A stretch of DNA of 64,000 bases from a virus: the IMG/VR virus record IMGVR_UViG_3300045988_170943, positions 64,001 through 128,000 of that record. The stretch is one strand, 5' to 3'. How positions within the stretch are numbered: position 1 is the stretch's first letter; every line of letters starts with the position of its first letter. Shown piece by piece: positions 1 through 64,000 of this stretch. The translations under genes were made by a program, and so were the position numbers. The notes under the pieces were generated by a model. It was given only the letters and a program-made list of their open reading frames with translations. It made no database searches and was not told the DNA's origin.

Positions 1-256
1 ACGACTTCTCTATCCCCAGTAAGCCGTACTCGCCGGACCCCTCAGTGTGAACTCCCTATAGGTGTCGCATACCCTTACACCCCTTGATGCATCCGTGCTC
101 CCCTGTAGCGTGTGATCTGTTTCACCAGATCGCGTGTTGCAGGGGAGCATGCTTGCAGGCTATACTGACACCACAAGCCAGAATCTCGTGTTCACCCGGA
201 TCACAGTGGACTGAGACACCACAAACACACAGCAGACACTAGAGAGGTGCAATAAC

Positions 257-853
257 ATGACTGACCACTCCGCATCGTACTGGGTGATTCTCAAAAACCG
301 CCACGGCGAGTACATGCCTACACAAATGCATGTAGATGAGAGTACTCCAGGGAATCTGAGGAGCATGATCAAGTTCATGCTCCACGACACCGACACCTTC
401 CAGCAATTCTTTCTGGACATGTGCAAGGAAATTACACGCATCAAAGGGGCCGACGTCTTAGACAAGGACGAGTTCACGTCCATAGGATTCTTCATTTCCA
501 AGAACTCACTACTCCAGTCACATGATGATGAACCGTTCGTGCTGTACCTGGAAGCCTTGGAGGATCGAGTTGGTGAGGACAGGTTTCCTCCTCGATTCAC
601 CACCAAAGAGGAAGCCATTAAGCATGCCACTTCACACAAGAGTAATGGGATCAGTATCCTCCTTGACCCCTACTCAGGTAAGGGCAGCATGGGCACCTAC
701 TGGTTCTGGTCAACCAAAACCAAGTTCCCCCTCTCCTACTACATTGACAGCGACACACACGACACGCCTAAGGTCAGTGTCACTGTCTCTCCTGGCGAAA
801 TCATGCGGGTGGACGGCTACATGATGAGTGCCGATGAGAAGGAGATTGCCTGA
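257..853 (+). CDS. hypothetical protein (198 aa)
   Basis: Long ORF with an ATG start; the upstream 'agagaggtg' is SD-like. No recognisable motifs. Confidence 0.5.
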   Translation: MTDHSASYWVILKNRHGEYMPTQMHVDESTPGNLRSMIKFMLHDTDTFQQFFLDMCKEITRIKGADVLDKDEFTSIGFFISKNSLLQSHDDEPFVLYLEALEDRVGEDRFPPRFTTKEEAIKHATSHKSNGISILLDPYSGKGSMGTYWFWSTKTKFPLSYYIDSDTHDTPKVSVTVSPGEIMRVDGYMMSADEKEIA

Positions 854-964
854 CACTCAGGGCTATCCACAGACCCCGGACGCTTTCACCTTTAAGCGTC
901 CGGGGCTGCTCTGTCGGGGCGACTTTCCATCTAAGCACGGAGTCAACAAGCATCTAGCGTATTA

Positions 965-1759
965 TCAAGAATCTATGTCGTCTATACTAGGTATTTGCAT
1001 GTCTGGGATACCCCATGTTACCCAGTTCGACTTGATACTATATCCTAGTTCCTTGTTGACACGTGCTGCCACCCTTTCAGCGATGTTGTCAGCAGAACTC
1101 TTGATCTTGAAAAGCGACTCGTCCGACAGCATGCGATAAGTCAACCTGATGAAGTTCAGGATAGGAACTACATTTGCCTGAATACAATCACACTCGTTCC
1201 TCAGGATCATGTTTCCGTCATCACCCTCCTGTAGGCAGGGATGAATCATGGAGTAAGCAGTATCCTCAAGACAACGCTTCAGCACTGACACATCCTCATC
1301 AGAGAGATCACGAGGAAAGCCTGTGTACTCAGCATTGAACTTGAAAAGAGTCATGTCAGGAACATAAGCATCTACCTTAACACGGGCATGAAACCCTATG
1401 CTGACCAAACCATCCTTATCGAGCAGGTGAATTGCAATCTGGTCAGGTGATTCGTAGTCATCACTCACTCTCGCCTCAGCGACATAGAATGGGGGATTGA
1501 TGTTATTGACCTTGCACACATCCTCAAGATCAAGAACATTGGTAGGTAGAGTCACCTCAACATGATCCTCGTCCAACACATTGTCCTTGGCCCTGATGAC
1601 AGCATTCTGGATATTGTCTCCATCGCTGACTGAACTGGTGACTGATCCATCTGGCAGAGTAAACTCGATTGACAGAACCTCTCTTCCGTTCAAAGGAGTA
1701 AGGACACTGTTGAGGTACCCAGCGATCTCATTCATCTTTGTCTTTCCATTCTCAGTCAT
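965..1759 (-). CDS. hypothetical protein, paralog family C (with 52194..52955)
   Basis: ORF with a GAGAGAGG SD upstream. Shares motifs with the 52194 ORF: 'PL.GREV', 'LPT.VL', 'IHP', and a C-terminal 'GY..K/E..S.W'. Confidence 0.55.
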   Translation of the reverse strand: MTENGKTKMNEIAGYLNSVLTPLNGREVLSIEFTLPDGSVTSSVSDGDNIQNAVIRAKDNVLDEDHVEVTLPTNVLDLEDVCKVNNINPPFYVAEARVSDDYESPDQIAIHLLDKDGLVSIGFHARVKVDAYVPDMTLFKFNAEYTGFPRDLSDEDVSVLKRCLEDTAYSMIHPCLQEGDDGNMILRNECDCIQANVVPILNFIRLTYRMLSDESLFKIKSSADNIAERVAARVNKELGYSIKSNWVTWGIPDMQIPSIDDIDS

Positions 1760-1810
1760 ACTAAAACCTCTCTCTGGTGTTTTTGTAACCCGTCACTTCA
1801 GGACGCACAA

Positions 1811-2209
1811 TCAGGACGTCTCACTCTGTAGTCCACGAATAGCGCTGGTAAGTAAATGGGTTTCTATCTCACGGATACGCTCTACGCTTACTCCTTTCAC
1901 AACGAACGCCCTTCCACCTTTAGATACAACATTGCTGATATAGGCCCGTGTACGCACTTCAAGGTCACTCAGTGAAGATGCCTCAACTCGCACTATATAC
2001 CTACCTAAAACATGTCCACGAAAAACATCATCTGCACATAGGTGTCTAATATAGGTTCGCTTTCCATTGCTTTTGACTTCAATGTGGTAACTATAATGTT
2101 CGATATACGTTTCCGCATCTTTCTCTCTCTGTTGGTTTGTTCGTCTTTTAAAGAAATCTGCCACATTCCTATTGAGATTCTTAATCATTCTTGATGGCGT
2201 AACATTCAT
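1811..2209 (-). CDS. hypothetical basic protein
   Basis: ORF. The internal ATG at 2209 is preceded by the SD 'gagggtg'; the listed GTG at 2218 lacks an SD. Confidence 0.45.
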   Translation of the reverse strand: MNVTPSRMIKNLNRNVADFFKRRTNQQREKDAETYIEHYSYHIEVKSNGKRTYIRHLCADDVFRGHVLGRYIVRVEASSLSDLEVRTRAYISNVVSKGGRAFVVKGVSVERIREIETHLLTSAIRGLQSETS

Positions 2210-2268
2210 TGAGATCACCCTCGTTATCTATCGGTCTATTCTGGACGCTCTCTTATTTAGAATAAGTT

Positions 2269-2547
2269 TTACCCCATACTCATAACTGAATTAGCAAAAG
2301 CAGCGGAAAGAAACACGACAGCAAGCGAGACGACCAGTCCTGTAGCAATCGACGCGATCATCGCAGCAGCCATCACCCAGAGCCAGGATGCTGAGATGAC
2401 ACCAAGCACTTTCAGCAGTGATGTTGCGGCAAAGCATGTAACGACCACAACCGCTGCGATGACGGCACCCCACCTGAATAGGGTCCTCTTGTCACTATCC
2501 TGTGCGTTAAAGGCGCCATCTGTGATGCTGTTAAAATCTGCGCTCAT
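2269..2547 (-). CDS. small membrane protein
   Basis: 92 aa with two predicted hydrophobic TM segments. In tandem with the 2552..2857 ORF. Confidence 0.45.
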   Translation of the reverse strand: MSADFNSITDGAFNAQDSDKRTLFRWGAVIAAVVVVTCFAATSLLKVLGVISASWLWVMAAAMIASIATGLVVSLAVVFLSAAFANSVMSMG

Positions 2548-2551
2548 GATT

Positions 2552-2857
2552 TCAGTTCTTCCTCCTGTTCTTACTGTCCAGGCGCTTAGTTCCAGCGTCC
2601 AGAATCGTGTTACCGAACGACTCCACTGCTGACATGAAGGCGATGACTAGGGCCAGTCCAAGCAGGATTGCAGGGACAACGAGCCACCAGGGGATTGTGA
2701 TAATGTCAGCAACCCTGAGCACGATGGTTCCAGAGACAGCGCCAATACACAGAACAAAACGAGTGAACGAGGTCATCAGCAGGAAGATCTTGCGGATCCT
2801 GGCTATGTGAGCAATCCTGTTGGTAAGTAGTACGCTCTTGCCTTGTTGTGCTGTCAT
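2552..2857 (-). CDS. small membrane protein
   Basis: 101 aa and hydrophobic. SD 'gaaagg' lies upstream. Confidence 0.45.
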   Translation of the reverse strand: MTAQQGKSVLLTNRIAHIARIRKIFLLMTSFTRFVLCIGAVSGTIVLRVADIITIPWWLVVPAILLGLALVIAFMSAVESFGNTILDAGTKRLDSKNRRKN

Positions 2858-3092
2858 TGTCTGCTGGGCCTTTCTGATGGTTCTGTGTGTTGCCTGCTTT
2901 TTGCTGACACACCTTCAATCTGATCAGCATCATCTCATACTTCCAGGCGAAAGTCCAGTTAAAGGTGTGTGATGTGGGTGTCAATCTTGCTGCAACAATT
3001 TGTGTGTCAAGTATCACATGTATACACAGTGCACTTGGGCGTAGAATGGCTTACAATCGCGTGTATATACCTGCACACAGAAAGGATAGTTC

Positions 3093-3647
3093 ATGACACT
3101 GGTCAGCAGCACTAATGTCAGTGCAAACAGAGGGTTTATTCTGCTTGAGGTTGTCCTCTTTCTGGCGATTGTTGGTTGCCTGTTTCTGGCGAGCATGTTC
3201 TGGCAGAGTTCACCCGACATATTTCTTAGTCGCATGCAGCGGAACGCACGGAGAGAGGCGTCTGAGATCTTGGCAAGCGTCGTCGGTGTGCTTGTGATTT
3301 TTGTTATGCTTACTGTGCTTCCGGGATTCGCTAACGGGCTCATCGGCTACACCAGTCAGGTCTACCAGGTTCAGGGCATTGTCAAGGACGCTGCCGAGAC
3401 CAACTGCTCGACAGAGGGTGAGGACTGTGCCCCAGATTTTCTTGGCAAGGTGTACATGGATGGCATCACCTTCAGCCATGATGGCGAGCAGCCAGGACCG
3501 TCTGGGGAGAGGCTTCGTCCCACTGATGTGATTGAAAAGAAGGTCACCGCTCAGTTCAGGTGCAAGAACATCAGCGGCCGCATCTTGAGCGCTCAGGAGG
3601 TCCTGGACACCTGTGACAAGGCACGCATCACTGCTATCGAGGGATGA
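3093..3647 (+). CDS. type IV pilin-like / pseudopilin protein (prepilin N-terminal domain)
   Basis: The N-terminus 'MTLVSSTNVSANRG|FILLEVVLFLAIVG' is a classic class III signal: a basic leader ending in Gly, Phe at +1, Glu at +5 and a hydrophobic stretch. It resembles ComGC/pseudopilins. Confidence 0.6.
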   Translation: MTLVSSTNVSANRGFILLEVVLFLAIVGCLFLASMFWQSSPDIFLSRMQRNARREASEILASVVGVLVIFVMLTVLPGFANGLIGYTSQVYQVQGIVKDAAETNCSTEGEDCAPDFLGKVYMDGITFSHDGEQPGPSGERLRPTDVIEKKVTAQFRCKNISGRILSAQEVLDTCDKARITAIEG

Positions 3648-3774
3648 GCGTACCTGGATTAGGCGTCCTATCCGTCCATAAAGAGACAACCCGGAGGCCA
3701 TATGTTTTAGCACTCCGGTTTGTTCATTTGTGCTCTGGTTAAACACAAATGCTATGACAAGTTATCACCACTTG

Positions 3775-3869
3775 CGCGCCTTCTTCTTGTCGTCATCGTT
3801 AGAGTAGTCGCCCCAGCCTCGCTTAATCTTCTCCCAGGGGTCGGGGTTTGGGTCAAATGGATCAGCCAT
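3775..3869 (-). CDS. putative small peptide (31 aa, MADPFDPNPDPWEKIKRGWGDYSNDDDKKKARKW)
   Basis: Not in the ORF track. The ATG is preceded by the SD 'ggagaag'. Very short. Confidence 0.25.
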
Positions 3870-3989
3870 ATTCTTCTCCTCAATGTGTACGGCTTTTGCT
3901 TACTGGACTGAACCATGTCCTCACCGATTCTGGTTCTGGCAACCTTAAGACCACGAGAGGTGAACCACTGGTGCTTGTTCACCTCTGGA

Positions 3990-4679
3990 TTACTTAGTCA
4001 GGATAGTAGGCACACAGAAGAAAATGGGTGAGATGTCGTGTTCCTCCTCATATGAGATAGGATCGTTTGGGAAGATGTCGTAGTAGTCGAAGATGTTGCC
4101 GTCCTGAGGGTGCTCAGGCTCTCCACAGGTCTCTGCTCGAAGGTCACGGATGACCTTTCTCAAGGACTCCTCCATCTTACGAGCATCCTTGTCGAGGAGG
4201 TTGTTCCTGCTGCCCTTGCGAGTAACGGAGACAAGTGCTCGGTACTTCTCTGACGACCACTTGGTGGCGCTGAACTCCACCTTAAAGTCGTCAGAGGGCA
4301 TCTCAACACCTCGTGCAAGAAGGTTGAGATAGACCCATTCCGCCACCTTCTGAGCGCGTCCAGCATGGTTCTTGATCATGGGGAACTCAAGATTCCATTT
4401 GGGCTGACGCGGACTCCTGAATGTACCTGTGTACAACTTCTCGCACCCGAAAGCGACAACACTTCCGTTCTTGAAGGACCTCTGAGCGAGTACTTCACCA
4501 CCCTTCTCAGTCCAGTCGTAGTGGAAAAACCTGTACGCCTTGACCCGCCACAAGAGACCGCTCTCATCAGTGTGAAGCCACTTCTCCTGACCAAGAAGAA
4601 TCTTCGGCTCAACACCGAAAGCCTGCTGAATGTGGTGCTTTGCAAAGAGAATGGTGTTGTCTCTGAGGTCGTTTCCCAT
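3990..4679 (-). CDS. hypothetical protein (229 aa)
   Basis: The internal ATG at 4679 (MGNDLRD...) is preceded by the strong SD 'aaaaaggagaggg'. The longer listed ORF upstream lacks an SD. Confidence 0.5.
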   Translation of the reverse strand: MGNDLRDNTILFAKHHIQQAFGVEPKILLGQEKWLHTDESGLLWRVKAYRFFHYDWTEKGGEVLAQRSFKNGSVVAFGCEKLYTGTFRSPRQPKWNLEFPMIKNHAGRAQKVAEWVYLNLLARGVEMPSDDFKVEFSATKWSSEKYRALVSVTRKGSRNNLLDKDARKMEESLRKVIRDLRAETCGEPEHPQDGNIFDYYDIFPNDPISYEEEHDISPIFFCVPTILTK

Positions 4680-4925
4680 GGTCCCTCTCCTTTTTGTTCC
4701 TGCTGTGGACCTTCGAACCTTCTGTCTTGACTGATGAGTCAATGCTAGGCCGACCAGGGGTCCCAGGCAACCCCAAAACAAGTGAACCAGATCACTTGAA
4801 TACCAAAGAGGATTTTGATGTGACTGCCTTGCTGCTGCCTGTGTCGCATACATCACAACATTTTTTGATCGACCAAGCAAAAAAGAGGCGACCTCAGTCG
4901 GTTAGAACCAAGGCCGCCTCACACC

Positions 4926-5623
4926 TCAGCGGCGCTTACCACGTCCGCGACGGCGACGGCTCTGGGAGGGCTTGGGGCGCTCATCCATCTCAGGGAAGAA
5001 GTCCTTGCAGCGTACCTTGAAGCGCGGCTCAATCAGGTTTCCGTTCTCGTCGGCGACCCAGAACACGATCCCCTCAATGTTTCGGGCACGGAAGTCAGCG
5101 AAGATGGGCTCCAGCATCGCAAAGGGGTCATCACTGGCAAGGATCTCCTGAATGGCAGGGAACTCGGTGGCTCGCTCACAGCCATGGATCCGCAACTCAT
5201 CAGCAGCAACCTTCTCAGGGTTACCGTTGATCTTAGGTCCCAACAGTTCGAAGGTGGTGTCCTTAGGCGGCTCGGCCCCGTTGTCCTCAATGAATCGAGC
5301 GATAGCCCGGTTGAGGAACTTCTTCATGGAGGAAGAATCCTTGGGCTCCCACCCGAAAGTGATGCCAGTGTTAGGGTCTGTCTCCAGGGGAATGAACCCC
5401 TCAGGTGCCTCCTTGCCAGGACGCACAGCCCGGCGAGTAAACCACTCCCCATCAGCGTCACAGAACACGGCTGTCCCGTCGCGCTTGAACGTGGGAACGA
5501 TTCGCTTCCCCTCGGCCAGGGTGTTGGAAATGAGGTCACGGATGTCTCCACGAATAGTGTGGAGTACCGTGCGGTCGCCCTCCTCGTTGAAGTGGAGGTT
5601 AAAAATGACGGGCATCTTCTTCA
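4926..5623 (-). CDS. ATP-dependent ligase-like nucleotidyltransferase (minimal RNA/DNA ligase fold)
   Basis: Motif I 'KRDG' (KxDG with the lysine nucleophile) and a motif IV-like 'EGIVFW', followed by a basic C-terminal tail. The ATG at 5623 (MKKMPV) is preceded by the SD 'ggagaaagggg'. Confidence 0.5.
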
Positions 5624-5796
5624 TTGCTACTGCCCCTTTCTCCTGGTCATCGGTGCCAGGGTTGGTATCTTGCCTGTTTGTGGCACCACTATAGGCAGGT
5701 CGCCCAGACAGTCGCAAGCCCTGAATCAGTGAAGCGGGTCACAAACGCGAGGCACTGGCTCTATCAACATGTGCCCCATGTCACCAATGTTTCCGC

Positions 5797-5825
5797 TTGC
5801 CTCTAGGTGCTTGCTGGTGTAGAGT
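5797..5825 (+). promoter_or_regulatory. sigma70-like promoter TTGCCT-N17-TAGAGT
   Basis: Hexamers and spacing are read directly from the sequence. It lies in the divergent region between the ligase-like gene and the + strand block starting at 5899. Confidence 0.4.
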
Positions 5826-5898
5826 GTGGGACGGTGCCAGGCGTATGATGCTGAAGTTGTAACATCCTGGAAAGTCCTATCGTGAAAGAGAAGCAAGC

Positions 5899-6546
5899 AT
5901 GTCTGACAATACTGACGGCATTGTTCAGAGTACTCGTGAGGCGATGGCCCGTATCAGGGAGGTAAGGTCGGGTAATGACCTGGCTTGTGCTTTAGATGAC
6001 CTCCCCTTGGAGGCTGCTATGAAGTGGGGTCTGGAGTGCCCGGCTGTTGACAAGGTGTTCACTGCCTGGATGCGTGAAGCATGTAGGGACGCAGTGTTTG
6101 TTGTGGATGAGTACGCGGCCAACAATGACTTTGAACTCACCATCGTCTACTACGACTACGATGATGGCTACTGGTACGTCTCTGGGTGGGTAGTGGGTGA
6201 CGAGAATGTTCACTACAAGGACATGGAGGCGGCCCGAGAAGCCTACCTGTACCTCAGCAAGGACCGGCACCCTTGCGAGACTGCCCAGGAGTATGGGACA
6301 ACTGAGGAGTATCTTGCTGACATCCGCCAGAAGGCCATCAAGATCAGCGGGATCGTTGGTGTACGTCGAGCGTGCGAACTGATGACTGATGCCGCTGAAC
6401 GTGCCGGGTACGTGGTTGAGGATCTGGGTGAGACGTCCGAGGAGAACTACTACATTGGTGTCATCACCATGGTCGGGAAGGACGGGACAGAGTACGAGGT
6501 TGGTCATGGCCGACCCAAGATCTGCCTGAGCGACATCAAGAAGTAA
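5899..6546 (+). CDS. hypothetical protein
   Basis: 215-aa ORF with an ATG start. Confidence 0.55.
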   Translation: MSDNTDGIVQSTREAMARIREVRSGNDLACALDDLPLEAAMKWGLECPAVDKVFTAWMREACRDAVFVVDEYAANNDFELTIVYYDYDDGYWYVSGWVVGDENVHYKDMEAAREAYLYLSKDRHPCETAQEYGTTEEYLADIRQKAIKISGIVGVRRACELMTDAAERAGYVVEDLGETSEENYYIGVITMVGKDGTEYEVGHGRPKICLSDIKK

Positions 6547-6564
6547 GTAGCAGGAGGACAGGCC

Positions 6565-6966
6565 ATGTGGTTGAATACTGTTAGCGGCGAAATTGACCTC
6601 AAAATCAGTAGGGATGAGGTGGAATCCTTCACCAGCAGACTCAAAAGCGCAATCGGGGAGGATGGAGACCTCAACGTGGCTGCTAGAGACTCTTGGAGGA
6701 AAGGGCATCTCAGTGTCTCCTTCACCTACAGCACCAGCAAGGATATTCACGAGTTCTCAACCATGAGGGCTATCCAGGAGGTAGCGGACCAAAACGGCCG
6801 CAACCACTATGTCAGCGTGACATTCGTTGACATGAGAAACTTCGCTGACGCCAGATCTCCACGAATGACTGTATATGACCTTAGAATGTCAGAGATGCCA
6901 GTGATTGAGATGGAGGATAATTCTTTCACGGCGGACATTGAGTCGATGACCCCTTGGATGCTGTGA
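6565..6966 (+). CDS. hypothetical protein
   Basis: The SD 'gcaggagga' lies 7 nt upstream of the ATG. Confidence 0.55.
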   Translation: MWLNTVSGEIDLKISRDEVESFTSRLKSAIGEDGDLNVAARDSWRKGHLSVSFTYSTSKDIHEFSTMRAIQEVADQNGRNHYVSVTFVDMRNFADARSPRMTVYDLRMSEMPVIEMEDNSFTADIESMTPWML

Positions 6967-7045
6967 CCCTATCGCCTTAAGTTGAGGGGAGCGTCAGAGT
7001 CATAGCATGCGCGGTGGTCGCACCCTCAGTGTCATTGTGTGAGCC

Positions 7046-7093
7046 AGTTCACTCGCCCCAGTGTTGCATTCACCGTTACCCCATGTGTACGCT
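7046..7093 (+). promoter_or_regulatory. composite promoter motif AGTTCACTC-N8-GTTGCA-N18-TACGCT
   Basis: One instance of a motif that recurs at least 10 times in this window. Confidence 0.4.
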
Positions 7094-7146
7094 GTAGCCA
7101 GAAGCCGGGAGGAAGAGCCTGACCGGCAAGAGTAACAGGAATTAAG

Positions 7147-7527
7147 ATGGCTGACTTCTTCGATAGCGATGTTGTTGCCTCCGGCGTGGAGCAGTATGTC
7201 CTCTTTGGTATCCCCACGCGGGCGGTAGCCACCACTTTCAATGGAGAATACGACCTCGTTTCGCCTTATGGTTCCACTGGTGACGAGGATGAGGGGATCG
7301 AGATCTGGCTCTCCGGCGAGGAGGGTGAGGATGAGGACGGGATCTTCATCCGTGGCACCATTGAGCGCGGTGTTCCGGGCGACCTGATTGCCCGGGAGAT
7401 CGACACTGTTGATGCCTGGCAGGATGAGGATGGGACTCCCCATGTCCTTATCGCTGCTGGAGGCTACGAGGTTGTTCTCACTGGCGATCCTGATGCTCTG
7501 GGGTGGGTGGCTTCTCTGGGGGTTTGA
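7147..7527 (+). CDS. hypothetical highly acidic protein
   Basis: 126 aa with about 30 Asp/Glu and few basic residues. Confidence 0.55.
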   Translation: MADFFDSDVVASGVEQYVLFGIPTRAVATTFNGEYDLVSPYGSTGDEDEGIEIWLSGEEGEDEDGIFIRGTIERGVPGDLIAREIDTVDAWQDEDGTPHVLIAAGGYEVVLTGDPDALGWVASLGV

Positions 7528-7750
7528 CAGCAAGCGCAAGACAAGAAGAGCGCGTGAGGGGCCTCTGTCGTTCGGTAGCAGGCAGAGTCCCCTTACGACC
7601 TTCTGCCCAACTACCTACAGGGACACATGTTGTGTGCCACAGGCCCAGATGTTGCCTTTAGGGTGCCTTGTCGTGTATAGTCAGCAAGAGAGAGCATCAG
7701 ATCATCTAGAGTGCTCTGTGATGTTTGCATGAAATGGGAGGGACCCCGTA

Positions 7751-8161
7751 ATGAACAAGACGTTTAGTGCGTACATCGAGTACCATGGCAAGTACACTGC
7801 CGCCCTGAGACTGTTTGAGCGATTCAAGGGGAAGTTCGACAGTCTCCAGGGCGAGGGAGGGTTCAGTTTTGTCGCTAAGATCGATGAGGATGACAGCGAC
7901 TACACGCCCATGATCTGGGTACGAGCCCATGGGACACCTGAATCGGATTCCATCTTTGAGGACCTTCTTAAGTACGTGACCAACAAAATGATCCATACCC
8001 CACACGAAGGGATTGGGAAAGTGTACGCCAAGACTGTCGTCATTGACCCAGTTGATGACGAGTTCTTTATCCCCGAGATCTATGTGACGAAGTACGAGAC
8101 CGACCAAGACGGTATTGTTCAGAGCAGTGTCGAGACGTACATCAGTGACGAGATTGTATGA
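7751..8161 (+). CDS. hypothetical protein
   Basis: The SD 'gggaggg' precedes the ATG. Confidence 0.55.
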   Translation: MNKTFSAYIEYHGKYTAALRLFERFKGKFDSLQGEGGFSFVAKIDEDDSDYTPMIWVRAHGTPESDSIFEDLLKYVTNKMIHTPHEGIGKVYAKTVVIDPVDDEFFIPEIYVTKYETDQDGIVQSSVETYISDEIV

Positions 8162-8206
8162 CCTGACTAGCCCTGTTGGTTCAGAGACGATGAGAGCGGA
8201 GATTCG

Positions 8207-8692
8207 ATGACCCCACTGTTATTGACTGCTGGCATTTCTGGCGGTGAAGCGTCAACGACAAAATCTGACGACATCTATCTTCTCTCCGCTATGGTTGTGA
8301 TTATGGGTTTTTTCGCAATTGCTTTCCTTTTGGGCGATAAAGCCGGCAAGGTCTTGTTGTTTTACGCTACTGTGGTTGTTACCCTCCTTTTCTGGAAGCC
8401 GCACCTTTTCGTCTACGAGAAGACAGTAACCGAACATGCCCCTTACACGATCACTGGGACGGTACTCAAAATCGATAAGAACGACCTTGCGGAGTACAAC
8501 CCCACGGTCACTCTGAACAGCGGAGAGAAAGTCAAGGTCACGGAGGATGCGAAGGACCTGTACCAGTTCATCGGCTCACAAGTGACTCTCAAGTGTGACT
8601 ATGATGAGATGCCAGACAAAAAGATCACTAGCAGCACTTCCTGTGACTTTCAGGGTGCTGGCTCTACCCCAGCCCCTAGCGTATCCAACTAG
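8207..8692 (+). CDS. membrane-anchored hypothetical protein
   Basis: An N-terminal hydrophobic segment is followed by a soluble domain. Confidence 0.5.
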   Translation: MTPLLLTAGISGGEASTTKSDDIYLLSAMVVIMGFFAIAFLLGDKAGKVLLFYATVVVTLLFWKPHLFVYEKTVTEHAPYTITGTVLKIDKNDLAEYNPTVTLNSGEKVKVTEDAKDLYQFIGSQVTLKCDYDEMPDKKITSSTSCDFQGAGSTPAPSVSN

Positions 8693-8760
8693 GGACACCA
8701 CCACTGCAACCATGATCCGTGCACGTGCTTGAAAAGTAGAACCTGAGGAGGAATAGGAGT

Positions 8761-9774
8761 ATGAGCGACACGCGAGAGGTTACAGAGTCCATGGCCCCGA
8801 ATGAGGTCGTGGCATTCCTAAACGATGGAACCCAATCAGGTTCTATCCCTGCCGCACTGGATGACATTCTTGACGACATCCGTGACGAGCAACTATCCTT
8901 GCATGGTTTTGATGAGGGCGAGACACGTGTGGTGAACGCCGTCAATGACTGGTTCGATGACGACAAGATCGCGTGCCTGGTGTGCGAAACAAAGAATGAG
9001 CAAGTCGTCTACACGCTCTCTGAGGTTCAGGACGTCTCAGGGTCCTTTCTGGTGTGGTGGTGGAAGAAGTATGACGCCAGCGCCTACACTGAGTTGATGG
9101 GCGCAATCAAACAGGGGCGAAAGTTCCAGTTCCTCCTACATGAGGGGCAAGGCAACAGATTCCTCATCAATGAAACGATCCAGGAGGTCTGGGAAGTTGC
9201 AAGAAACATCCCCAGAAAGCACTCACTGAAGTTCTTCAAGAGGGTCGTGAAAGAGGAGGCATACTTCTCTAACTCATGGGAGACTGTTGACGACTACCAT
9301 TCCCGGCACTGGCGGCAGTGGCTCTCCAGGGGCGGTTTCGTCAGGTTCAAACCCAAGGGCATTGACATGTTTGTTTGCGTCAGTGACGACCGCAACAAGG
9401 GAGCGCTTTCTTTCTGGCAGGAACTCATCGAAGATGGGGACACGCTGGGAGTGCTCAGAGATGTGGATAAGAGTGGGGTCATGTCCTCCCCCAGCAAGTT
9501 CCCATACCGTGACCTGTGCAGCAAGGTCAAGGGGTACCGTGAAGACCTCTCGGACGTCAAAATTGCCAATAACGACCCCAACCTCTCTGAGAACGGGCGA
9601 GTGAACATTGTTTACATGTTCGTCACCGTGAACAGGTACAATGAGCCATCCGTGTACATGCTGTCAGACCACTTCAAATCTTATGACTGGAGGGTATTTG
9701 ACGACATCGAAGTCATCTCCCCATACCTGCACAAGGTGGGGTGGACTAACAACACCCAAAACAACGAAGAGTGA
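8761..9774 (+). CDS. paralog family A protein
   Basis: The SD 'gaggaggaa' precedes the ATG. Shares 'VYTLSEVQ.VSGS.LVWWWK' and the C-terminal 'SGVMSSPS.FPYRDL.SK..GYREDLSD' with the 9800 ORF. Confidence 0.6.
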   Translation: MSDTREVTESMAPNEVVAFLNDGTQSGSIPAALDDILDDIRDEQLSLHGFDEGETRVVNAVNDWFDDDKIACLVCETKNEQVVYTLSEVQDVSGSFLVWWWKKYDASAYTELMGAIKQGRKFQFLLHEGQGNRFLINETIQEVWEVARNIPRKHSLKFFKRVVKEEAYFSNSWETVDDYHSRHWRQWLSRGGFVRFKPKGIDMFVCVSDDRNKGALSFWQELIEDGDTLGVLRDVDKSGVMSSPSKFPYRDLCSKVKGYREDLSDVKIANNDPNLSENGRVNIVYMFVTVNRYNEPSVYMLSDHFKSYDWRVFDDIEVISPYLHKVGWTNNTQNNEE

Positions 9775-9799
9775 AATAAAGGACAGATTAGGATCTAGC

Positions 9800-10849
9800 A
9801 TGAATAACGCAAAAGAGATTACCGACGACAGCACCCCGAACGAGGTCGTAGCATACCTGAACAACAAGATACAATCAGGCGAGTCACCTTTCACAACGCA
9901 TGATGCTCTTACGGACATTCAAGATGGAGAACTGACCCTGCCAAGATTTAATACTTCGGCTACCATGATTGCCAACATAGTGAACAACTGGCTTGACGGC
10001 AGTGGGGTTGCGCATATTGTGTGTGACGGGTTGACTAAAAACCTAATCGTCTACACTCTTTCAGAGGTTCAGGAAGTATCCGGCTCCTCTTTGGTGTGGT
10101 GGTGGAAGGAGATTGACTCTACCGCCTATATCCGCCTTATATCACCTATTAGAAAAGGGTACGAACTCCAGTTCCTCCTGCATGAGGCGCGCGACAACCA
10201 CTTCATGCTCACTGAGACCGTCCAGAAGGTTTGGGACGCCGCCAGAAGCCTCCCTATAGAGCACTCATTGAGGTTCTGCAAGAAGATTCTCGGAGAACAC
10301 CTGAGAGTGTGGGACACTGCACTTGGCACTAAGCCTGGCTCATGGGAGAACGTTCACGAGTCGCGTTCTCCATCGTGGGAAAGGTGGATTGCAAATGGAG
10401 GAAAAATTGAGTTTGTCACCAACTATGATGTTACAGTTGTTCAAGTAACACCAGAGCAGAACGAGGGACTGATCAAGTACTGGCAGAACCTCATAGAAAA
10501 CGAGAACGACCCAACCAAGGTACTGGATGTGCTTCAGGATGTGGATTATAGTGGAGTCATGTCATCCCCCAGCAGGTTCCCATACCGTGACCTGTACAGC
10601 AAGATCAATGGGTATCGTGAAGACCTCTCAAACATCCAGTATGCCCGCACCGACCCGAACCTATCTGACTACGGGTGGTTGAACATTGTAGACGTGTTCG
10701 TGACAGTAGACGAAAACAGCAAGCCGTTCGTGTACATGCTTTCAAACAACCCAGCCGACTACGGGTGGACACTCTGGGAGAACATCTCATTCATATCCCC
10801 ATACCTGCACAAGGCGGGTTGGAAGATAGACGACAAGCCACAACAGTAG
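9800..10849 (+). CDS. paralog family A protein
   Basis: The start is set by alignment to the 8761 paralog (MNNAKEITDDSTPNEVVAYLNN). The same conserved motifs are present. Confidence 0.55.
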   Translation: MNNAKEITDDSTPNEVVAYLNNKIQSGESPFTTHDALTDIQDGELTLPRFNTSATMIANIVNNWLDGSGVAHIVCDGLTKNLIVYTLSEVQEVSGSSLVWWWKEIDSTAYIRLISPIRKGYELQFLLHEARDNHFMLTETVQKVWDAARSLPIEHSLRFCKKILGEHLRVWDTALGTKPGSWENVHESRSPSWERWIANGGKIEFVTNYDVTVVQVTPEQNEGLIKYWQNLIENENDPTKVLDVLQDVDYSGVMSSPSRFPYRDLYSKINGYREDLSNIQYARTDPNLSDYGWLNIVDVFVTVDENSKPFVYMLSNNPADYGWTLWENISFISPYLHKAGWKIDDKPQQ

Positions 10850-10859
10850 AAAGTGACTC

Positions 10860-10907
10860 AGTTCACACCTGGTGGTGTTGACGGCCAACAACCCGGCCAC
10901 ATATGCT
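10860..10907 (+). promoter_or_regulatory. composite promoter motif AGTTCACAC-N8-GTTGAC-N18-TATGCT
   Basis: Motif instance. The downstream leader 'TATGCTTACCTCATCAAGCCAG' is shared with the 14297 and 14962 instances. Confidence 0.4.
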
Positions 10908-10960
10908 TACCTCATCAAGCCAGCAGGCAAGAAGCCACCAGGCGCAAGGCAAGGAGAACA

Positions 10961-11305
10961 ACAATGACCATCAACCCCACCAATGCCCCTACTGACGTCA
11001 TCAAGTTCCACGAGTCCGCCAAGAAGGCGTTCATTGGCAAGTCAGTGTGGACCGTGGACACGCTGCAACAGCGCACCACCGAGGGCATCATCCACCGCAC
11101 CCGAATCGTGATCTGCGATGAGGAAGGATTTGGTGGAGGCACACTTCAGAACGGCGGCGAGATCCGCAACGTCGGGGCCTTTGTTGGAGCCTTTGGAAGC
11201 ACTATTGATGACGTTCGTTTTGAGAAGTGGGACGAGGGGGTGTACCGCTTCTGGCTATGGAACAATGTCACCCACGATGTGGCAGAGTTCTACTACCACT
11301 GCTAA
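10961..11305 (+). CDS. hypothetical protein
   Basis: The SD 'aaggagaacaaca' precedes the ATG. Confidence 0.5.
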   Translation, partial: TMTINPTNAPTDVIKFHESAKKAFIGKSVWTVDTLQQRTTEGIIHRTRIVICDEEGFGGGTLQNGGEIRNVGAFVGAFGSTIDDVRFEKWDEGVYRFWLWNNVTHDVAEFYYHC

Positions 11306-11343
11306 CAGCCCACACAAGTCACCACAACAGGTGGCAAGAGTGC

Positions 11344-11390
11344 CGCTACCCACCCTGACCTATTCGGTGCGGGTAGCGGTTTTCTTTCGT
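11344..11390 (+). terminator. intrinsic terminator (9-bp GC stem + TTTTCTTTCG)
   Basis: A 'ccgctaccc...gggtagcgg' stem followed by a T-run. Confidence 0.55.
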
Positions 11391-11489
11391 CCATCATGGT
11401 CGCAATAAGCCCCTAGAGCAGAGGACACAAGACGGCTTATTAGCCCGTCGCCTCAACCAGCAATGTGTCCCACTTCATTTCTTCTCATG

Positions 11490-11519
11490 TTGACAACAGT
11501 CGCCCTGTGTGCATATATT
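11490..11519 (+). promoter_or_regulatory. sigma70-like promoter TTGACA-N17/18-ATATAT/TATATT
   Basis: Consensus hexamers read directly from the sequence, upstream of the 11574 gene. Confidence 0.5.
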
Positions 11520-11573
11520 TGAAGTACGTTTAAGGGAGCACCGGCTACATTGAAAGACCCCAAGGAGAAGAAG

Positions 11574-11987
11574 ATGGCTAATGGTTCCGTACTGATTTCG
11601 GGGTATGTGCGTGCTCGCATCAGCATGGAGGACGCTGAAAAGAGGGCGGAGAAGTTCAAGAAGGCCACCACGAAGCGATCCGAGAGCGCGACCGTTGAGG
11701 TTGATATCGAGGATATTCGTGAGATTAGCAAGAAGATTAAGTTCCTTGTTGCAGGAGATTCTGAGAGCCTGACCAACGACATCGACGACTTGGTTGAGTC
11801 CACGCTGTCGAAGGGCCTCAACTACAAAGATCACGCTGTTTGGGGAAAATTTGCGGTAACTGATCTGCGTCAGGTTAAGCCGGGTTGCACCCCAGCAATG
11901 TCAGTCTTCTCGCTCGACTTCGACGGCCACCCTAGAGAAAACGTCGAGGTCAGTAACACTGGTAAGGTCTATAGGCGCTGGATCTAA
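11574..11987 (+). CDS. hypothetical protein
   Basis: The SD 'aaggagaagaag' precedes the ATG. Confidence 0.55.
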   Translation: MANGSVLISGYVRARISMEDAEKRAEKFKKATTKRSESATVEVDIEDIREISKKIKFLVAGDSESLTNDIDDLVESTLSKGLNYKDHAVWGKFAVTDLRQVKPGCTPAMSVFSLDFDGHPRENVEVSNTGKVYRRWI

Positions 11988-11988
11988 G

Positions 11989-12024
11989 TACCCCACGATC
12001 GTTATCATCTTGCTCGTGGGGTAC
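11989..12024 (+). terminator. hairpin terminator (11-bp stem gtaccccacga/tcgtggggtac)
   Basis: Sits immediately after the stop codon at 11985; no strong T-run. Confidence 0.35.
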
Positions 12025-12057
12025 TTGCTCGTATCCCTAACACAGTAGACGTGACCT

Positions 12058-12105
12058 GGTTCACACTGTAGCGTGTTGACTACCTCTCCTCCTATCATGT
12101 AGGGT
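12058..12105 (+). promoter_or_regulatory. composite promoter motif GGTTCACAC-N8-GTTGAC-N18-TAGGGT
   Basis: Motif instance. Confidence 0.4.
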
Positions 12106-12161
12106 GGAGACACAAGCCAGGAACAACAGGGTTGCTGGCGAATACGCACAAGGAGTCGGAA

Positions 12162-12749
12162 ATGACCGCTTACACGTTCTCGAAGTTCGCCAACCCTACC
12201 TCGGATGTCGTACCTCAGCCGGTTGTCGATCTGGCTTTGGAGTTCACGCCTACTGCTACCATTTCTGCCAACGAAGGCGTTTTCGTCTGGGACAACTTCA
12301 AGGCGAACGGTGTGCGTGCCTTCTGGTACGACAATGATGTTGTGCTGGTGCATGTCACCAAGGTGGTTTTCGGGAAGCCGTTCACTTTCACTACTAAGTG
12401 GAACCTTGACTTTGAGGATGAGTGGCCCACTGGTACTCATCTCATTTGGGCTGCGCGTGAGGGGCTGGCTCAGGCTAACGCTCTGGTGTACCTCATTAAC
12501 TATCTGGAGGTCAACGGTCTCGGAGTAGCCGGGAAGATTGACCCTGAGGAAACTGTCATCACTCTGGATAGTGGACGCAAGGTCATGCTCCGTGTGGACT
12601 ATGACAATGAGACCGAGAGCGTGGTGTTCTCCTGGGATGCGGATGGTGCTCTTGATGACATCCTTTCTGCCTTCCAGACTCTTGATGAGATTGAGTACGA
12701 GGCCCCTGGGGGAAAGCGCATCGCCTTCAGCGCCTCCCTGTTCGCCTGA
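12162..12749 (+). CDS. hypothetical protein
   Basis: The SD 'caaggagtcgg' precedes the ATG. Confidence 0.55.
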   Translation: MTAYTFSKFANPTSDVVPQPVVDLALEFTPTATISANEGVFVWDNFKANGVRAFWYDNDVVLVHVTKVVFGKPFTFTTKWNLDFEDEWPTGTHLIWAAREGLAQANALVYLINYLEVNGLGVAGKIDPEETVITLDSGRKVMLRVDYDNETESVVFSWDADGALDDILSAFQTLDEIEYEAPGGKRIAFSASLFA

Positions 12750-12862
12750 GAGGCCACGTAAACTACTCACCCCAGGATCCTCTAGGCACAGGAGAGGATC
12801 CTGGGGTGGGCTTTGTCCGTGAAGAAGGCTGCGGGCGCTCTACCATCAGGGTAGTGTGTCGC

Positions 12863-12909
12863 AGTTCACTCGACTGGAAGTTGCCCCTAGCGCTGGGAGC
12901 ATGTAGTAT
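12863..12909 (+). promoter_or_regulatory. composite promoter motif AGTTCACTC-N8-GTTGCC-N17-TAGTAT
   Basis: Motif instance. Confidence 0.4.
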
Positions 12910-12964
12910 GATGTTCAGAAGTCAGGGGACAAAAGGTCTCATGACAAAACGCGAAGGAGACAAC

Positions 12965-13372
12965 ATGAGCAAGACTGTCACTGAGATTGTTAAGGCCGTC
13001 GCTGAGAATGGACTGGATGCCACTTTCGGCACTACTAACGCCGCTATCGATAATGGCTGGTATGACTGGTTTTGTCAGGACCGCTCACTGAAGAACAGGT
13101 CAAAGAAGTTCATGACCATTCTCAATCGGCTTACTAATGGCGGCAAGGTCAGCCTGGATGGTGAGGTTACCTTCCTGAACAAGTACGCAGAGCATCTGTT
13201 CGATGTCATGATTCTAGAGTCCACTGAGGGCACCATTTTTGTCGAGAATGACCCTCAGGAACATGGGGCGCGTTGGGCTGTTAAGGTGAACGGAAACCAC
13301 CCCACTGAGGGGTTCCTGAAGTTCGACAGTGTTCATGGCCTTGTTGCGTGGCTGAACGAGCCCTGGGGCTAA
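12965..13372 (+). CDS. hypothetical protein
   Basis: The SD 'gaaggagacaac' precedes the ATG. Confidence 0.55.
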   Translation: MSKTVTEIVKAVAENGLDATFGTTNAAIDNGWYDWFCQDRSLKNRSKKFMTILNRLTNGGKVSLDGEVTFLNKYAEHLFDVMILESTEGTIFVENDPQEHGARWAVKVNGNHPTEGFLKFDSVHGLVAWLNEPWG

Positions 13373-13432
13373 CTCGCTCTTACGGAGAGGTAAGAGCGCA
13401 GTATCTCACCCCTTCCTTGCAGGGAAGCGTAT

Positions 13433-13477
13433 GCAGTGCCGTACAGTTGACTATATGAGTTGACTGTACGGCACTGC
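13433..13477. repeat. perfect 15-bp inverted repeat (gcagtgccgtacagt / actgtacggcactgc) with a 15-nt spacer
   Basis: Read directly from the sequence. It sits after the 12965 gene and has no T-run, so it could be a terminator or an operator. Confidence 0.5.
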
Positions 13478-13645
13478 TGTCGCTGATGTTGAGTTTCCCT
13501 GCTAGATTTGACGCATCGGAGGGCGGTGGGTACGAGTGTGGCCTATTTCACTAGAGTCAACATTGATCATGTCTCACGGGTGGTGCTATGCTCATACCAG
13601 ATGCCAAGAACAAGAGGTTGTTGGCCAATATTTGAAGGAGTCACA

Positions 13646-14155
13646 ATGTCCGCCACTATCAAGCCCGCCACCAAGTACATTACCTCCAATGAGGCAATCT
13701 GTGAGGAAAACGTGGTAGAGAAGGGTGACTGGGCTGACTTCCTTGAATCATCCATTAAGGGAATGCACGTGACCGATGTGTACGTGACTACCCGTAAGGC
13801 CGCCCACAATAAGTGCCCTCAGGGAATTGACTGTGATGACTCGAACGAGGGTGACTCTGCGGTAGTCATTGAGGGTCCCGTGAACCGTGTTGTTCTGCTT
13901 GGTCACTCTGCCCCCGATTTTGACAACGATGTCAAGTTGAATGTGCTCAGTTACGACAACTCCGACAAGAGGGTGAACAGTGTGTCCATTGAGGGCATCA
14001 ACACCTACTGGTTCACACAGGGCACTGAGGGCGGAGAGTACTACACCGTCAAGATCGGCCGCCACAATTCGCCTATTATCATTGAGGTCCTGACCTACTC
14101 CGACTCCCTCGGTGATGTGGGCGTGCCATACATTGTGGTCCAGGACGCCCGCTGA
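13646..14155 (+). CDS. hypothetical protein
   Basis: The SD 'gaaggagtcaca' precedes the ATG. Confidence 0.55.
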   Translation: MSATIKPATKYITSNEAICEENVVEKGDWADFLESSIKGMHVTDVYVTTRKAAHNKCPQGIDCDDSNEGDSAVVIEGPVNRVVLLGHSAPDFDNDVKLNVLSYDNSDKRVNSVSIEGINTYWFTQGTEGGEYYTVKIGRHNSPIIIEVLTYSDSLGDVGVPYIVVQDAR

Positions 14156-14170
14156 TAAGCCACTAACTGT

Positions 14171-14218
14171 CGCCCTGGCATGAGGTTCTACCGTTCATGC
14201 CAGGGCGGCTTTATTTAC
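14171..14218 (+). terminator. intrinsic terminator (13-bp stem + CTTTATTTACC)
   Basis: A 'cgccctggcatga...tcatgccagggcg' stem followed by a T-rich tail. Confidence 0.55.
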
Positions 14219-14254
14219 CGCTGTCAGAGTTCACGCAAAACATGACTGTGGCCC

Positions 14255-14302
14255 AGTTCACATGTTTACCAGTTGCGCATGTTCAAGGTCATGCCGTATG
14301 CT
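14255..14302 (+). promoter_or_regulatory. composite promoter motif AGTTCACAT-N8-GTTGCG-N18-TATGCT (plus an extra AGTTCAC half-site at 14228)
   Basis: Motif instance, with the downstream leader 'TATGCTTACACCATCAAAGG'. Confidence 0.4.
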
Positions 14303-14340
14303 TACACCATCAAAGGAAACAAACACAAAGGAGGATAGCC

Positions 14341-14751
14341 GTGAGCGCGCCCCTGGATCTCACCACCTACTTCACCAGCCCGAACACGGACAGTGGTGAG
14401 AAGTTCACTTATGAGAGTGAGATCGCTCTTGGATTAACTAGGGCCGCTGGGAAGTTCTCTTCCATCAGCGGTGAGGTTCTGACTGCTATCAAGCGTCTGG
14501 CTCACGAGGCTGGCAGTCACGTGACCATCCTCAACCCTCCGTCGTCTTTGCTTTCACGTGAGCACCCGCTCATTGTTGCTATTGGGTTCGAGGTGGTAGA
14601 GATTCACCTGGATTACGGACGCATCCAGGTGAACGTGCTCGAAGGCTGGCAGGACGTTCACGCCAACCTCGCTGGGTACACGACGTATGTCCAGTCCGAG
14701 GCGTGGAAGAGCCTGGGTGAGCACATGGCCCATATGGTCCACTGGCAGTAG
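14341..14751 (+). CDS. hypothetical protein
   Basis: The SD 'aaaggaggatagcc' precedes a GTG start. Confidence 0.5.
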   Translation: MSAPLDLTTYFTSPNTDSGEKFTYESEIALGLTRAAGKFSSISGEVLTAIKRLAHEAGSHVTILNPPSSLLSREHPLIVAIGFEVVEIHLDYGRIQVNVLEGWQDVHANLAGYTTYVQSEAWKSLGEHMAHMVHWQ

Positions 14752-14920
14752 CCATCACGGATGATACGACTGGGGTGGGCGCGTTTGGTATGAAGAACGT
14801 GCCCACCCCGGTTCTCCTTGTCTTCTTGCCACGCTCGCACTATCGTCAACACGCCTCTTAGTCTGATCAACCAGCAGCAGCACCCCATGAAGCACGCTAT
14901 CTGCCTGTAGAGTGAGACTC

Positions 14921-14967
14921 AGTTCACACATAGCGGGGTTGCAGTCTGCCGCGGCAACCTGTACGCT
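14921..14967 (+). promoter_or_regulatory. composite promoter motif AGTTCACAC-N8-GTTGCA-N17-TACGCT
   Basis: Motif instance. Confidence 0.4.
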
Positions 14968-15017
14968 TAAACCATCAGGAACACGACGGCGATTACCGCC
15001 AGAACGGAGACAGACAG

Positions 15018-15506
15018 ATGAGCATCAATCTTGTTGCCAACATGGTTATTGGCAAACGCGAGACTGTCAACATTCTCAACCCCGACGAGAATGAGAGTTG
15101 GGTTTCTTTCCGCCGCGCCGAGTTCAATTTCGACTCCGTGAGCGACTTTATTACCGTGGTTAAGAGGTTGTTCCTCATGGATCACCCTCACTCCGATCTT
15201 CTGATGAACGAGCGTGACAGGGAGGCGGTTCGTATCCCTACTTTCCTCCAGGTCGCTGAGGATCTTGGTGCGGAGGTTGAAGATGTTGAGCGACCTGGTG
15301 ACAGGGATTGTCTGTCTGGTGGGTTCGGGGACGATGCCGCGATCCTGTTTGGTGGAACCGTCTTCCCTGACGAGGACAACACCTACCTGGCTCTTTTCGG
15401 CAGTTCAGCATCCGGGGACCGGAAGTGGCCAGGCCACAAAGACGTGGTAGATGCTGTTAGGGGAGGCTTCGTCGCCCAGGAGGCCAAGAACCTGGGAATC
15501 AAGTAG
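15018..15506 (+). CDS. hypothetical acidic protein
   Basis: The SD 'acggagacagacag' precedes the ATG. Confidence 0.55.
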   Translation: MSINLVANMVIGKRETVNILNPDENESWVSFRRAEFNFDSVSDFITVVKRLFLMDHPHSDLLMNERDREAVRIPTFLQVAEDLGAEVEDVERPGDRDCLSGGFGDDAAILFGGTVFPDEDNTYLALFGSSASGDRKWPGHKDVVDAVRGGFVAQEAKNLGIK

Positions 15507-15531
15507 AAGTACGTTAACCCTAGGGTGGTGT

Positions 15532-15580
15532 ACTTCACATGACCTTGGGTTGCTTCACCTGGTAGGGGTGACATATACTA
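15532..15580 (+). promoter_or_regulatory. composite promoter motif ACTTCACAT-N8-GTTGCT-N19-TATACT followed by AGAGTCATGACAG
   Basis: Motif instance. It shares the downstream 'TATACTrGAGTCATsACAG' with the 19530 instance. Confidence 0.4.
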
Positions 15581-15633
15581 GAGTCATGACAGGGAGCAAT
15601 AAGAGCGCTCTGACTAGATAGAAAGGCTCAGTT

Positions 15634-16014
15634 ATGTCAGGCTTCTTCCGTAAGGCCCAGGCAGAGTCGGAGATTGATACGGTTATGCGTAACGTCTGTG
15701 ACGCCTTCCGTGATGAGTTCAATGTGGAGCCATCCATCTCTGACGATAGTGCACCCTTCTCCTTCCGTGCGTACCACTTTGACGCGCGTTGCAAACACCT
15801 TGTTATCGCCCGTCGAGTCATTGATCACTGGGTGATTGATGTTGCTCTTCAGATCCCTCGCAAGGATGAGATTCTTAAGGGACAGTCAACCACTACTGAT
15901 GTATCCTATGGTGGGGTCAAGGCGGCCATCTCGAACGCTCTCTACCATGGGGTCGTTGTGGATCGTATCAGCGGTGAGGTTATTCGTCGTCTCGGACACA
16001 GGCGCTCCGCCTGA
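15634..16014 (+). CDS. hypothetical protein
   Basis: The SD 'gaaaggctcag' precedes the ATG. Confidence 0.5.
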   Translation: MSGFFRKAQAESEIDTVMRNVCDAFRDEFNVEPSISDDSAPFSFRAYHFDARCKHLVIARRVIDHWVIDVALQIPRKDEILKGQSTTTDVSYGGVKAAISNALYHGVVVDRISGEVIRRLGHRRSA

Positions 16015-16226
16015 CAGTTTCTACACATAAACAACAGGTGTATGTGACGTGGATCGTTCGGTTTCATGCAGGCCGCCCACCAATACCGTCGCTCGCAGTG
16101 GGGTGCTGTTGTTGCACACATCACTACCACCTAAGTTGAATGACCTCTTGTGGTCGTGTACACTGAAAGCACCTAAGGGCAGAAGGCGGGCAGGGCCGAC
16201 TGCAAGACGAACAGGAAGAGAAGACC

Positions 16227-16706
16227 ATGATGGACGCGAAGGGCTTCATCAACAAGATCGAGCAGGCCATGAAGAACGGTGAGACCTTTACTCACGCTGT
16301 TGGCAGTTACGGCAGTTTTGAAGTCACTGTTTCCCCTGATGGTAGTGCAGTGTGCAAGTTGGAGGACGAAGAGCACAGTACTCTTCCTGCCGGTAGCAGC
16401 CCGGAAGAGATCCTTAACTACTACTCAACAAGTATCCGCCAGTCGTCCTACTCTTACGACACTGAGGGTGGAGGGTCCGTGACCTTTGTGAAGGACCTCC
16501 AGGTCGGCGACGTCATTCTCTACAGCCTGCATGGCGACGGGAACGCTAAGGTTGTCTCTGTAGACACGACTGACAGTGAGATCGTTGTGACTTTCGTTGT
16601 CCATTCTCCTGGCAGGACGTGGAAGCAGGTTGATACCTACCCTGCCGGGTCTATGATGGAGTTCGATCTCCTTTGGGGGGCTGACTGGGTTCCTGAGGAG
16701 AAGTAG
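16227..16706 (+). CDS. hypothetical protein
   Basis: The SD 'caggaagagaag' precedes the ATG. Confidence 0.55.
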   Translation: MMDAKGFINKIEQAMKNGETFTHAVGSYGSFEVTVSPDGSAVCKLEDEEHSTLPAGSSPEEILNYYSTSIRQSSYSYDTEGGGSVTFVKDLQVGDVILYSLHGDGNAKVVSVDTTDSEIVVTFVVHSPGRTWKQVDTYPAGSMMEFDLLWGADWVPEEK

Positions 16707-16719
16707 TATCCGGTTGAGG

Positions 16720-16768
16720 TCTTGTACTTGTGGGGGCAAGAAGATCCCGTTACCACAAGCACAAGACG
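16720..16768 (+). terminator. hairpin (about 14-bp stem with 1 mismatch), possible terminator
   Basis: Stem 'gtcttgtacttgtgg...ccacaagcacaagac'; no T-run. Confidence 0.3.
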
Positions 16769-16882
16769 CCCCAGTTCTCCTATCGATTTCAAGTGGCATG
16801 AAGTGAACGCGGCTCTCATTAGTGCCCCATTGTGAAACATTTTCCGCATTCTCACTAAAAAATAGGACAGGAGAAGATAGTT

Positions 16883-17359
16883 ATGGCTGAGATCTTCGTC
16901 AAGGATATGTACGCATTCGCTAAGGGCGTCACCTTCAACAGGGACACCAACGGGTTGCACTATCGTCCAACCCTGGCGCTACAGAGGTATCTGAGTGGCC
17001 CCAGTAGCCCGATCCTTATTAGTCCTGACAATTACAGGATTGTTTTCGGGAAGAAGATGTTCTCCATCACGGACGTCTCTGGTATGGCTGGCGCCGGAAT
17101 CAACCATGGTGACACTTTTGACATCGTGTTCCAGATTGATCCCGTATCGCACTACAACAACATCTCTGATGGTGCTTTTGAGGCCGTCAAGAGGGACCTC
17201 TGGTACTTGGCCCGCTGGTTTGAGATGAGCCCGGATGAGGCCAAGAAGATCGATGCAGAGATCGCCAAGGATAATGAGATGAGTCTAGATGGCCTCAACT
17301 CTGTTCTTCAGGCCTGGGGTTTGGCGCCTGTCCCTCAGTCCAAGACATTCAACCTGTGA
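16883..17359 (+). CDS. hypothetical protein
   Basis: The SD 'ggacaggagaag' precedes the ATG. Confidence 0.55.
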   Translation: MAEIFVKDMYAFAKGVTFNRDTNGLHYRPTLALQRYLSGPSSPILISPDNYRIVFGKKMFSITDVSGMAGAGINHGDTFDIVFQIDPVSHYNNISDGAFEAVKRDLWYLARWFEMSPDEAKKIDAEIAKDNEMSLDGLNSVLQAWGLAPVPQSKTFNL

Positions 17360-17515
17360 GTTCGCAAACACTATCCTTGATCAGACACCCCTTTTCTGTC
17401 GCTATGTGACCGGTTACACATCATAGAAAGACATGCATTAGGTGGAAGTGCTCTACAATGATCACGTGAGCAGTCACTCATACTTGTCATTCAAGACCAC
17501 TCACACTCAACGCAA

Positions 17516-18199
17516 ATGAAGGAGAACAGGATCGTGCCCCCAGAAGGACTCACGCCCCTATCTATCAGCGAGTTCGCAGCCAAGTACGGCCCCATCATGG
17601 AGATTGTTGGGATGAGCCGTCAAGGAGTGAAAGACATCCTTGCTATGGCATATGGTGTGTTTCCGTCTCCAGGGAATGGGTACAACGTTACCAGTACTGG
17701 AATTGTTGCGTCCGCTTTCCAGGAGTCTTCTCTGCCTCTTTTGCACCGTCGTCGTCAGGTGTCTGCCACTACGATTTTCAATGCCACTGTTGGGGCATCG
17801 GGTAGGCAGGGTCAGTGGGGTTTCACTATGCAGCAGCACGGCCGCAGAATCATGGCGGCTATCTCTAACCGTGATGGCTGGTTCAAGGTCATGGATGATG
17901 GCCCTGGCTTCAAGTACTATCATGCAGTTAGTGGGGTGAAGTGGGCCGACACCCCGATTCACTACAATAGTGGCGTCAGATCTTCCCGCAATGAGCCTGT
18001 TTTCCTTGATGGCATTCGAGAGATGATTGAGGAGTTGCAGCACATTGTCGCATTAAGGCCTACCATCCCTGAAACCGGGCGAAAGGCGAGACTGTTCTCC
18101 AAGTCCCCAAACGGTTCCCTACTGGACATGCGTGTGCTCAACAACCCCAACATCTGGCAGGAGACACAGAGCAAGGGAGAGGCCGATCAGCAGGAGTAG
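17516..18199 (+). CDS. hypothetical protein (an in-frame GTG at 17534 with SD AAGGAG is the likelier start)
   Basis: The ATG at 17516 lacks an SD. 'aaggag' lies 10 nt upstream of the in-frame GTG at 17534. Confidence 0.5.
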   Translation: MKENRIVPPEGLTPLSISEFAAKYGPIMEIVGMSRQGVKDILAMAYGVFPSPGNGYNVTSTGIVASAFQESSLPLLHRRRQVSATTIFNATVGASGRQGQWGFTMQQHGRRIMAAISNRDGWFKVMDDGPGFKYYHAVSGVKWADTPIHYNSGVRSSRNEPVFLDGIREMIEELQHIVALRPTIPETGRKARLFSKSPNGSLLDMRVLNNPNIWQETQSKGEADQQE

Positions 18200-18322
18200 G
18201 GCATTCTTCTAGCGTGTGACTAGCATTACTGGGTTCCAGGTTGAAGATGCTGCTGTTGTGTCATAGCCTGGTGACAGGTTGACCAAAGAGCGGAAGACAC
18301 TAACACGGAAAGAGAAGCCACG

Positions 18323-19423
18323 ATGACAGTCAAGATTAATGACGCCAAGTATAAGGTGCTCGGCATGCTGGCCGAGATCTCCGATGACGAGTTCACCAGG
18401 TGGAGTGAGAAGCAACTTCATGCCGTCCAGCGCAGCATCATTGAGCGAGTGTCTTCTGGCCCTGAGAAGATCAAGGGCTTCAACAAGAGGATCACCGATC
18501 TCTTCAACAAGGCATCCTATGTCAACAATAACGTGGTTTGCTACGTTGCTGTTGACGACGAGGAAGAGATCATCCTCTACTCTCTCGCCAAGACTTCAGC
18601 AAATAGTTTTGACCGCCACGAGTACGACACGTTCGGCTGGGACTTGGACACACTGAGCCATGACGATGACAGGATTGAGAACGTTGAAGTTCTTGCCGAT
18701 GTTATTGACAAGGCTAATGACCTTCGACGCAATTTCTTGCAGGCGACCGGCAGTCGTTTCGAGACCTGGAACGCATGTCAGGACCTTTGGGTCACCTGCT
18801 ACATAGCGAACGAGCAAATTTCTATGGCTGCCCAGCAGATGCATGACTTCATCGACCAGATCATGAGTTTCGTTCTTGGTGAGACGGGCTCTTTCAAGCC
18901 TAAGAAGGATCCCATCGGTGAGATTGAGTACTGGTTCTATGACGGGGGAACCATCTCTATCAAGAACGGGTACTACACTGAAACCTACAAGGTAGGCCCC
19001 CAGTACTTTGACGGTATCAAGACCTCCTGGATTTATCGGGCTAATGCCGTGGGACTCTCTGGGGATGCGGCTGATCTGATGAACGACATCCTTAAGAGCG
19101 GTGTCATGGCCTCCACAGAGAAGTTCGACTACTCGGAAGTGTACTCCCAATTCCCCGGGTACAGTAAGGAACTGACTGATCTGAGCAAGATGCAGGACGA
19201 CAAGACCTTCAACTATGGTGGAGACACTGACATCATTGACGGTTTCGTTATCGCCGACGAGGTGAAGAACGTTGACGACTCCTGGGCCCACGCTAGCGGC
19301 TACTACTCCGTAGCGGTCCTGTCTCGAAGCATCGACGAGGACACCTACTCCTGGAAGGAAATCTACGACTGGGGTGAGGTGTATGATTATCTCGTTCGGG
19401 CAGGCATGAAGGTCGAAGAGTGA
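18323..19423 (+). CDS. paralog family A protein
   Basis: C-terminal 'ILKSGVMASTEKFDYSEVYSQFPGYSKELTDLS...IIDGFVIADE' matches the family A motif. Confidence 0.55.
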   Translation: MTVKINDAKYKVLGMLAEISDDEFTRWSEKQLHAVQRSIIERVSSGPEKIKGFNKRITDLFNKASYVNNNVVCYVAVDDEEEIILYSLAKTSANSFDRHEYDTFGWDLDTLSHDDDRIENVEVLADVIDKANDLRRNFLQATGSRFETWNACQDLWVTCYIANEQISMAAQQMHDFIDQIMSFVLGETGSFKPKKDPIGEIEYWFYDGGTISIKNGYYTETYKVGPQYFDGIKTSWIYRANAVGLSGDAADLMNDILKSGVMASTEKFDYSEVYSQFPGYSKELTDLSKMQDDKTFNYGGDTDIIDGFVIADEVKNVDDSWAHASGYYSVAVLSRSIDEDTYSWKEIYDWGEVYDYLVRAGMKVEE

Positions 19424-19529
19424 GAACGCTAGCGCGATGTAAGGGCCACTTGTATCTGCGTGTCAGGCAGATCTCAAAGAAGTAAGAGGTCACCTGAACG
19501 GCAGCAGGCGACGAAGGACTTTGTGACTC

Positions 19530-19577
19530 ACTTCACTAGCCTCATGGTTGATCGGCCGTGAAGGTTGTGTCTATACT
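19530..19577 (+). promoter_or_regulatory. composite promoter motif ACTTCACTA-N10-GTTGAT-N18-TATACT followed by GGAGTCATCACAG
   Basis: Motif instance. Confidence 0.4.
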
Positions 19578-19616
19578 GGAGTCATCACAGCGCAAGAACA
19601 CTTGAAGGAGTGATCA

Positions 19617-19927
19617 TGTTCTCTACATTCCCTGCCGTTATGCTCTCGCTGCCCACCCTCTTCGGCGGCGACAAGGCGACACCAGCCCCTTCGCACAACT
19701 CCCGTTTCAAGCACTGGGAGGGTAAGCGCGTCTGGGAGCCGCCCATTGGTGAAGAATCTGAGGGTAGTGTCGATTATGACTACTACGAGATGGCGCCTGA
19801 TGGGACGATTCGAGGTCACAAGCACGTCATGCACAAGCATGTCTGTGTGGCGCCTGATAACTGCCCGTTCGGTGGGGTTGATGAGTACTGCTTGGAGTGC
19901 CACTACGGGCTCCCCAAGCACGTGTGA
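19617..19927 (+). CDS. hypothetical protein with C-terminal Cys-rich (zinc-ribbon-like) region
   Basis: The SD 'gaaggagtgatc' precedes the ATG. The C-terminus reads 'CVAPDNCPFGG...CLECHYG'. Confidence 0.5.
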
Positions 19928-20033
19928 CCCACTCCACCACTAAGATTGTTGCCTGAACCTTGATAAAGCATGTACGCTAGTGCCATCAAGGCTCAGGCAA
20001 CAAGGCATCTGAACCGTTTAGGAAGAAACACCC

Positions 20034-20210
20034 ATGAGCACCAACAGTGCCAAGACTCTCGTTCATATTTCTTACGCTCTGTTCGCCATGGCTACAGTGT
20101 TTGGGGTTGCCGCCATCGTTGGCGGTCACTCCAACGCTTTTATGACTGGGTTGCTGGGGCTGGGTGGGGCTCTGTTTTACGCCAAGGCCGAGAAGACCGC
20201 CAACGAGTAG
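20034..20210 (+). CDS. small membrane protein (58 aa)
   Basis: Not in the ORF track (under 60 aa). The sequence MSTNSAKTLVHISYALFAMATVFGVAAIVGG... is hydrophobic. It lies immediately upstream of the tnpB1 element. Confidence 0.4.
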   Translation: MSTNSAKTLVHISYALFAMATVFGVAAIVGGHSNAFMTGLLGLGGALFYAKAEKTANE

Positions 20211-20214
20211 TGTC

Positions 20215-21795
20215 TATTTATACCGTCAACCAGTCAAGTTCTTGAGAGGAGGCTCAACAGAAGTGCCTAGAACCATTGTGTCGCGCACGTATCCTCGTAC
20301 ACCGTATGCTGCGTTCAGCAAGACTGGTGAGCCCTTAGATCTTGATGTGGTACTGGCTGGTATCAGGAAGGATGCTGAACTGGTTGTCCACTATGCCCTA
20401 CAAGAGATGACTGAGCATAATCTCGCTCTGGTGACCTATTTTGACAGGTTCAAGCCTGCTGAGGCAGGGCGGAGAATGGGTCTGTTTCTCCCTAGCGAGG
20501 TGAAGAAGCGGTTCAAAAGTGGGGCCTCACGACTGGAGAAGATGTTCCAGGAGCAGGCCGTGACTGCCTTACGTTCCTGGGCCACCAGATCTGGGGTTGT
20601 CTCTGGGAACTACACTGGCTACGTCTCCGCTGGCTGGAAGAGAACAGTCGGGGACTCCAGGTCAAGGGCCCTACAGCCTCGGCTCGCCCTGTCTGCTACA
20701 GATAAGCAGTACAGGCGTATGAGTGTTACACCAGAACGTATTTCTCTTGACATGGTTGTTCAGGGCCAGTGGGTGACACTGCATTTTCCTGTTCCTCCAC
20801 AACTTTTAGAGCAGGGCTGTGAGCCAGGTGTTCCAGACATCTGGGTTGACAGTCAAGGTCGAGTGATGTTTGGTCTCCATGGCATGACAGATCCTGGCAG
20901 ACCGGAGTTCTCACCCAGGTACGTCATTGGCGTGGATGTGGGGGTCACTAACCCGGCCGCCTATGTTGTCTGGGACACTGAGAAGAGGGAAATTGTCGAG
21001 AAGTCTCTGCTTGATCAGAGGGCGCGGTCTCTGCATAACAAAATCAAACGCGGGGTTAGGCAAGTGTCCTCTCTACAGAGGAAGAACCGCCCCGAGGAGG
21101 CCGTGCCCCATAGGGCGCATCTATCGAATCGGCGTAAGGAACTGAGTATCCTTGTGGCTCAGGAGGTCGCGGACGCTGCCTGGAGGTATGGTAACGCCCT
21201 GGTGGTGTTTGAGGATCTGAGCCATATCAGGAACACCATGAGGTTTGGACGTTGGTTCCGTGGCGAGGTGCATAGAAGAACACGGGACATGGTTGAGGCT
21301 GACGGTGGACGAGTGATGAAGGTGAACGCGGCGTACACCTCGAAGAGGTGTCATGTCTGTCAGTCTGATCTGGACATGAGCGACTACAGTAGCCCTGTGT
21401 GTCACTCATGCAACATCACTCATCACCGGGACGTCAACGCGGCGGCGAATATTGCCCAGCGGGCCAACGTCAAGAAGGCTTGTCAGACCAGGATGCGGCA
21501 CACCACGAAGACGAAGCGTGTCCGCCGCTCCAAGTGCCGGATAAAACCACTGAAATATCCTGGTACGAAGAACAAACCAACACCCAAGGCGCCCCAGAAC
21601 CGACCTAAGACTCATGCTCACTCGTCTCTTCCAAAGATGGAGGTGAGTAAGGGGATGTGCCCCGCAGAGTCTAGGGTTTCTGCGGTGGACCACAGGGAGT
21701 GGTTTCAGACAACCAGCGGCACGACAGTTCTAAAGGAGAACCTATCTATTGGGAATACAATAGATGTGGTTTATCCTAAGGAATAGTCATACTCT
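20215..21795 (+). mobile_element. IS200/IS605-family tnpB-only (IS1341-like) element, copy 1 (about 1.58 kb)
   Basis: The boundaries come from the limits of nucleotide similarity to copy 2. The left end begins near 'ACCGT' about 40 nt upstream of the GTG start. The right end closes with 'CTAAGGAATAGTCATAC' 9 nt past the stop codon. There is no tnpA. Confidence 0.5.
20263..21786 (+). CDS. tnpB: TnpB-like RNA-guided endonuclease (RuvC-like + zinc finger), copy 1
   Basis: RuvC-I 'IGVDVGVTNPAAY', RuvC-II 'VVFEDLSHI', a zinc finger 'CHVCQ...CHSC' and RuvC-III 'HHRDVNAAANIAQRA'. The GTG start, with SD GAGAGGAGG, is identical in position and context to copy 2; the longer listed N-terminal extension was rejected. 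Confidence 0.8.
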   Translation: MPRTIVSRTYPRTPYAAFSKTGEPLDLDVVLAGIRKDAELVVHYALQEMTEHNLALVTYFDRFKPAEAGRRMGLFLPSEVKKRFKSGASRLEKMFQEQAVTALRSWATRSGVVSGNYTGYVSAGWKRTVGDSRSRALQPRLALSATDKQYRRMSVTPERISLDMVVQGQWVTLHFPVPPQLLEQGCEPGVPDIWVDSQGRVMFGLHGMTDPGRPEFSPRYVIGVDVGVTNPAAYVVWDTEKREIVEKSLLDQRARSLHNKIKRGVRQVSSLQRKNRPEEAVPHRAHLSNRRKELSILVAQEVADAAWRYGNALVVFEDLSHIRNTMRFGRWFRGEVHRRTRDMVEADGGRVMKVNAAYTSKRCHVCQSDLDMSDYSSPVCHSCNITHHRDVNAAANIAQRANVKKACQTRMRHTTKTKRVRRSKCRIKPLKYPGTKNKPTPKAPQNRPKTHAHSSLPKMEVSKGMCPAESRVSAVDHREWFQTTSGTTVLKENLSIGNTIDVVYPKE

Positions 21796-21815
21796 GCTTA
21801 CTACTCTAATCGGCC
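21632..21815 (+). ncRNA. putative ωRNA (TnpB guide RNA) scaffold overlapping the tnpB1 3' end, plus a variable 3' segment (candidate guide, about 21796..21815)
   Basis: A roughly 95-nt block is about 93% identical to copy 2, whereas the rest of the gene is about 75% identical. Hairpins 'ccgcaga...tctgcgg' and 'accac-aggga-gtggt' (copy 2: 'accaca-atg-tgtggt') are preserved by changes that maintain pairing. Similarity stops abruptly after 'GTCATAC'. Confidence 0.5.
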
Positions 21816-21978
21816 GCTTGTCCGTGTTTGTGTCAGCCGCTACGGGCAGGATTGGTACAGTGTTGACACTGCGGACGGAGGCGTTGCGGGCATCAAAAAG
21901 GCTTTCAAGGATGCGATGGAGATCGAAGAGTACATCCACACTGGAGGCAACAACTAGAACTCCCGCACTGGCGGCAAA

Positions 21979-22014
21979 GTGGGTCACACCTCATACTCGA
22001 CAGGTGTGACCCAC
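21979..22014 (+). terminator. perfect 13-bp hairpin (gtgggtcacacct/aggtgtgacccac) followed by a TTCAGTATTTC tail
   Basis: Read directly from the sequence. It lies about 190 nt downstream of the tnpB1 stop. Confidence 0.4.
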
Positions 22015-22220
22015 TTCAGTATTTCTGATGTGCGGATTGACCAACCCTAGCTCTTGCAATCTTGTCTGGTGACAGTGGTCAAGACGTACTTAACTGCTGT
22101 CACTTCTCCACTTCGGTTATCATGGGAATTCATGCTGGTGCTTGACGTGACTCCTATGGTAGTGTATTATTGTGTGTGGCAGTGATCCTGCTATCAAGAG
22201 TAGTTGTAGAAGAGGATGCA

Positions 22221-22532
22221 ATGAGCGACAGCCTTGGTGATAACAAGTTTTTCAAGTTTGCCAATTGTGCAGTTAATGTCATGCTTGTTATTGTGGGCAT
22301 TCTGCTTTTTCTAGCGGTTTTTCATCTAATCAACATGCGTTCTACTGCTGTTTCAGTAATCTTGTGCGTTCTTATGTTGATGACATCTGTTGCTGTAGGG
22401 TGCGCCATTGTTGCCGACATTCAGATGAAACGCAAGAAAAACATTGGTAACGGTTTAAGTGAGAATGGCGACGCGGCAAGCAGTCGTGATGGTGAAAGCG
22501 TCGCCATTCTCAGCCCGACGAACGCCACATAA
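22221..22532 (+). CDS. small membrane protein
   Basis: The SD 'gaagagga' precedes the ATG (MSDSLGDNKFF...). Two hydrophobic segments. Confidence 0.5.
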   Translation: MSDSLGDNKFFKFANCAVNVMLVIVGILLFLAVFHLINMRSTAVSVILCVLMLMTSVAVGCAIVADIQMKRKKNIGNGLSENGDAASSRDGESVAILSPTNAT

Positions 22533-22756
22533 GCCCCATCTACCATTTTGCTTGATTATTGTTTGACTCATGTGTCCATTTGATGGCTGCGTGGAAGAAA
22601 TCTAGCGTGTGTGCTTGCTTGACCGGTGCTTGACTGGAGCAGAGTAGAATGAGTACAACATAGCATACTGGCAGTTGAGCAGATCCCATGAAGCACCCAC
22701 CTATGAGGACGCCATCGGAGAAATCCGAAATAACCGAACACGTAAGGGGAGAAAAC

Positions 22757-23854
22757 ATGACGTCTCAGGACTCACAGCACCACCAGAACCTTGCTGTCCT
22801 TAGAGAGATAGTCGAGGATGAACTTGTAAGACATGGCAGTAGCGTCACTGACCTGGAAATGCTTGATGCTGTGCGACCCAGGTACGACCAGCATCCTGAT
22901 TCAACTGGAGATTTGATCAGGGTTCACCTGAATCCTATGTGGCTCATTTCTGATCATGTTGCCACGTTTATTGTGCGCAACCCTGACGGAACGTTCACTG
23001 CCTTTACCCTGTCGGAGGTAGTTATTGATGATCTTCCAGGAGGTTGCGTAAAGGTCTGGGGGTTCCAAGTTCTTTGGGACGACGATTACGAGAAGACGAT
23101 CAAGGTATGGGACTTGTGCAGCAACCTTGATAACCTTCGCCGCAAACGACTCAACCTTCCACGCGAATCAGACAAGTGGGACCTATACCAGTTAGCCCAG
23201 CAGGTTTGGTCCATTTGCCACCAGATTGCCGAGATTCTTGAGGTGGATGAGTACACGCTTGAAGAAGATGTCCCCAGTATCATCAATCGGATACTTCAGT
23301 GCGTGCTCCTTGTCCACATTGGTGAGGCCAAGGTTGAGAGGGAACGTCTCGTGGTCGCTGACCGTGAGAGCAGTGGGCTGGAACTGACTGACCGGAATGT
23401 TCCGCGAGTCATGCACGCAACAGGTCTCTGGCTGCAAAAGGGTGGCATTCTAGGGTTCGGTCACTCTTCCTTCTTCAGGCTCCCCAGTTACGCCTACCAA
23501 GGGTTCCATGTCGGCCCTGAGTATGCTGGTGGGATCATGGAGAAGTGGATCGATGACGCCAAGAAGGTTCGCAACGAGAAGAAGGTGCTAGAACTTCTGA
23601 ACGACATTGCCAACAGTGGGGTGTCATACTCAGACAGCATTGATTTTGATTGGCGAGACATCTACTCGTATATCCCTGGTTTCTGTGACGACCTGAGCGA
23701 CATTGAATCTGTCCGTGTGGTTGTTGAAGAGAACACCCATGAGTATGCTGTAGCCGGGTTCGTCATGAAGGATAATCCTAACGGAAAGGCCACCTATTTA
23801 TACCTGATTGACGACGGCCAACTTTTCTGGACGTCATGGAGCACCAAGCGATGA
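22757..23854 (+). CDS. paralog family A protein
   Basis: The SD 'aaggggagaaaac' precedes the ATG. C-terminal 'LLNDIANSGVSYSDSIDFDWRDIYSYIPGFCDDLSD' matches the family A motif. Confidence 0.55.
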   Translation: MTSQDSQHHQNLAVLREIVEDELVRHGSSVTDLEMLDAVRPRYDQHPDSTGDLIRVHLNPMWLISDHVATFIVRNPDGTFTAFTLSEVVIDDLPGGCVKVWGFQVLWDDDYEKTIKVWDLCSNLDNLRRKRLNLPRESDKWDLYQLAQQVWSICHQIAEILEVDEYTLEEDVPSIINRILQCVLLVHIGEAKVERERLVVADRESSGLELTDRNVPRVMHATGLWLQKGGILGFGHSSFFRLPSYAYQGFHVGPEYAGGIMEKWIDDAKKVRNEKKVLELLNDIANSGVSYSDSIDFDWRDIYSYIPGFCDDLSDIESVRVVVEENTHEYAVAGFVMKDNPNGKATYLYLIDDGQLFWTSWSTKR

Positions 23855-23975
23855 GAACATTGAGAAGCCTTTCAGGGGTGCGATGGACATTGAGGCTGAC
23901 AACTGTGCTCCCACTGAATACGGCAGACAGGGCACCCCGTTTTAGTGGCGTGTGACGCTGATTGGTGCTTAGATA

Positions 23976-24020
23976 GTAAGGGTGCGTGCATAGAGTTTTC
24001 TACTCTGCACGCACCCTTAC
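23976..24020. terminator. bidirectional terminator hairpin (perfect 15-bp stem)
   Basis: Stem 'gtaagggtgcgtgca...tgcacgcacccttac', between the convergent genes 22757..23854 (+) and 24058..24555 (-). Confidence 0.55.
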
Positions 24021-24057
24021 TGCCTCTCTTGATCGAATCTTGACTTATCTATCAAAG

Positions 24058-24555
24058 TCAGCGGTATGTGAACTTAGTGGGTATTTTTGCTGGCTTGTAG
24101 TCAGAGAAAGTCACTACTCCTTCAGCAACCATGACGTGAGGATCGCTGCTGGACACGGAGTACTTGGAGACGTCCAGATTGTCTTCTCCTAGCAGAGTGA
24201 ACTCAAGAGAGAAGGTAATGCCATGATCGTCCATGAACTTCTTGAACGTCTGAAGTTCTGATGCCAGTTCATATGCCTTCCCATCTTCGTATGAGACCTC
24301 GTAATCAAGCCCCTTGATATAGTCGCCAGTAAAGGTCAGTTCAGGACGGAACTCAATAACATACGTCAGGAATGAATCTTTTAGTCGATTCTCAATCAGT
24401 TCATTCCAGTCCTTCAGTGAGATCAGCCGACCACTGAAATCAGAAGTGAATGAGACGTCATCAATGCTGGAATAGTACCCCATATCGCACCACGCTTTCT
24501 GTGAGACTGTTGGATGCAGGTTGCTCTTTACCCTATCACATGCTTCGTCCGTCAA
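24058..24555 (-). CDS. hypothetical protein
   Basis: 165-aa ORF; the only minus-strand gene inside the + block. Confidence 0.45.
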   Translation of the reverse strand: MTDEACDRVKSNLHPTVSQKAWCDMGYYSSIDDVSFTSDFSGRLISLKDWNELIENRLKDSFLTYVIEFRPELTFTGDYIKGLDYEVSYEDGKAYELASELQTFKKFMDDHGITFSLEFTLLGEDNLDVSKYSVSSSDPHVMVAEGVVTFSDYKPAKIPTKFTYR

Positions 24556-24837
24556 TCCAGCCTAAGCATGTGACCTATAACACAAGAGGTGTCAGTAGAG
24601 GGGTAAAACATTATCATCTGTGAGAGCGTTATCGTGGGGGATCTTGTAGTGATACTTGCCCCGGCAACCGCAACTAGGGGCGACCCTCAGAGGTGGGAAG
24701 TCCATGCTGTACCTCACTAGCATGGGCTGTATGATCAGTGTCACTACTTTCTAAGGTTGAGCCGCCACTCGCAACTGGTGTAACCTGGATGCAAGTCAAC
24801 CAACAAGTAGACAGCAACAGGCGAAAGGGTACGCACC

Positions 24838-25881
24838 ATGGCGGCGAAGAACCGTAACGACCGGAAGAACAACGCGATCTCTGAGGGAGATAGTGTCTAT
24901 GAGGCGCTTGCTATCCTTTCTAGGATCTCCGATTCTGTGATCCGAGAGAACACCCCAGGCCGGAACTTCGTCAAGGAAATTGTGTCTAAGGCAGCATGCG
25001 TCCCAAACTTTGACGCCGAGTCCACTAAGTTAGCGAACCAGGCTGCCTCCCTCAGTGGCGTTGTTTGCTCAGTTGTCACGGAGGAGAACAGTAAGTGTAT
25101 CCTCTACACACTCACTAAGGCGAGCACTCCTGTCCTCATGGAGGAGGTGTACAGTTGGAGCGTCAGCACCATGAGCGGTGACGACTACCACCTGATGGAG
25201 GCGTTCGCTTGTGCCGTTGATGCCGCGATCTCGATTAAGCGGAACATCGCCCTGAAGAAGGGCAACAAGTACCTGACCCATAACGAGATCCAGGCCCTCT
25301 GGGCTCTTCTCAACTCGGTCGATACGAAGGTCCCCAACGTGTACGGGACGGCCAAGATCATCACCCAGATTGCCCGCCACGTGCTCGGGAATGAGGCGTT
25401 CATCGGAACCGAACATGACTTCAACATCAACCACAACTCCTACAACGTCTCGTGGGAGTGGGTCTCTAACGGTGGCATTGTCGAGTTCAACGACATCGTT
25501 TACGAGGTCGGCCCAAAGTTCATGGACGGGCTTGAGAGTTACTGGGGCGACTGGGCGACTGAGGCTGCACCTTGGGACATGGTTGAACTCCTGAATGAGG
25601 TGAAGGATAGTGGCGTCATGACTGCTGGGCCAGCGTTCTTCGACTACTCCACCCTGTACTCCAAGGCGCCTGGCTTCTGTGAGGGGCCTAGTGACCCGAC
25701 ACTGATGCAGATCAACAACCCCTACAATGTTGACGTTGACATCGCGGATGGGTTTGTGATGGAGTTTGAGGGCGACAAGTACGCCATCGTGCTCTCCAAC
25801 TCCCACGACGACGCGGACAAGTACGAGTGGAAGATGATCACGAGTGACCGCTTCCTCCGGGGTATTGGTGCCCTGACCTGA
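24838..25881 (+). CDS. paralog family A protein
   Basis: C-terminal 'LLNEVKDSGVMTAGPAFFDYSTLYSKAPGFCEGPSDP...DIADGFVMEFEGDKYAIVL' matches the family A motif. Confidence 0.55.
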   Translation: MAAKNRNDRKNNAISEGDSVYEALAILSRISDSVIRENTPGRNFVKEIVSKAACVPNFDAESTKLANQAASLSGVVCSVVTEENSKCILYTLTKASTPVLMEEVYSWSVSTMSGDDYHLMEAFACAVDAAISIKRNIALKKGNKYLTHNEIQALWALLNSVDTKVPNVYGTAKIITQIARHVLGNEAFIGTEHDFNINHNSYNVSWEWVSNGGIVEFNDIVYEVGPKFMDGLESYWGDWATEAAPWDMVELLNEVKDSGVMTAGPAFFDYSTLYSKAPGFCEGPSDPTLMQINNPYNVDVDIADGFVMEFEGDKYAIVLSNSHDDADKYEWKMITSDRFLRGIGALT

Positions 25882-26019
25882 TAGGACACAACTCCCCCAC
25901 TCAACCCAGCAGGCAGGTGTGGCGTATGTCACCAGCACTGCTGCACTCGCGTGGGCTCTAGTTGTGTATAGTTAGAGACGGCGAAAGCAACCAAAACGAT
26001 CCTGAAGGAGAACCAAAAC

Positions 26020-26616
26020 ATGGGTATGCGCTCTGTCTTCGCAGCCATCAGCATCAACGACAACGGGGAGAAGGTACTGGACTATGCGACAGTTCAGTGG
26101 GCTTCCTACATCCCCCGTACTCTCGCCTATGGGTTCAGCCGTCTGGACGATGAGGGCAAGAACTCGCTGATCGATGTGTTCGTTAGGGGGTGCCAGCAGT
26201 TTGACCATATGTCTTGTATCGAACGATATGTTGTCTATGGCTGGTGCTGGAAGTACGTCCACATTATGGATGGATTCAGCGTCAAGATTGGCAAAAATAA
26301 AGGCCGCGATGTTATTGTGGGCGTTGACTCGGGAATTCGAGACGATACTCCTCCGCAGCAGCACAAGGTGGACAGCCTGGATGCGGCGAAAGAGTTCATT
26401 GCGGATCGCGGCCACAATCAGGACGGTGTTTCTGCCCTCTACGATCCTGAGAAGCAGACGTTCCACTTCATCTCCAATGACACCTGCCACCTCTATAAGG
26501 CTATATACAACGAGGACAGCAAGGTTGTCATGAGGGTTCCTAAGGGTGAGTGGGTGTCGTACTCTGTAGAGGAACTGGCCAGTCTTGGTGAGGACTTCGA
26601 CATGAGCGACGACTGA
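26020..26616 (+). CDS. hypothetical protein
   Basis: The SD 'gaaggagaacc' precedes the ATG. Confidence 0.55.
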   Translation: MGMRSVFAAISINDNGEKVLDYATVQWASYIPRTLAYGFSRLDDEGKNSLIDVFVRGCQQFDHMSCIERYVVYGWCWKYVHIMDGFSVKIGKNKGRDVIVGVDSGIRDDTPPQQHKVDSLDAAKEFIADRGHNQDGVSALYDPEKQTFHFISNDTCHLYKAIYNEDSKVVMRVPKGEWVSYSVEELASLGEDFDMSDD

Positions 26617-26638
26617 ACCTCTCCGAGCACTTTTACTT

Positions 26639-26690
26639 GCGCTGCCACCACCCGCCCTATTCCAGAGGCGAGCAGTGGCAGCGCTTCATT
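26639..26690 (+). terminator. hairpin terminator (10-bp stem gcgctgccac/gtggcagcgc)
   Basis: Sits after the 26020..26616 stop codon. Confidence 0.4.
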
Positions 26691-27025
26691 CCACCCTGCT
26701 CTGACAGTAGCGGAGTAGGACTTGCTGCATGACCAGTTGGCGGATCCAACAATGTTCAGGATAAAGGTAGAACAGCCTTGTAACGTACAGCAAGCGTGTG
26801 TCTTCTGTTGACTTCAGCGGTTGGGTGTAGTATGATTGGGAGTTGACCAACCAATAGGATACAGGGAGCAGGAGTGAGGCATGGTTGCACTGATTCTAGA
26901 TGAGTTCTGGGTAGCGGCAAAATCAAAACAGGGGGAGGCAGAAATGTCGAGCCTGCAAGAGTATCTGGACTCTTGCAGACCCACAATTAAACTGAAGCAC
27001 ACCACCAAGAGGGAGGGTAATAGGA

Positions 27026-27535
27026 ATGGCTGAGAGCAGCGAGAGTGAAGTTAACCATGAGCCCGCAGAACCGGAGTTGAAGGATCCTCTGTATAGTAGT
27101 GCGGACGTGTGGCTTGGCGCGTTGAGCAATGCGTCACTTATGTGCTTTGTTGCCTTTATTGTATCCATCATCTTCAATGATCCTATGTTGCTTCTAGGGG
27201 CCGCTTCGGGTGCTATAGCAGGTGGTATTGCTTCTGTGTTCCTGGCTCCTGAAGGCTGTAGGCGTACAGGAGTACGTGTCAGGAGATTACTTTGTAGAGA
27301 TAGGCAGGCGGTCGCTCTTGTACGCACGAAGGATCAACTAGACGCGCCCGTTGACAGGTCTGACGTCCAGGATTCTTCTACTACTTCATCTCATGGCGAT
27401 CCTGACAGTGTTGATGATGTCATTGTGGAACGGCCCGACCTGGATTTGTTTGAGTTTTACGGCCTGAGTGGCGAGCACACTCAAGATACAAGCACTGGTA
27501 ATGAGAACGTCAAACTTGTGAGAGAAGCGCACTAG
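27026..27535 (+). CDS. membrane protein
   Basis: The SD 'gagggagggtaatagga' precedes the ATG. Hydrophobic N-terminal half. Confidence 0.55.
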   Translation: MAESSESEVNHEPAEPELKDPLYSSADVWLGALSNASLMCFVAFIVSIIFNDPMLLLGAASGAIAGGIASVFLAPEGCRRTGVRVRRLLCRDRQAVALVRTKDQLDAPVDRSDVQDSSTTSSHGDPDSVDDVIVERPDLDLFEFYGLSGEHTQDTSTGNENVKLVREAH

Positions 27536-27548
27536 GAGAGGTAATAGA

Positions 27549-28058
27549 ATGAAGGCTTGTGATTATGGTGTAGAACCGGATTTCATTGTTCGCACTCAGG
27601 AGGAGTGGAGCAACCTCAGCAATAGCATTGCACTGACACGCCGACGGAGGCGCCCTATTGTCGTTATTGACTCACCTGCCATTTATAACATCATCATCGA
27701 CGGGAAGTCGTCCCTGTATGAGGTACACGTGGTCGGTGAGACCCGCCTATGCAGTGCCCTGAACTTCACGATCCACACAGTGAAGGATGATGCGATCATT
27801 GAACTGGCAGATGTGGGCAGAATTGGGAAAATGTGTGGCAGATCCAGGGTCTTCGAGATGAGATACACCACTGTCATGGCGATGACCGGTGAGGCGAAGG
27901 TGAATGATGCTTTCCGGTCTGAGGTTCTGGTCGCCGACTATGATCTCATCCTCAATGGTGGTCCGAGCGAGTTGTTTTCTAGGACCATGAACACCAACTT
28001 CTTCAAGGAGATAGCATCCTACTTGGGTGGCGAAGGAGAGAACCAGGTCGGCTTCTGA
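27549..28058 (+). CDS. hypothetical protein
   Basis: The SD 'ggagaggtaataga' precedes the ATG. Confidence 0.55.
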   Translation: MKACDYGVEPDFIVRTQEEWSNLSNSIALTRRRRRPIVVIDSPAIYNIIIDGKSSLYEVHVVGETRLCSALNFTIHTVKDDAIIELADVGRIGKMCGRSRVFEMRYTTVMAMTGEAKVNDAFRSEVLVADYDLILNGGPSELFSRTMNTNFFKEIASYLGGEGENQVGF

Positions 28059-28412
28059 TCGCGTAGAAGAGAGTGGAGCGGGGAATTTATTTCTCTCTCT
28101 TCTCTTATCCCCTCAAGTCACACCCCACCGGTATTGACTCCTACCCTCACCTTAGTGCGCCATCATTGACGGGGCTCTGACTACCCCCAGTGCGCAGTAA
28201 TCTGCTTGCTTTAGTAGGGACACTGTTCCAAGTGTCAGCAACGAGCGCCTGTACTGTCGCTCGCAGTCACCTACATCAAGGGTGCTCTTGCTCGCACTGG
28301 TGATGTTGTGTTCGGGCTCACACCGGATGACACACGCAAGGTCACACCCCTTGTAGTAGAATGAGCCCTAAAGTAAGAACCGAATCTGATCACACAGGCA
28401 GGAGTAGGGTAA

Positions 28413-29108
28413 GTGGACATGAATCCGCGTAAGATCGGTGCCATCATTCTTGTTGTGCTCGCGCTCGCGTTCTCGTGCGTGCGGATCGCGGGAGACAACA
28501 AGCCCACAGGAGAGACCACTAAGGATGCAGCCGACTCACAGGCAGTAGTCGAGACCATCAACAACGCCAAGGAGATCCGGGCAACCAAGTCCTGGTTCAC
28601 CTGGGGCGACGAGTGGACAGTCTACGCCGACGACAAAGAGGTGGGGAAAGTCAGGGGTAAGACCTGGCCTGTCCTAGGGGACACCTACTCCCTCTACACG
28701 ACCAATGGGAACCTTGTGGGGTCAGAGTCGGAGAACCCACAGATCATCTCCCACAAGGCCGGAATCTACGACTGGAACAACCAGGAGACTGGACACCTGG
28801 ATGCGGAGATTCTGACATTCCTGGCAAAGGTCCAAGTCTACCACGGTGACACCAAGGTAGGGGTGTCTCAGCAGAAGTTCGGCCTCACCTTCAACACTGA
28901 CATCAAGGATAACAATGATGTTACCGGATGGAAGATGAGTCGCGCGTTCTTCTCCTTCACATCCGACCTCACCATTACGAAGAAGACCGACACCGAGGTC
29001 ACTGGCATGGACGCACTGTGGGTGTCACTCATGATGAGTGAAATCCATGACGCAAAGTCCAGCAGCGACAGCGGGAGCAGCAGCCGAAACCGCTCATCAC
29101 GCCACTAA
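28413..29108 (+). CDS. secreted / membrane-anchored protein with Ser-rich C-terminus
   Basis: An N-terminal signal or TM segment reads 'KIGAIILVVLALAFSCV'. Confidence 0.5.
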   Translation: MDMNPRKIGAIILVVLALAFSCVRIAGDNKPTGETTKDAADSQAVVETINNAKEIRATKSWFTWGDEWTVYADDKEVGKVRGKTWPVLGDTYSLYTTNGNLVGSESENPQIISHKAGIYDWNNQETGHLDAEILTFLAKVQVYHGDTKVGVSQQKFGLTFNTDIKDNNDVTGWKMSRAFFSFTSDLTITKKTDTEVTGMDALWVSLMMSEIHDAKSSSDSGSSSRNRSSRH

Positions 29109-29131
29109 CCCTACAGCAATGGAGAATCAGC

Positions 29132-29416
29132 ATGAACCAGTATATTCAGCAGATAGATGATTTCAATAAGTGGTGGACTAGGGCAGAGTTACAAGTTACG
29201 GCTCTATCTGCCCTGTCCGCTCACAATGATGCAACAGCCATTCAGGACCAGATGAGCCAGGTTGTTGACCTGCTGAAGCAGATTGCTGAGTCGCAAAAAG
29301 TGCAGACCGCGATCCTTGAAGGCATCGCAAAAGACAAGGGCATTAAGAACACCTGGGATGCGCACAGGGAGACAGATCACACGTTAAATGCTGCCACAGA
29401 ACGTAGCATTGAGTGA
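29132..29416 (+). CDS. hypothetical small protein
   Basis: The SD 'ggagaatcagc' precedes the ATG. Confidence 0.5.
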   Translation: MNQYIQQIDDFNKWWTRAELQVTALSALSAHNDATAIQDQMSQVVDLLKQIAESQKVQTAILEGIAKDKGIKNTWDAHRETDHTLNAATERSIE

Positions 29417-29442
29417 GTGACGAGTAACTGGAAAGGTCACTA

Positions 29443-30093
29443 ATGACACGTGTAAACGTCCACAACACTACCGACTGGGATCGTGTTGACTGGAGTAACC
29501 CAGATCTGACTGAAGTGGTTGTTGACATTGATGACCCATATACGGTTATCGATGGCACCGGTAGATGTGACACGAACATTGGTATCGCGGTTGTTGTTGA
29601 TTCCAGGATTGGGGTGGTGAAGAACGTGGGCCATCTTGTTGTCAAACCGCACCCCATTGTCAGATTTCATAAAGATAATCTACGCATTAAAAACTGTACT
29701 GCCGTAAACGTTAATGATGGGGTGATTGTCACTAAAGTTACTGGTTCGAATCTTTTCATGGATGGCTCATCCCTGGTGCTTGTCGCAGAGAATTGCGATG
29801 TCATGTCCATGTCCGGTGATTCTCAAATCAACAAGGCCATTGATTCTGTGATTGACTCCATGATCGATAAGTCAACTATCTGTTTCGCAGATAAGAACAC
29901 CTGTATCAAGTTGATGGAAGATATGTCACAGGTGGATCGTCTTGAAGGGCACATCCTCATGCTTGACGGGTGCGCTTGTGTCGAGAAGATGACGAATGCA
30001 GCAATTGTTGAGACAGCCAGGTGCCGTACCATCGTTCGTAACGTAGAAGACGGTTCCAAGGTGGAGGTAGCGTATGACTATTCCTTAGAATGA
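29443..30093 (+). CDS. paralog family B protein (repetitive, beta-solenoid-like)
   Basis: Shares an N-terminal W..V.W motif, degenerate ~17-residue 'V.G.A.V..V' repeats and a C-terminal 'KVEVA' with the 32970 and 49163 ORFs. Its last 16 nt overlap the tnpB2 stop region. Confidence 0.5.
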   Translation: MTRVNVHNTTDWDRVDWSNPDLTEVVVDIDDPYTVIDGTGRCDTNIGIAVVVDSRIGVVKNVGHLVVKPHPIVRFHKDNLRIKNCTAVNVNDGVIVTKVTGSNLFMDGSSLVLVAENCDVMSMSGDSQINKAIDSVIDSMIDKSTICFADKNTCIKLMEDMSQVDRLEGHILMLDGCACVEKMTNAAIVETARCRTIVRNVEDGSKVEVAYDYSLE

Positions 30094-30222
30094 ACCCCAC
30101 CCACAGTATTAGCGGATAGGTTCGCCTTTGGAATTGTCGTGCCGCTGGTTGTCTGAAACCACACATTGTGGTCCACCGCAGAAACCCTAGTGTCTGCGGG
30201 GCACATCCCCTTACTCACCTCC
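30050..30222 (-). ncRNA. putative ωRNA scaffold of tnpB2, plus a candidate guide (about 30052..30071) lying inside the 3' end of the convergent 29443..30093 CDS
   Basis: This is the same hyperconserved block as at tnpB1 (reverse complement of 30072..30222). The sequence 3' of 'GTCATAC' is unrelated to copy 1. Confidence 0.45.
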
Positions 30223-31645
30223 CTAGAAGGTGTAACAGAGGGGTGAATCTTTGGCCTGTTCTGTGGGGCCTTAGGTGTTGGTTTGTTCTTCGTACCAGGA
30301 TGCTTGAGCGGCTTTGCATGGCACTTGGATCTTCTGATGCGCTTCGTCTTCGTGGCGTGCCGTCTCCTGGTCTGGCAGGCCTTGGCATGGTTGGCTCGCT
30401 GAGCAATATTCGCCGCAGCATTCAGGTCACGGTGATGGGTGATGTCGCATGAATGGCATACGGGATTACTGTAGTCGCTCATGTCCAGGGTAGCCTGACA
30501 CACATGACACCTTTTCGAGGTGAATGCCGCGTTCACTCTGAGGACCCTACCTCCGTCGGACTCAACCATGTCCCGAGTACGCCTGTGGACCTCGCCACGA
30601 AACCAGCGGCCGAACTTCATGGTGTTCTTGATGTGAGACAAGTCCTCAAAGGAGACGATGGCATTGTCATAACGCCAGGCTGCGTCCGCGATCTCCTGAG
30701 CAATGAGGATACTCAGTTCCTTACGACGATTCGACAAGTGAGCCCTGTGAGAAACCGCTTCCTCATCCTTGCCTTTTCTCTTCAAGGATGTTACTTGTAC
30801 CTGCCCGCGCTTGATCTTGTTGCTCAGTGATCTTGCTCTTTGATCGAGTAGAGATTGCTCAACAATCTCCTTATTCTTGGTGTCCCATACCACATAGGCG
30901 GCAGGGTTGGTAACTCCAACATCTACACCAATGATATAGCGCTCAGAGAACTTTGGTCGGCCAGGATCGGTTTTCCCATGAAAACCAAACATCACACGGT
31001 TGTTCTTGTCAACCCAGATGTCTGGGACACCAGGTTCACAACCATCCTCCAACAACTGCGGAGGCACCGGAAAATACAGTACCACCCACTGACCTTGAAC
31101 AATCACCTTCAACTCAATACGATCCGACTTAACAGTCATCTCTCTATATTGCCTATCGGCAGCAGAAAGAGATAATCTAGGTTGCAGAGATGATGGTTTT
31201 GAGTCCCTAACTGTCCTTTTCCAGCCGGTAGAGACATAACCACTATAGTTTTGGTTAACGGCCCCTGCTCTGGTAGCCCAGGACCTTAGATTGGTGACTA
31301 CTTGCTCTCTGAACATACGTTCAAATCTGGAACTACCGCTCCTGAACCGCTCCTTCACCTCAACTGGAAGTTTCAGGCCCATCATATATCCTGCACCTGA
31401 TGGTTTAAGTCTGTCGAAGTAGGTCACCAGCGCAAGGTTCTGCTCGGTCATCTCCCGCAAAGCATAGTGGGCGACCAGTTCAGCATCCGCTCTGATGCCG
31501 TCCAGGACTTCCTTGAGGTTTAGAGGATCGCCACTCTTGCTGAACGCAGCATACGGTGTGCGAGGGTACGTGCGAGACACAGCGCCTCTAGGCACTTCTG
31601 GTGAACCTCCCCTCAAGGACTTGACCGGCTAACGGTGTGTGTGAT
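30072..31645 (-). mobile_element. IS200/IS605-family tnpB-only element, copy 2
   Basis: About 75% nucleotide identity to copy 1 across the ORF and about 93% in the 3' RNA module. Left-end similarity runs up to about 31636. The flanks differ completely. The right end abuts and overlaps the family B gene. Confidence 0.5.
30078..31595 (-). CDS. tnpB: TnpB-like RNA-guided endonuclease, copy 2
   Basis: The same RuvC-I/II/III and zinc-finger motifs as copy 1. The GTG start is preceded by the SD GAGGGGAGG. Confidence 0.8.
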   Translation of the reverse strand: MPRGAVSRTYPRTPYAAFSKSGDPLNLKEVLDGIRADAELVAHYALREMTEQNLALVTYFDRLKPSGAGYMMGLKLPVEVKERFRSGSSRFERMFREQVVTNLRSWATRAGAVNQNYSGYVSTGWKRTVRDSKPSSLQPRLSLSAADRQYREMTVKSDRIELKVIVQGQWVVLYFPVPPQLLEDGCEPGVPDIWVDKNNRVMFGFHGKTDPGRPKFSERYIIGVDVGVTNPAAYVVWDTKNKEIVEQSLLDQRARSLSNKIKRGQVQVTSLKRKGKDEEAVSHRAHLSNRRKELSILIAQEIADAAWRYDNAIVSFEDLSHIKNTMKFGRWFRGEVHRRTRDMVESDGGRVLRVNAAFTSKRCHVCQATLDMSDYSNPVCHSCDITHHRDLNAAANIAQRANHAKACQTRRRHATKTKRIRRSKCHAKPLKHPGTKNKPTPKAPQNRPKIHPSVTPSREVSKGMCPADTRVSAVDHNVWFQTTSGTTIPKANLSANTVGGVHSKE

Positions 31646-32007
31646 AAAAAAGGATTAGTGGAGAGCACCAGCACGAGCAGGATAACGTAACAATACTGGG
31701 CCACAGTGGAATAGACACTGACGGGTTCTGGGTGGGAGAGGTTCTTGTTGAAGACCTAGACGGCAAGAACAATGGTGACACCTTGGGTGGGGAAAGCAAC
31801 CTGTTGACAGTGTATCCACCATATGCTGTCAACCACAGCAGCAAGACGGTTCCCTACAGTTTTAACAAGGAGGATCTGTTGAGTATTGGGTTCTCAGATG
31901 TTGTCGTAAAACGTAGCAGCAAGTGAGTGATGCCACTTGAATCGCATTAGCGACTTCAGAGAGTGTGCCACCTAATCACAATACCAGCAGTGAGGTTAGG
32001 GTAAGAA

Positions 32008-32772
32008 ATGGTTCTATATAGAATGTTTATGTCGCCACATAAGATTGTCTCTGTGCGTGACGAGGCGTACTCTAGGGGCAGTATTCACCAGCAAAACAGG
32101 TTTCTACTGCTTCTCCTGATCTTTGGTTTGGCGTGTTGGCCTTTTAGTGCGAAGGTCGCATGTTTCTTGTCGATAGTTTCTGTCGCTTTCCTTGGCATTA
32201 ACTTCATTTCATGCTTCATGGATGACGAGGATGATTTTGCTTTCAACGCGAATGGTTTAGGGTCTAAGTACATCTTCAAGAGCGACATTATTGAAGTGCC
32301 AAGGCTCGACTTTTCAGTGTGCGATGTTCTTCATCAACTTGATCGTCTCGCATGGCAGGACATTCGCAAGGTTGATGATGCCACTGAGAAAGTTAACAAG
32401 TCAATCAATCAGGCTTTAAAGCGCATCCAGTGGGGAGACCTTCGAGACAAGGTAATGTGGGCACAGGGTGAGCAGAAGCATCTAAGTTTGCACACGGATG
32501 ATTTCGTTTACTACCTGAGTCGCAGTTCATGCCCAGGTCTTAGTGGACCTTGTAACATCATCAGGACGACCCTCAGGAACTATGCCGACAGTCTCACCAA
32601 GATGGCTGACGACATTGACAAAATAGTGGAGAATCGCATGTATGGTGTTCGTAAGTCGTTAGGTGTGTGTCACTGCTATTCCGACGTAGAGGGTGACATT
32701 GAAGACACCATGGGCGAGAGTGCCACTTCTGGTGCAGACACGGACACCCTCTGGGATGAAACCTCCTTCTGA
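32008..32772 (+). CDS. membrane protein
   Basis: Two N-terminal TM segments. The start is uncertain because the SD is weak. Confidence 0.45.
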   Translation: MVLYRMFMSPHKIVSVRDEAYSRGSIHQQNRFLLLLLIFGLACWPFSAKVACFLSIVSVAFLGINFISCFMDDEDDFAFNANGLGSKYIFKSDIIEVPRLDFSVCDVLHQLDRLAWQDIRKVDDATEKVNKSINQALKRIQWGDLRDKVMWAQGEQKHLSLHTDDFVYYLSRSSCPGLSGPCNIIRTTLRNYADSLTKMADDIDKIVENRMYGVRKSLGVCHCYSDVEGDIEDTMGESATSGADTDTLWDETSF

Positions 32773-32969
32773 CACAAGGTTGGCACTGGAGACGACCGGC
32801 AGGCGGGCTGACATCTAGAACTTATTCTGGGTGCAGGATTACTCCTCCCCGTCTTAGTGACAGCCTGAAGCAAAAGAACGTGTCTCTCATTGTAAGACAT
32901 GCTTGTCGTTTAGGGATATTCTCTACATGTATCCCACAATGAGAGCATGACGCAGAGAGGCACTGAACC

Positions 32970-33998
32970 ATGGCGACGAAGACGGTCAAGATCTGGTCTG
33001 ACGGGGACTGGCAGCACGTCATCAACAATCCCTCCAGCCACGACGGAGATACCGTTGTCGTACTGGGGGAGGTTCACACAATCGAACCGCCAGAAGGCGC
33101 TCACCTCAACATAGTTCTCAACATCTCTGGGAACGCCAAGGTGCGCAAGATCTATGGTGTGGACATCCAGTCCATCGACGGCAACGCCAGGGTTGATACC
33201 GTCTTAAGCGACTGCTGCATCAAGGACATCAAAGGCGATGCAGTAGTAGGTGAGATCGCCTATGATTGCGAAGTGAAGAACATCAGTGAGAACGCTGTTA
33301 TCGGGATGTTGACGAACTTCCGTGGACATGTTGGGCGCATAGAGGGGTACGTTAAGGTTGGTCAAGGGTCAGATGTTCTCATTGCAGATATGTGTGAACA
33401 TGCCAGTATCCATTCTGTGCACAACAGTAGGGTTCTGTCAGTCGCGGATGAAGCGAAAATCAACCACGTTTTAGGCAGGTCATCCATCACATACTATGGT
33501 GGGTGCTCTCCAGACACTTCAGGTAGCAGCAGTGTCGCCTATTTGAGTGACGGAATCGCATGGGACCGGGGCTGCAATGATGCCGTAACCATCCCTATCA
33601 GAAACCCCAAACAGAGCAATATTTTTGAGGCGTTAGACCATTTAGGGTATGTCGTCTCTGACAGCAAGGTCACTTGCTACATAGTGGCCGATCAGGACGG
33701 CATGATGCTCACATATCGAGGCGAGAAGGCTGAAGCCCGTATTGGAGAATCCATCACCCCAGGTTACGGGGACGCTGTAAAGGCGAAGAGCACTCCCAGG
33801 GGGATCCTCTCTCTTCAAATCCCCCACCTTGCTAAATACCCTGACGGTCGCCTGAATCCAGTCAGGTTCTTTGAGTGCAAGGCCCATATAAAAAACTGCT
33901 ACATCAACTACTCAACCCTGTCAGCATCCCTGTTCGCCAACAGGGTGCAGGTGGTACGTGAAGTAGACGAGAACACACTACCAGTCACCAACAAGTAG
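32970..33998 (+). CDS. paralog family B protein (beta-solenoid-like)
   Basis: Shares repeats with the 29443 and 49163 ORFs. Confidence 0.5.
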   Translation: MATKTVKIWSDGDWQHVINNPSSHDGDTVVVLGEVHTIEPPEGAHLNIVLNISGNAKVRKIYGVDIQSIDGNARVDTVLSDCCIKDIKGDAVVGEIAYDCEVKNISENAVIGMLTNFRGHVGRIEGYVKVGQGSDVLIADMCEHASIHSVHNSRVLSVADEAKINHVLGRSSITYYGGCSPDTSGSSSVAYLSDGIAWDRGCNDAVTIPIRNPKQSNIFEALDHLGYVVSDSKVTCYIVADQDGMMLTYRGEKAEARIGESITPGYGDAVKAKSTPRGILSLQIPHLAKYPDGRLNPVRFFECKAHIKNCYINYSTLSASLFANRVQVVREVDENTLPVTNK

Positions 33999-34018
33999 AA
34001 CCCGCCCCTCACCTAGTA

Positions 34019-34063
34019 GGGGTTGCGCGACACCCGCCATCCTGCTACAATGAGCGCAACCCC
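34019..34063. terminator. hairpin (10-bp stem ggggttgcgc/gcgcaacccc)
   Basis: Between the convergent genes 32970..33998 (+) and 34159..34632 (-). Confidence 0.4.
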
Positions 34064-34094
34064 GCTGGGACAACCTACTCTTGACAACACGCAA

Positions 34095-34139
34095 CGAGGC
34101 CCCTGTGAACGTTCTGGAATGGCGCTCACAGGGGCCTCG
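34095..34139. terminator. bidirectional terminator hairpin (perfect 14-bp stem cgaggcccctgtga/tcacaggggcctcg)
   Basis: Read directly from the sequence. Confidence 0.5.
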
Positions 34140-34158
34140 CTCTAGCGTAGTTGAGTTG

Positions 34159-34632
34159 TCACCCTACTTCGCTCATCGCCTTCTCCAGTAGGTAGCCCCA
34201 CTCGTTCGGCTTATCATGGAGAGGGTCGCTGTCCGGCGGAGTAGAGAGAACCCTGTCGCCAGAGCCCTTCTCCTTGAAGACAGTCCTGATGGACACCTGC
34301 CCAACTGGCTCCACCTCTGGGGCGTCCTGGGGATCCTGATAGTCGCACTCCTGCATCTCAGTAGCCCCTTCCTCCCAGTAAATCTCATAGTACTTACCGT
34401 CGTCATGCATCTTGACGATACCAGTGTAGTACACTGACCACCTTCCGCGATCAGTCACCTCAGATTGAACGATGTTCCCCTCCTTACTGAATCCGCTGGA
34501 CAGACTCTCGATCTGTTCGCTTGTAAAGTGTCGCATGAATATGCTCCTTTGTTTACTCTCTGTGCGTGTGTTCTTCTTGACTCTACCCGACAAGTATTGT
34601 GGCTGTCTACACCAAGGCCCTAGTTCGCGCAT
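34159..34632 (-). CDS. hypothetical protein
   Basis: 157-aa ORF. Confidence 0.45.
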   Translation of the reverse strand: MRELGPWCRQPQYLSGRVKKNTRTESKQRSIFMRHFTSEQIESLSSGFSKEGNIVQSEVTDRGRWSVYYTGIVKMHDDGKYYEIYWEEGATEMQECDYQDPQDAPEVEPVGQVSIRTVFKEKGSGDRVLSTPPDSDPLHDKPNEWGYLLEKAMSEVG

Positions 34633-34781
34633 GTGTTCGCTACTTGAAGTGTGCTTCTTGATCGACGTTCAACCTTATCGACCATCCCCCAGGCCCGTTG
34701 GCACAGGGTGTTGTCCTTGCCACACAGGGAGCGCTCTCTAACCCGCCGGACATCTTCTACTGTTGTGCCGTCTTTCAAGAA

Positions 34782-35555
34782 CTACTGACCTTCAATGGAA
34801 GCGTACTTGTTGTCAGTTTCATTATTCTTCCAAATAGGGAAGTCCTCTATGGCTGAGGGGCTTTCAAAGGTCACCTGGTCTGCTTCGCAACTACTGGGGA
34901 AAATCATGTCGATCATATGGGCTGCTTCACTGGTCATGTGATCTTCATAATCACGGCGTCCCTTTTTGGTAACCTGTTCGATAAACTCGGCCGCATCATA
35001 GATCTTAGACACAACAGAGTTCACTATCTCGCTCCGACCGGGAGTGTCTTCGTCAAGTAACAGCACTGCAATGACGTGCTCGTCACGCAGTATGGTCTCT
35101 ACCTCCGAGACCTTCTCAATAACCAGTTGGAAAGCATCTGAGTCAGACCACTGCGTATCATATACAGTGGTAACATACTGATTCAGCGATTCTCTGAGCA
35201 AAGACAGGGCTGCATCAAACTCAGACAGGTAACCGTAACCTTTGTTCTTGAATAGTTTCTCTGGAATGTACAGAGAGATGAGCTGAGTACCCACTCGCTC
35301 CCTATAGACAGGCGTCATGCCGTGGATAGTATCAATGTCCATGATGTTACATACGGTAAGTAATGTAAAGATTAGTGACATCAACCCGCAAAAACCTACA
35401 GCCAAGACATTAGGTTCAACCTTGAAGGACAGGCCCCAGAAAAACCAGGTAACAAACATTGATTGTGCAATATTGAAGAAATAATAAGCGTTAAACCTAG
35501 CGCGCCACCTGGAAGAAGACCATAGAGTGGACTTCTTTTGATCTTTTCTACTCAC
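34782..35555 (-). CDS. membrane protein
   Basis: Three predicted N-terminal TM segments. Confidence 0.5.
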   Translation of the reverse strand: MSRKDQKKSTLWSSSRWRARFNAYYFFNIAQSMFVTWFFWGLSFKVEPNVLAVGFCGLMSLIFTLLTVCNIMDIDTIHGMTPVYRERVGTQLISLYIPEKLFKNKGYGYLSEFDAALSLLRESLNQYVTTVYDTQWSDSDAFQLVIEKVSEVETILRDEHVIAVLLLDEDTPGRSEIVNSVVSKIYDAAEFIEQVTKKGRRDYEDHMTSEAAHMIDMIFPSSCEADQVTFESPSAIEDFPIWKNNETDNKYASIEGQ

Positions 35556-35681
35556 AGAACTCTCCCGTCTCCACTATCTAAGTAAACCTCTGTGCCACTC
35601 ATTAACAATACATATAGTGTTTTACCCCACAGACTCATCCCTATTGTCCGTGTCCTTCGAAGATCACAAAAGGTCGCCAGG

Positions 35682-36057
35682 TCATGTGACATTGTCAACA
35701 GGGTAGAGGATCACCCTCATGATGGGTGTGTGCCTGCCACAAAAGTCAATCATGATGAAACTTTCCCCCATGGTCCACGTGACGTCACTGATGACCTGCC
35801 CAGTTGAGCCATAGTCGTAAACCTCCCTAACTGAGAACGGCTCCGCATCGAAGGAGGGGAGATGGCTCAGCATGATGCGGTGACCGCCATCGAACTCAAT
35901 GACTACTCCACGCTCCCCTGTTGTCTTTGAGCGAACCCGGTACGCTTGGGATACCGTTCGCCCAATCGACTTGACCTTGATCTCCTCCAGTTCCCGTACC
36001 GCACTGTCGGAGTGGCTGCGCCACAAGAATCGCCAGTAGTCCCACCTTGAAGCCATG
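35682..36057 (-). CDS. hypothetical protein
   Basis: The internal ATG at 36057 (MASRWDYW...) is preceded by the SD 'aggaggg'. Confidence 0.45.
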
Positions 36058-36112
36058 AGATTCCCTCCTGATCCTGTTGTTTCTTCTCGACCAGTTTTGG
36101 GCTGGCTGCTCT

Positions 36113-36466
36113 TCAGGGAAGAATCGGCTTGTTGTCTGCGTCCCAACGGCTGTCGATCCGCAGCATCCCGTATGCCCATGCTGCGTCCATGAGGTCCGTG
36201 CGGAAATTGTGTGCAGGATCTATGTCCCCACTGCGGTCAGGGAAGATGGGCTGGTTCATCTCGTGTAGGTCAACAACCTGCAAAGCATTTTTAAGGGCAT
36301 CTAGGGCGTCTCGCACCCCAGACTCAGTGAGAGTGAGGTCATCCTGGTCCAGTTCCTTGACCCCATTAGGGAAGTACGCGATTCGGTTACATGAGTCGAT
36401 CGCTGCTGATGCCGCAAGCCTGATCTTGCGGCTAATCCACTTCAGTCGCTTAGCCGTAGCATCCAT
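36113..36466 (-). CDS. hypothetical protein
   Basis: The ATG at 36466 (MDATAKRLKW...) is preceded by the SD 'aggaga'. Confidence 0.4.
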   Translation of the reverse strand: MDATAKRLKWISRKIRLAASAAIDSCNRIAYFPNGVKELDQDDLTLTESGVRDALDALKNALQVVDLHEMNQPIFPDRSGDIDPAHNFRTDLMDAAWAYGMLRIDSRWDADNKPILP

Positions 36467-36846
36467 GACTTCTCCTGTTGTTTGTGCTGTCATGTTTCTT
36501 CTGGTGCTAACTCTACACCACCATACAGTCAGACATCTACCCTGAAAGCATGTGACATGGGACACAGGCGCACCGACCAGGATGGCAGTATAAGGTTGAC
36601 GACTCAAGGCGCCCCTGGCGAGGCAATCTAGTGTGCCTTGTTGCGCGTTCTGCGCCACACGAAACGCGGTCACCCGCCGCCACCAGCCAACGACATGGAG
36701 GGCCGCTGGAGCACCCCACGGAAGGCACTGAAGTTACGAAAGAACCCAAGAGTAATGGTGTAGAGCACGTTTGACAACCCCTCTCTGGCGGTTAGATACT
36801 ATTCCAGGAACAGAGAACCCGTCACCCCACCCCCAAGGAGCCACCT

Positions 36847-37815
36847 ATGTGGATGCACTGGAGCGAGAAGAAGAAAAGTATGATGCCCTGTGCTGGGCCA
36901 GGCCGCTGCCAGTTCGGTGACGCCCCGCACGCGAGCACACAGGCAGAGTGTGACGCCATTGTCGCCAAGATGATGGGTAAAGAGGTGGGCGACCTTGGGG
37001 GAACCAGGAGACCCAGGAAAGACGCGGGTCTGAAGTTTGATACCACTACCCTGGAGGGGCAGCAGGCTCACGACGTCGCCGCCATGAAAGAGTACGTGGC
37101 CGCCAACAAGGCCCTGGATCGTGAAGAGTACTACCGGGGCCACGCGGGCTGGTTCTATGAAAGGGGCCTGATCCCTGGAGGTCAGAGAAATTGGCGGAAG
37201 ATGCCCACAAAGAAGATGGTCAGTGACCTCAGGGCTCTGCATGAGCAAGTGATCGCTGAAAGGGGTTATGACCGTAACGGATACGGTGATATGGCTGACA
37301 AGATGGAGGCCGCGCGGGTTGCTGTTGATGAGCACTACGAGCGGTACCGGAAACTTGACAGCCAGTATGCGGGGTGGTCGAGGTTCTTCCTCACCAACAA
37401 CACTAACGGTCACATTCATTCATCCATGGAGTGCTCTACCTGCAACCGCAATGGTAAGAGGACCCAGTTCGAGTGGCTACCTGAACTGAGCGGGCTGAAC
37501 GAGAAGCAAGCCATCCAGAAGCATGGGCCACGCCTATGCACCACGTGCTTCCCGGACGCGCCACTGGACTGGACCAACGGTGGTGAGGCAGAACCTAAGG
37601 GTAGGAAGAGGCAGGTCCCTGAGGGTGTGTGCCCAGGTTCCGGCAGCAGCGAGTACGACGAGATGACAATGAACGAGTATGAGGGGTACAGGTCGGTTCC
37701 TGGCGGCACAATGAAGGTAACGGACAGGTACGTTGACTGCCCTGAGTGCGGCAAGCAGTTCAAACTTACCGCTAAGGGTGTCATCCGTAAGCACAAGATC
37801 CCAAAGAAGAAATAA
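36847..37815 (+). CDS. Cys-rich (multiple zinc-finger-like) protein
   Basis: The SD 'caaggagccacct' precedes the ATG. Contains CxxC pairs: 'CSTCNRNG', 'CTTCFPD' and 'CPECGKQ'. The overlapping minus-strand ORF 36799..37419 was rejected. Confidence 0.55.
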   Translation: MWMHWSEKKKSMMPCAGPGRCQFGDAPHASTQAECDAIVAKMMGKEVGDLGGTRRPRKDAGLKFDTTTLEGQQAHDVAAMKEYVAANKALDREEYYRGHAGWFYERGLIPGGQRNWRKMPTKKMVSDLRALHEQVIAERGYDRNGYGDMADKMEAARVAVDEHYERYRKLDSQYAGWSRFFLTNNTNGHIHSSMECSTCNRNGKRTQFEWLPELSGLNEKQAIQKHGPRLCTTCFPDAPLDWTNGGEAEPKGRKRQVPEGVCPGSGSSEYDEMTMNEYEGYRSVPGGTMKVTDRYVDCPECGKQFKLTAKGVIRKHKIPKKK

Positions 37816-37873
37816 GCACACTGTCCGCCTGTCTTTCCATAAAACTGGATTGCGGGATGGTAGACAGGGCAAG

Positions 37874-37920
37874 TCGTCGCACCTACTCTATTCGTGTGAG
37901 TAGGTGCGACGACTTTTCTT
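37874..37920 (+). terminator. strong intrinsic terminator (perfect 16-bp stem + TTTTCTT)
   Basis: Stem 'gtcgtcgcacctactc...gagtaggtgcgacgac', followed by a T-run. Confidence 0.65.
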
Positions 37921-37997
37921 GCCGCATACTCGCGTTGAACAGGCGATAAGGCAGGCAGGGAAGATGACTTTTCTGCTGACACCAAGGTGATGTGCTG

Positions 37998-38045
37998 GGG
38001 TTCACACTCGCTCATGTTGACTGGAACGCCACCTTGGTGGGACAA
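37998..38045 (+). promoter_or_regulatory. composite promoter motif GGTTCACAC-N8-GTTGAC (weak -10)
   Basis: Motif instance upstream of the 38138 gene. Confidence 0.3.
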
Positions 38046-38137
38046 TCTGCTCAGACCAGGCCATGCTCATGGTTCTGGGAAGAAACCATCCGAACCTGTA
38101 TCCCAGTGAATGCAGGCTACAAACAAGGAGCAGAGAC

Positions 38138-38452
38138 ATGTCCTACAAGAACGTGACCCGCAACTACCGCATCGGAGGAGAGGACTTCTCCCTCGTCTGC
38201 ACCCAGTCTTCAGGTAAGGGTAAGAAGTCCTACAATGTGGTCAACTCCCGCAGCCGTGTGGTTGGTCGAGTTGTGTCTATTCGTGGCTACCGTGACTGGT
38301 GGCAGAAGGGACGCAAGACGTCGTACCTGGTGTCTGTGCCTGGGGATCGTTCGGTGCTTCAGGGTGGTGCTCTCCGTTACCAGACGCTCACTTCTGCTGT
38401 TGAGGCTGTTGCGAAGGCTTCACTGATTAAGGTGAGTGTTCTTAGTGTCTGA
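38138..38452 (+). CDS. hypothetical basic protein
   Basis: The SD 'caaggagcagagac' precedes the ATG. Confidence 0.5.
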   Translation: MSYKNVTRNYRIGGEDFSLVCTQSSGKGKKSYNVVNSRSRVVGRVVSIRGYRDWWQKGRKTSYLVSVPGDRSVLQGGALRYQTLTSAVEAVAKASLIKVSVLSV

Positions 38453-38495
38453 GCCCGCGCTAGACCCGAGAGACTGAAATGCTAGGGGAGTTTCA

Positions 38496-39158
38496 ATGGT
38501 GATCGGTAATCATGATGCTATCCGTGACCAGTTGATGCACCTTATTGAGAGCACGTCTCTTGAGGATGCTGCAATGATGCCACATAAGGTGGATGATGCC
38601 ACTGCGGCTCAACTGGCCCGGGAGGCACCTGGGTGCGAGTACCTGACCTCCTATGGTATTGACCCTTTCTGGCGTCACAATGCGTTCTCTGATGAGCGGC
38701 GAGAAATGTGGGAGGATCAGAGGCGGCGGTTCGGTTTTGATGAGCGTCAGACTTGGAGCCTGGATCTGACACTTCTTGGGCTCATCTTTGAGCGCATGGT
38801 CATGTTCCTCCCCTTGCAAGAGGACGTTCTGGATGTTGACGCCATCAAGAATGGGGAGCCACGAAACACGATCACCATTCACGGCGTCACCAAACCGGTG
38901 TCACTCTGGACGCACATGCTGAGTGAACTGATCCGGGCACGCTTGACAGAAACGATCCTCCTAGACAACCTGAAAGCAAAGGTTGACAAGGCAGAGGACG
39001 ACATGATGCTACAACTCCACACCGGCCCCACAGGCGACAACATTTTTGAGGTAACAGTTGACAGCAGTGCACTCACATTACAGGAAGCCTACTATGACGT
39101 ACTGGACGGGATCATTTTCGACATCCTCCGGGCCGTCTTCCCCCACCTGTGGTGGTAA
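38496..39158 (+). CDS. hypothetical protein
   Basis: The SD 'ggggag' precedes the ATG. Confidence 0.55.
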   Translation: MVIGNHDAIRDQLMHLIESTSLEDAAMMPHKVDDATAAQLAREAPGCEYLTSYGIDPFWRHNAFSDERREMWEDQRRRFGFDERQTWSLDLTLLGLIFERMVMFLPLQEDVLDVDAIKNGEPRNTITIHGVTKPVSLWTHMLSELIRARLTETILLDNLKAKVDKAEDDMMLQLHTGPTGDNIFEVTVDSSALTLQEAYYDVLDGIIFDILRAVFPHLWW

Positions 39159-39183
39159 ACAACAACGAAGGTACTATAAGATT

Positions 39184-39816
39184 ATGAGCAATTCAAAACA
39201 GAATGTCACCTCAACAAGAAGTGGACGTAAAGAGGTCTCTACCGCCACAGCGATGGCTGCTGTTGCTCTTGGAGGGGTGATTGGTCTCATGCTAAACATC
39301 GTCATTTATGGGCATAGCAAGCAACCTGACACTCCTACAAAGATAGACTACTACAGTCACTCAGCACCTTCACATTCAAGCGCCACCAATGAGGGGTACA
39401 ACCCGCAATTCATCAAGTCAGATGAGTACATGTATGAGGCAGTCAGTGCTTGCAGTGAGATTGAGCGAGTCGCTAAAGCCTTCAATAGCATTGACCCTGA
39501 CTCGTCAATGGGGTGCCACGATGGGGTACTGCAAGCCAAGAAGAACGGCGAAGGTATCGAGATCTACAACACTGACGAATCTCGACACTTCAACGAGGGC
39601 AAGCGGCCGTCCAGGATTGCTCTCGCATACTGCTCTGGTCGCTGCACGCTGGAGACGATGGTTGAGGTCACTGGCGGGAAGATCATCAAGAACCCTAACG
39701 GCAAGGGGTACCTCATCAGTCTGAGTTCTGGGAACTATAACTTTGAGGTTGTCAACCTAGGTAGTACTCCTAACTGGAAAACCACCCTTCAGCGTGTTGG
39801 AGATCCAGTTAAGTAG
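39184..39816 (+). CDS. membrane-anchored protein
   Basis: An N-terminal TM segment reads 'AMAAVALGGVIGLMLNIVIYG'. Confidence 0.5.
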   Translation: MSNSKQNVTSTRSGRKEVSTATAMAAVALGGVIGLMLNIVIYGHSKQPDTPTKIDYYSHSAPSHSSATNEGYNPQFIKSDEYMYEAVSACSEIERVAKAFNSIDPDSSMGCHDGVLQAKKNGEGIEIYNTDESRHFNEGKRPSRIALAYCSGRCTLETMVEVTGGKIIKNPNGKGYLISLSSGNYNFEVVNLGSTPNWKTTLQRVGDPVK

Positions 39817-40188
39817 ATCTGGCGGGAACAGTGACTTGCGAATGCAGATGCTTCCTCTCGATCTATTACCTAAGTACCACCTTGCTGCACACGCGAAAAG
39901 CGTCAACACGTGTTGAGCACCATTCTTAACGAACCTAAGGGTGCTGCCCCAAACCATTTGCGCAAGGGTGAAGAAAAACTGCTACACTTGCGCTTGGTTT
40001 TTAGACTCTCATTATCCTAGTGAAGGCATCTAACGCTGTAGTGTCACCGACTGGTTCACCATAGTCTAGGCAATGATCACAGGAGTCATCAACAAGTACG
40101 TTCGCAGTCCTAGCATCAATCCTGCTCTTGTCGCAATGTCACCATTCGCAACAAAACACCATGCCTGTATACCAGAAAGAACAACGCC

Positions 40189-40707
40189 ATGATTATCACC
40201 GAAGTAATCAAGTCAAACATCAAGGAAGCAACTGAAAACCTAAATCTCAACGGCGGGTTCGCTGACAGTGACACTAGAATCATCTACTGGAACTGTGAGG
40301 ATCTAACGTTGACGGCATACCCGGGTTTCTCTGAAGCGTCCGTGAACTTCGAGTTGGATGATACACAAGTGTGTGTGTCATCTAAACTGAATAGTGCATC
40401 AACTGTTGGTATCAAATGGGTTCTTGCAGACGCCATCAGAAGAATGGAGATCATGATCCTTTCTTGTGACGCTCTTACTTCTGAAGGCTGGGAACTAAGT
40501 AACACCTTCATAAAAGACAACCACATGACAGTGACAAGAGGCGAAAACGACTGGGTGTCATTCACTGTTCTTGATGATAAGATAAAGTTTTACGGCAAAC
40601 ACATCGAAGACGTCACGAAAGCCCTAGTGAAGCATTCTATTATCAAAGATGAGCGCAATGGGGCATCCAGTTACTTAATCAAAAACAACAGGTTATCACT
40701 TGGTTGA
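40189..40707 (+). CDS. hypothetical protein
   Basis: 172-aa ORF. Confidence 0.5.
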   Translation: MIITEVIKSNIKEATENLNLNGGFADSDTRIIYWNCEDLTLTAYPGFSEASVNFELDDTQVCVSSKLNSASTVGIKWVLADAIRRMEIMILSCDALTSEGWELSNTFIKDNHMTVTRGENDWVSFTVLDDKIKFYGKHIEDVTKALVKHSIIKDERNGASSYLIKNNRLSLG

Positions 40708-40792
40708 TAGCACCGCTGAGTGCAGAGTAACTTTCACGGCAACAAATTCCACAGGGCATGATGTGCATGTGGCGTACATCACTCTCGCCAGA

Positions 40793-40822
40793 GTTGCACG
40801 CCTTGAGTTTCCTCCTGTACAC
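40793..40822 (+). promoter_or_regulatory. sigma70-like promoter TTGCAC-N18-TACACT
   Basis: Read directly from the sequence, upstream of the 40859 gene. Confidence 0.4.
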
Positions 40823-40858
40823 TGAACGCGCAGTCACCAAACAGAGGAAGGAAGTAAA

Positions 40859-41380
40859 GTGTCTGAGATGGCGGAGATCATCAAGAACATCAACGAGGCA
40901 TCCGAGATTCTCGGTACGCCTCTTGCTTCGAGCAAGCGTGAGACTCACCAGGACAGTGAGCCCTCGGTCTGGTTTAAGGATGAGAGCAACCAGGTTAAGG
41001 GAGTCGTCTACTCTGACCTGTGCGTCGTGACCGCACCTCTTGTTGTGGACGGTCGGGAGATCGCTGAACTGAGAGTCGCAAAGGAGGCTTCCGATCCCGC
41101 AACAATTGTTGACAGCATTCAGGAGGCGACGAGGATGCGTGACACCATGTTCGCATGCCTCGACGTTCTCACTGACGACAAGATGAAGGTTGGGGTTCTC
41201 GGAAACCTTGTTACTGTTCCGGGTCGCTTGTATCGCACTGTCGTCCGTATCCAGAAGGATGATCTCTACATCAGTGGCCGAGACAAGGACGAGATTGTTC
41301 AGGTTCTTCATGATGCTGGAGTTATTGGTTCAACGGAACCTGTTGACGACTATGGGATCCGGTACCCGCTCGCCAAGTAG
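40859..41380 (+). CDS. hypothetical protein
   Basis: The SD 'ggaagg' precedes a GTG/ATG start. Confidence 0.5.
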   Translation: MSEMAEIIKNINEASEILGTPLASSKRETHQDSEPSVWFKDESNQVKGVVYSDLCVVTAPLVVDGREIAELRVAKEASDPATIVDSIQEATRMRDTMFACLDVLTDDKMKVGVLGNLVTVPGRLYRTVVRIQKDDLYISGRDKDEIVQVLHDAGVIGSTEPVDDYGIRYPLAK

Positions 41381-41422
41381 TCACTCCCATTAGTAGGAGT
41401 GCTTCATACAAAGTAGCGTAAA

Positions 41423-41467
41423 CACAAGCGGAAACAGGATCGTATTTCTATCCTGTTTCCGCTTGTG
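41423..41467. terminator. bidirectional terminator hairpin (perfect 18-bp stem)
   Basis: Stem 'cacaagcggaaacaggat...atcctgtttccgcttgtg', between convergent genes. Confidence 0.6.
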
Positions 41468-41529
41468 CTATCATCTAATATAAAGAGGGCGCACTTCACT
41501 ACAGAAGGAGAGCCCCTGTTGCTACTTGT

Positions 41530-41781
41530 TCAGTGAGGGGCCTTTGAAATCAAGTCCAGGAAGCAATCAAGAACGCGACTGTCGTCATGGTTCGCGTAAG
41601 CGACAGCGCTCACAGCGGCGACAGTGTTATCACTGTTCCCGCCCGTGTAGAACTCCCCGTCCGCGTCATAGCGAACCTGGGGGATGTCCTCAACGGGGAT
41701 GTTCTGTAGCCGCTCAACAATCGTGGACGAAGGTGCCCCGCCCACGTAGTCATTGTAGATGTCAACCATGGTATCTGCCAT
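41530..41781 (-). CDS. hypothetical small protein
   Basis: 83-aa ORF. Confidence 0.4.
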   Translation of the reverse strand: MADTMVDIYNDYVGGAPSSTIVERLQNIPVEDIPQVRYDADGEFYTGGNSDNTVAAVSAVAYANHDDSRVLDCFLDLISKAPH

Positions 41782-41929
41782 GATTCCCCCTATTCATCTC
41801 CTAGGTGATTTATGACTGAGGCCGCACTTTTGCCCCCTGCAATCTTTCCTATGGTGCAAGGTTCGTGCTGGTTGGCCCCAGTTCTCTGTCGTGGCCAAAT
41901 TAGCATGCCTGATAGGTGCCGGACAACTG

Positions 41930-43132
41930 TCATTGTCTATGATACTGGTCACTTATTTCCAGTCGCCCAATGAAGTCGCTGTATGGCACTGGTCTTGGTG
42001 CGTCACCGTCGTTGTTGAACACAACCGGTTCTGTCTCGATAGTGCCGTCGGCGTGCATGCTTGCCAGGTTCTCTGCGCTGCGTGACCTGAACCGTGTCGT
42101 GTCCTCTGGTGTGTTGCTCTGGTTGACTGATGCAGGGAGAATACGGCCACCGTTCCCCTCCCCAGATACCGTGTACTTGTCCATGCCTCTCCTGTACCTG
42201 GAGGTGGCTCTTTTAGTGGATGTTTCTGGTGTGATGTCAACGAACACTGCCCTCAGGCTGTAGCCGCCCTTCTTGAGCCTACCAACCCTGGAGTCCATGG
42301 AGGAGCGTTTCGACATTGTGCCGTCCAGGATGATGTTTTTCTTCTCCCTGATAGCCCGGTCCATGATGATGCTTGAGATATGTGAGGCTTCATCGTGGGC
42401 AAGTGTGGAGCACTCCATAGGGGTGAGCCCACGCAAGGTCGGGATCATGCCCCTCTCGGCCATGATCTCTTTGATGTCGTCAGGGTTGACAGTGATGTAC
42501 TTATCGGTGTCGATGTTGAGGTACCTGGTCAGGACAGTGGTCTTGCCCGCACCACCCATACCACCTGATATGATCGCTCTCCCTTCACAGGGCGTGTCTT
42601 CGTGCTGCTTGAATACGTCATCTATGATCTGCTGCTGTAGTTTGCGGCGTTCTGGCGTGTAGACGGGCCCAGCGGATATCTTCGTGGAGTACGTGTCACT
42701 GGTCTTCAGTCCGTCACGTATCGCCTGAGAGAGGGCTCTTTCTGCGTACTGATGCCTCAGGGACATATCTAGCCCAGAGATGGCCTGGTGGCTGTCGCAT
42801 GCTTCCTGGAGTACTCGCTCGCACTCACGTCCTTGTTCCACCAAGGACATGCTCTCCCACTGCTTCCCTCGCTCTGGGCTGTTGTCTCCGGCCCCAACAG
42901 GTTTCTGTGTCGCTTTCCTCCCCTTGGAGGAGGCTGAAGCGAAGAGATCCTTACCCATGTACTCTGCCTTGATGGTGTCGATCTTCTGTTGCGCCTCCTG
43001 TGGGGTGGATGCGTACACATGGGGCTCACCATCTTTGGTCCTTGGGCACTGACGGAATTCAGCATTACACTCAACGGCTACCCCATCACTACTGCGAGCA
43101 TGCCATTTCTTCTTATTTCTGTGTCCAGTCAC
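41930..43132 (-). CDS. P-loop kinase (zeta-toxin / polynucleotide-kinase-like)
   Basis: Walker A 'GGMGGAGKTT' followed by 'NIILDGTMSKR', a zeta-toxin/AAA_33-like arrangement. The N-terminal region is basic. Confidence 0.5.
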   Translation of the reverse strand: MTGHRNKKKWHARSSDGVAVECNAEFRQCPRTKDGEPHVYASTPQEAQQKIDTIKAEYMGKDLFASASSKGRKATQKPVGAGDNSPERGKQWESMSLVEQGRECERVLQEACDSHQAISGLDMSLRHQYAERALSQAIRDGLKTSDTYSTKISAGPVYTPERRKLQQQIIDDVFKQHEDTPCEGRAIISGGMGGAGKTTVLTRYLNIDTDKYITVNPDDIKEIMAERGMIPTLRGLTPMECSTLAHDEASHISSIIMDRAIREKKNIILDGTMSKRSSMDSRVGRLKKGGYSLRAVFVDITPETSTKRATSRYRRGMDKYTVSGEGNGGRILPASVNQSNTPEDTTRFRSRSAENLASMHADGTIETEPVVFNNDGDAPRPVPYSDFIGRLEISDQYHRQ

Positions 43133-43484
43133 AGGTCCTCTCCTGCCCTCGCATCTAGGTTCAAGGCGGTTCTCATGGGTAGTATCTATACGACGTTTGT
43201 TGAAGAGTTAGCAGAGATGCGGCCCTTACCTTCTGATGGATTCCTGGCTGCGGCCTGATGTAATCATAGGCGCTCACACCCGGTTGCCCTGGGATGCGGA
43301 GGGGTGGGAAGTGTTTTGTGACTAGTAACACATCTAGAATGGCTTGGATCGTACTACATGCGCAGACTATGCTGGATAACAGCAACAGCAGGAAAGACAG
43401 GCGGGCAGTAATGAACCTAACTATCGCCACAGTGGCGATCCGGCCAGTTAGCAGCCCGAACACAATGGAGATGGAGAAAGTAGC

Positions 43485-44183
43485 ATGACACTGCGTGGAG
43501 ACATGTTTGTCTACGCCGACAGGTGTAGTACGAACATTCACTCGCCACAGTTCTATGGAACTCTTAGTGGCTTCATTGCCTCAGGGAAAGACCAGTACTT
43601 CAAGATCATAGATGAGTACAAGGCGAACTTTCCTGTACGTCACTATTTCATGAAGACGTTCAGGAAGAGTTACGATCTTGAACGTATGATTCGTGACCTG
43701 AGTGGTGTCATGAGCGAGGATGTGTTCTTCTCTTACCTGGGTCCTGTGCGCCCTATCTTCCCTGAAGCCACTAGGGATGAGATGGAGAAGTTGGCGGCAG
43801 TCATGTTCACGACCACGAAGGACGCCCTAGCCGTCCTCCTAAAGGCCGTGGTTGAAGGCGGCGACAAGTACGGGTCCCTGGCTGACGATGTTATGGTTGT
43901 TCGTGACGATACCCAGTACCATAAGATCACACGCACGGGCCGCATCTTCATTGACGCCCGAGCCTCTGGTAGGGCTGAGTTGAAAGCGTACTGGACAACA
44001 GGTGTAGACGAATCGACCATTGTCACTTATAATGACCAGTATGGCGAGGCTGGTTGGGTCACCTGGTATGAACGAGTAATGGGCGACCTGAACCTGAAGA
44101 GTGAACGACCATGGGAGCGGGTCGTTGATGACTGGATTGACAGGAAGGCCGAGGACGCTCGTGCAACAGAAGAGCCAAACTGA
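43485..44183 (+). CDS. hypothetical protein
   Basis: The SD 'ggagaaagtagc' precedes the ATG. Confidence 0.55.
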   Translation: MTLRGDMFVYADRCSTNIHSPQFYGTLSGFIASGKDQYFKIIDEYKANFPVRHYFMKTFRKSYDLERMIRDLSGVMSEDVFFSYLGPVRPIFPEATRDEMEKLAAVMFTTTKDALAVLLKAVVEGGDKYGSLADDVMVVRDDTQYHKITRTGRIFIDARASGRAELKAYWTTGVDESTIVTYNDQYGEAGWVTWYERVMGDLNLKSERPWERVVDDWIDRKAEDARATEEPN

Positions 44184-44503
44184 TTCGCATCCGTAGCACG
44201 AAATATGGGGCCGCTACACCCTAAGCCCTTCTCCCCTACTACACGTATGTGACTCGATCAGCACAGGTGACTCAGCATATGTCATGAGGCAAGAGCGTGA
44301 GGCCCTTCGGCGATCTAGGTGACGCGATCACCACTACCGCACCCCGCCTGCCGTCATCCCTGTTGTCGAATCTGGGACACCTCGGCCCGCGCACCCGCCC
44401 TCCTGCCGTAAAGCGCACTCGCCTGGCGACTACCACTACAACAGTACACGCCCGCCTTTATCCAGAGGATTTGTCTCTGCCGCAAGCCCCTCTGGTGTGA
44501 CCT

Positions 44504-44551
44504 GTTTCACCTATGCTGGGGTTGCTACCTTCCCTCCTGTGGTGCTAGAGT
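44504..44551 (+). promoter_or_regulatory. composite promoter motif GTTTCACC-N8-GGTTGCT-N18-TAGAGT followed by GAAGTCATCACG
   Basis: Motif instance heading the NAD operon. Confidence 0.4.
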
Positions 44552-44606
44552 GAAGTCATCACGCCGAGGGTAGAAGGGTCTGAGGCGCAAAGCGAAAGGA
44601 AGACAA

Positions 44607-44972
44607 ATGGACACTGAGGCTAAGGTTCGCTCGATCACGAAGGCCATCGAGTCTGCTCTTGTGGGCCAGACGATTGACACATTTTCTGTTGGAGAGCAGG
44701 TCGTGGAGGATGGTAGTGTCCACTCCTCTGGTGTTATCTCCTTTGGCGAGGATGCTCATATCATCCAGGTTTCTGGGGCTCGTCTTGATGTCAAGGCCAC
44801 CCCTCTGGCTGGGGCTACCGTGACCAAGGTGGATTACGTTACGATGCCCATGGACGGGTACCTGGGCTGGAGCATCAAGGGCTACCAGGGGGATGGTCGA
44901 GCCACCGATATGGTGTTCGAGATTTGGAACGCTGGTGGCGAGGATGTTCAGTATGCTGTGTCGATGATCTGA
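44607..44972 (+). CDS. hypothetical protein
   Basis: The SD 'gaaaggaagacaa' precedes the ATG. Confidence 0.55.
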   Translation: MDTEAKVRSITKAIESALVGQTIDTFSVGEQVVEDGSVHSSGVISFGEDAHIIQVSGARLDVKATPLAGATVTKVDYVTMPMDGYLGWSIKGYQGDGRATDMVFEIWNAGGEDVQYAVSMI

Positions 44973-45016
44973 CTCCTCCTCTTGAGAGTGTAGACTCCTG
45001 GAATGCACCAGGGGTC

Positions 45017-45060
45017 TACACTTCTTTGTTGGGGGTTTCGCGGCCTCTTTTTGTGTGGTA
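45017..45060 (+). terminator. hairpin + T-rich tract (possible attenuator/terminator)
   Basis: Stem 'gtgtagactcctgg...ccaggggtctacac' (2 mismatches), followed by 'ttctttgttgggggtttcgcggcctcttttt'. Confidence 0.35.
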
Positions 45061-45085
45061 GAATAGGACAATAGTAAAGGTCAAA

Positions 45086-46090
45086 GTGACTTTTACTGTG
45101 GGTCACCTTACCGTCCAAGAACACCAAGGAAGAAGCAGCGTGAAGTACTCCATACTCAGTGTAGTTACGGGAACCAGCAAGTGCACTGTCCCCTTCAAGC
45201 CATCTGACGCCACTAAGCACATCCCGCAAGGGTGTCAGTTCTGTGTCTCTGGGCAGTACGCGAACGACAGTAACCGTGTAGCACCAGAAGTGAACTGGAG
45301 GAACCTGAGGAAAGCGATCCAGTTGGCTCGCAATGGTGGGGTTGACACTGTGGTTCTTACTGGTAGGGGTGAGCCAACCTACTTCCCTGACCAGATCACT
45401 GACTACCTGAAGGTGCTTGGTCCTGAGTTTCCGCTCATCGAGTTGCAGACCAACGGGGTTCTGCTGGCCGGGGCGAGAAATGAAGACTACCTGAAGGAGT
45501 GGTACGACCTGGGTCTTACTACCATCCTCATCAGCGTAGTCAGTAACGACCCGGAAATCCTCAGGCAGAACTATATGCCGCTTTCCAGGTCATACTACGA
45601 CCTGCCAGCGCTCATCGCTAAACTCAGGGGTATCGGGTACACGGTTAGGCTGGCTTGTGTCTGCACCAAGGCGTGGATGTCCACCAGAGAGCAGGTGGCT
45701 GACTTCCTGAAGTTCGCCAAGGACAACAAGGTCGGCCAGGTCACCTTACGTCCACTGAACGACGAGTACCGGAGGGAGACCGCCCACACCTGGATCCAGA
45801 AGCACAAGATGACTGACAAGGACAAGGATAGTATCAGGGACTACCTGGATGAGGTGGGTCATAAGTTGCGGGACCTTCCAGCAATCGGGTCCATGTACGA
45901 TGTTGACGGGGTGGGTGTCCTCATGTCTCTGCCATTGACGAAGTACACGCACCATAACACTGAGGACACGGCCAGGAATCTCATCTTCTTCCCCGACGGA
46001 ACAACACGGTACGACTGGGAGTGGGAAGGGTCGGTACTTCTCCAGGGGGACAATCGTCCACTCACCTTGCAGGACGGATCCTACTGGTGA
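45086..46090 (+). CDS. radical SAM-like protein with a non-canonical Cys motif
   Basis: Carries 'GRGEP' and 'ELQTNGVLL' (the radical SAM GGEP/TNG signatures). It has 'GCQFC' (Cx2C); the first Cys of CX3CX2C is replaced by Ile, but there is a Cys 19 residues upstream. It is paralogous to the 63756 ORF (CPIGCEFC). An alternative start is the GTG at 45140 with SD 'aaggaag'. Confidence 0.45.
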   Translation: MTFTVGHLTVQEHQGRSSVKYSILSVVTGTSKCTVPFKPSDATKHIPQGCQFCVSGQYANDSNRVAPEVNWRNLRKAIQLARNGGVDTVVLTGRGEPTYFPDQITDYLKVLGPEFPLIELQTNGVLLAGARNEDYLKEWYDLGLTTILISVVSNDPEILRQNYMPLSRSYYDLPALIAKLRGIGYTVRLACVCTKAWMSTREQVADFLKFAKDNKVGQVTLRPLNDEYRRETAHTWIQKHKMTDKDKDSIRDYLDEVGHKLRDLPAIGSMYDVDGVGVLMSLPLTKYTHHNTEDTARNLIFFPDGTTRYDWEWEGSVLLQGDNRPLTLQDGSYW

Positions 46091-46197
46091 GGTAATGGGC
46101 GGCACATTCTGAGAGGTGTCCACGGAACGATAGGATTCGGCCGCCTTGCACTGAGCATAAAGAAGAACGACAAGAATACATTGTGAAGGAATAGAGC

Positions 46198-47172
46198 ATG
46201 AGAATTGACTTGAAAGATGTGCTAGACCTGGATGAAGACAGCAGGGCCAAACTAGAGGAGTACAGGAGGAAGCGTGCGTTCGCCCCTGCCGCCTATGTTG
46301 AGGCTAAGACGGCAGCACTTGGCGACTATTGCAAGAACAATGACATTGACTCGCTTACCGTCCTGATCTCTGGTGGTATTGACAGTGCTGTCGTGGCTGG
46401 GATCGCCAAGGAAGTCTCCAACAGGTACGGTACTGGGGTTCACATGGTCACCATCCCTGCAACCAACAGCCGGGGGGTGACCAGGCAGGATGAGACCGTG
46501 GTACTGGCTCAAGAACTGGCTGACAACCTTGGTGAGACCCTTGATGTTCTTCCCTTTGATGGGGTTGTTGATGAGGCTGTTAGCCTGTGTGACCTGGAGG
46601 ATAGCCAGTGGGGGACGGGTCAGGCCGTCTCCTACCTGAGGACAGCGGTGGCTTACACCTATGTGACCAAGTGCTGGAGCGTGGGCGACAAGACCCTCTT
46701 GGTGGGGACAACCAACATGGATGAGGGGGCATACATTGGTTTCTTCGGCAAGGCCAGCGACGGCATGGTTGACATCCAGCCCATCAGCGACCTGCACAAG
46801 AGCGAAGTGTACCAGGTCGCCAACTACCTAGAGATCCCCGCATCTATCATCCAGGCTACACCTCAGGGGGACATGTACCATGGTGGTAAGGATGAGCAGA
46901 TTTTCGGGTGCACCTATGACTGTGTTGAGTTGTTCTACGCGACCCATATTGGCAGGTACGTGGATTCTCCTGTGAGTGAGCAGTGGAAACGAGTTGTGGA
47001 CAACATTGAGGATCTTCACCAGTACAACACACACAAGTACCTTGGTGGTTCACCTGCCGTCCACATGGACGTGATGCCATATGCGGGCACTTTTGGGTCG
47101 TGGTCCTACCAGAACATTGTAGAGTCTAGGAACATTCTTTCGTCTCACCTGACAAGCAAACAGGCACTATGA
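46198..47172 (+). CDS. nadE: NAD+ synthetase (NadE-like PP-loop amidotransferase)
   Basis: PP-loop 'ISGGIDS'. NadE signature 'GTTNMDEGAYIGFFGKASDGMVDIQPISDLHKSEVYQVANYLEIP', compared with 'GTDN.SE...GYFTKYGDG..D..PI.DL.K..V' in known NadE enzymes. Confidence 0.6.
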   Translation: MRIDLKDVLDLDEDSRAKLEEYRRKRAFAPAAYVEAKTAALGDYCKNNDIDSLTVLISGGIDSAVVAGIAKEVSNRYGTGVHMVTIPATNSRGVTRQDETVVLAQELADNLGETLDVLPFDGVVDEAVSLCDLEDSQWGTGQAVSYLRTAVAYTYVTKCWSVGDKTLLVGTTNMDEGAYIGFFGKASDGMVDIQPISDLHKSEVYQVANYLEIPASIIQATPQGDMYHGGKDEQIFGCTYDCVELFYATHIGRYVDSPVSEQWKRVVDNIEDLHQYNTHKYLGGSPAVHMDVMPYAGTFGSWSYQNIVESRNILSSHLTSKQAL

Positions 47173-48569
47173 CAACGGGAGAGAAGGACTCACTGGGAGT
47201 ACCTGTTGCTCTGAGTGACCCAATGTTTCAGGCGTTCGCGGATACTCACCCGAGCAAGGATCTGGTTCGTTATGGGTACTACGATGACGGTGTGACCTCA
47301 CCGGACTGGGGACCTGCTACTACCCCCATCCCTGTGGGTGCTGTGTGGGCTTGTGGGGTCTCTGAGCGGCCTGCTGTGCTGGTGATGACTGGTGCCATGG
47401 ATCCGATGCACGACGGCCACGCTGAGGCCCTGGAGATAGCCAGGAGAAGGTTGGAGGGGCTGGGGGTCCAGATTGTTCACACTCACGTCATACCAGATAG
47501 TCATGTGTACGCGAGAATGAAGCGGCCTATGGGGGCTGGGAGCGATGAGGAGCGGGCCGCCAGTGTCAGGTCTTTGGGTTACGTGTGCGATGAGGACTGC
47601 ATGAGGTACCCTGGGAGACCGAACTACACGAGCATCCTCCTGCATGTCCAGCACAAGTGGCAGCAGCACGGTGTGCACCCAGTCGTATTCAACGTGGTTG
47701 GTTCAGACAACGCCCTGTTCGCTGAAGTGGCAGCAGCATACGATCCGGCCGGTTTCGGTACCGTTGTTGTGGAGACAGGCCACCAAGAAAAACCCCCCGT
47801 ACAGGAGGACGCTGGCCGGAACATCCTAGTATGCGACAGAGAAGGGCGAAAGTATGCGTCCTTGTCGTCAACCACTGTGAGAAGCGGTAACCACAGTAGT
47901 GATTTGCCTGTCATGTATATTAAAGACGACCTCGACTACTACACCACCAACAGGAAGTGCCATGACGAACTCATTAACGCACTAGAGGGCATGTTCACCT
48001 CATACGGGTACCAGGTGAAGGTCGGCCACTACCGGACACAAGTCAAAAAACTGGTCAAACAGACAGCATCCAAGCACTCCCAGGAAATAGAGAATGGTGC
48101 GATCACAGTATCCTTAGATCGACACATCCCAGCACAGGTCAGGTTCCCCATACACCGACTATTCCAGTCAGACACCCTACAGAAAATGGGGTACCTCCCA
48201 GACAGGCACCTTCAAGTACATCCAGGACAGAAGTTCATCCTGCTGGACGACGACATGGACACTGGCAACGGGATGAGATTCGTGAAACACATCATCAACA
48301 CCCAAGGTGGAGAAACCATCGGTGTTGAAACCATCTACCAGGACCCAGGGCGCGAGTTCGACGTTCTGGACGCTAGCGACGTCACCACTATTGACGGCAC
48401 AGGGCTCGTAGTCCAGTCATCTGACCTCACCATGAGCAGGATCCCCTACCTGCACACGTTCCTTGACCTGCAACGATTCTCCAGCGTGCCAGACCGTCAG
48501 AAAGAAGCGTTCACTCACCAGGTCACAAGCATTCTGAAGAGGCACAAGATCGGCACATATGAGAGGTAG
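47169..48569 (+). CDS. bifunctional nucleotidyltransferase (NMNAT-like HxGH) + type I phosphoribosyltransferase / PRPP-synthetase-like domain
   Basis: N-terminal 'VMTGAMDPMHDGH' matches the (T/H)xGH cytidylyltransferase/NMNAT motif. C-terminal 'KFILLDDDMDTGNGM' matches the PRPP-binding motif of type I PRTases/PRS. The start overlaps the nadE stop (ATGA), indicating translational coupling. Confidence 0.5.
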   Translation: MTTGEKDSLGVPVALSDPMFQAFADTHPSKDLVRYGYYDDGVTSPDWGPATTPIPVGAVWACGVSERPAVLVMTGAMDPMHDGHAEALEIARRRLEGLGVQIVHTHVIPDSHVYARMKRPMGAGSDEERAASVRSLGYVCDEDCMRYPGRPNYTSILLHVQHKWQQHGVHPVVFNVVGSDNALFAEVAAAYDPAGFGTVVVETGHQEKPPVQEDAGRNILVCDREGRKYASLSSTTVRSGNHSSDLPVMYIKDDLDYYTTNRKCHDELINALEGMFTSYGYQVKVGHYRTQVKKLVKQTASKHSQEIENGAITVSLDRHIPAQVRFPIHRLFQSDTLQKMGYLPDRHLQVHPGQKFILLDDDMDTGNGMRFVKHIINTQGGETIGVETIYQDPGREFDVLDASDVTTIDGTGLVVQSSDLTMSRIPYLHTFLDLQRFSSVPDRQKEAFTHQVTSILKRHKIGTYER

Positions 48570-48583
48570 AGGAGACAGAGAAA

Positions 48584-48627
48584 CTGGGTGGTGGGCCCAT
48601 CATTTCAGATTGAGTCCACCACCCAGT
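48584..48627. terminator. bidirectional terminator hairpin (11-bp stem ctgggtggtgg/ccaccacccag)
   Basis: Marks the end of the NAD operon and sits at a convergent junction with the 48641..48982 (-) gene. Confidence 0.5.
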
Positions 48628-48640
48628 TCATATCATCTAG

Positions 48641-48982
48641 TCACCACCCGTAGTCGATATGACCAGCGTCCTCCCGCGACACGCCGAACCGGGCCGTGAG
48701 ACGGTCCTCGGTGTTCTGGTAGATCGCCTCCTCGCTCGGATCCCCGTCATCTGGAGTGAAGGACGCGCTGTCCAGCCCCACCAGGTTCGGGTAGATGTCG
48801 CTCAGGGCGGCCACCTCTCCATCCTCGTCCTCCACCATGATGGTGCACTCCCACGTCGCTCCCTCTCCACAGTTTCCGTCCTGAGGGGTGTCGGTGAATG
48901 CGGGGCCTGACCACTTCAGGTAGAACGGCACCTCCTTCAACGAGAAGTTGCCTGTCATGGTCTGGAAGATGCTTGACATCAT
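48641..48982 (-). CDS. hypothetical acidic protein
   Basis: 113 aa, rich in Asp/Glu. Confidence 0.45.
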   Translation of the reverse strand: MMSSIFQTMTGNFSLKEVPFYLKWSGPAFTDTPQDGNCGEGATWECTIMVEDEDGEVAALSDIYPNLVGLDSASFTPDDGDPSEEAIYQNTEDRLTARFGVSREDAGHIDYGW

Positions 48983-49162
48983 TACTCTTTCTGCTAGCAG
49001 GTGGGGAACATCCTCATTCCCTCAACTTGACAACTCAACCATACGACCTGCCACCTTGCGGAGTCAAATCCAAGTAGTGTGAACTGCCTCATTGCATCAG
49101 GGGAGCGTCCGCTTACCTGAGGTATTGAAGGTGAAGCGTGTTCTTGTTATCGCCCGCAATTT

Positions 49163-50332
49163 TCACCTGTCCTTTTTGAGGATATACAGGTTAGGCCATT
49201 CACCTTCCCTGTTCTCACACTGAACATATGAGTGGTTTTGCAGGTCAATGGTCTTATCAGGAAGAGTAAGTTGTTGTGCGGAGAACTTTTTCACACGAAC
49301 ATAGAACTCATCTACCCTCACTACATCCTCACCCGAAAAGAGACATGTTAGGTGACTCGCAGCAGGATGGTGGTACATTGATTTTCTGAAAGGTCTTTGA
49401 GTATAGAGAGGAACACCTTCCATGATGGACGAGTTTGTGGAGATGAAATTGTCTCCATCTTCCTCAGATTTCACGTTATGCAGCGGAAAGTGACCAACCC
49501 ATCTACCATCTTCACCTTTTCTGAATCCTGCAAACATCAGATCCATCTCAATGCTTGCGTGTTCCACATCAGGGGCCAAGGTGCCGCCATGCGCGACGAA
49601 CCTGCCCGGACTGACGTCACGCCCCTTCACGCGAACAACCACAGACGAGGTGAGCATGTCAGCAGGCTCACCAGTCGGCATGTATGTGATGTCTGTTCTG
49701 TCCTTCGCAACCTCCACCTTAGCCCCGTCTGACACCTCCTTGATAGCCACATCACCTTTGACGGACCCAACGACAGCATTATTGCCTACCATGCGAGTAA
49801 CACGGGAGTTTCCTGACATGAAGTCCACATGGCATCTTAGTTCATTGATGGAAGAGTCCCCAACAACCTCCACGATAGTACTATGCTCGTCCGTGAGGCA
49901 TATCTCCCCGCCGTTAATCTTCAAAACCTCTGTGCCACAAAGGATAAGAGCACATGAGTCCACCATCTCAATGATACAACTATTGGAGATTTCCCCAACT
50001 TCAACCCCGTCAAAAAGGCTCACCATCGAGTCGGTGATTTTGTGGACCCTTACTCTCCCCTCTGCCCCAAGGTATCGACAGTTCTCTACAGAGAAGAACT
50101 CAATAGGCGTCGCTTTACTTTCAGAGAAAATGTTGGCGTGATCCATGTTAGTGAGAGTGTCAACACTCGCCTTAATGATCACCTTAGCGTTTGAGCCCGA
50201 TTCTCGTCTTGCAGCCCCGTCAAGCGTCCCAATGATGCTACTGGTGACGACAACCTTCTCTAAGTCAAGGGCATCCCAGTTGATGGCTTCCCACTCTTGA
50301 ACGCTTGCAACATTCACTGTCGAGGCGGACAT
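49163..50332 (-). CDS. paralog family B protein (beta-solenoid-like)
   Basis: The SD 'gagaagggg' precedes the ATG. Shares repeats with the 29443 and 32970 ORFs. Confidence 0.5.
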   Translation of the reverse strand: MSASTVNVASVQEWEAINWDALDLEKVVVTSSIIGTLDGAARRESGSNAKVIIKASVDTLTNMDHANIFSESKATPIEFFSVENCRYLGAEGRVRVHKITDSMVSLFDGVEVGEISNSCIIEMVDSCALILCGTEVLKINGGEICLTDEHSTIVEVVGDSSINELRCHVDFMSGNSRVTRMVGNNAVVGSVKGDVAIKEVSDGAKVEVAKDRTDITYMPTGEPADMLTSSVVVRVKGRDVSPGRFVAHGGTLAPDVEHASIEMDLMFAGFRKGEDGRWVGHFPLHNVKSEEDGDNFISTNSSIMEGVPLYTQRPFRKSMYHHPAASHLTCLFSGEDVVRVDEFYVRVKKFSAQQLTLPDKTIDLQNHSYVQCENREGEWPNLYILKKDR

Positions 50333-50442
50333 GACGGTACCCCTTCTCTCACATGCAGTAACATCCCATACTTGTTGTTATCCTACCTCCAGAGAAAGGG
50401 GTACACCATCAAAACAAGTTGCACACCTAAACCCTAGATCTC

Positions 50443-50601
50443 TTACTCCGAGTCGTCACACGTCAGGTCGCCCTGGGTGAACTCGATGTGCTTCCCAAAC
50501 GGGGACGGCCTGGAGAACAGTCGCTCAAGCCGCCTCGTGTCCGCAAGCGGCTCATCCAGAATCCTTGTGATCTCATCAAACTGGTCACTGGTGACAATCA
50601 T
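50443..50601 (-). CDS. small protein (52 aa, MIVTSDQFDEITRILDEPLADTRRLERLFS...)
   Basis: Not in the ORF track. The strong SD 'aaggagaagg' lies 6 nt upstream of the ATG. Confidence 0.45.
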   Translation of the reverse strand: MIVTSDQFDEITRILDEPLADTRRLERLFSRPSPFGKHIEFTQGDLTCDDSE

Positions 50602-50632
50602 GTCCTTCTCCTTCTAGAGGCTGGTTGTGGAT

Positions 50633-50923
50633 TCAATTACTGCGGACGCTAGATGTGTCCTGGTGGGCATCTATGCTGGCGGCCATCTGACTGATAAACT
50701 GCCCTTCAAGATAGGAGATGGCGACATTAAAGTCCCTCCGAGACAGCATGGCAGTGATCTCACAAGTGTCATCCGAGAGGATGTGACTACTAACGTGACA
50801 GTGGAACAGGTCATACATTCCTGCACGCGCCCACTCTGTGTAGGTGCTAATAGGGCGGCGAGACAGGTACTCCTGCTTCCATGTCACTGTGAAGACACTA
50901 GGGTACGTCTTAGGGGATGCCAT
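50633..50923 (-). CDS. hypothetical protein
   Basis: The SD 'aaggaaagagag' precedes the ATG. Confidence 0.5.
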   Translation of the reverse strand: MASPKTYPSVFTVTWKQEYLSRRPISTYTEWARAGMYDLFHCHVSSHILSDDTCEITAMLSRRDFNVAISYLEGQFISQMAASIDAHQDTSSVRSN

Positions 50924-51108
50924 GTTCCACTCTCTTTCCTTGAATCGCCTGACGACTGTATGTACTCAGTGTAGTGCGTGATGGGACCGGCCTGCAACCT
51001 GATACCTTGTGATGTTGTTCACTTGGTGGTGGCTTGCGCCCGCTAGTGTGCCCTGCTAGTATTGTCATTGAACACGGAAGCCACTGAGCAGTGAAAGGGA
51101 TGTTCAAA

Positions 51109-51411
51109 ATGGCACAAGAGATGACCCTCAACGAGGCGATTGAGCACCTTGTTTCCGATCTTATCGATGAGATGAACACTATCGCCGAGTACAATCCTCA
51201 GTCGCACACCCTGGACATGGGGGATACCGTTGTTCGTTTCGATGAAGGCGGTAACAACTTCATCATTGACGTTGAAGATAAGGTTACTGGTCGATGGACT
51301 GAGGTGTGGCCTTCTGTCCGTGGGCGTGACGCATTCCCATGCGAGGATCTTGACGACAAGGAGATCAAGCACATCGCTAAGCAGATTGTTGCCTTCATTG
51401 ACGGCGAGTAA
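51109..51411 (+). CDS. hypothetical acidic protein
   Basis: The SD 'aaaggg' precedes the ATG (MAQEMTLNE...). The start may be 51091 or 51100. Confidence 0.45.
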   Translation: MAQEMTLNEAIEHLVSDLIDEMNTIAEYNPQSHTLDMGDTVVRFDEGGNNFIIDVEDKVTGRWTEVWPSVRGRDAFPCEDLDDKEIKHIAKQIVAFIDGE

Positions 51412-51469
51412 CGAAGTCAACAATTCGCAAACTGACTGGGAAAATATGACACAGGGAGAAGGAGGCGTT

Positions 51470-51688
51470 ATGGGGACAGAGAGCACTCAAAACAGCAAGG
51501 TCAGTCCAGGTCTCATCATGACTGTCGCAGTGCTGCTGATTATTGAGGCCGCTGTCGGCTTACTCATCGGGTACGCAATGCAAGCGTCTGGGGTCAGTAC
51601 CCCCATGATGGCTGCTGTATGTGCTGCAATGATCGTGTCTTTCATTGCAGCAGGATTGGTCATCTGTCGTAAGTGGAACAACGACTAA
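51470..51688 (+). CDS. small membrane protein (72 aa)
   Basis: The SD 'ggagaaggaggcgtt' precedes the ATG. Two TM segments. Confidence 0.5.
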   Translation: MGTESTQNSKVSPGLIMTVAVLLIIEAAVGLLIGYAMQASGVSTPMMAAVCAAMIVSFIAAGLVICRKWNND

Positions 51689-51741
51689 AGCAAACCGCCT
51701 CATCTCACAATCCACGAAACCAAGAGCACAGGAGAAACAAC

Positions 51742-52125
51742 ATGGACACCCAGATGCCCCATTCCGTTAAAGTCACCATGGACATTGAGGACGGTCGAGA
51801 GGTTCACACCGCCTCCCTCCTTAACGAGGACGGGGAGACCCTTATGGATGCAGACATGGTTCGCAGTCCTGCACTGTACAAGTTCCTTGTTATCGCCTGC
51901 CTTAGCGCCGAGGGCCATAAGATGGAATCCTTTGAGAATGGATCCAATGTGATGACGGCTGTGTTCCCTGCTGACTCTGAGGATAAGAACTGGAGAGAGG
52001 CTTGCTATGCTTATGCTTTCTCCCTTAACCTGATTGAAGTTGTTAGGGGGTCTGATGTGATGGGAGGGTTCCATGGCTTCCATGATGAAGATGGAAACTT
52101 CGAGCGAATCTCGTTCACTAAGTGA
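51742..52125 (+). CDS. hypothetical protein
   Basis: The SD 'caggagaaacaac' precedes the ATG. Confidence 0.55.
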   Translation: MDTQMPHSVKVTMDIEDGREVHTASLLNEDGETLMDADMVRSPALYKFLVIACLSAEGHKMESFENGSNVMTAVFPADSEDKNWREACYAYAFSLNLIEVVRGSDVMGGFHGFHDEDGNFERISFTK

Positions 52126-52193
52126 ATATATGATTGGCGTTCTGTCCTGTTCTCATGAAGGTATTGACACCGCAAAGATTGAGGGTGCTTTGA

Positions 52194-52955
52194 ATGGCTA
52201 GCACATCCACAAGCAACCTTATTCAGTACGTTAAGTGCATCCTTTCCCCACTTGTAGGGCGGGAAGTGTTCAACTTCGTTAAGGTTATCACCGACAAGGT
52301 TGTGATCAATAACGTGGGGTCGGCAATCAAGAAGGATCTTGTCCTATACGCGAAAGCACATGGTGAAGCCCAGCCAACTAAGGTGGCTCTTCCAACTGAG
52401 GTACTGAACATCTCCTCAATTGACACCAAGGGCTTCCCTTTCGTCCTTGACTCCATCAGTATGACGTACAAGGTTGGTTTGGAAGATCATGTCACTATTG
52501 ACCTCCTTGATTCTAGTGGTGAAGTGAAGGTTCAGGTTGTTGCTGTCCTGAAGTCTCCTGGGGCGGGCAATGTGCTCGAACTCGCTATGCATGATTATGA
52601 GGTCTCTGCGGGCCTGAAGTTCCCTGAACTGGAATACGAAGGGGCAACAAATGTTGATGCCTTGAAACGGGCCGCGAACGACGTGAAAGAAGTAGCCAAC
52701 CACCTCATTCACCCTTACCAGAGTTTCAGCAAGAGCAGCACTATGCTTCCAGTTGGTGGAGACGACGGCTGCGGGTGCCTTGAAGTCAGGGTAGTCGAGA
52801 GTCACCCTATGGTTCGCCTCTCGTTCCTTATCACCTCGTTCAGACCCTCGCACGCGGGATGGCTCGCTGACGACATCACTACCAGGGTGATTGGGGCACT
52901 GACTGAGAAGGGATACATGGTTGAGGCAGGATCCAAGAGCATGAGTTTCTGGTAG
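52194..52955 (+). CDS. paralog family C protein (with 965..1759)
   Basis: Shares motifs with the 965 ORF. Confidence 0.55.
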   Translation: MASTSTSNLIQYVKCILSPLVGREVFNFVKVITDKVVINNVGSAIKKDLVLYAKAHGEAQPTKVALPTEVLNISSIDTKGFPFVLDSISMTYKVGLEDHVTIDLLDSSGEVKVQVVAVLKSPGAGNVLELAMHDYEVSAGLKFPELEYEGATNVDALKRAANDVKEVANHLIHPYQSFSKSSTMLPVGGDDGCGCLEVRVVESHPMVRLSFLITSFRPSHAGWLADDITTRVIGALTEKGYMVEAGSKSMSFW

Positions 52956-52976
52956 GCAACAACTAGAACACTCCGA

Positions 52977-53034
52977 AAGATTGCCCCTAGAAGGAGTGCC
53001 TGTACCTTGAGTTATCCTTCTAGGGGCAATCTTG
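52977..53034. terminator. bidirectional terminator hairpin (perfect 19-bp stem)
   Basis: Stem 'aagattgcccctagaagga...tccttctaggggcaatctt'. Confidence 0.6.
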
Positions 53035-53086
53035 TTGACATCCTTTCAGTATTCCATTCCTAGTAAGAGAATGGCATCACTGCGAG

Positions 53087-53875
53087 TCACAGTCTCCCTG
53101 TCGTCACGAATACTTCAGGTCGCTCATCCTCATAGGTGTCAACCATGAGAGTGACCTCCAGAACAGGTTTACCAGTATCGTCAACCGCCTCAATAACCAC
53201 AGTAGCCATCATATGATCACTGGATACTGGATTGGACTTCTGGCTCAGAATCCTGACGTCATGAATCTTGGCTTTTTGGAAGAACTTGTAGTTACAAACC
53301 CACGTATCATCCCTGTAGTCACATGACGACTTATTGTCAATAATAGTGACTGTCTCAGCACCACCATCAAGAACGATCTTGACGCTATCCTCCGTGTGCT
53401 CCATTCTGGCGGCTTTATGACCGCTCAGAGAATCAATAATCTTCTTGATGTCAGAATCTTGGGTTGAGAACAGCAGATTACTAGTGCACTCAGGCCGGTA
53501 TGTTTTTACGTCATCAATCTCTGACTCACCAGCATAGAAGACAAGATCGAATGCGTCTTTGAAACCGTGAACATGGATCCTCACAATGTCTCGTTCCGCT
53601 TCACTGACCTTAGTGACGGACGAGGCAACCGCACCTTCAGCCCTGTCAATGTTAGGAGAGATGGTGAACCATGCACCGTCAACAAGCACCGACAGCCCAT
53701 CATACGTCTTGATAAGCAAGTGTGAGTAGCAGTCAGTTTCCCTCTTCTCGACCATTTCAATACGGCGCCCAACCATCTCACTGAGAGCATCCTGCACATT
53801 ATCGCATATGAAAGCACACATTAGGTCTCCCTTTACTTGTTCTCCGACTTCAACCAGTAGCATAAGCCGAAACAC
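53087..53875 (-). CDS. paralog family D protein (tandem duplicate with 53972..54745)
   Basis: Shares 'VGRR', 'I.EAVDD.G.PV...L' and 'I.HDV.I.Q' motifs with its neighbour. Confidence 0.5.
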   Translation of the reverse strand: MFRLMLLVEVGEQVKGDLMCAFICDNVQDALSEMVGRRIEMVEKRETDCYSHLLIKTYDGLSVLVDGAWFTISPNIDRAEGAVASSVTKVSEAERDIVRIHVHGFKDAFDLVFYAGESEIDDVKTYRPECTSNLLFSTQDSDIKKIIDSLSGHKAARMEHTEDSVKIVLDGGAETVTIIDNKSSCDYRDDTWVCNYKFFQKAKIHDVRILSQKSNPVSSDHMMATVVIEAVDDTGKPVLEVTLMVDTYEDERPEVFVTTGRL

Positions 53876-53971
53876 AGGTGAAGGTCAACCCTTAGTGAGA
53901 GTGAGATAGGTAACTCACGTCACACTTGAGGGTCAACCTTCATGTCCGTCTTGGATGATCGGAGGTGACGG

Positions 53972-54745
53972 CTAGTTCGCCTGCATCACAATCAGAGGCA
54001 TACGCTCCTTGCCTTCCGCAGTCGTAGCCAGGTAGATATCCATAACAGGATCTCCGCAGTCGTCAACGGCCTCCAGAATGGAGGTTCCCTGATTCTCCCC
54101 AGTTGAAGACACCCAGGATCCCTGCTGCGCGATACTCACGTCATGGATGATGATCCGCTCCTGGTATAACTTGTGGTAGCGAACCCAGGTGACAGGCTCA
54201 TGACCGTTGTTGGCGTCCTTAATAGTCAAGATACCATTCTCGCCACTGTTATCAACGAAGTGGATGCTGATCTCGTCCTCACCATCCCTGTCCACCTTGT
54301 CAACGCTGACACCAATGAGCGACTTAGCGATGGAGGACACATCACTGTCGTAGTGGGAGAACATTCGAGGGGCTGAGTAAGTCGCACAAACCCACTCGGC
54401 AGCAACACTGTTCTCATCCTGAAACTCAACATGGAGCAGGATTCTACCTTCGCTCTGCCTCAGTGACAGACGTCGCATCAAAGGATTCCAGTACACTTCT
54501 TCGACCACATGCCCTTCAAGGAGATCACTGAAGTGCTTGGTCAGAGTGATTCCCTTTGCGGAAATCTTCAGGTAACTTCCGACTGGGGTTTTGATACGAA
54601 GCAGGTCGTTACCATGCTCTTGAGTTAAAGTAACACTTTGGACTCGCCTACCGACAAGAAGTCGAGCCTCATCGTAGACAGCATCCTCTTGCTTGCCTTC
54701 TGCCATTACACTACCCTTCCTACCTGGGTGCTCAATCATTGACAC
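53972..54745 (-). CDS. paralog family D protein
   Basis: See the 53087 ORF. Confidence 0.5.
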   Translation of the reverse strand: MSMIEHPGRKGSVMAEGKQEDAVYDEARLLVGRRVQSVTLTQEHGNDLLRIKTPVGSYLKISAKGITLTKHFSDLLEGHVVEEVYWNPLMRRLSLRQSEGRILLHVEFQDENSVAAEWVCATYSAPRMFSHYDSDVSSIAKSLIGVSVDKVDRDGEDEISIHFVDNSGENGILTIKDANNGHEPVTWVRYHKLYQERIIIHDVSIAQQGSWVSSTGENQGTSILEAVDDCGDPVMDIYLATTAEGKERMPLIVMQAN

Positions 54746-54750
54746 CCGGG

Positions 54751-55020
54751 CTACTCAACCCGCTCATAGGTCTCAAAGAAGATGTCACGGCGGCAGCAAT
54801 AGTGCTCACCTCGCACACCCTCAATGACGTACCCACCAAAGGCCCCATGCATTGGACCCTCCAGTGTCGGAATCGTGATACCGCCATCCACGACCTCGCC
54901 ACCAACCCAATCAGCGACCTCCTGGGCGTTACCCTCAGTCAGTTCAACCGCTTTGATCCTCGTTGGACGCTTCTGCCAGCACTCAATCTTCATACTCTGT
55001 ACTCTTCCCCTAGATTTCAT
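54751..55020 (-). CDS. hypothetical small protein
   Basis: 89-aa ORF. Confidence 0.45.
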   Translation of the reverse strand: MKSRGRVQSMKIECWQKRPTRIKAVELTEGNAQEVADWVGGEVVDGGITIPTLEGPMHGAFGGYVIEGVRGEHYCCRRDIFFETYERVE

Positions 55021-55109
55021 TCAGGTTGCTTCTAGTTGTCAACTCAAACACATGCCTCATTTGTCTAAGTCACCTGCATCTACGTCACACAAATGGTTCT
55101 GTGATCGCT

Positions 55110-55718
55110 TTAGAGATTACCATCGATCTCGCTAATGGCTGCATTAATGTACGCTCGCACGTTGCTGATGACGTCCTCTTCGTCATCATCGAGAGGGAGT
55201 TCTCCTTCTGGGCTGACAACAACGTGTGTGCTACTGATGTCATGATCATCGAACTCGATATACCCGATGATCCTGGAGATTCCGAAAATCTCAACCTTCA
55301 TACCTTCTTCGACCTGACAAACAACAGATCGGCCTGAAATTAGACTCTTTCGGATGAAAGATTCGTCAATGTAGGTGATAAAGTACTCCATCACCTTGAC
55401 GCGAAATACATCTCGACTAATCAGCATGATAATGTCGTCAACAGGATGGATTGACGAGATGGTTCGCACACCATAGATCCCGTCTATTGTCACCTCATCA
55501 TATTTGTCAGTGATGCTGTAACTGAGTAGCGTGTCATCGTTCTCGATAGAGAAGCACCCGTACCAGTTTCCGCCAGATACCTCGATGTCACCAAAACTAT
55601 TCTCTTGAATCATGAAGGCGTCTGACACCCTAAAAATCGCATCCACCAAAGCGCTCTTGATAGGGGTGAGTCCTTCTCGGTTCTTCTTAGAGAACCTGTA
55701 GTAAGTATTGTTGCCCAT
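55110..55718 (-). CDS. hypothetical acidic protein
   Basis: 202-aa ORF. Confidence 0.5.
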   Translation of the reverse strand: MGNNTYYRFSKKNREGLTPIKSALVDAIFRVSDAFMIQENSFGDIEVSGGNWYGCFSIENDDTLLSYSITDKYDEVTIDGIYGVRTISSIHPVDDIIMLISRDVFRVKVMEYFITYIDESFIRKSLISGRSVVCQVEEGMKVEIFGISRIIGYIEFDDHDISSTHVVVSPEGELPLDDDEEDVISNVRAYINAAISEIDGNL

Positions 55719-55770
55719 GGTTTATTTTCGATCTATTCTTTCGTGTGCTGATGTTTCAGTTTCTCGGGCG

Positions 55771-56028
55771 CTACTGTTCAGGGTCGTCCCACTCGAACCA
55801 GATCCCGAGGTCATCTGTCAGGTTCCCGTCCTCGTTGAATACGTTAGAGATCCGGAAAGATGATGGAGTATCAGGGCGCTCCACAACGTCAGTGCTGTCC
55901 AGGATGCGCCGCAGTGTGTCCGTACCACCAACGAATACGTATGGGGCGTCAGACCATTCGTGTGTCATGTACGAGATGTCCCGAATCAGCACAATGCTAG
56001 TCATGCGCAGAGGAACAAAAACGCGCAC
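55771..56028 (-). CDS. hypothetical small protein
   Basis: The GTG start is preceded by the SD 'taaggag' at a 7-nt spacing. Confidence 0.4.
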   Translation of the reverse strand: MRVFVPLRMTSIVLIRDISYMTHEWSDAPYVFVGGTDTLRRILDSTDVVERPDTPSSFRISNVFNEDGNLTDDLGIWFEWDDPEQ

Positions 56029-56124
56029 AGCAACTCCTTACTACTAGCAGGTCATGTTCAGGTCAGTGCCACCATAGTACATCATCAAGAGCAACACTAT
56101 CAACCCGATTAAGCATGACACAGA

Positions 56125-56577
56125 TCACATCACATCAGGATTTCTGTAGAAGGCAATGTTTCCCTCTTCGGTCACCTGCAACTGCGGTGAGAGACCGCCC
56201 GCGTCACCGACCTGGAATACCTCAACCCGTGGACCTTGCGCACCAACACCAATCATTGACATGTGAGCAACAACAACATTACCGAAACACGAACCTACAC
56301 CTTGTAGGATTGCCTCTTTGAGCAGGGTCTTGTTCTGGAACACATCTCTCACCACGGATAGGCAGGATAAGTCAGAAACATCCACCACGCAAAACTTGAG
56401 GACAGACGAGTTGCCAGCCGAATCCTCTTCGACCTCTGTCACAACTGAAGCACTATCTTCGTTTCGAATGTTTTCGACGCGGCAGCGGATTTCGTTAGCC
56501 ACGATCTGGGCGGCCTCCATGTTTCCATTGAAGAGGACGATACCACTAATTGACGCAACATTTTCTGGCACTAGCAT
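56125..56577 (-). CDS. hypothetical protein
   Basis: 150-aa ORF. Confidence 0.45.
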   Translation of the reverse strand: MLVPENVASISGIVLFNGNMEAAQIVANEIRCRVENIRNEDSASVVTEVEEDSAGNSSVLKFCVVDVSDLSCLSVVRDVFQNKTLLKEAILQGVGSCFGNVVVAHMSMIGVGAQGPRVEVFQVGDAGGLSPQLQVTEEGNIAFYRNPDVM

Positions 56578-56583
56578 CGTCTA

Positions 56584-57246
56584 TCACAGATCCTTATCTA
56601 CTCTCATTGTGTACATGTCTCCTGAGGAGTGAATGACTCGCATTTCTCCAATGAAGTGACCTCCAGTGCCCTCCCCAAAGTCAAGGAGCGTGAACCCGTT
56701 ATCGTTCAGGCAATGCTCCACTAGGATGGATGCGTGCTCAGCGTCAGACACCCTGGCAATAGTTACTCCAGCCCGATACACCTTGCCCAGAAAGTCTTCA
56801 ATCGAGTTGGACTCTTCAAGGAAGATGCGGGCACTCCCCTGACTGTCGTGATCTGAAGCCAGCGAGATGAGTGCTATCATGGCTGCCGCAATGTCGGGCG
56901 CCGCCTCTGGGGCGAGAGGGGTATCGTCAACGGCCCATCCTTCTTCGTTCCACTCAGATGCACCCTCCCAGTAGACCAGCCACAGGTCATCCTCCTTGTC
57001 GCTGGAGTCACCGAAGATGAAGAGGTTCTGGTTCTGTCGAATAAACCTTAAAGCCCTAGTAACCGCCTGATCCACCTTGGGCGACAGGAGCCCCAGCATT
57101 GACGCTCTACCTCCGCACTCTTCAATGTCGTTGAGGTGTTTGACGAACTCGGCGGGAGTATCAGCCTGTTTCAAAGACTTCACATACCCTGAAACCTCAT
57201 TGATGTTCGAAATCACTCCTGTGCCTCCTTGTGGCGCTTCTTCCAT
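56584..57246 (-). CDS. hypothetical acidic protein
   Basis: 220-aa ORF. Confidence 0.45.
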   Translation of the reverse strand: MEEAPQGGTGVISNINEVSGYVKSLKQADTPAEFVKHLNDIEECGGRASMLGLLSPKVDQAVTRALRFIRQNQNLFIFGDSSDKEDDLWLVYWEGASEWNEEGWAVDDTPLAPEAAPDIAAAMIALISLASDHDSQGSARIFLEESNSIEDFLGKVYRAGVTIARVSDAEHASILVEHCLNDNGFTLLDFGEGTGGHFIGEMRVIHSSGDMYTMRVDKDL

Positions 57247-57249
57247 CCT

Positions 57250-57700
57250 GGCTCAGTACTTCAGGCCGAAGATGCGTTTTCGGTCATCCTTACGGAACAT
57301 CTTAGGCCGATGGAACCCGAACTTGTAAACCTCAGCACCAGTGTCGTTGGTGGCTGTGATAACACCGTCAGACAGGATGTTGTATGCTCGCTCCGCCCCA
57401 GTGAGACCCGAGATGTTGACACTCGCTGACTAGGTTGGAGATCCCCTAGAATCTAGGGTTTCTCTCACCATCATCAGCGTCGCCTCGGTTTTTATTTCCG
57501 AGGTACCGGTGTGCCCCTGGATTCTACTCAGGGCAGTGACCGGTTTCGACTGCCGCGTAACAGCCGAACTTCGCATTTCCTTTCTCTGACGAAGCAGAGA
57601 ACGCATTCTCTCTCGTGTTCGAGATGAAGGAGATGCCGCACGCAGAGCAATCTCTCTGGATGCTGAGACATCCCGGTTCAACTCAAAACCACAGGTAGTG
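57250..57700 (-). ncRNA. candidate ωRNA region of TnpB3 (structured; overlaps the low-complexity C-terminal read-through of the ORF)
   Basis: The ORF tail after RuvC-III is S/R/T-rich low complexity. Palindromes 'ccctagaatctaggg' and 'cctcgg-tttttattt-ccgagg' lie in the 180-nt gap before the next gene. Confidence 0.25.
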
Positions 57701-58962
57701 CAGGTGCCAACTCGGGTAGATGTGTTGTTTCTGGTTCTATCTCCGCAGCGAGAACAGGTTCTAGAGGTGTCTTTAGCACTCACCTTGGTTACTTTAAGGC
57801 CGTAGCGCTTAGCCGTATTCTCAATGCGACTCTGAATCTCCGCATGAGGCCAACGACCTCCCTGAGCATCCAGCCAGGACAGGTTCTCTAAAGAAACGTG
57901 AGCGTCGTTCCGATCTGCGATCTCTACTACCTGGCTGGCGATGCACTGACTGATCTCGCGCTTGATACGAGTGGCCTTAGCACTGACTCGCCTGGCTTCT
58001 TCTCTGAGAACTTGGGCGTGCTGATCTCGATTGTGCTTCTCGCAGAGGTTCGCTCGCTCGTACAGATGAGCGGCTAGATCGCGGCGTTTCTGTTCCTTCT
58101 TAACTAAGGCTCCGAGTCGTCTCTTATAGTTGGCGTGATATGGGGCAGACCTGTGCTTACTCTTAGGATCGATGACTGTAGCGACGAACGGCTCGACCTT
58201 ACCCAGATCAACACCCGTGATTATCTTGGTCTGGCTGGCATCTATTTCGTGCTCAATAGTGATGTCGAAGACGACCTGTCCCTTGTTGTTCAGGCGGATA
58301 GTTGGACGACAGATCTTACCTTCACTGAATCTCTCGCTGTTCTCTGGTAGCCTGAGATAGAGTCTGGTGAGACCATAAGTAGGCGTCTTAACCTGAACAG
58401 TGACACTTAGAGGATCGTTGTCATCTCTTGATGCTTTGGGCGCGAAGTGAGTGTCACAGACCGCCAGGTTCAGTTTAGCGCTCACGCCTGGTAGAGACGC
58501 TTTCCTTTCGCCCTTGATGTGATAACGTCTCAGGTGAGAGCAGACCATGCCACTGGTTGGTTGCGGGGCATCAGGATAGGTGTTCTTGTAATGAGATAGT
58601 ATCTGGTCCGGTTTTGTCGTGCTCGGGTGAGTACTCATTACTTGGAACAGGCCAACACTCATGGCGTACAGTTCCAGAGCACTCACTACGTTTGAGACCA
58701 GCATCTCGTTCATATTGTGCTTCTGAAACGAGAAGCCGTAGCGACTCAGCCTCTTCCTGCCCCAGGAGTTCAGAGAACCAGTCGGCCTGTCACCTTGCAG
58801 AGCCTTGATCGCTAAATCATGAAACTCACGGCTGGCAAGCACCTCTCGTTCTGACTCGGCCATCCAGGCGACCATCTGAGCCAGATCGCGTTCAACCTGC
58901 TCCACGTCAACCCCGCCGTCAGTGGTGAACCTGTGCCTGGTTACTGCGTCGTAGTACTTCAC
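57430..58962 (-). CDS. tnpB: TnpB-like RuvC/zinc-finger nuclease, distinct family (copy 3)
   Basis: RuvC-I 'ITGVDLGKVEPFVATV', RuvC-II 'VSLENLSWL', a zinc finger 'CSRCG...CTTCG' and RuvC-III 'NRDVSASREIALRA'. The GTG start is preceded by the SD AAGGAGG. The functional C-terminus probably ends before the listed stop. Confidence 0.7.
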   Translation of the reverse strand: MKYYDAVTRHRFTTDGGVDVEQVERDLAQMVAWMAESEREVLASREFHDLAIKALQGDRPTGSLNSWGRKRLSRYGFSFQKHNMNEMLVSNVVSALELYAMSVGLFQVMSTHPSTTKPDQILSHYKNTYPDAPQPTSGMVCSHLRRYHIKGERKASLPGVSAKLNLAVCDTHFAPKASRDDNDPLSVTVQVKTPTYGLTRLYLRLPENSERFSEGKICRPTIRLNNKGQVVFDITIEHEIDASQTKIITGVDLGKVEPFVATVIDPKSKHRSAPYHANYKRRLGALVKKEQKRRDLAAHLYERANLCEKHNRDQHAQVLREEARRVSAKATRIKREISQCIASQVVEIADRNDAHVSLENLSWLDAQGGRWPHAEIQSRIENTAKRYGLKVTKVSAKDTSRTCSRCGDRTRNNTSTRVGTCTTCGFELNRDVSASREIALRAASPSSRTRERMRSLLRQRKEMRSSAVTRQSKPVTALSRIQGHTGTSEIKTEATLMMVRETLDSRGSPT

Positions 58963-59264
58963 AGGCTCACCTCCTTCTTGACGAGTTGATTAGCATAGAT
59001 GTGTGTATTGTAACACAGAGTGAGTGATGCTACAAGTCAAGGAATTGTAAAGGACTAGTGTGACTGCGGGCAACAGTGTTGCGGTACGCCTAATCAAAGA
59101 AGCCCTCAACGTATGGTATCCGCGATTCATCAGTAAGTACCTTTTCGTCATACTTCCTTCTCCTTCGGATTGGTCTCTTGGTTGGCTCTGCTAGTTGTTC
59201 TCTCCAACAATAGTGGAGGTTCCCGCCCTTGTTCAGAGGTAGTGGTCTTCCCCGTTTCCCCTTG

Positions 59265-60041
59265 TTACTGCCTGCCACCCTTAGTTGCATGTGACTCCAT
59301 CCTGTCGAGCGCAGCAATGTGTGACTCTGATGTGAGTAGCATTGAGTCCCACCACAAGGTGATGCGCCCATAGTTCACGTCGAACAGATGGTCTGGGCGA
59401 CCCTGGTTCGTGTCCCTGGTGACGCCGATCCCACGGAAGGCGCCTGTTATCGCCCTCCACAAATCTAGGTAGAAGGTGTTGTCGGTGGTCTCAAAGTCAA
59501 TGAAACTCCCGTCAGGGCCAGTCACTCCCACCTCGACATGGTTGATGTCATACTTGGAGTCATTACCAACGATCTTAACCCATGCCACACCCCCACCCCA
59601 CCCTTTAACAAGGGTCCCACCAACTTTATACAGAGATAAGTAAAAACCAGGATTGCCGGATAGGTACGAGATGAGATACTGAGACACTTGAGCCTCTGCC
59701 CTCATGCCCTTGAAAACCGCCTTCAACTCCTCATCGTCACCATCAATCGCTCGCCTACTAGAGAAGTAGGTGCGTCCGTCAAAAAGTTTCGCTGGCACCT
59801 TGAATACCCAACTGTCACCAAATGTGTGAATCGAGAACTCAGGCGTGTCAATAGCGAGATCATATTTGTTAGTAGAACCTTCAAGGCTTGTTGCTACCTG
59901 AACTATGTTACATCCGGCATCAAATGCCATCTCTACAGCGAGACGAATCCTAGGGTTGTCAATTTCATCTAGATCGCTGGAAAACCGGTAGTAGTTCTTC
60001 TCTGGGAAGTACCTTGTCATGGAAATCTTAGAACCGTCCAT
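59265..60041 (-). CDS. hypothetical protein
   Basis: 258-aa ORF. Confidence 0.45.
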   Translation of the reverse strand: MDGSKISMTRYFPEKNYYRFSSDLDEIDNPRIRLAVEMAFDAGCNIVQVATSLEGSTNKYDLAIDTPEFSIHTFGDSWVFKVPAKLFDGRTYFSSRRAIDGDDEELKAVFKGMRAEAQVSQYLISYLSGNPGFYLSLYKVGGTLVKGWGGGVAWVKIVGNDSKYDINHVEVGVTGPDGSFIDFETTDNTFYLDLWRAITGAFRGIGVTRDTNQGRPDHLFDVNYGRITLWWDSMLLTSESHIAALDRMESHATKGGRQ

Positions 60042-60181
60042 CTTGATTATTCTCTCGTCTTTCTTTTTTAGTGGCTCTATCTGAATTACTATAGCACACC
60101 AGCGCCAGTTCTCGGAAGTAGCATCGTCTGTTACTCACATCACAGCGTAGAAGAGAGCACAAACATGAGGTGCCTTAACAT

Positions 60182-60613
60182 CTAGGTAGCATCGCCCGCC
60201 TGGGAGAGCAGTTCCTCTGGATGCATCTTCTGCAACGTGCTCAACATGCCTCCCCGGTTGAGTGCAACCCCTTGATCGTCCATATTCAGGACGAACTCGA
60301 TGAACACCTTACCTGGGACGCGATCTCGGACCTCAGTCACCACAAAAATAGGGCACCTTTGGGAAGTGTACGACTCCCAGAGAAACAGGAACGGCTCGTC
60401 GTCTTCAACAACGCCGGTCATGTCTCCATCACAGAGGTCTTCGAGCAGTGACCGGAACCCGCATCCATCCTTACCGTCAAAGTCGCCACGATAGTCACAA
60501 AGACTACGCAATATGGACACGCACGTGCGTGGGTCTTTATCGACGCTGAAACCCAATATGACATTGTTGCTGTCATCTGTTTGGTGAGTCAGGAAAATAT
60601 GCACCTCAGCCAC
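60182..60613 (-). CDS. hypothetical acidic protein
   Basis: 143-aa ORF. Confidence 0.45.
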   Translation of the reverse strand: MAEVHIFLTHQTDDSNNVILGFSVDKDPRTCVSILRSLCDYRGDFDGKDGCGFRSLLEDLCDGDMTGVVEDDEPFLFLWESYTSQRCPIFVVTEVRDRVPGKVFIEFVLNMDDQGVALNRGGMLSTLQKMHPEELLSQAGDAT

Positions 60614-60622
60614 TTTCTGAAC

Positions 60623-61258
60623 CTACCTCTGACCTTCTGGCCGCCAATAGGTGATGCCCTCGCCCGCCATCTCCGCTAGAGTCTCACTCGCCTGGTAGCG
60701 GGCACTCGTGTCGTAAAGATCCCACTGGGCAGCAGACGCGCCCTGCTGAGAGCCCCTTTCGCGGACAGGCCGCCCCACAGCGAGTACGCCAGCGTGAAGG
60801 TCGATAAACACCCCAGGAAGGGTACTCTCACCCCACCCAATGGCAGGGGCGTCCACCGCAGTCAGCCCGCCCCTACCAGCGACACGCACACCCTCCAGCA
60901 GAACAGCAGGAAAAACAGGGGTGCCCTCATCATCATTAATGTTTTCAGGTTCCATCTCCCAGACCTTGGAGCACAGGCCGCCAATGAGATGATCCATAAG
61001 GTCTGTCGAGCCCCGAACCCCAGTCAGGACGTCCTGGTAGCGTTCAAACACTGACTCCACCAGTCCCCGCAGAAGGCGAATCATCTCAACCCTCTTCGTG
61101 CTGCACAGGTAAACCGTCTGGTACGTAATCTCAACCTCACCACCAACATTGCGTACCACGTTCGAGACGAAAGAGACCGCCACACTCTCCAAGGGCCTTG
61201 TGCTCACATCCTCCTTGAAGTCCACGCCAAGAAGTCGCCCAATTAGATGCCTCATCAT
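60623..61258 (-). CDS. hypothetical protein
   Basis: 211-aa ORF. Confidence 0.45.
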   Translation of the reverse strand: MMRHLIGRLLGVDFKEDVSTRPLESVAVSFVSNVVRNVGGEVEITYQTVYLCSTKRVEMIRLLRGLVESVFERYQDVLTGVRGSTDLMDHLIGGLCSKVWEMEPENINDDEGTPVFPAVLLEGVRVAGRGGLTAVDAPAIGWGESTLPGVFIDLHAGVLAVGRPVRERGSQQGASAAQWDLYDTSARYQASETLAEMAGEGITYWRPEGQR

Positions 61259-61389
61259 CCTCTACACCTCCCCAGGTAGGGCCACTTACAACTCAACCTA
61301 TACTTTACGACACGGAGGTGACATGTGTCAACAAGCATATTGTGCTCTATGTCACACATACGAATCTCGTCACCTCACCGCCCACTGGG

Positions 61390-61418
61390 TTGCCTCACAC
61401 TTCCGCCTAGTGTATGCT
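61390..61418 (+). promoter_or_regulatory. sigma70-like promoter TTGCCT-N17-TATGCT
   Basis: Read directly from the sequence, upstream of the 61474 gene. Confidence 0.4.
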
Positions 61419-61473
61419 GGACGGCAGGAAACAGGTCAACTACACCAACAAGCAACACGGACAGGAGTCATAG

Positions 61474-62598
61474 ATGAGTGGCCTTACTACCAAAGTACGA
61501 GACATCTTCAAGGCGCGTGTAGCCAAGAAGTCATCGTACACCCCTGAGGACAAGGGGATCACCTACCTGTCACGTCTTCCAAAGAGCATGGTTCAGGCGA
61601 TCCTGGGCACAGGGCTATGTCAAAGTTCAACAGTGGATCGCCAGTTTCTTCTGCCTCCCTTCTTCTGGTCTGTCTCGGGTGATGTCAACATTGAGCCTCT
61701 GGGGATGCTGTTCGGGATCTCTGACGGCAGGATCGTTGTGGACGCATTCAACATGCATGACAACAGCGATGAAGGCAACAACGTCACTTGCTATGCCAGC
61801 CGACACTTCTACCTTCCAGTGGGCAAGTATCTGGTGTATATGGCGGCTGAGAGCAGCCGGTTCGCGCCGCACCCAACTAGGGGTGATGTTGATGCTGTTG
61901 TCATGTCGTCGTTGTTCAAGTTGGCGGCGAAGGTGTACGCAATGTGGGCGGTCACTGCTGATGGCAGTCGTTGGCCTTACAGTTGGGATGCTAGTTGGTT
62001 CCCGCATGATGATGGGCGGACTGAACTTCTTCTTAAGCGTGTGAGTGGTCACGACCTGGTTTACGGATTCTCTGTTGACACCGACCTTGTAGAGGCCACT
62101 CAGGATAATGGTGACGTGAAAGACATCCTGTCGGTCTCACTGAAGAAGAGACACATCGATGCCGAATCTCCTAATGAGTTTCAGTACATTGTGGATCGCA
62201 TCGCTAACCCCTTGATTGAAGTGGGGTACGACGTCAACAGTCACATCACCTATGACGACGAGGTGGTCCAGGAAATCGTCGTCAACATTGATGTAACCAC
62301 CAGCACCACGGCATGGAATGGGGCTTCAAGTTGTAGGTTCTTCCAGGATCTTGAAACCATCCTCCGTGAGGTCACCCCCGCAAGACATAAGCCCTTGTTC
62401 ATCCTTGAAAGCGAGTCGAACCAAGAGCATTCTGCCCACCCTCAAGATCTTACCCTGTGCCCACTTGAAGCGATTGGCAGCAAGGATGATAGTGTCGCAC
62501 GATCCTACTATGATGATGCGATGAAACTGGCAGAAGAGACCATCCGATCCAGTGTCACCAGCAAAAATAGGTACCATAGTAGCGGCACCATCCAGTAA
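61474..62598 (+). CDS. hypothetical protein
   Basis: The SD 'caggagtcatag' precedes the ATG. Confidence 0.55.
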   Translation: MSGLTTKVRDIFKARVAKKSSYTPEDKGITYLSRLPKSMVQAILGTGLCQSSTVDRQFLLPPFFWSVSGDVNIEPLGMLFGISDGRIVVDAFNMHDNSDEGNNVTCYASRHFYLPVGKYLVYMAAESSRFAPHPTRGDVDAVVMSSLFKLAAKVYAMWAVTADGSRWPYSWDASWFPHDDGRTELLLKRVSGHDLVYGFSVDTDLVEATQDNGDVKDILSVSLKKRHIDAESPNEFQYIVDRIANPLIEVGYDVNSHITYDDEVVQEIVVNIDVTTSTTAWNGASSCRFFQDLETILREVTPARHKPLFILESESNQEHSAHPQDLTLCPLEAIGSKDDSVARSYYDDAMKLAEETIRSSVTSKNRYHSSGTIQ

Positions 62599-62610
62599 GA
62601 AAGGCCAACC

Positions 62611-63018
62611 ATGACACAGAAGAACACCAACCCCACCCACCCTGACCGCGGAGACTGGGAGATGCCAGTAATCCTAGGAATCCTCCTCCTAGCCATAGTG
62701 ATTGGAGCATTTTTCGGCCCCATGATAGGGAAGCCGACCTTCCATGACGGCACCATTCACGTGGACTCACAGGGAGCCATCTCGTTCACAACCGATGCTG
62801 GCACTTACTCCAAGATCCCTAAGGAGATTGTCACCTATGCTGGCGGCGACGACATCAAGGACGGCCAGATCGGGTGCCTGAAGACGCAGAAGAAGGATGA
62901 CGGAGAGAAGTACGCCAAGTTGTACGCTGGCGGCAATTGCAAGGAGTACAAGGAAAAGCAGGACAAGGAAAAAGACAGGAACACACCTGTTATCTACCCA
63001 GTGTGGGTAGTGCACTAA
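62611..63018 (+). CDS. membrane-anchored Lys-rich protein
   Basis: The SD 'gaaagg' precedes the ATG. TM segment 'VILGILLLAIVIGAFFGPMIG'. Confidence 0.5.
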   Translation: MTQKNTNPTHPDRGDWEMPVILGILLLAIVIGAFFGPMIGKPTFHDGTIHVDSQGAISFTTDAGTYSKIPKEIVTYAGGDDIKDGQIGCLKTQKKDDGEKYAKLYAGGNCKEYKEKQDKEKDRNTPVIYPVWVVH

Positions 63019-63120
63019 CCCGCATCCAGATGACTGGCGAGGTCGTTTCGTGCCGTTGTCGCCCTGACCGCCACCTACAGTGGGGTTGACACATACCAGA
63101 ACACATGAGACAATGGCTCC

Positions 63121-63759
63121 ATGAAGATCACAAGCATTATCAAGAACGTAACGTGGAGGTTCGTCAGGAAGCATCTGCTGGCGAACTACAGGCGCGGCTT
63201 TGCCACAAACTCCTCATCCTCACACTCCTTCGTCTACCTGAAGAGCACTCCCGAGGATGCCTATAGGGAAGAGTACTTCGACCCAGCCGGAGAGTACTAT
63301 GGCTGGGATGACTTCAAACTCTCTTCCATCATGGGCAAGTTGTTCTACGTCCTATCACAGAAGGTGCATGGATGGGAGTCCATGGACGAGGATGAGAAGC
63401 AGATGATTCGTGACGAGTTCCCTGAGGCCGATGACGGCATGATTCAAGCTGCCTCTGAGAGCGAGGTTGATCACGAGTCGTTCGGTGTCGTCACTCCAGA
63501 GATTGCTCGCAACCCGTACACCGTCGTGTTTGGCGGAAATGACAATGACGGCTATAGTTATGAGCGCGCCAAGGTTGTTTCCAGCGGCTTGGTTGACTGG
63601 ACCAAGACCGAGCCTGAGTGGGGGGATACAGAGAGGGTGGGTAGCGATCCGAAATCCCCTCTGGTGGCTGAGATGATCCAGGGTCTCAGGGAGCAGGGCT
63701 GGTCTGATGAGAGAATTGAGTACGAACTTCGCATCGATCTGAGCGAGGATGACCGATGA
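63121..63759 (+). CDS. hypothetical acidic protein
   Basis: 212-aa ORF. Its stop overlaps the start of the next gene. Confidence 0.5.
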   Translation: MKITSIIKNVTWRFVRKHLLANYRRGFATNSSSSHSFVYLKSTPEDAYREEYFDPAGEYYGWDDFKLSSIMGKLFYVLSQKVHGWESMDEDEKQMIRDEFPEADDGMIQAASESEVDHESFGVVTPEIARNPYTVVFGGNDNDGYSYERAKVVSSGLVDWTKTEPEWGDTERVGSDPKSPLVAEMIQGLREQGWSDERIEYELRIDLSEDDR

Positions 63760-64000
63760 GGCGTTACGGTGTTCGTTTCGATAGGAACGCTGTCTCGTTC
63801 TTTGACAGGGTTGATGGCACGAAGATCAGGTTCGCTGTCGGCAGGTATGAGAAGGCTGGCAAGCCCGAACTAGCCGACGTAAAAATTAGTGACTACTGCC
63901 CCATTGGGTGTGAATTTTGCTATATGGACTCTACTATTTTTGGTAAGCATGGGTCCGTAGAAAACATTGAGGCCATTGCTCGTGAGATGGGCAAGGCTAA
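63756..64000 (+). CDS. radical SAM enzyme (5' part; truncated by the window end)
   Basis: Canonical CX3CX2C 'CPIGCEFC' near the N-terminus. The start overlaps the upstream stop (ATGA). Confidence 0.5.
   Translation, partial: MRRYGVRFDRNAVSFFDRVDGTKIRFAVGRYEKAGKPELADVKISDYCPIGCEFCYMDSTIFGKHGSVENIEAIAREMGKA

What the first reader, a model, noticed from the sequence alone, without database searches (positions are those of the whole stretch)
57250..58962. Third, unrelated TnpB-like nuclease with an S/R/T-rich read-through tail and a palindrome-rich downstream region
The RuvC-I/II/III motifs and the CxxC...CxxC finger are intact, but this copy shares no similarity with copies 1 and 2. After RuvC-III the ORF continues for about 100 low-complexity residues (RTRERMRSLLRQRKEMRSSAVTRQSKPVT...). 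That pattern is typical of a reading frame running through an ωRNA-encoding DNA segment. The 180-nt gap before the next gene contains 'ccctagaatctaggg' and 'cctcgg-N9-ccgagg'. Three TnpB-family nucleases from two families in 64 kb with no transposase suggests domesticated RNA-guided nucleases rather than selfish insertion sequences.
Basis: partly seen in the sequence, partly recalled or inferred. Interest (0 to 1): 0.6.

Follow-up and report, generated by a model that had tools for sequence, protein, structure and literature searches.

The report
Transposase-less IS607-type TnpB insertion sequence
This is an ordinary selfish insertion sequence, a TnpB nuclease gene whose 3' end doubles as its guide RNA, sitting inside a gene of a roughly 420-kb phage-like genome; it is not a domesticated nuclease.

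Summary
The ORF at 57430..58962 (-) is a real 510-aa TnpB/Cas12f-like nuclease with an intact RuvC triad and zinc finger. It is the only gene of a discrete 1,654-bp element (57419..59072).

About 85 diverged copies in related 0.2-0.55 Mb phage-like contigs share DNA only from about 110 nt upstream of the start codon to 11 nt past the stop. They occupy 52-55 different sites. Ten sites have seamless empty alleles. The window's copy splits a 222-aa gene that is intact in a close relative.

Insertions lie 3' of an ACTGT-like pentamer, with no target duplication, and GT ends both the pentamer and the element.

From about codon 455 the codon periodicity disappears, the last 49 residues are predicted disordered, and the last ~180 nt form a covarying multi-helix RNA. 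Both palindromes lie inside the ORF tail, not in the gap.

The "domesticated" idea does not hold. Relatives at 37-39% identity follow an IS607 serine transposase, and a close relative of this genome carries an autonomous IS607.

Verdict: a non-autonomous IS607-family TnpB/ωRNA element, a new member of a known kind. One oddity is that copies at different sites are never more than 85% identical.

The parts
59073..59077 (-). Target-derived pentamer ACTGT (transposon/target-adjacent motif, TAM) immediately 5' of the element.
   Evidence: Conservation across 52 unique left flanks starts exactly here: A38, C40, T38, G49, T47 of 52. The pentamer stays behind in 10 empty alleles.
58963..59072 (-). Left end: 110 nt non-coding. 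It carries a conserved TTGACT-22 nt-TGnTA(C/T)AAT promoter-like motif and a GGAGGTG ribosome-binding site.
   Evidence: DNA homology to all copies begins here. The promoter assignment is inferred; the simple scan did not call it because of the 22-nt spacing.
57430..58962 (-). tnpB ORF, 510 aa, GTG start, TAG stop.
57433..57636 (-). S/R/T-rich C-terminal tail (residues 443-510). Residues 462-510 are predicted disordered.
   Evidence: Composition; pLDDT below 50 for 462-510; loss of codon periodicity; not conserved outside the 50%-identity cluster.
57419..57598 (-). Inferred ωRNA scaffold (about 180 nt, 9 helices) overlapping the ORF tail and ending at the right end. The 5' limit is approximate.
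   Evidence: RNAalifold gives 55 pairs. 97.8% of cells are paired against 31-45% in slid controls, with 118 double-sided changes against 46±10 in shuffles. Single-sequence fold -92 kcal/mol, z -6.4.
57483..57503 (-).
   Evidence: Three pairs show compensatory changes (CG35/GC23/AU14; GC39/AU35; AU24/GC23/UA5), and the loop is variable.
57444..57458 (-).
   Evidence: The closing pair is UA55/CG11; the other pairs are invariant.
57419..57429 (-). Right-end terminus TCAGCGAGTGT. It ends in the same GT dinucleotide as the TAM.
   Evidence: Conserved in 55 unique sites, with the flank random from the next base.
57399..57418 (-). Inferred guide (CAACATCTCGGGTCTCACTG), which is the flanking DNA. The 20-nt length is assumed.
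   Evidence: It follows the pentamer GCTGT in the empty allele of L020 and is part of a 54-nt stretch that is 100% identical there. It is unique in the window.
57253..57418 (-).
   Evidence: Collinear with the L020 ORF 4326-4994, apart from a 66-nt in-frame deletion.
59078..59151 (-). 5' stub of the interrupted gene (ATG at 59151). About 400 nt of the gene are missing.

Best explanation
Window 57419..59072 (- strand) is a non-autonomous, transposase-less member of the IS607 family of insertion sequences. It consists only of a short left end with its own promoter-like motif, a tnpB gene, and a right end.

Shown:
- It is a discrete unit.
- It is inserted 3' of an ACTGT-like pentamer, without target duplication, inside a phage gene.
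- Related genomes carry the exact empty site.
- The TnpB catalytic residues are intact and under purifying selection.
- The last ~180 nt are constrained as nucleic acid, not as protein, and form a covarying multi-helix structure.

Inferred from the established behaviour of TnpB elements (Karvelis 2021, PMC8612924; Nety 2023, PMC10278001; Meers 2023, PMC10055086; Žedaveinytė 2023, PMC10690162):
- The tnpB transcript's 3' part is processed into an ωRNA.
- The scaffold of that ωRNA is the tail/right-end region, and its guide is the ~16-20 nt of flanking DNA (CAACATCTCGGG...).
- TnpB-ωRNA cuts any allele that has pentamer plus guide uninterrupted, that is, the empty site. This could be the site left after excision or the site in a co-infecting relative.
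- Homologous repair from a filled copy then reinstalls the element (homing/retention).
- New-site insertion would need a serine transposase supplied in trans, for example by the autonomous IS607 found in this phage lineage.
- The S/R/T-rich tail is mostly incidental translation of the ωRNA scaffold.
For: Unit and ends:
- blastn of the region against 18 and then about 100 related loci aligns only from about 115 nt upstream of the start to 11 nt past the stop. The flanks are unrelated.
- There are 52 unique left and 55 unique right flanks.

Empty sites:
- The window's own site is empty in L020...CACAACGCTGT|CAACATCTCGGG....
- Nine further sites have seamless empty alleles with no target duplication.
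- The site lies inside an intact 222-aa ORF in L020.

IS607 signature:
- GT ends the pentamer in 49 and 47 of 52 sites, and ends the right end in 55 and 47 of 55. This parallels the GG of TGGG/...UCGG in CboIStron (PMC10690162).
- The left end shows no hairpin (fold z -0.5).
- Relatives P0124 (39% identity, 8e-78) and P0126 (37%) overlap by 8 nt the end of a ~200-aa MerR-HTH+Resolvase gene. That protein scores 124 bits against NCBIfam transpos_IS607, cutoff 110.
- The 394-kb contig that holds the window's empty site also holds a tnpA (117.5 bits) followed by a TnpB, as a 2.27-kb unit.
- Right-end termini resemble each other across the three element types.

Protein:
- D252/E359/D431 and the zinc-finger cysteines are conserved.
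- 64 of 80 complete copies are 509-510 aa, and 77 of 80 keep the motifs.
- The AF2 model (pLDDT 84.5) matches Cas12f/TnpB folds.

RNA.
Against: - No transposase lies inside the element or in the 64-kb window. Presence of tnpA in this exact genome was not shown.
- Copies at different sites are only 71-85% identical (median 77%), against a median of 96% for same-site copies. So there is no sign of recent transposition, which is atypical for an active IS.
- No close relative was found in 185,579 bacterial and archaeal genomes, although that scan relied on exact peptide patterns.
- NCBIfam IS607_TnpB does not hit this protein, and guided_TnpB is below its cutoff.
- No Rfam family matches, including RAGATH-18, which IS607 TnpB guide RNAs derive from in PMC11061315.
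- ωRNA expression, cleavage and homing are all inferred.
- The covarying hairpins could in principle act at the DNA level.
Confidence: 0.85

Rival explanations
1. Domesticated RNA-guided nuclease. The phage keeps several TnpB genes at fixed loci for a function of its own, and they are no longer mobile.
For: - No transposase in the window.
- Paralogues are old: at most 85% identical between sites.
- Paralogues are nevertheless almost all intact and under purifying selection.
- The family appears to be restricted to this phage lineage.
Against: - Presence/absence polymorphism with seamless junctions at 10 sites.
- Insertion into, and decay of, a host gene.
- The guide is whatever flanks the element, and the TAM sits at the left junction.
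- Decaying copies exist.
- The RuvC motifs are intact, unlike those of known domesticated TldR-type proteins (PMC10705468).
- An autonomous IS607 is present in the lineage.
Confidence: 0.06
2. IS200/IS605-type (IS1341 group) element moved as single-stranded DNA by a Y1 tyrosine transposase, not IS607-type.
For: - Insertion 3' of a specific pentamer without duplication also fits IS200/IS605.
- The right end is rich in hairpins with G·T pairs on the sense strand.
- NCBIfam IS200_TnpB gives a weak hit of 47 bits, while IS607_TnpB gives none.
Against: - No Y1 transposase in the window.
- No left-end hairpin.
- The nearest relatives found with a transposase have a serine one, as does the lineage's autonomous element.
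- The pentamer and the right end share a terminal dinucleotide.
Confidence: 0.07
3. The C-terminal tail is a functional protein domain, for example a basic nucleic-acid-binding or regulatory extension, rather than incidental translation. This reading is compatible with the best explanation.
For: - The frame stays open through the tail in about 95% of copies, including through the variable hairpin loop.
- The tail is 21% K+R.
- Residues 447-456 are modelled as a helix with pLDDT of about 78-85.
- A weak [FL]xx[FY][KR]Q...SxxT[RQ]xS pattern recurs in clusters at 30-44% identity.
Against: - No codon periodicity from about codon 460 onward.
- Residues 462-510 have pLDDT 27-41.
- HMMER matches to other clusters mostly stop at residues 440-475.
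- The recurring peptide pattern maps onto conserved RNA helix 2, which would produce it anyway.
Confidence: 0.15
4. Type V-F CRISPR effector (Cas12f) of a phage-borne CRISPR system.
For: The best sequence and fold matches among solved structures are Cas12f proteins: 8hr5 at 2e-14 by phmmer and 2.4e-14 by Foldseek.
Against: - No direct repeats of at least 18 nt, spaced at most 200 nt apart, within 54000-62000.
- No cas genes among the window ORFs.
- The unit ends 11 nt after the stop codon.
Confidence: 0.01

Closest known systems
IS607-family TnpB/ωRNA elements, e.g. CboIStron/CseIS607 (Žedaveinytė et al., PMC10690162) and ISFba1 TnpB (PMC11061315)
   Same: - tnpB with a guide RNA overlapping the right end.
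- Scarless empty sites and no target duplication.
- No terminal inverted repeats.
- The same dinucleotide ends the TAM and the right end.
- Relatives and the lineage's autonomous element carry a MerR-HTH serine transposase directly upstream of tnpB.
   Different: - No tnpA in the element, and no group I intron.
- TAM ACTGT with core GT, rather than TGGG with core GG.
- No RAGATH-18 match.
- The protein is larger (510 aa) and closer to Cas12f than to ISFba1 TnpB among solved structures.
- The host replicon is a ~0.4-Mb phage-like genome.
IS1341-type (tnpB-only) elements of the IS200/IS605 superfamily (Altae-Tran et al., PMC10691335)
   Same: The element is a single-gene OMEGA module with conserved ends. 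That paper describes this as the commonest TnpB configuration.
   Different: IS1341 proper is associated with Y1 transposases and end hairpins, whereas the evidence here points to serine-transposase ancestry.
ISDra2 TnpB-ωRNA (Karvelis 2021, PMC8612924; structures 8exa, 8h1j)
   Same: - RuvC plus zinc-finger core.
- ωRNA encoded in the 3' end of tnpB and the right end.
- TAM 5' of the left end.
   Different: - Only a weak sequence match (E 1e-5).
- About 100 residues longer, with a larger N-terminal half and a 68-aa tail.
Cas12f (type V-F), e.g. CnCas12f1 8hr5 and AsCas12f 8j12
   Same: Size and overall fold; these are the best PDB hits.
   Different: There is no CRISPR array and there are no adaptation genes. 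The guide is fixed by the insertion site.
Free-standing homing endonuclease genes of T-even phages (reviewed in PMC13565253)
   Same: The proposed population behaviour: cut the allele that lacks the element in a co-infecting relative, then be copied in by repair.
   Different: Recognition is RNA-guided, the element has discrete transposon ends, and the behaviour is unproven here.

Membership tests
TnpB / OMEGA RNA-guided nuclease | Split RuvC D-E-D triad with an inserted CxxC...CxxC zinc finger (TNB domain). | tested here: met
   D252, E359, D431, C403 and C421 are invariant; C406 and C424 are at least 90% conserved. PF07282 hits at 3.8e-16.
TnpB / OMEGA RNA-guided nuclease | Curated whole-protein model score. 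| tested here: inconclusive
   NCBIfam guided_TnpB scores 90.2 bits against a cutoff of 100, matching residues 210-440 only.
TnpB / OMEGA RNA-guided nuclease | Structured guide-RNA scaffold encoded in the 3' end of the gene and the right end, followed by flank-derived guide. | tested here: met
   Nucleotide-level constraint; covarying helices; fold z -6.4; the flank is random from the first base after the right end. Transcription was not tested.
TnpB / OMEGA RNA-guided nuclease | TAM at the left junction that, together with the guide, reconstitutes the empty site. | tested here: met
   ACTGT logo; 10 empty alleles.
TnpB / OMEGA RNA-guided nuclease | RNA-guided dsDNA cleavage. | not testable with these tools
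   Needs biochemistry.
IS607 family | Serine (MerR-HTH + resolvase) transposase encoded in the element. | tested here: not met
   Only 110 nt lie between the left end and the tnpB start in all copies. This makes the element a non-autonomous derivative.
IS607 family | Phylogenetic neighbours associated with a serine TnpA. | tested here: met
   P0124 and P0126 loci; transpos_IS607 scores 124 and 117.5 bits against a cutoff of 110; autonomous tnpA-tnpB units in the lineage. Three other relatives (P0122, P0123, P0128) are solo.
IS607 family | No target-site duplication; scarless donor/empty joint. | tested here: met
IS607 family | The same core dinucleotide at the target/left-end junction and at the right-end terminus. 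| tested here: met
   GT at both.
IS607 family | No terminal inverted repeats or palindromic left end. | tested here: met
   Left-end DNA fold z -0.5. The two ends are not inverted copies of each other by direct reading.
IS607 family | RAGATH-18-type guide RNA (a subset of IS607 TnpBs). | tested here: not met
   No Rfam match at E <= 1.
IS200/IS605 (Y1) family | Y1 HUH transposase in the element, the genome or relatives. | tested here: not met
   None in the window. None was seen next to the five relatives examined. A weak tblastn test was negative.
IS200/IS605 (Y1) family | Subterminal hairpins at both ends. | tested here: inconclusive
   The right end has hairpins; the left end does not.
Type V-F CRISPR-Cas12f | Adjacent CRISPR array and adaptation genes. 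| tested here: not met
Domesticated TnpB (TldR-like or other immobile clades) | Fixed locus without transposon ends or polymorphism, often with RuvC inactivated. | tested here: not met
   The ends and empty sites are present, and the RuvC motifs are intact.

The most novel reading that the evidence does not exclude
The many old, diverged but intact transposase-less TnpB elements of this megaphage lineage may persist mainly as RNA-guided homing elements during co-infection. There are several per genome, each with its own flank-derived guide. Each would cut the empty allele of competing relatives, so that together they act as a distributed 'marker-exclusion' arsenal that also benefits the carrier phage. 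That would be a half-way state between a selfish IS and a domesticated weapon, and it would explain long-term maintenance without recent transposition.
Probability: 0.25. Interest if true: 0.6.

Novelty: new member of a known kind. Interest (0 to 1): 0.3.

Why it matters
For annotation: the ORF's last ~50 codons and the 'gap' downstream should be read as guide-RNA scaffold, right end and a broken host gene. They are not a novel protein domain or a regulatory region.

For biology: this uncultivated ~0.4-Mb phage lineage carries several families of IS607-type TnpB elements, with at least four copies of this family on single contigs. The resulting set of over 50 natural TAM/guide/empty-site triplets could be used to study RNA-guided homing between phages.

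For tools: the family offers a Cas12f-like TnpB with a predicted ACTGT TAM and a defined ~180-nt scaffold. At 510 aa it is not especially compact.

Tried and rejected
- Megablast of the region against GenBank phages found nothing, and tblastn gave only remote archaeal-virus or phage TnpBs at no more than 31% identity.
- Rfam gave no match at the gathering threshold or at E <= 1.
- No tRNAs were found in the window.
- The scan of bacterial and archaeal genomes for close relatives found none.
- I first classified the element as IS200/IS605 (IS1341 type), because of the pentamer target and the lack of duplication. I dropped this when relatives turned out to sit behind serine transposases and the left end showed no hairpin.
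It carries little weight.
- The simple promoter scan did not call the conserved left-end motif, because its spacer is 22 nt.
- I could not establish whether the window's own 418,686-bp contig carries tnpA. Look-ups of TnpA clusters returned other contigs.
- An exact scan of IMG/VR for the junction sequence found only the one empty allele already in hand.
- The CRISPR reading was rejected for lack of repeats.
Full report
**What is at the coordinates**

The - strand ORF 57430..58962 encodes 510 aa from a GTG start that lies 6 nt behind GGAGGTG.
- It hits the Cas12f1-like TNB domain (PF07282, 3.8e-16).
- It hits PHROG 506 'transposase' at 9e-27.
- It hits NCBIfam guided_TnpB at 90 bits, just under the 100-bit cutoff.
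- The catalytic Asp252, Glu359 and Asp431 and the CxxC...CxxC finger are present. They are invariant or nearly invariant in an alignment spanning relatives down to about 20-25% identity.

The window holds two more TnpB-like ORFs, at 20164..21786 (+) and 30078..31616 (-). They are 76% identical to each other. Contrary to the finding, both are detectably homologous to this one: 25-26% identity, E 6e-13 and 4e-12.

Neither is in the downstream gap.

**Genomic setting**

An identical protein is encoded on a 418,686-bp metagenomic contig. Hundreds of homologues at 75-90% identity, nearly all 509-510 aa, occur on contigs of 0.2-0.55 Mb, often several per contig.

IMG/VR files these contigs as viral. 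The window itself is mostly dark matter: 8 of 79 other ORFs hit PHROGs, among them a minor head protein, NAD synthetase and RNA ligase. GenBank phages hold no close relative. The pattern-based scan of 185,579 prokaryotic genomes also found none.

**A discrete unit at many sites**

blastn of the oriented region against the related loci aligns only from about 115 nt upstream of the start codon to 11 nt past the stop codon. The flanks are unrelated.

Among 87 left and 85 right junctions there are 52 and 55 unique flanks.
- Conservation begins abruptly at a pentamer: A38, C40, T38, G49, T47 of 52.
- Conservation ends abruptly after TCAGCGAGTGT.

All copies have the same ~110-nt left end between the pentamer and the GTG, so none contains a transposase gene.

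**Empty sites**

A 394-kb relative (L020) joins the window's two flanks directly...GGCGTACCACAACGCTGT|CAACATCTCGGGTCTCACTGGGG... The 54 nt downstream of the junction are 100% identical to the window.

Nine other insertion sites also have seamless empty alleles in other genomes. In every case the pentamer stays with the target and nothing is duplicated.

In L020 the site lies in an intact 222-aa ORF. In the window that gene is broken.
- A 5' stub remains at 59078-59151, with about 400 nt missing.
- A 3' remnant remains at 57253-57418, with a 66-nt in-frame deletion.

The element is 57419..59072, and the pentamer ACTGT is at 59073..59077.

**The tail and the RNA**

Across 72 distinct full copies, codons 1-440 show classic protein-level purifying selection. 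Pairwise column identity is 0.70-0.95 at codon positions 1 and 2, against 0.48-0.67 at position 3.

The periodicity fades over codons 441-460 (third positions 0.71). From codon 461 to the stop it is gone: third positions are 0.78-0.88, equal to positions 1 and 2. The 11 nt after the stop are 0.78-1.0.

An AlphaFold2 model (mean pLDDT 84.5) is confident for residues 1-461 and collapses to pLDDT 27-41 for 462-510.

The same DNA is strongly structured.
- The last 222 nt plus flank fold at -92 kcal/mol, z = -6.4.
- RNAalifold on 76 distinct copies predicts 55 pairs.
- A curated 51-pair, 9-helix structure is paired in 97.8% of cells, against 31-45% when partners are slid by 1-3 columns. It shows 118 double-sided changes, against 46±10 in shuffles (0 of 500 shuffles reach the observed value).

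One further covarying pair lies in the CCCTAG/CTAGGG hairpin. The other helices are conserved, with G·U pairs on the sense strand.

The scaffold is about 57419..57598 (-), and the guide would start at 57418 (CAACATCTCGGG...).

Transcription, processing and the 5' end are inferred, by analogy with ISDra2 and Cbo TnpB (PMC8612924, PMC10278001, PMC10690162). No Rfam family matches.

**Which transposon family**

A search of 1.84 billion cluster representatives finds only 18 with E <= 1e-30. Apart from a few fragments these are 470-527 aa long. Most matches stop at residues 440-475, so the tail is not conserved outside the 50%-identity cluster.

Of the five relatives whose loci could be read:
- Three are solo.
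- Two, P0124 (39% identity) and P0126 (37%), overlap by 8 nt the 3' end of a ~200-aa MerR-HTH+Resolvase gene. That protein passes the curated NCBIfam IS607-transposase cutoff, 124 bits against 110.

A homologue of that transposase (117.5 bits) is present in the megaphage lineage itself. It is directly followed by a TnpB that is 47-50% identical to window copies 1 and 2. Together they form a 2.27-kb unit with its own ends. The 394-kb contig that carries the empty allele of the window's site carries this unit as well.

TnpA clusters of at least 83% identity sit on contigs of up to 415 kb.

Further IS607 traits, as described in PMC10690162, are met here.
- Joints are scarless and there is no duplication.
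- There are no inverted or palindromic ends (left-end fold z -0.5).
- The same dinucleotide (GT) ends the pentamer and the right end.
- G never occurs at pentamer position -4. That is the one position where the right-end terminus AGTGT differs from ACTGT, which fits avoidance of self-cutting.

I therefore file the element as a transposase-less IS607-type element, not as IS605/IS1341 in the strict sense.

**Fold**

Foldseek against the PDB puts Cas12f proteins first: CnCas12f1 at 2.4e-14, followed by AsCas12f, OsCas12f and SpCas12f1. The IS607 TnpB ISFba1 scores 3e-8, in agreement with phmmer.

No direct repeats of at least 18 nt, spaced at most 200 nt apart, lie between 54000 and 62000, and there are no cas genes. 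So the protein is Cas12f-like but is not a CRISPR effector.

**Selfish or domesticated**

Everything testable points to a selfish element:
- transposon ends;
- the TAM at the left junction;
- flank-derived guides;
- polymorphic presence;
- gene disruption;
- decaying copies, namely premature stops in L017, L018 and L036 and a 127-nt scaffold deletion in L016;
- contigs that break at copies.

Lack of a transposase is the commonest state of OMEGA elements (PMC10691335).

One feature is unusual. Copies at different sites are only 71-85% identical in DNA (median 77%), while same-site copies have a median of 96%. Yet 64 of 80 complete copies encode 509-510 aa, and 77 of 80 keep the motifs.

So new-site insertion seems rare, while each copy is kept intact. 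This is what one would expect if persistence relies mainly on TnpB-driven homing and retention (PMC10055086, PMC10690162) in a recombining phage population. That step is inference, not observation.

**Verdict**

The element is a new, phage-borne member of a known kind.

Noticed in passing
window 20222-21795 (+) and 30069-31636 (-): TnpB copies 1 and 2 are also discrete transposase-less units. Their mutual homology (74% nt) starts at ACCGT... and stops 9 nt after the stop codon at ...AATAGTCATAC(T/G)CT, with unrelated flanks. Their proteins are 47-50% identical to the TnpB of the autonomous IS607 found in related contigs, and the right-end termini match (TAGTCATACGCT). The listed GTG start of copy 1 at 20164 lies outside the unit; the in-frame GTG at 20263, behind GGAGG, is the likelier start.
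   Followed up: partly
L109/L111/L112 3900-6170; L113-L119; L012 8097-8720: An autonomous IS607 (tnpA 207 aa overlapping tnpB 523 aa, unit about 2.27 kb) sits in a conserved context in the same megaphage lineage, including the 394-kb contig that holds the empty allele of the window's insertion site.
   Followed up: partly
window 57253-57418 and 59078-59151; L020 4326-4994: The gene interrupted by the element is intact in L020 (222 aa, no family hit). In the window it has additionally lost about 400 nt of its 5' part and 66 nt in-frame downstream, so it is decaying after the insertion.
   Followed up: yes
L079; L004/L014 versus L005/L009/L067; L023 versus L049: Some copies share one flank but not the other with other copies. 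This suggests recombination between element copies that rearranges the phage genome.
   Followed up: no
L015, L016, L020 empty alleles: Three of ten empty alleles differ from the filled allele within the pentamer (ACTGC, ACTAC, GCTGT), and L016 also differs in the first guide bases. This could reflect escape from cutting, but the sample is too small to say.
   Followed up: no
window 58990-59045; L109 3900-3940: The left ends of copy 3 and of the autonomous IS607 both carry TTGAC(A/T), a 22-nt spacer, then TGnTA(T/C)A(A/T)T. This may be a shared promoter or a transposase-binding feature with non-canonical spacing.
   Followed up: no
window 41930-43132 (-), 47169-48569 (+), and elsewhere in the window: The window is otherwise mostly unannotatable. 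The isolated hits are a zeta-toxin/AAA kinase-like protein, a cytidylyltransferase-like plus phosphoribosyltransferase protein, NAD synthase, a radical SAM protein, RNA ligase and a minor head protein.
   Followed up: no
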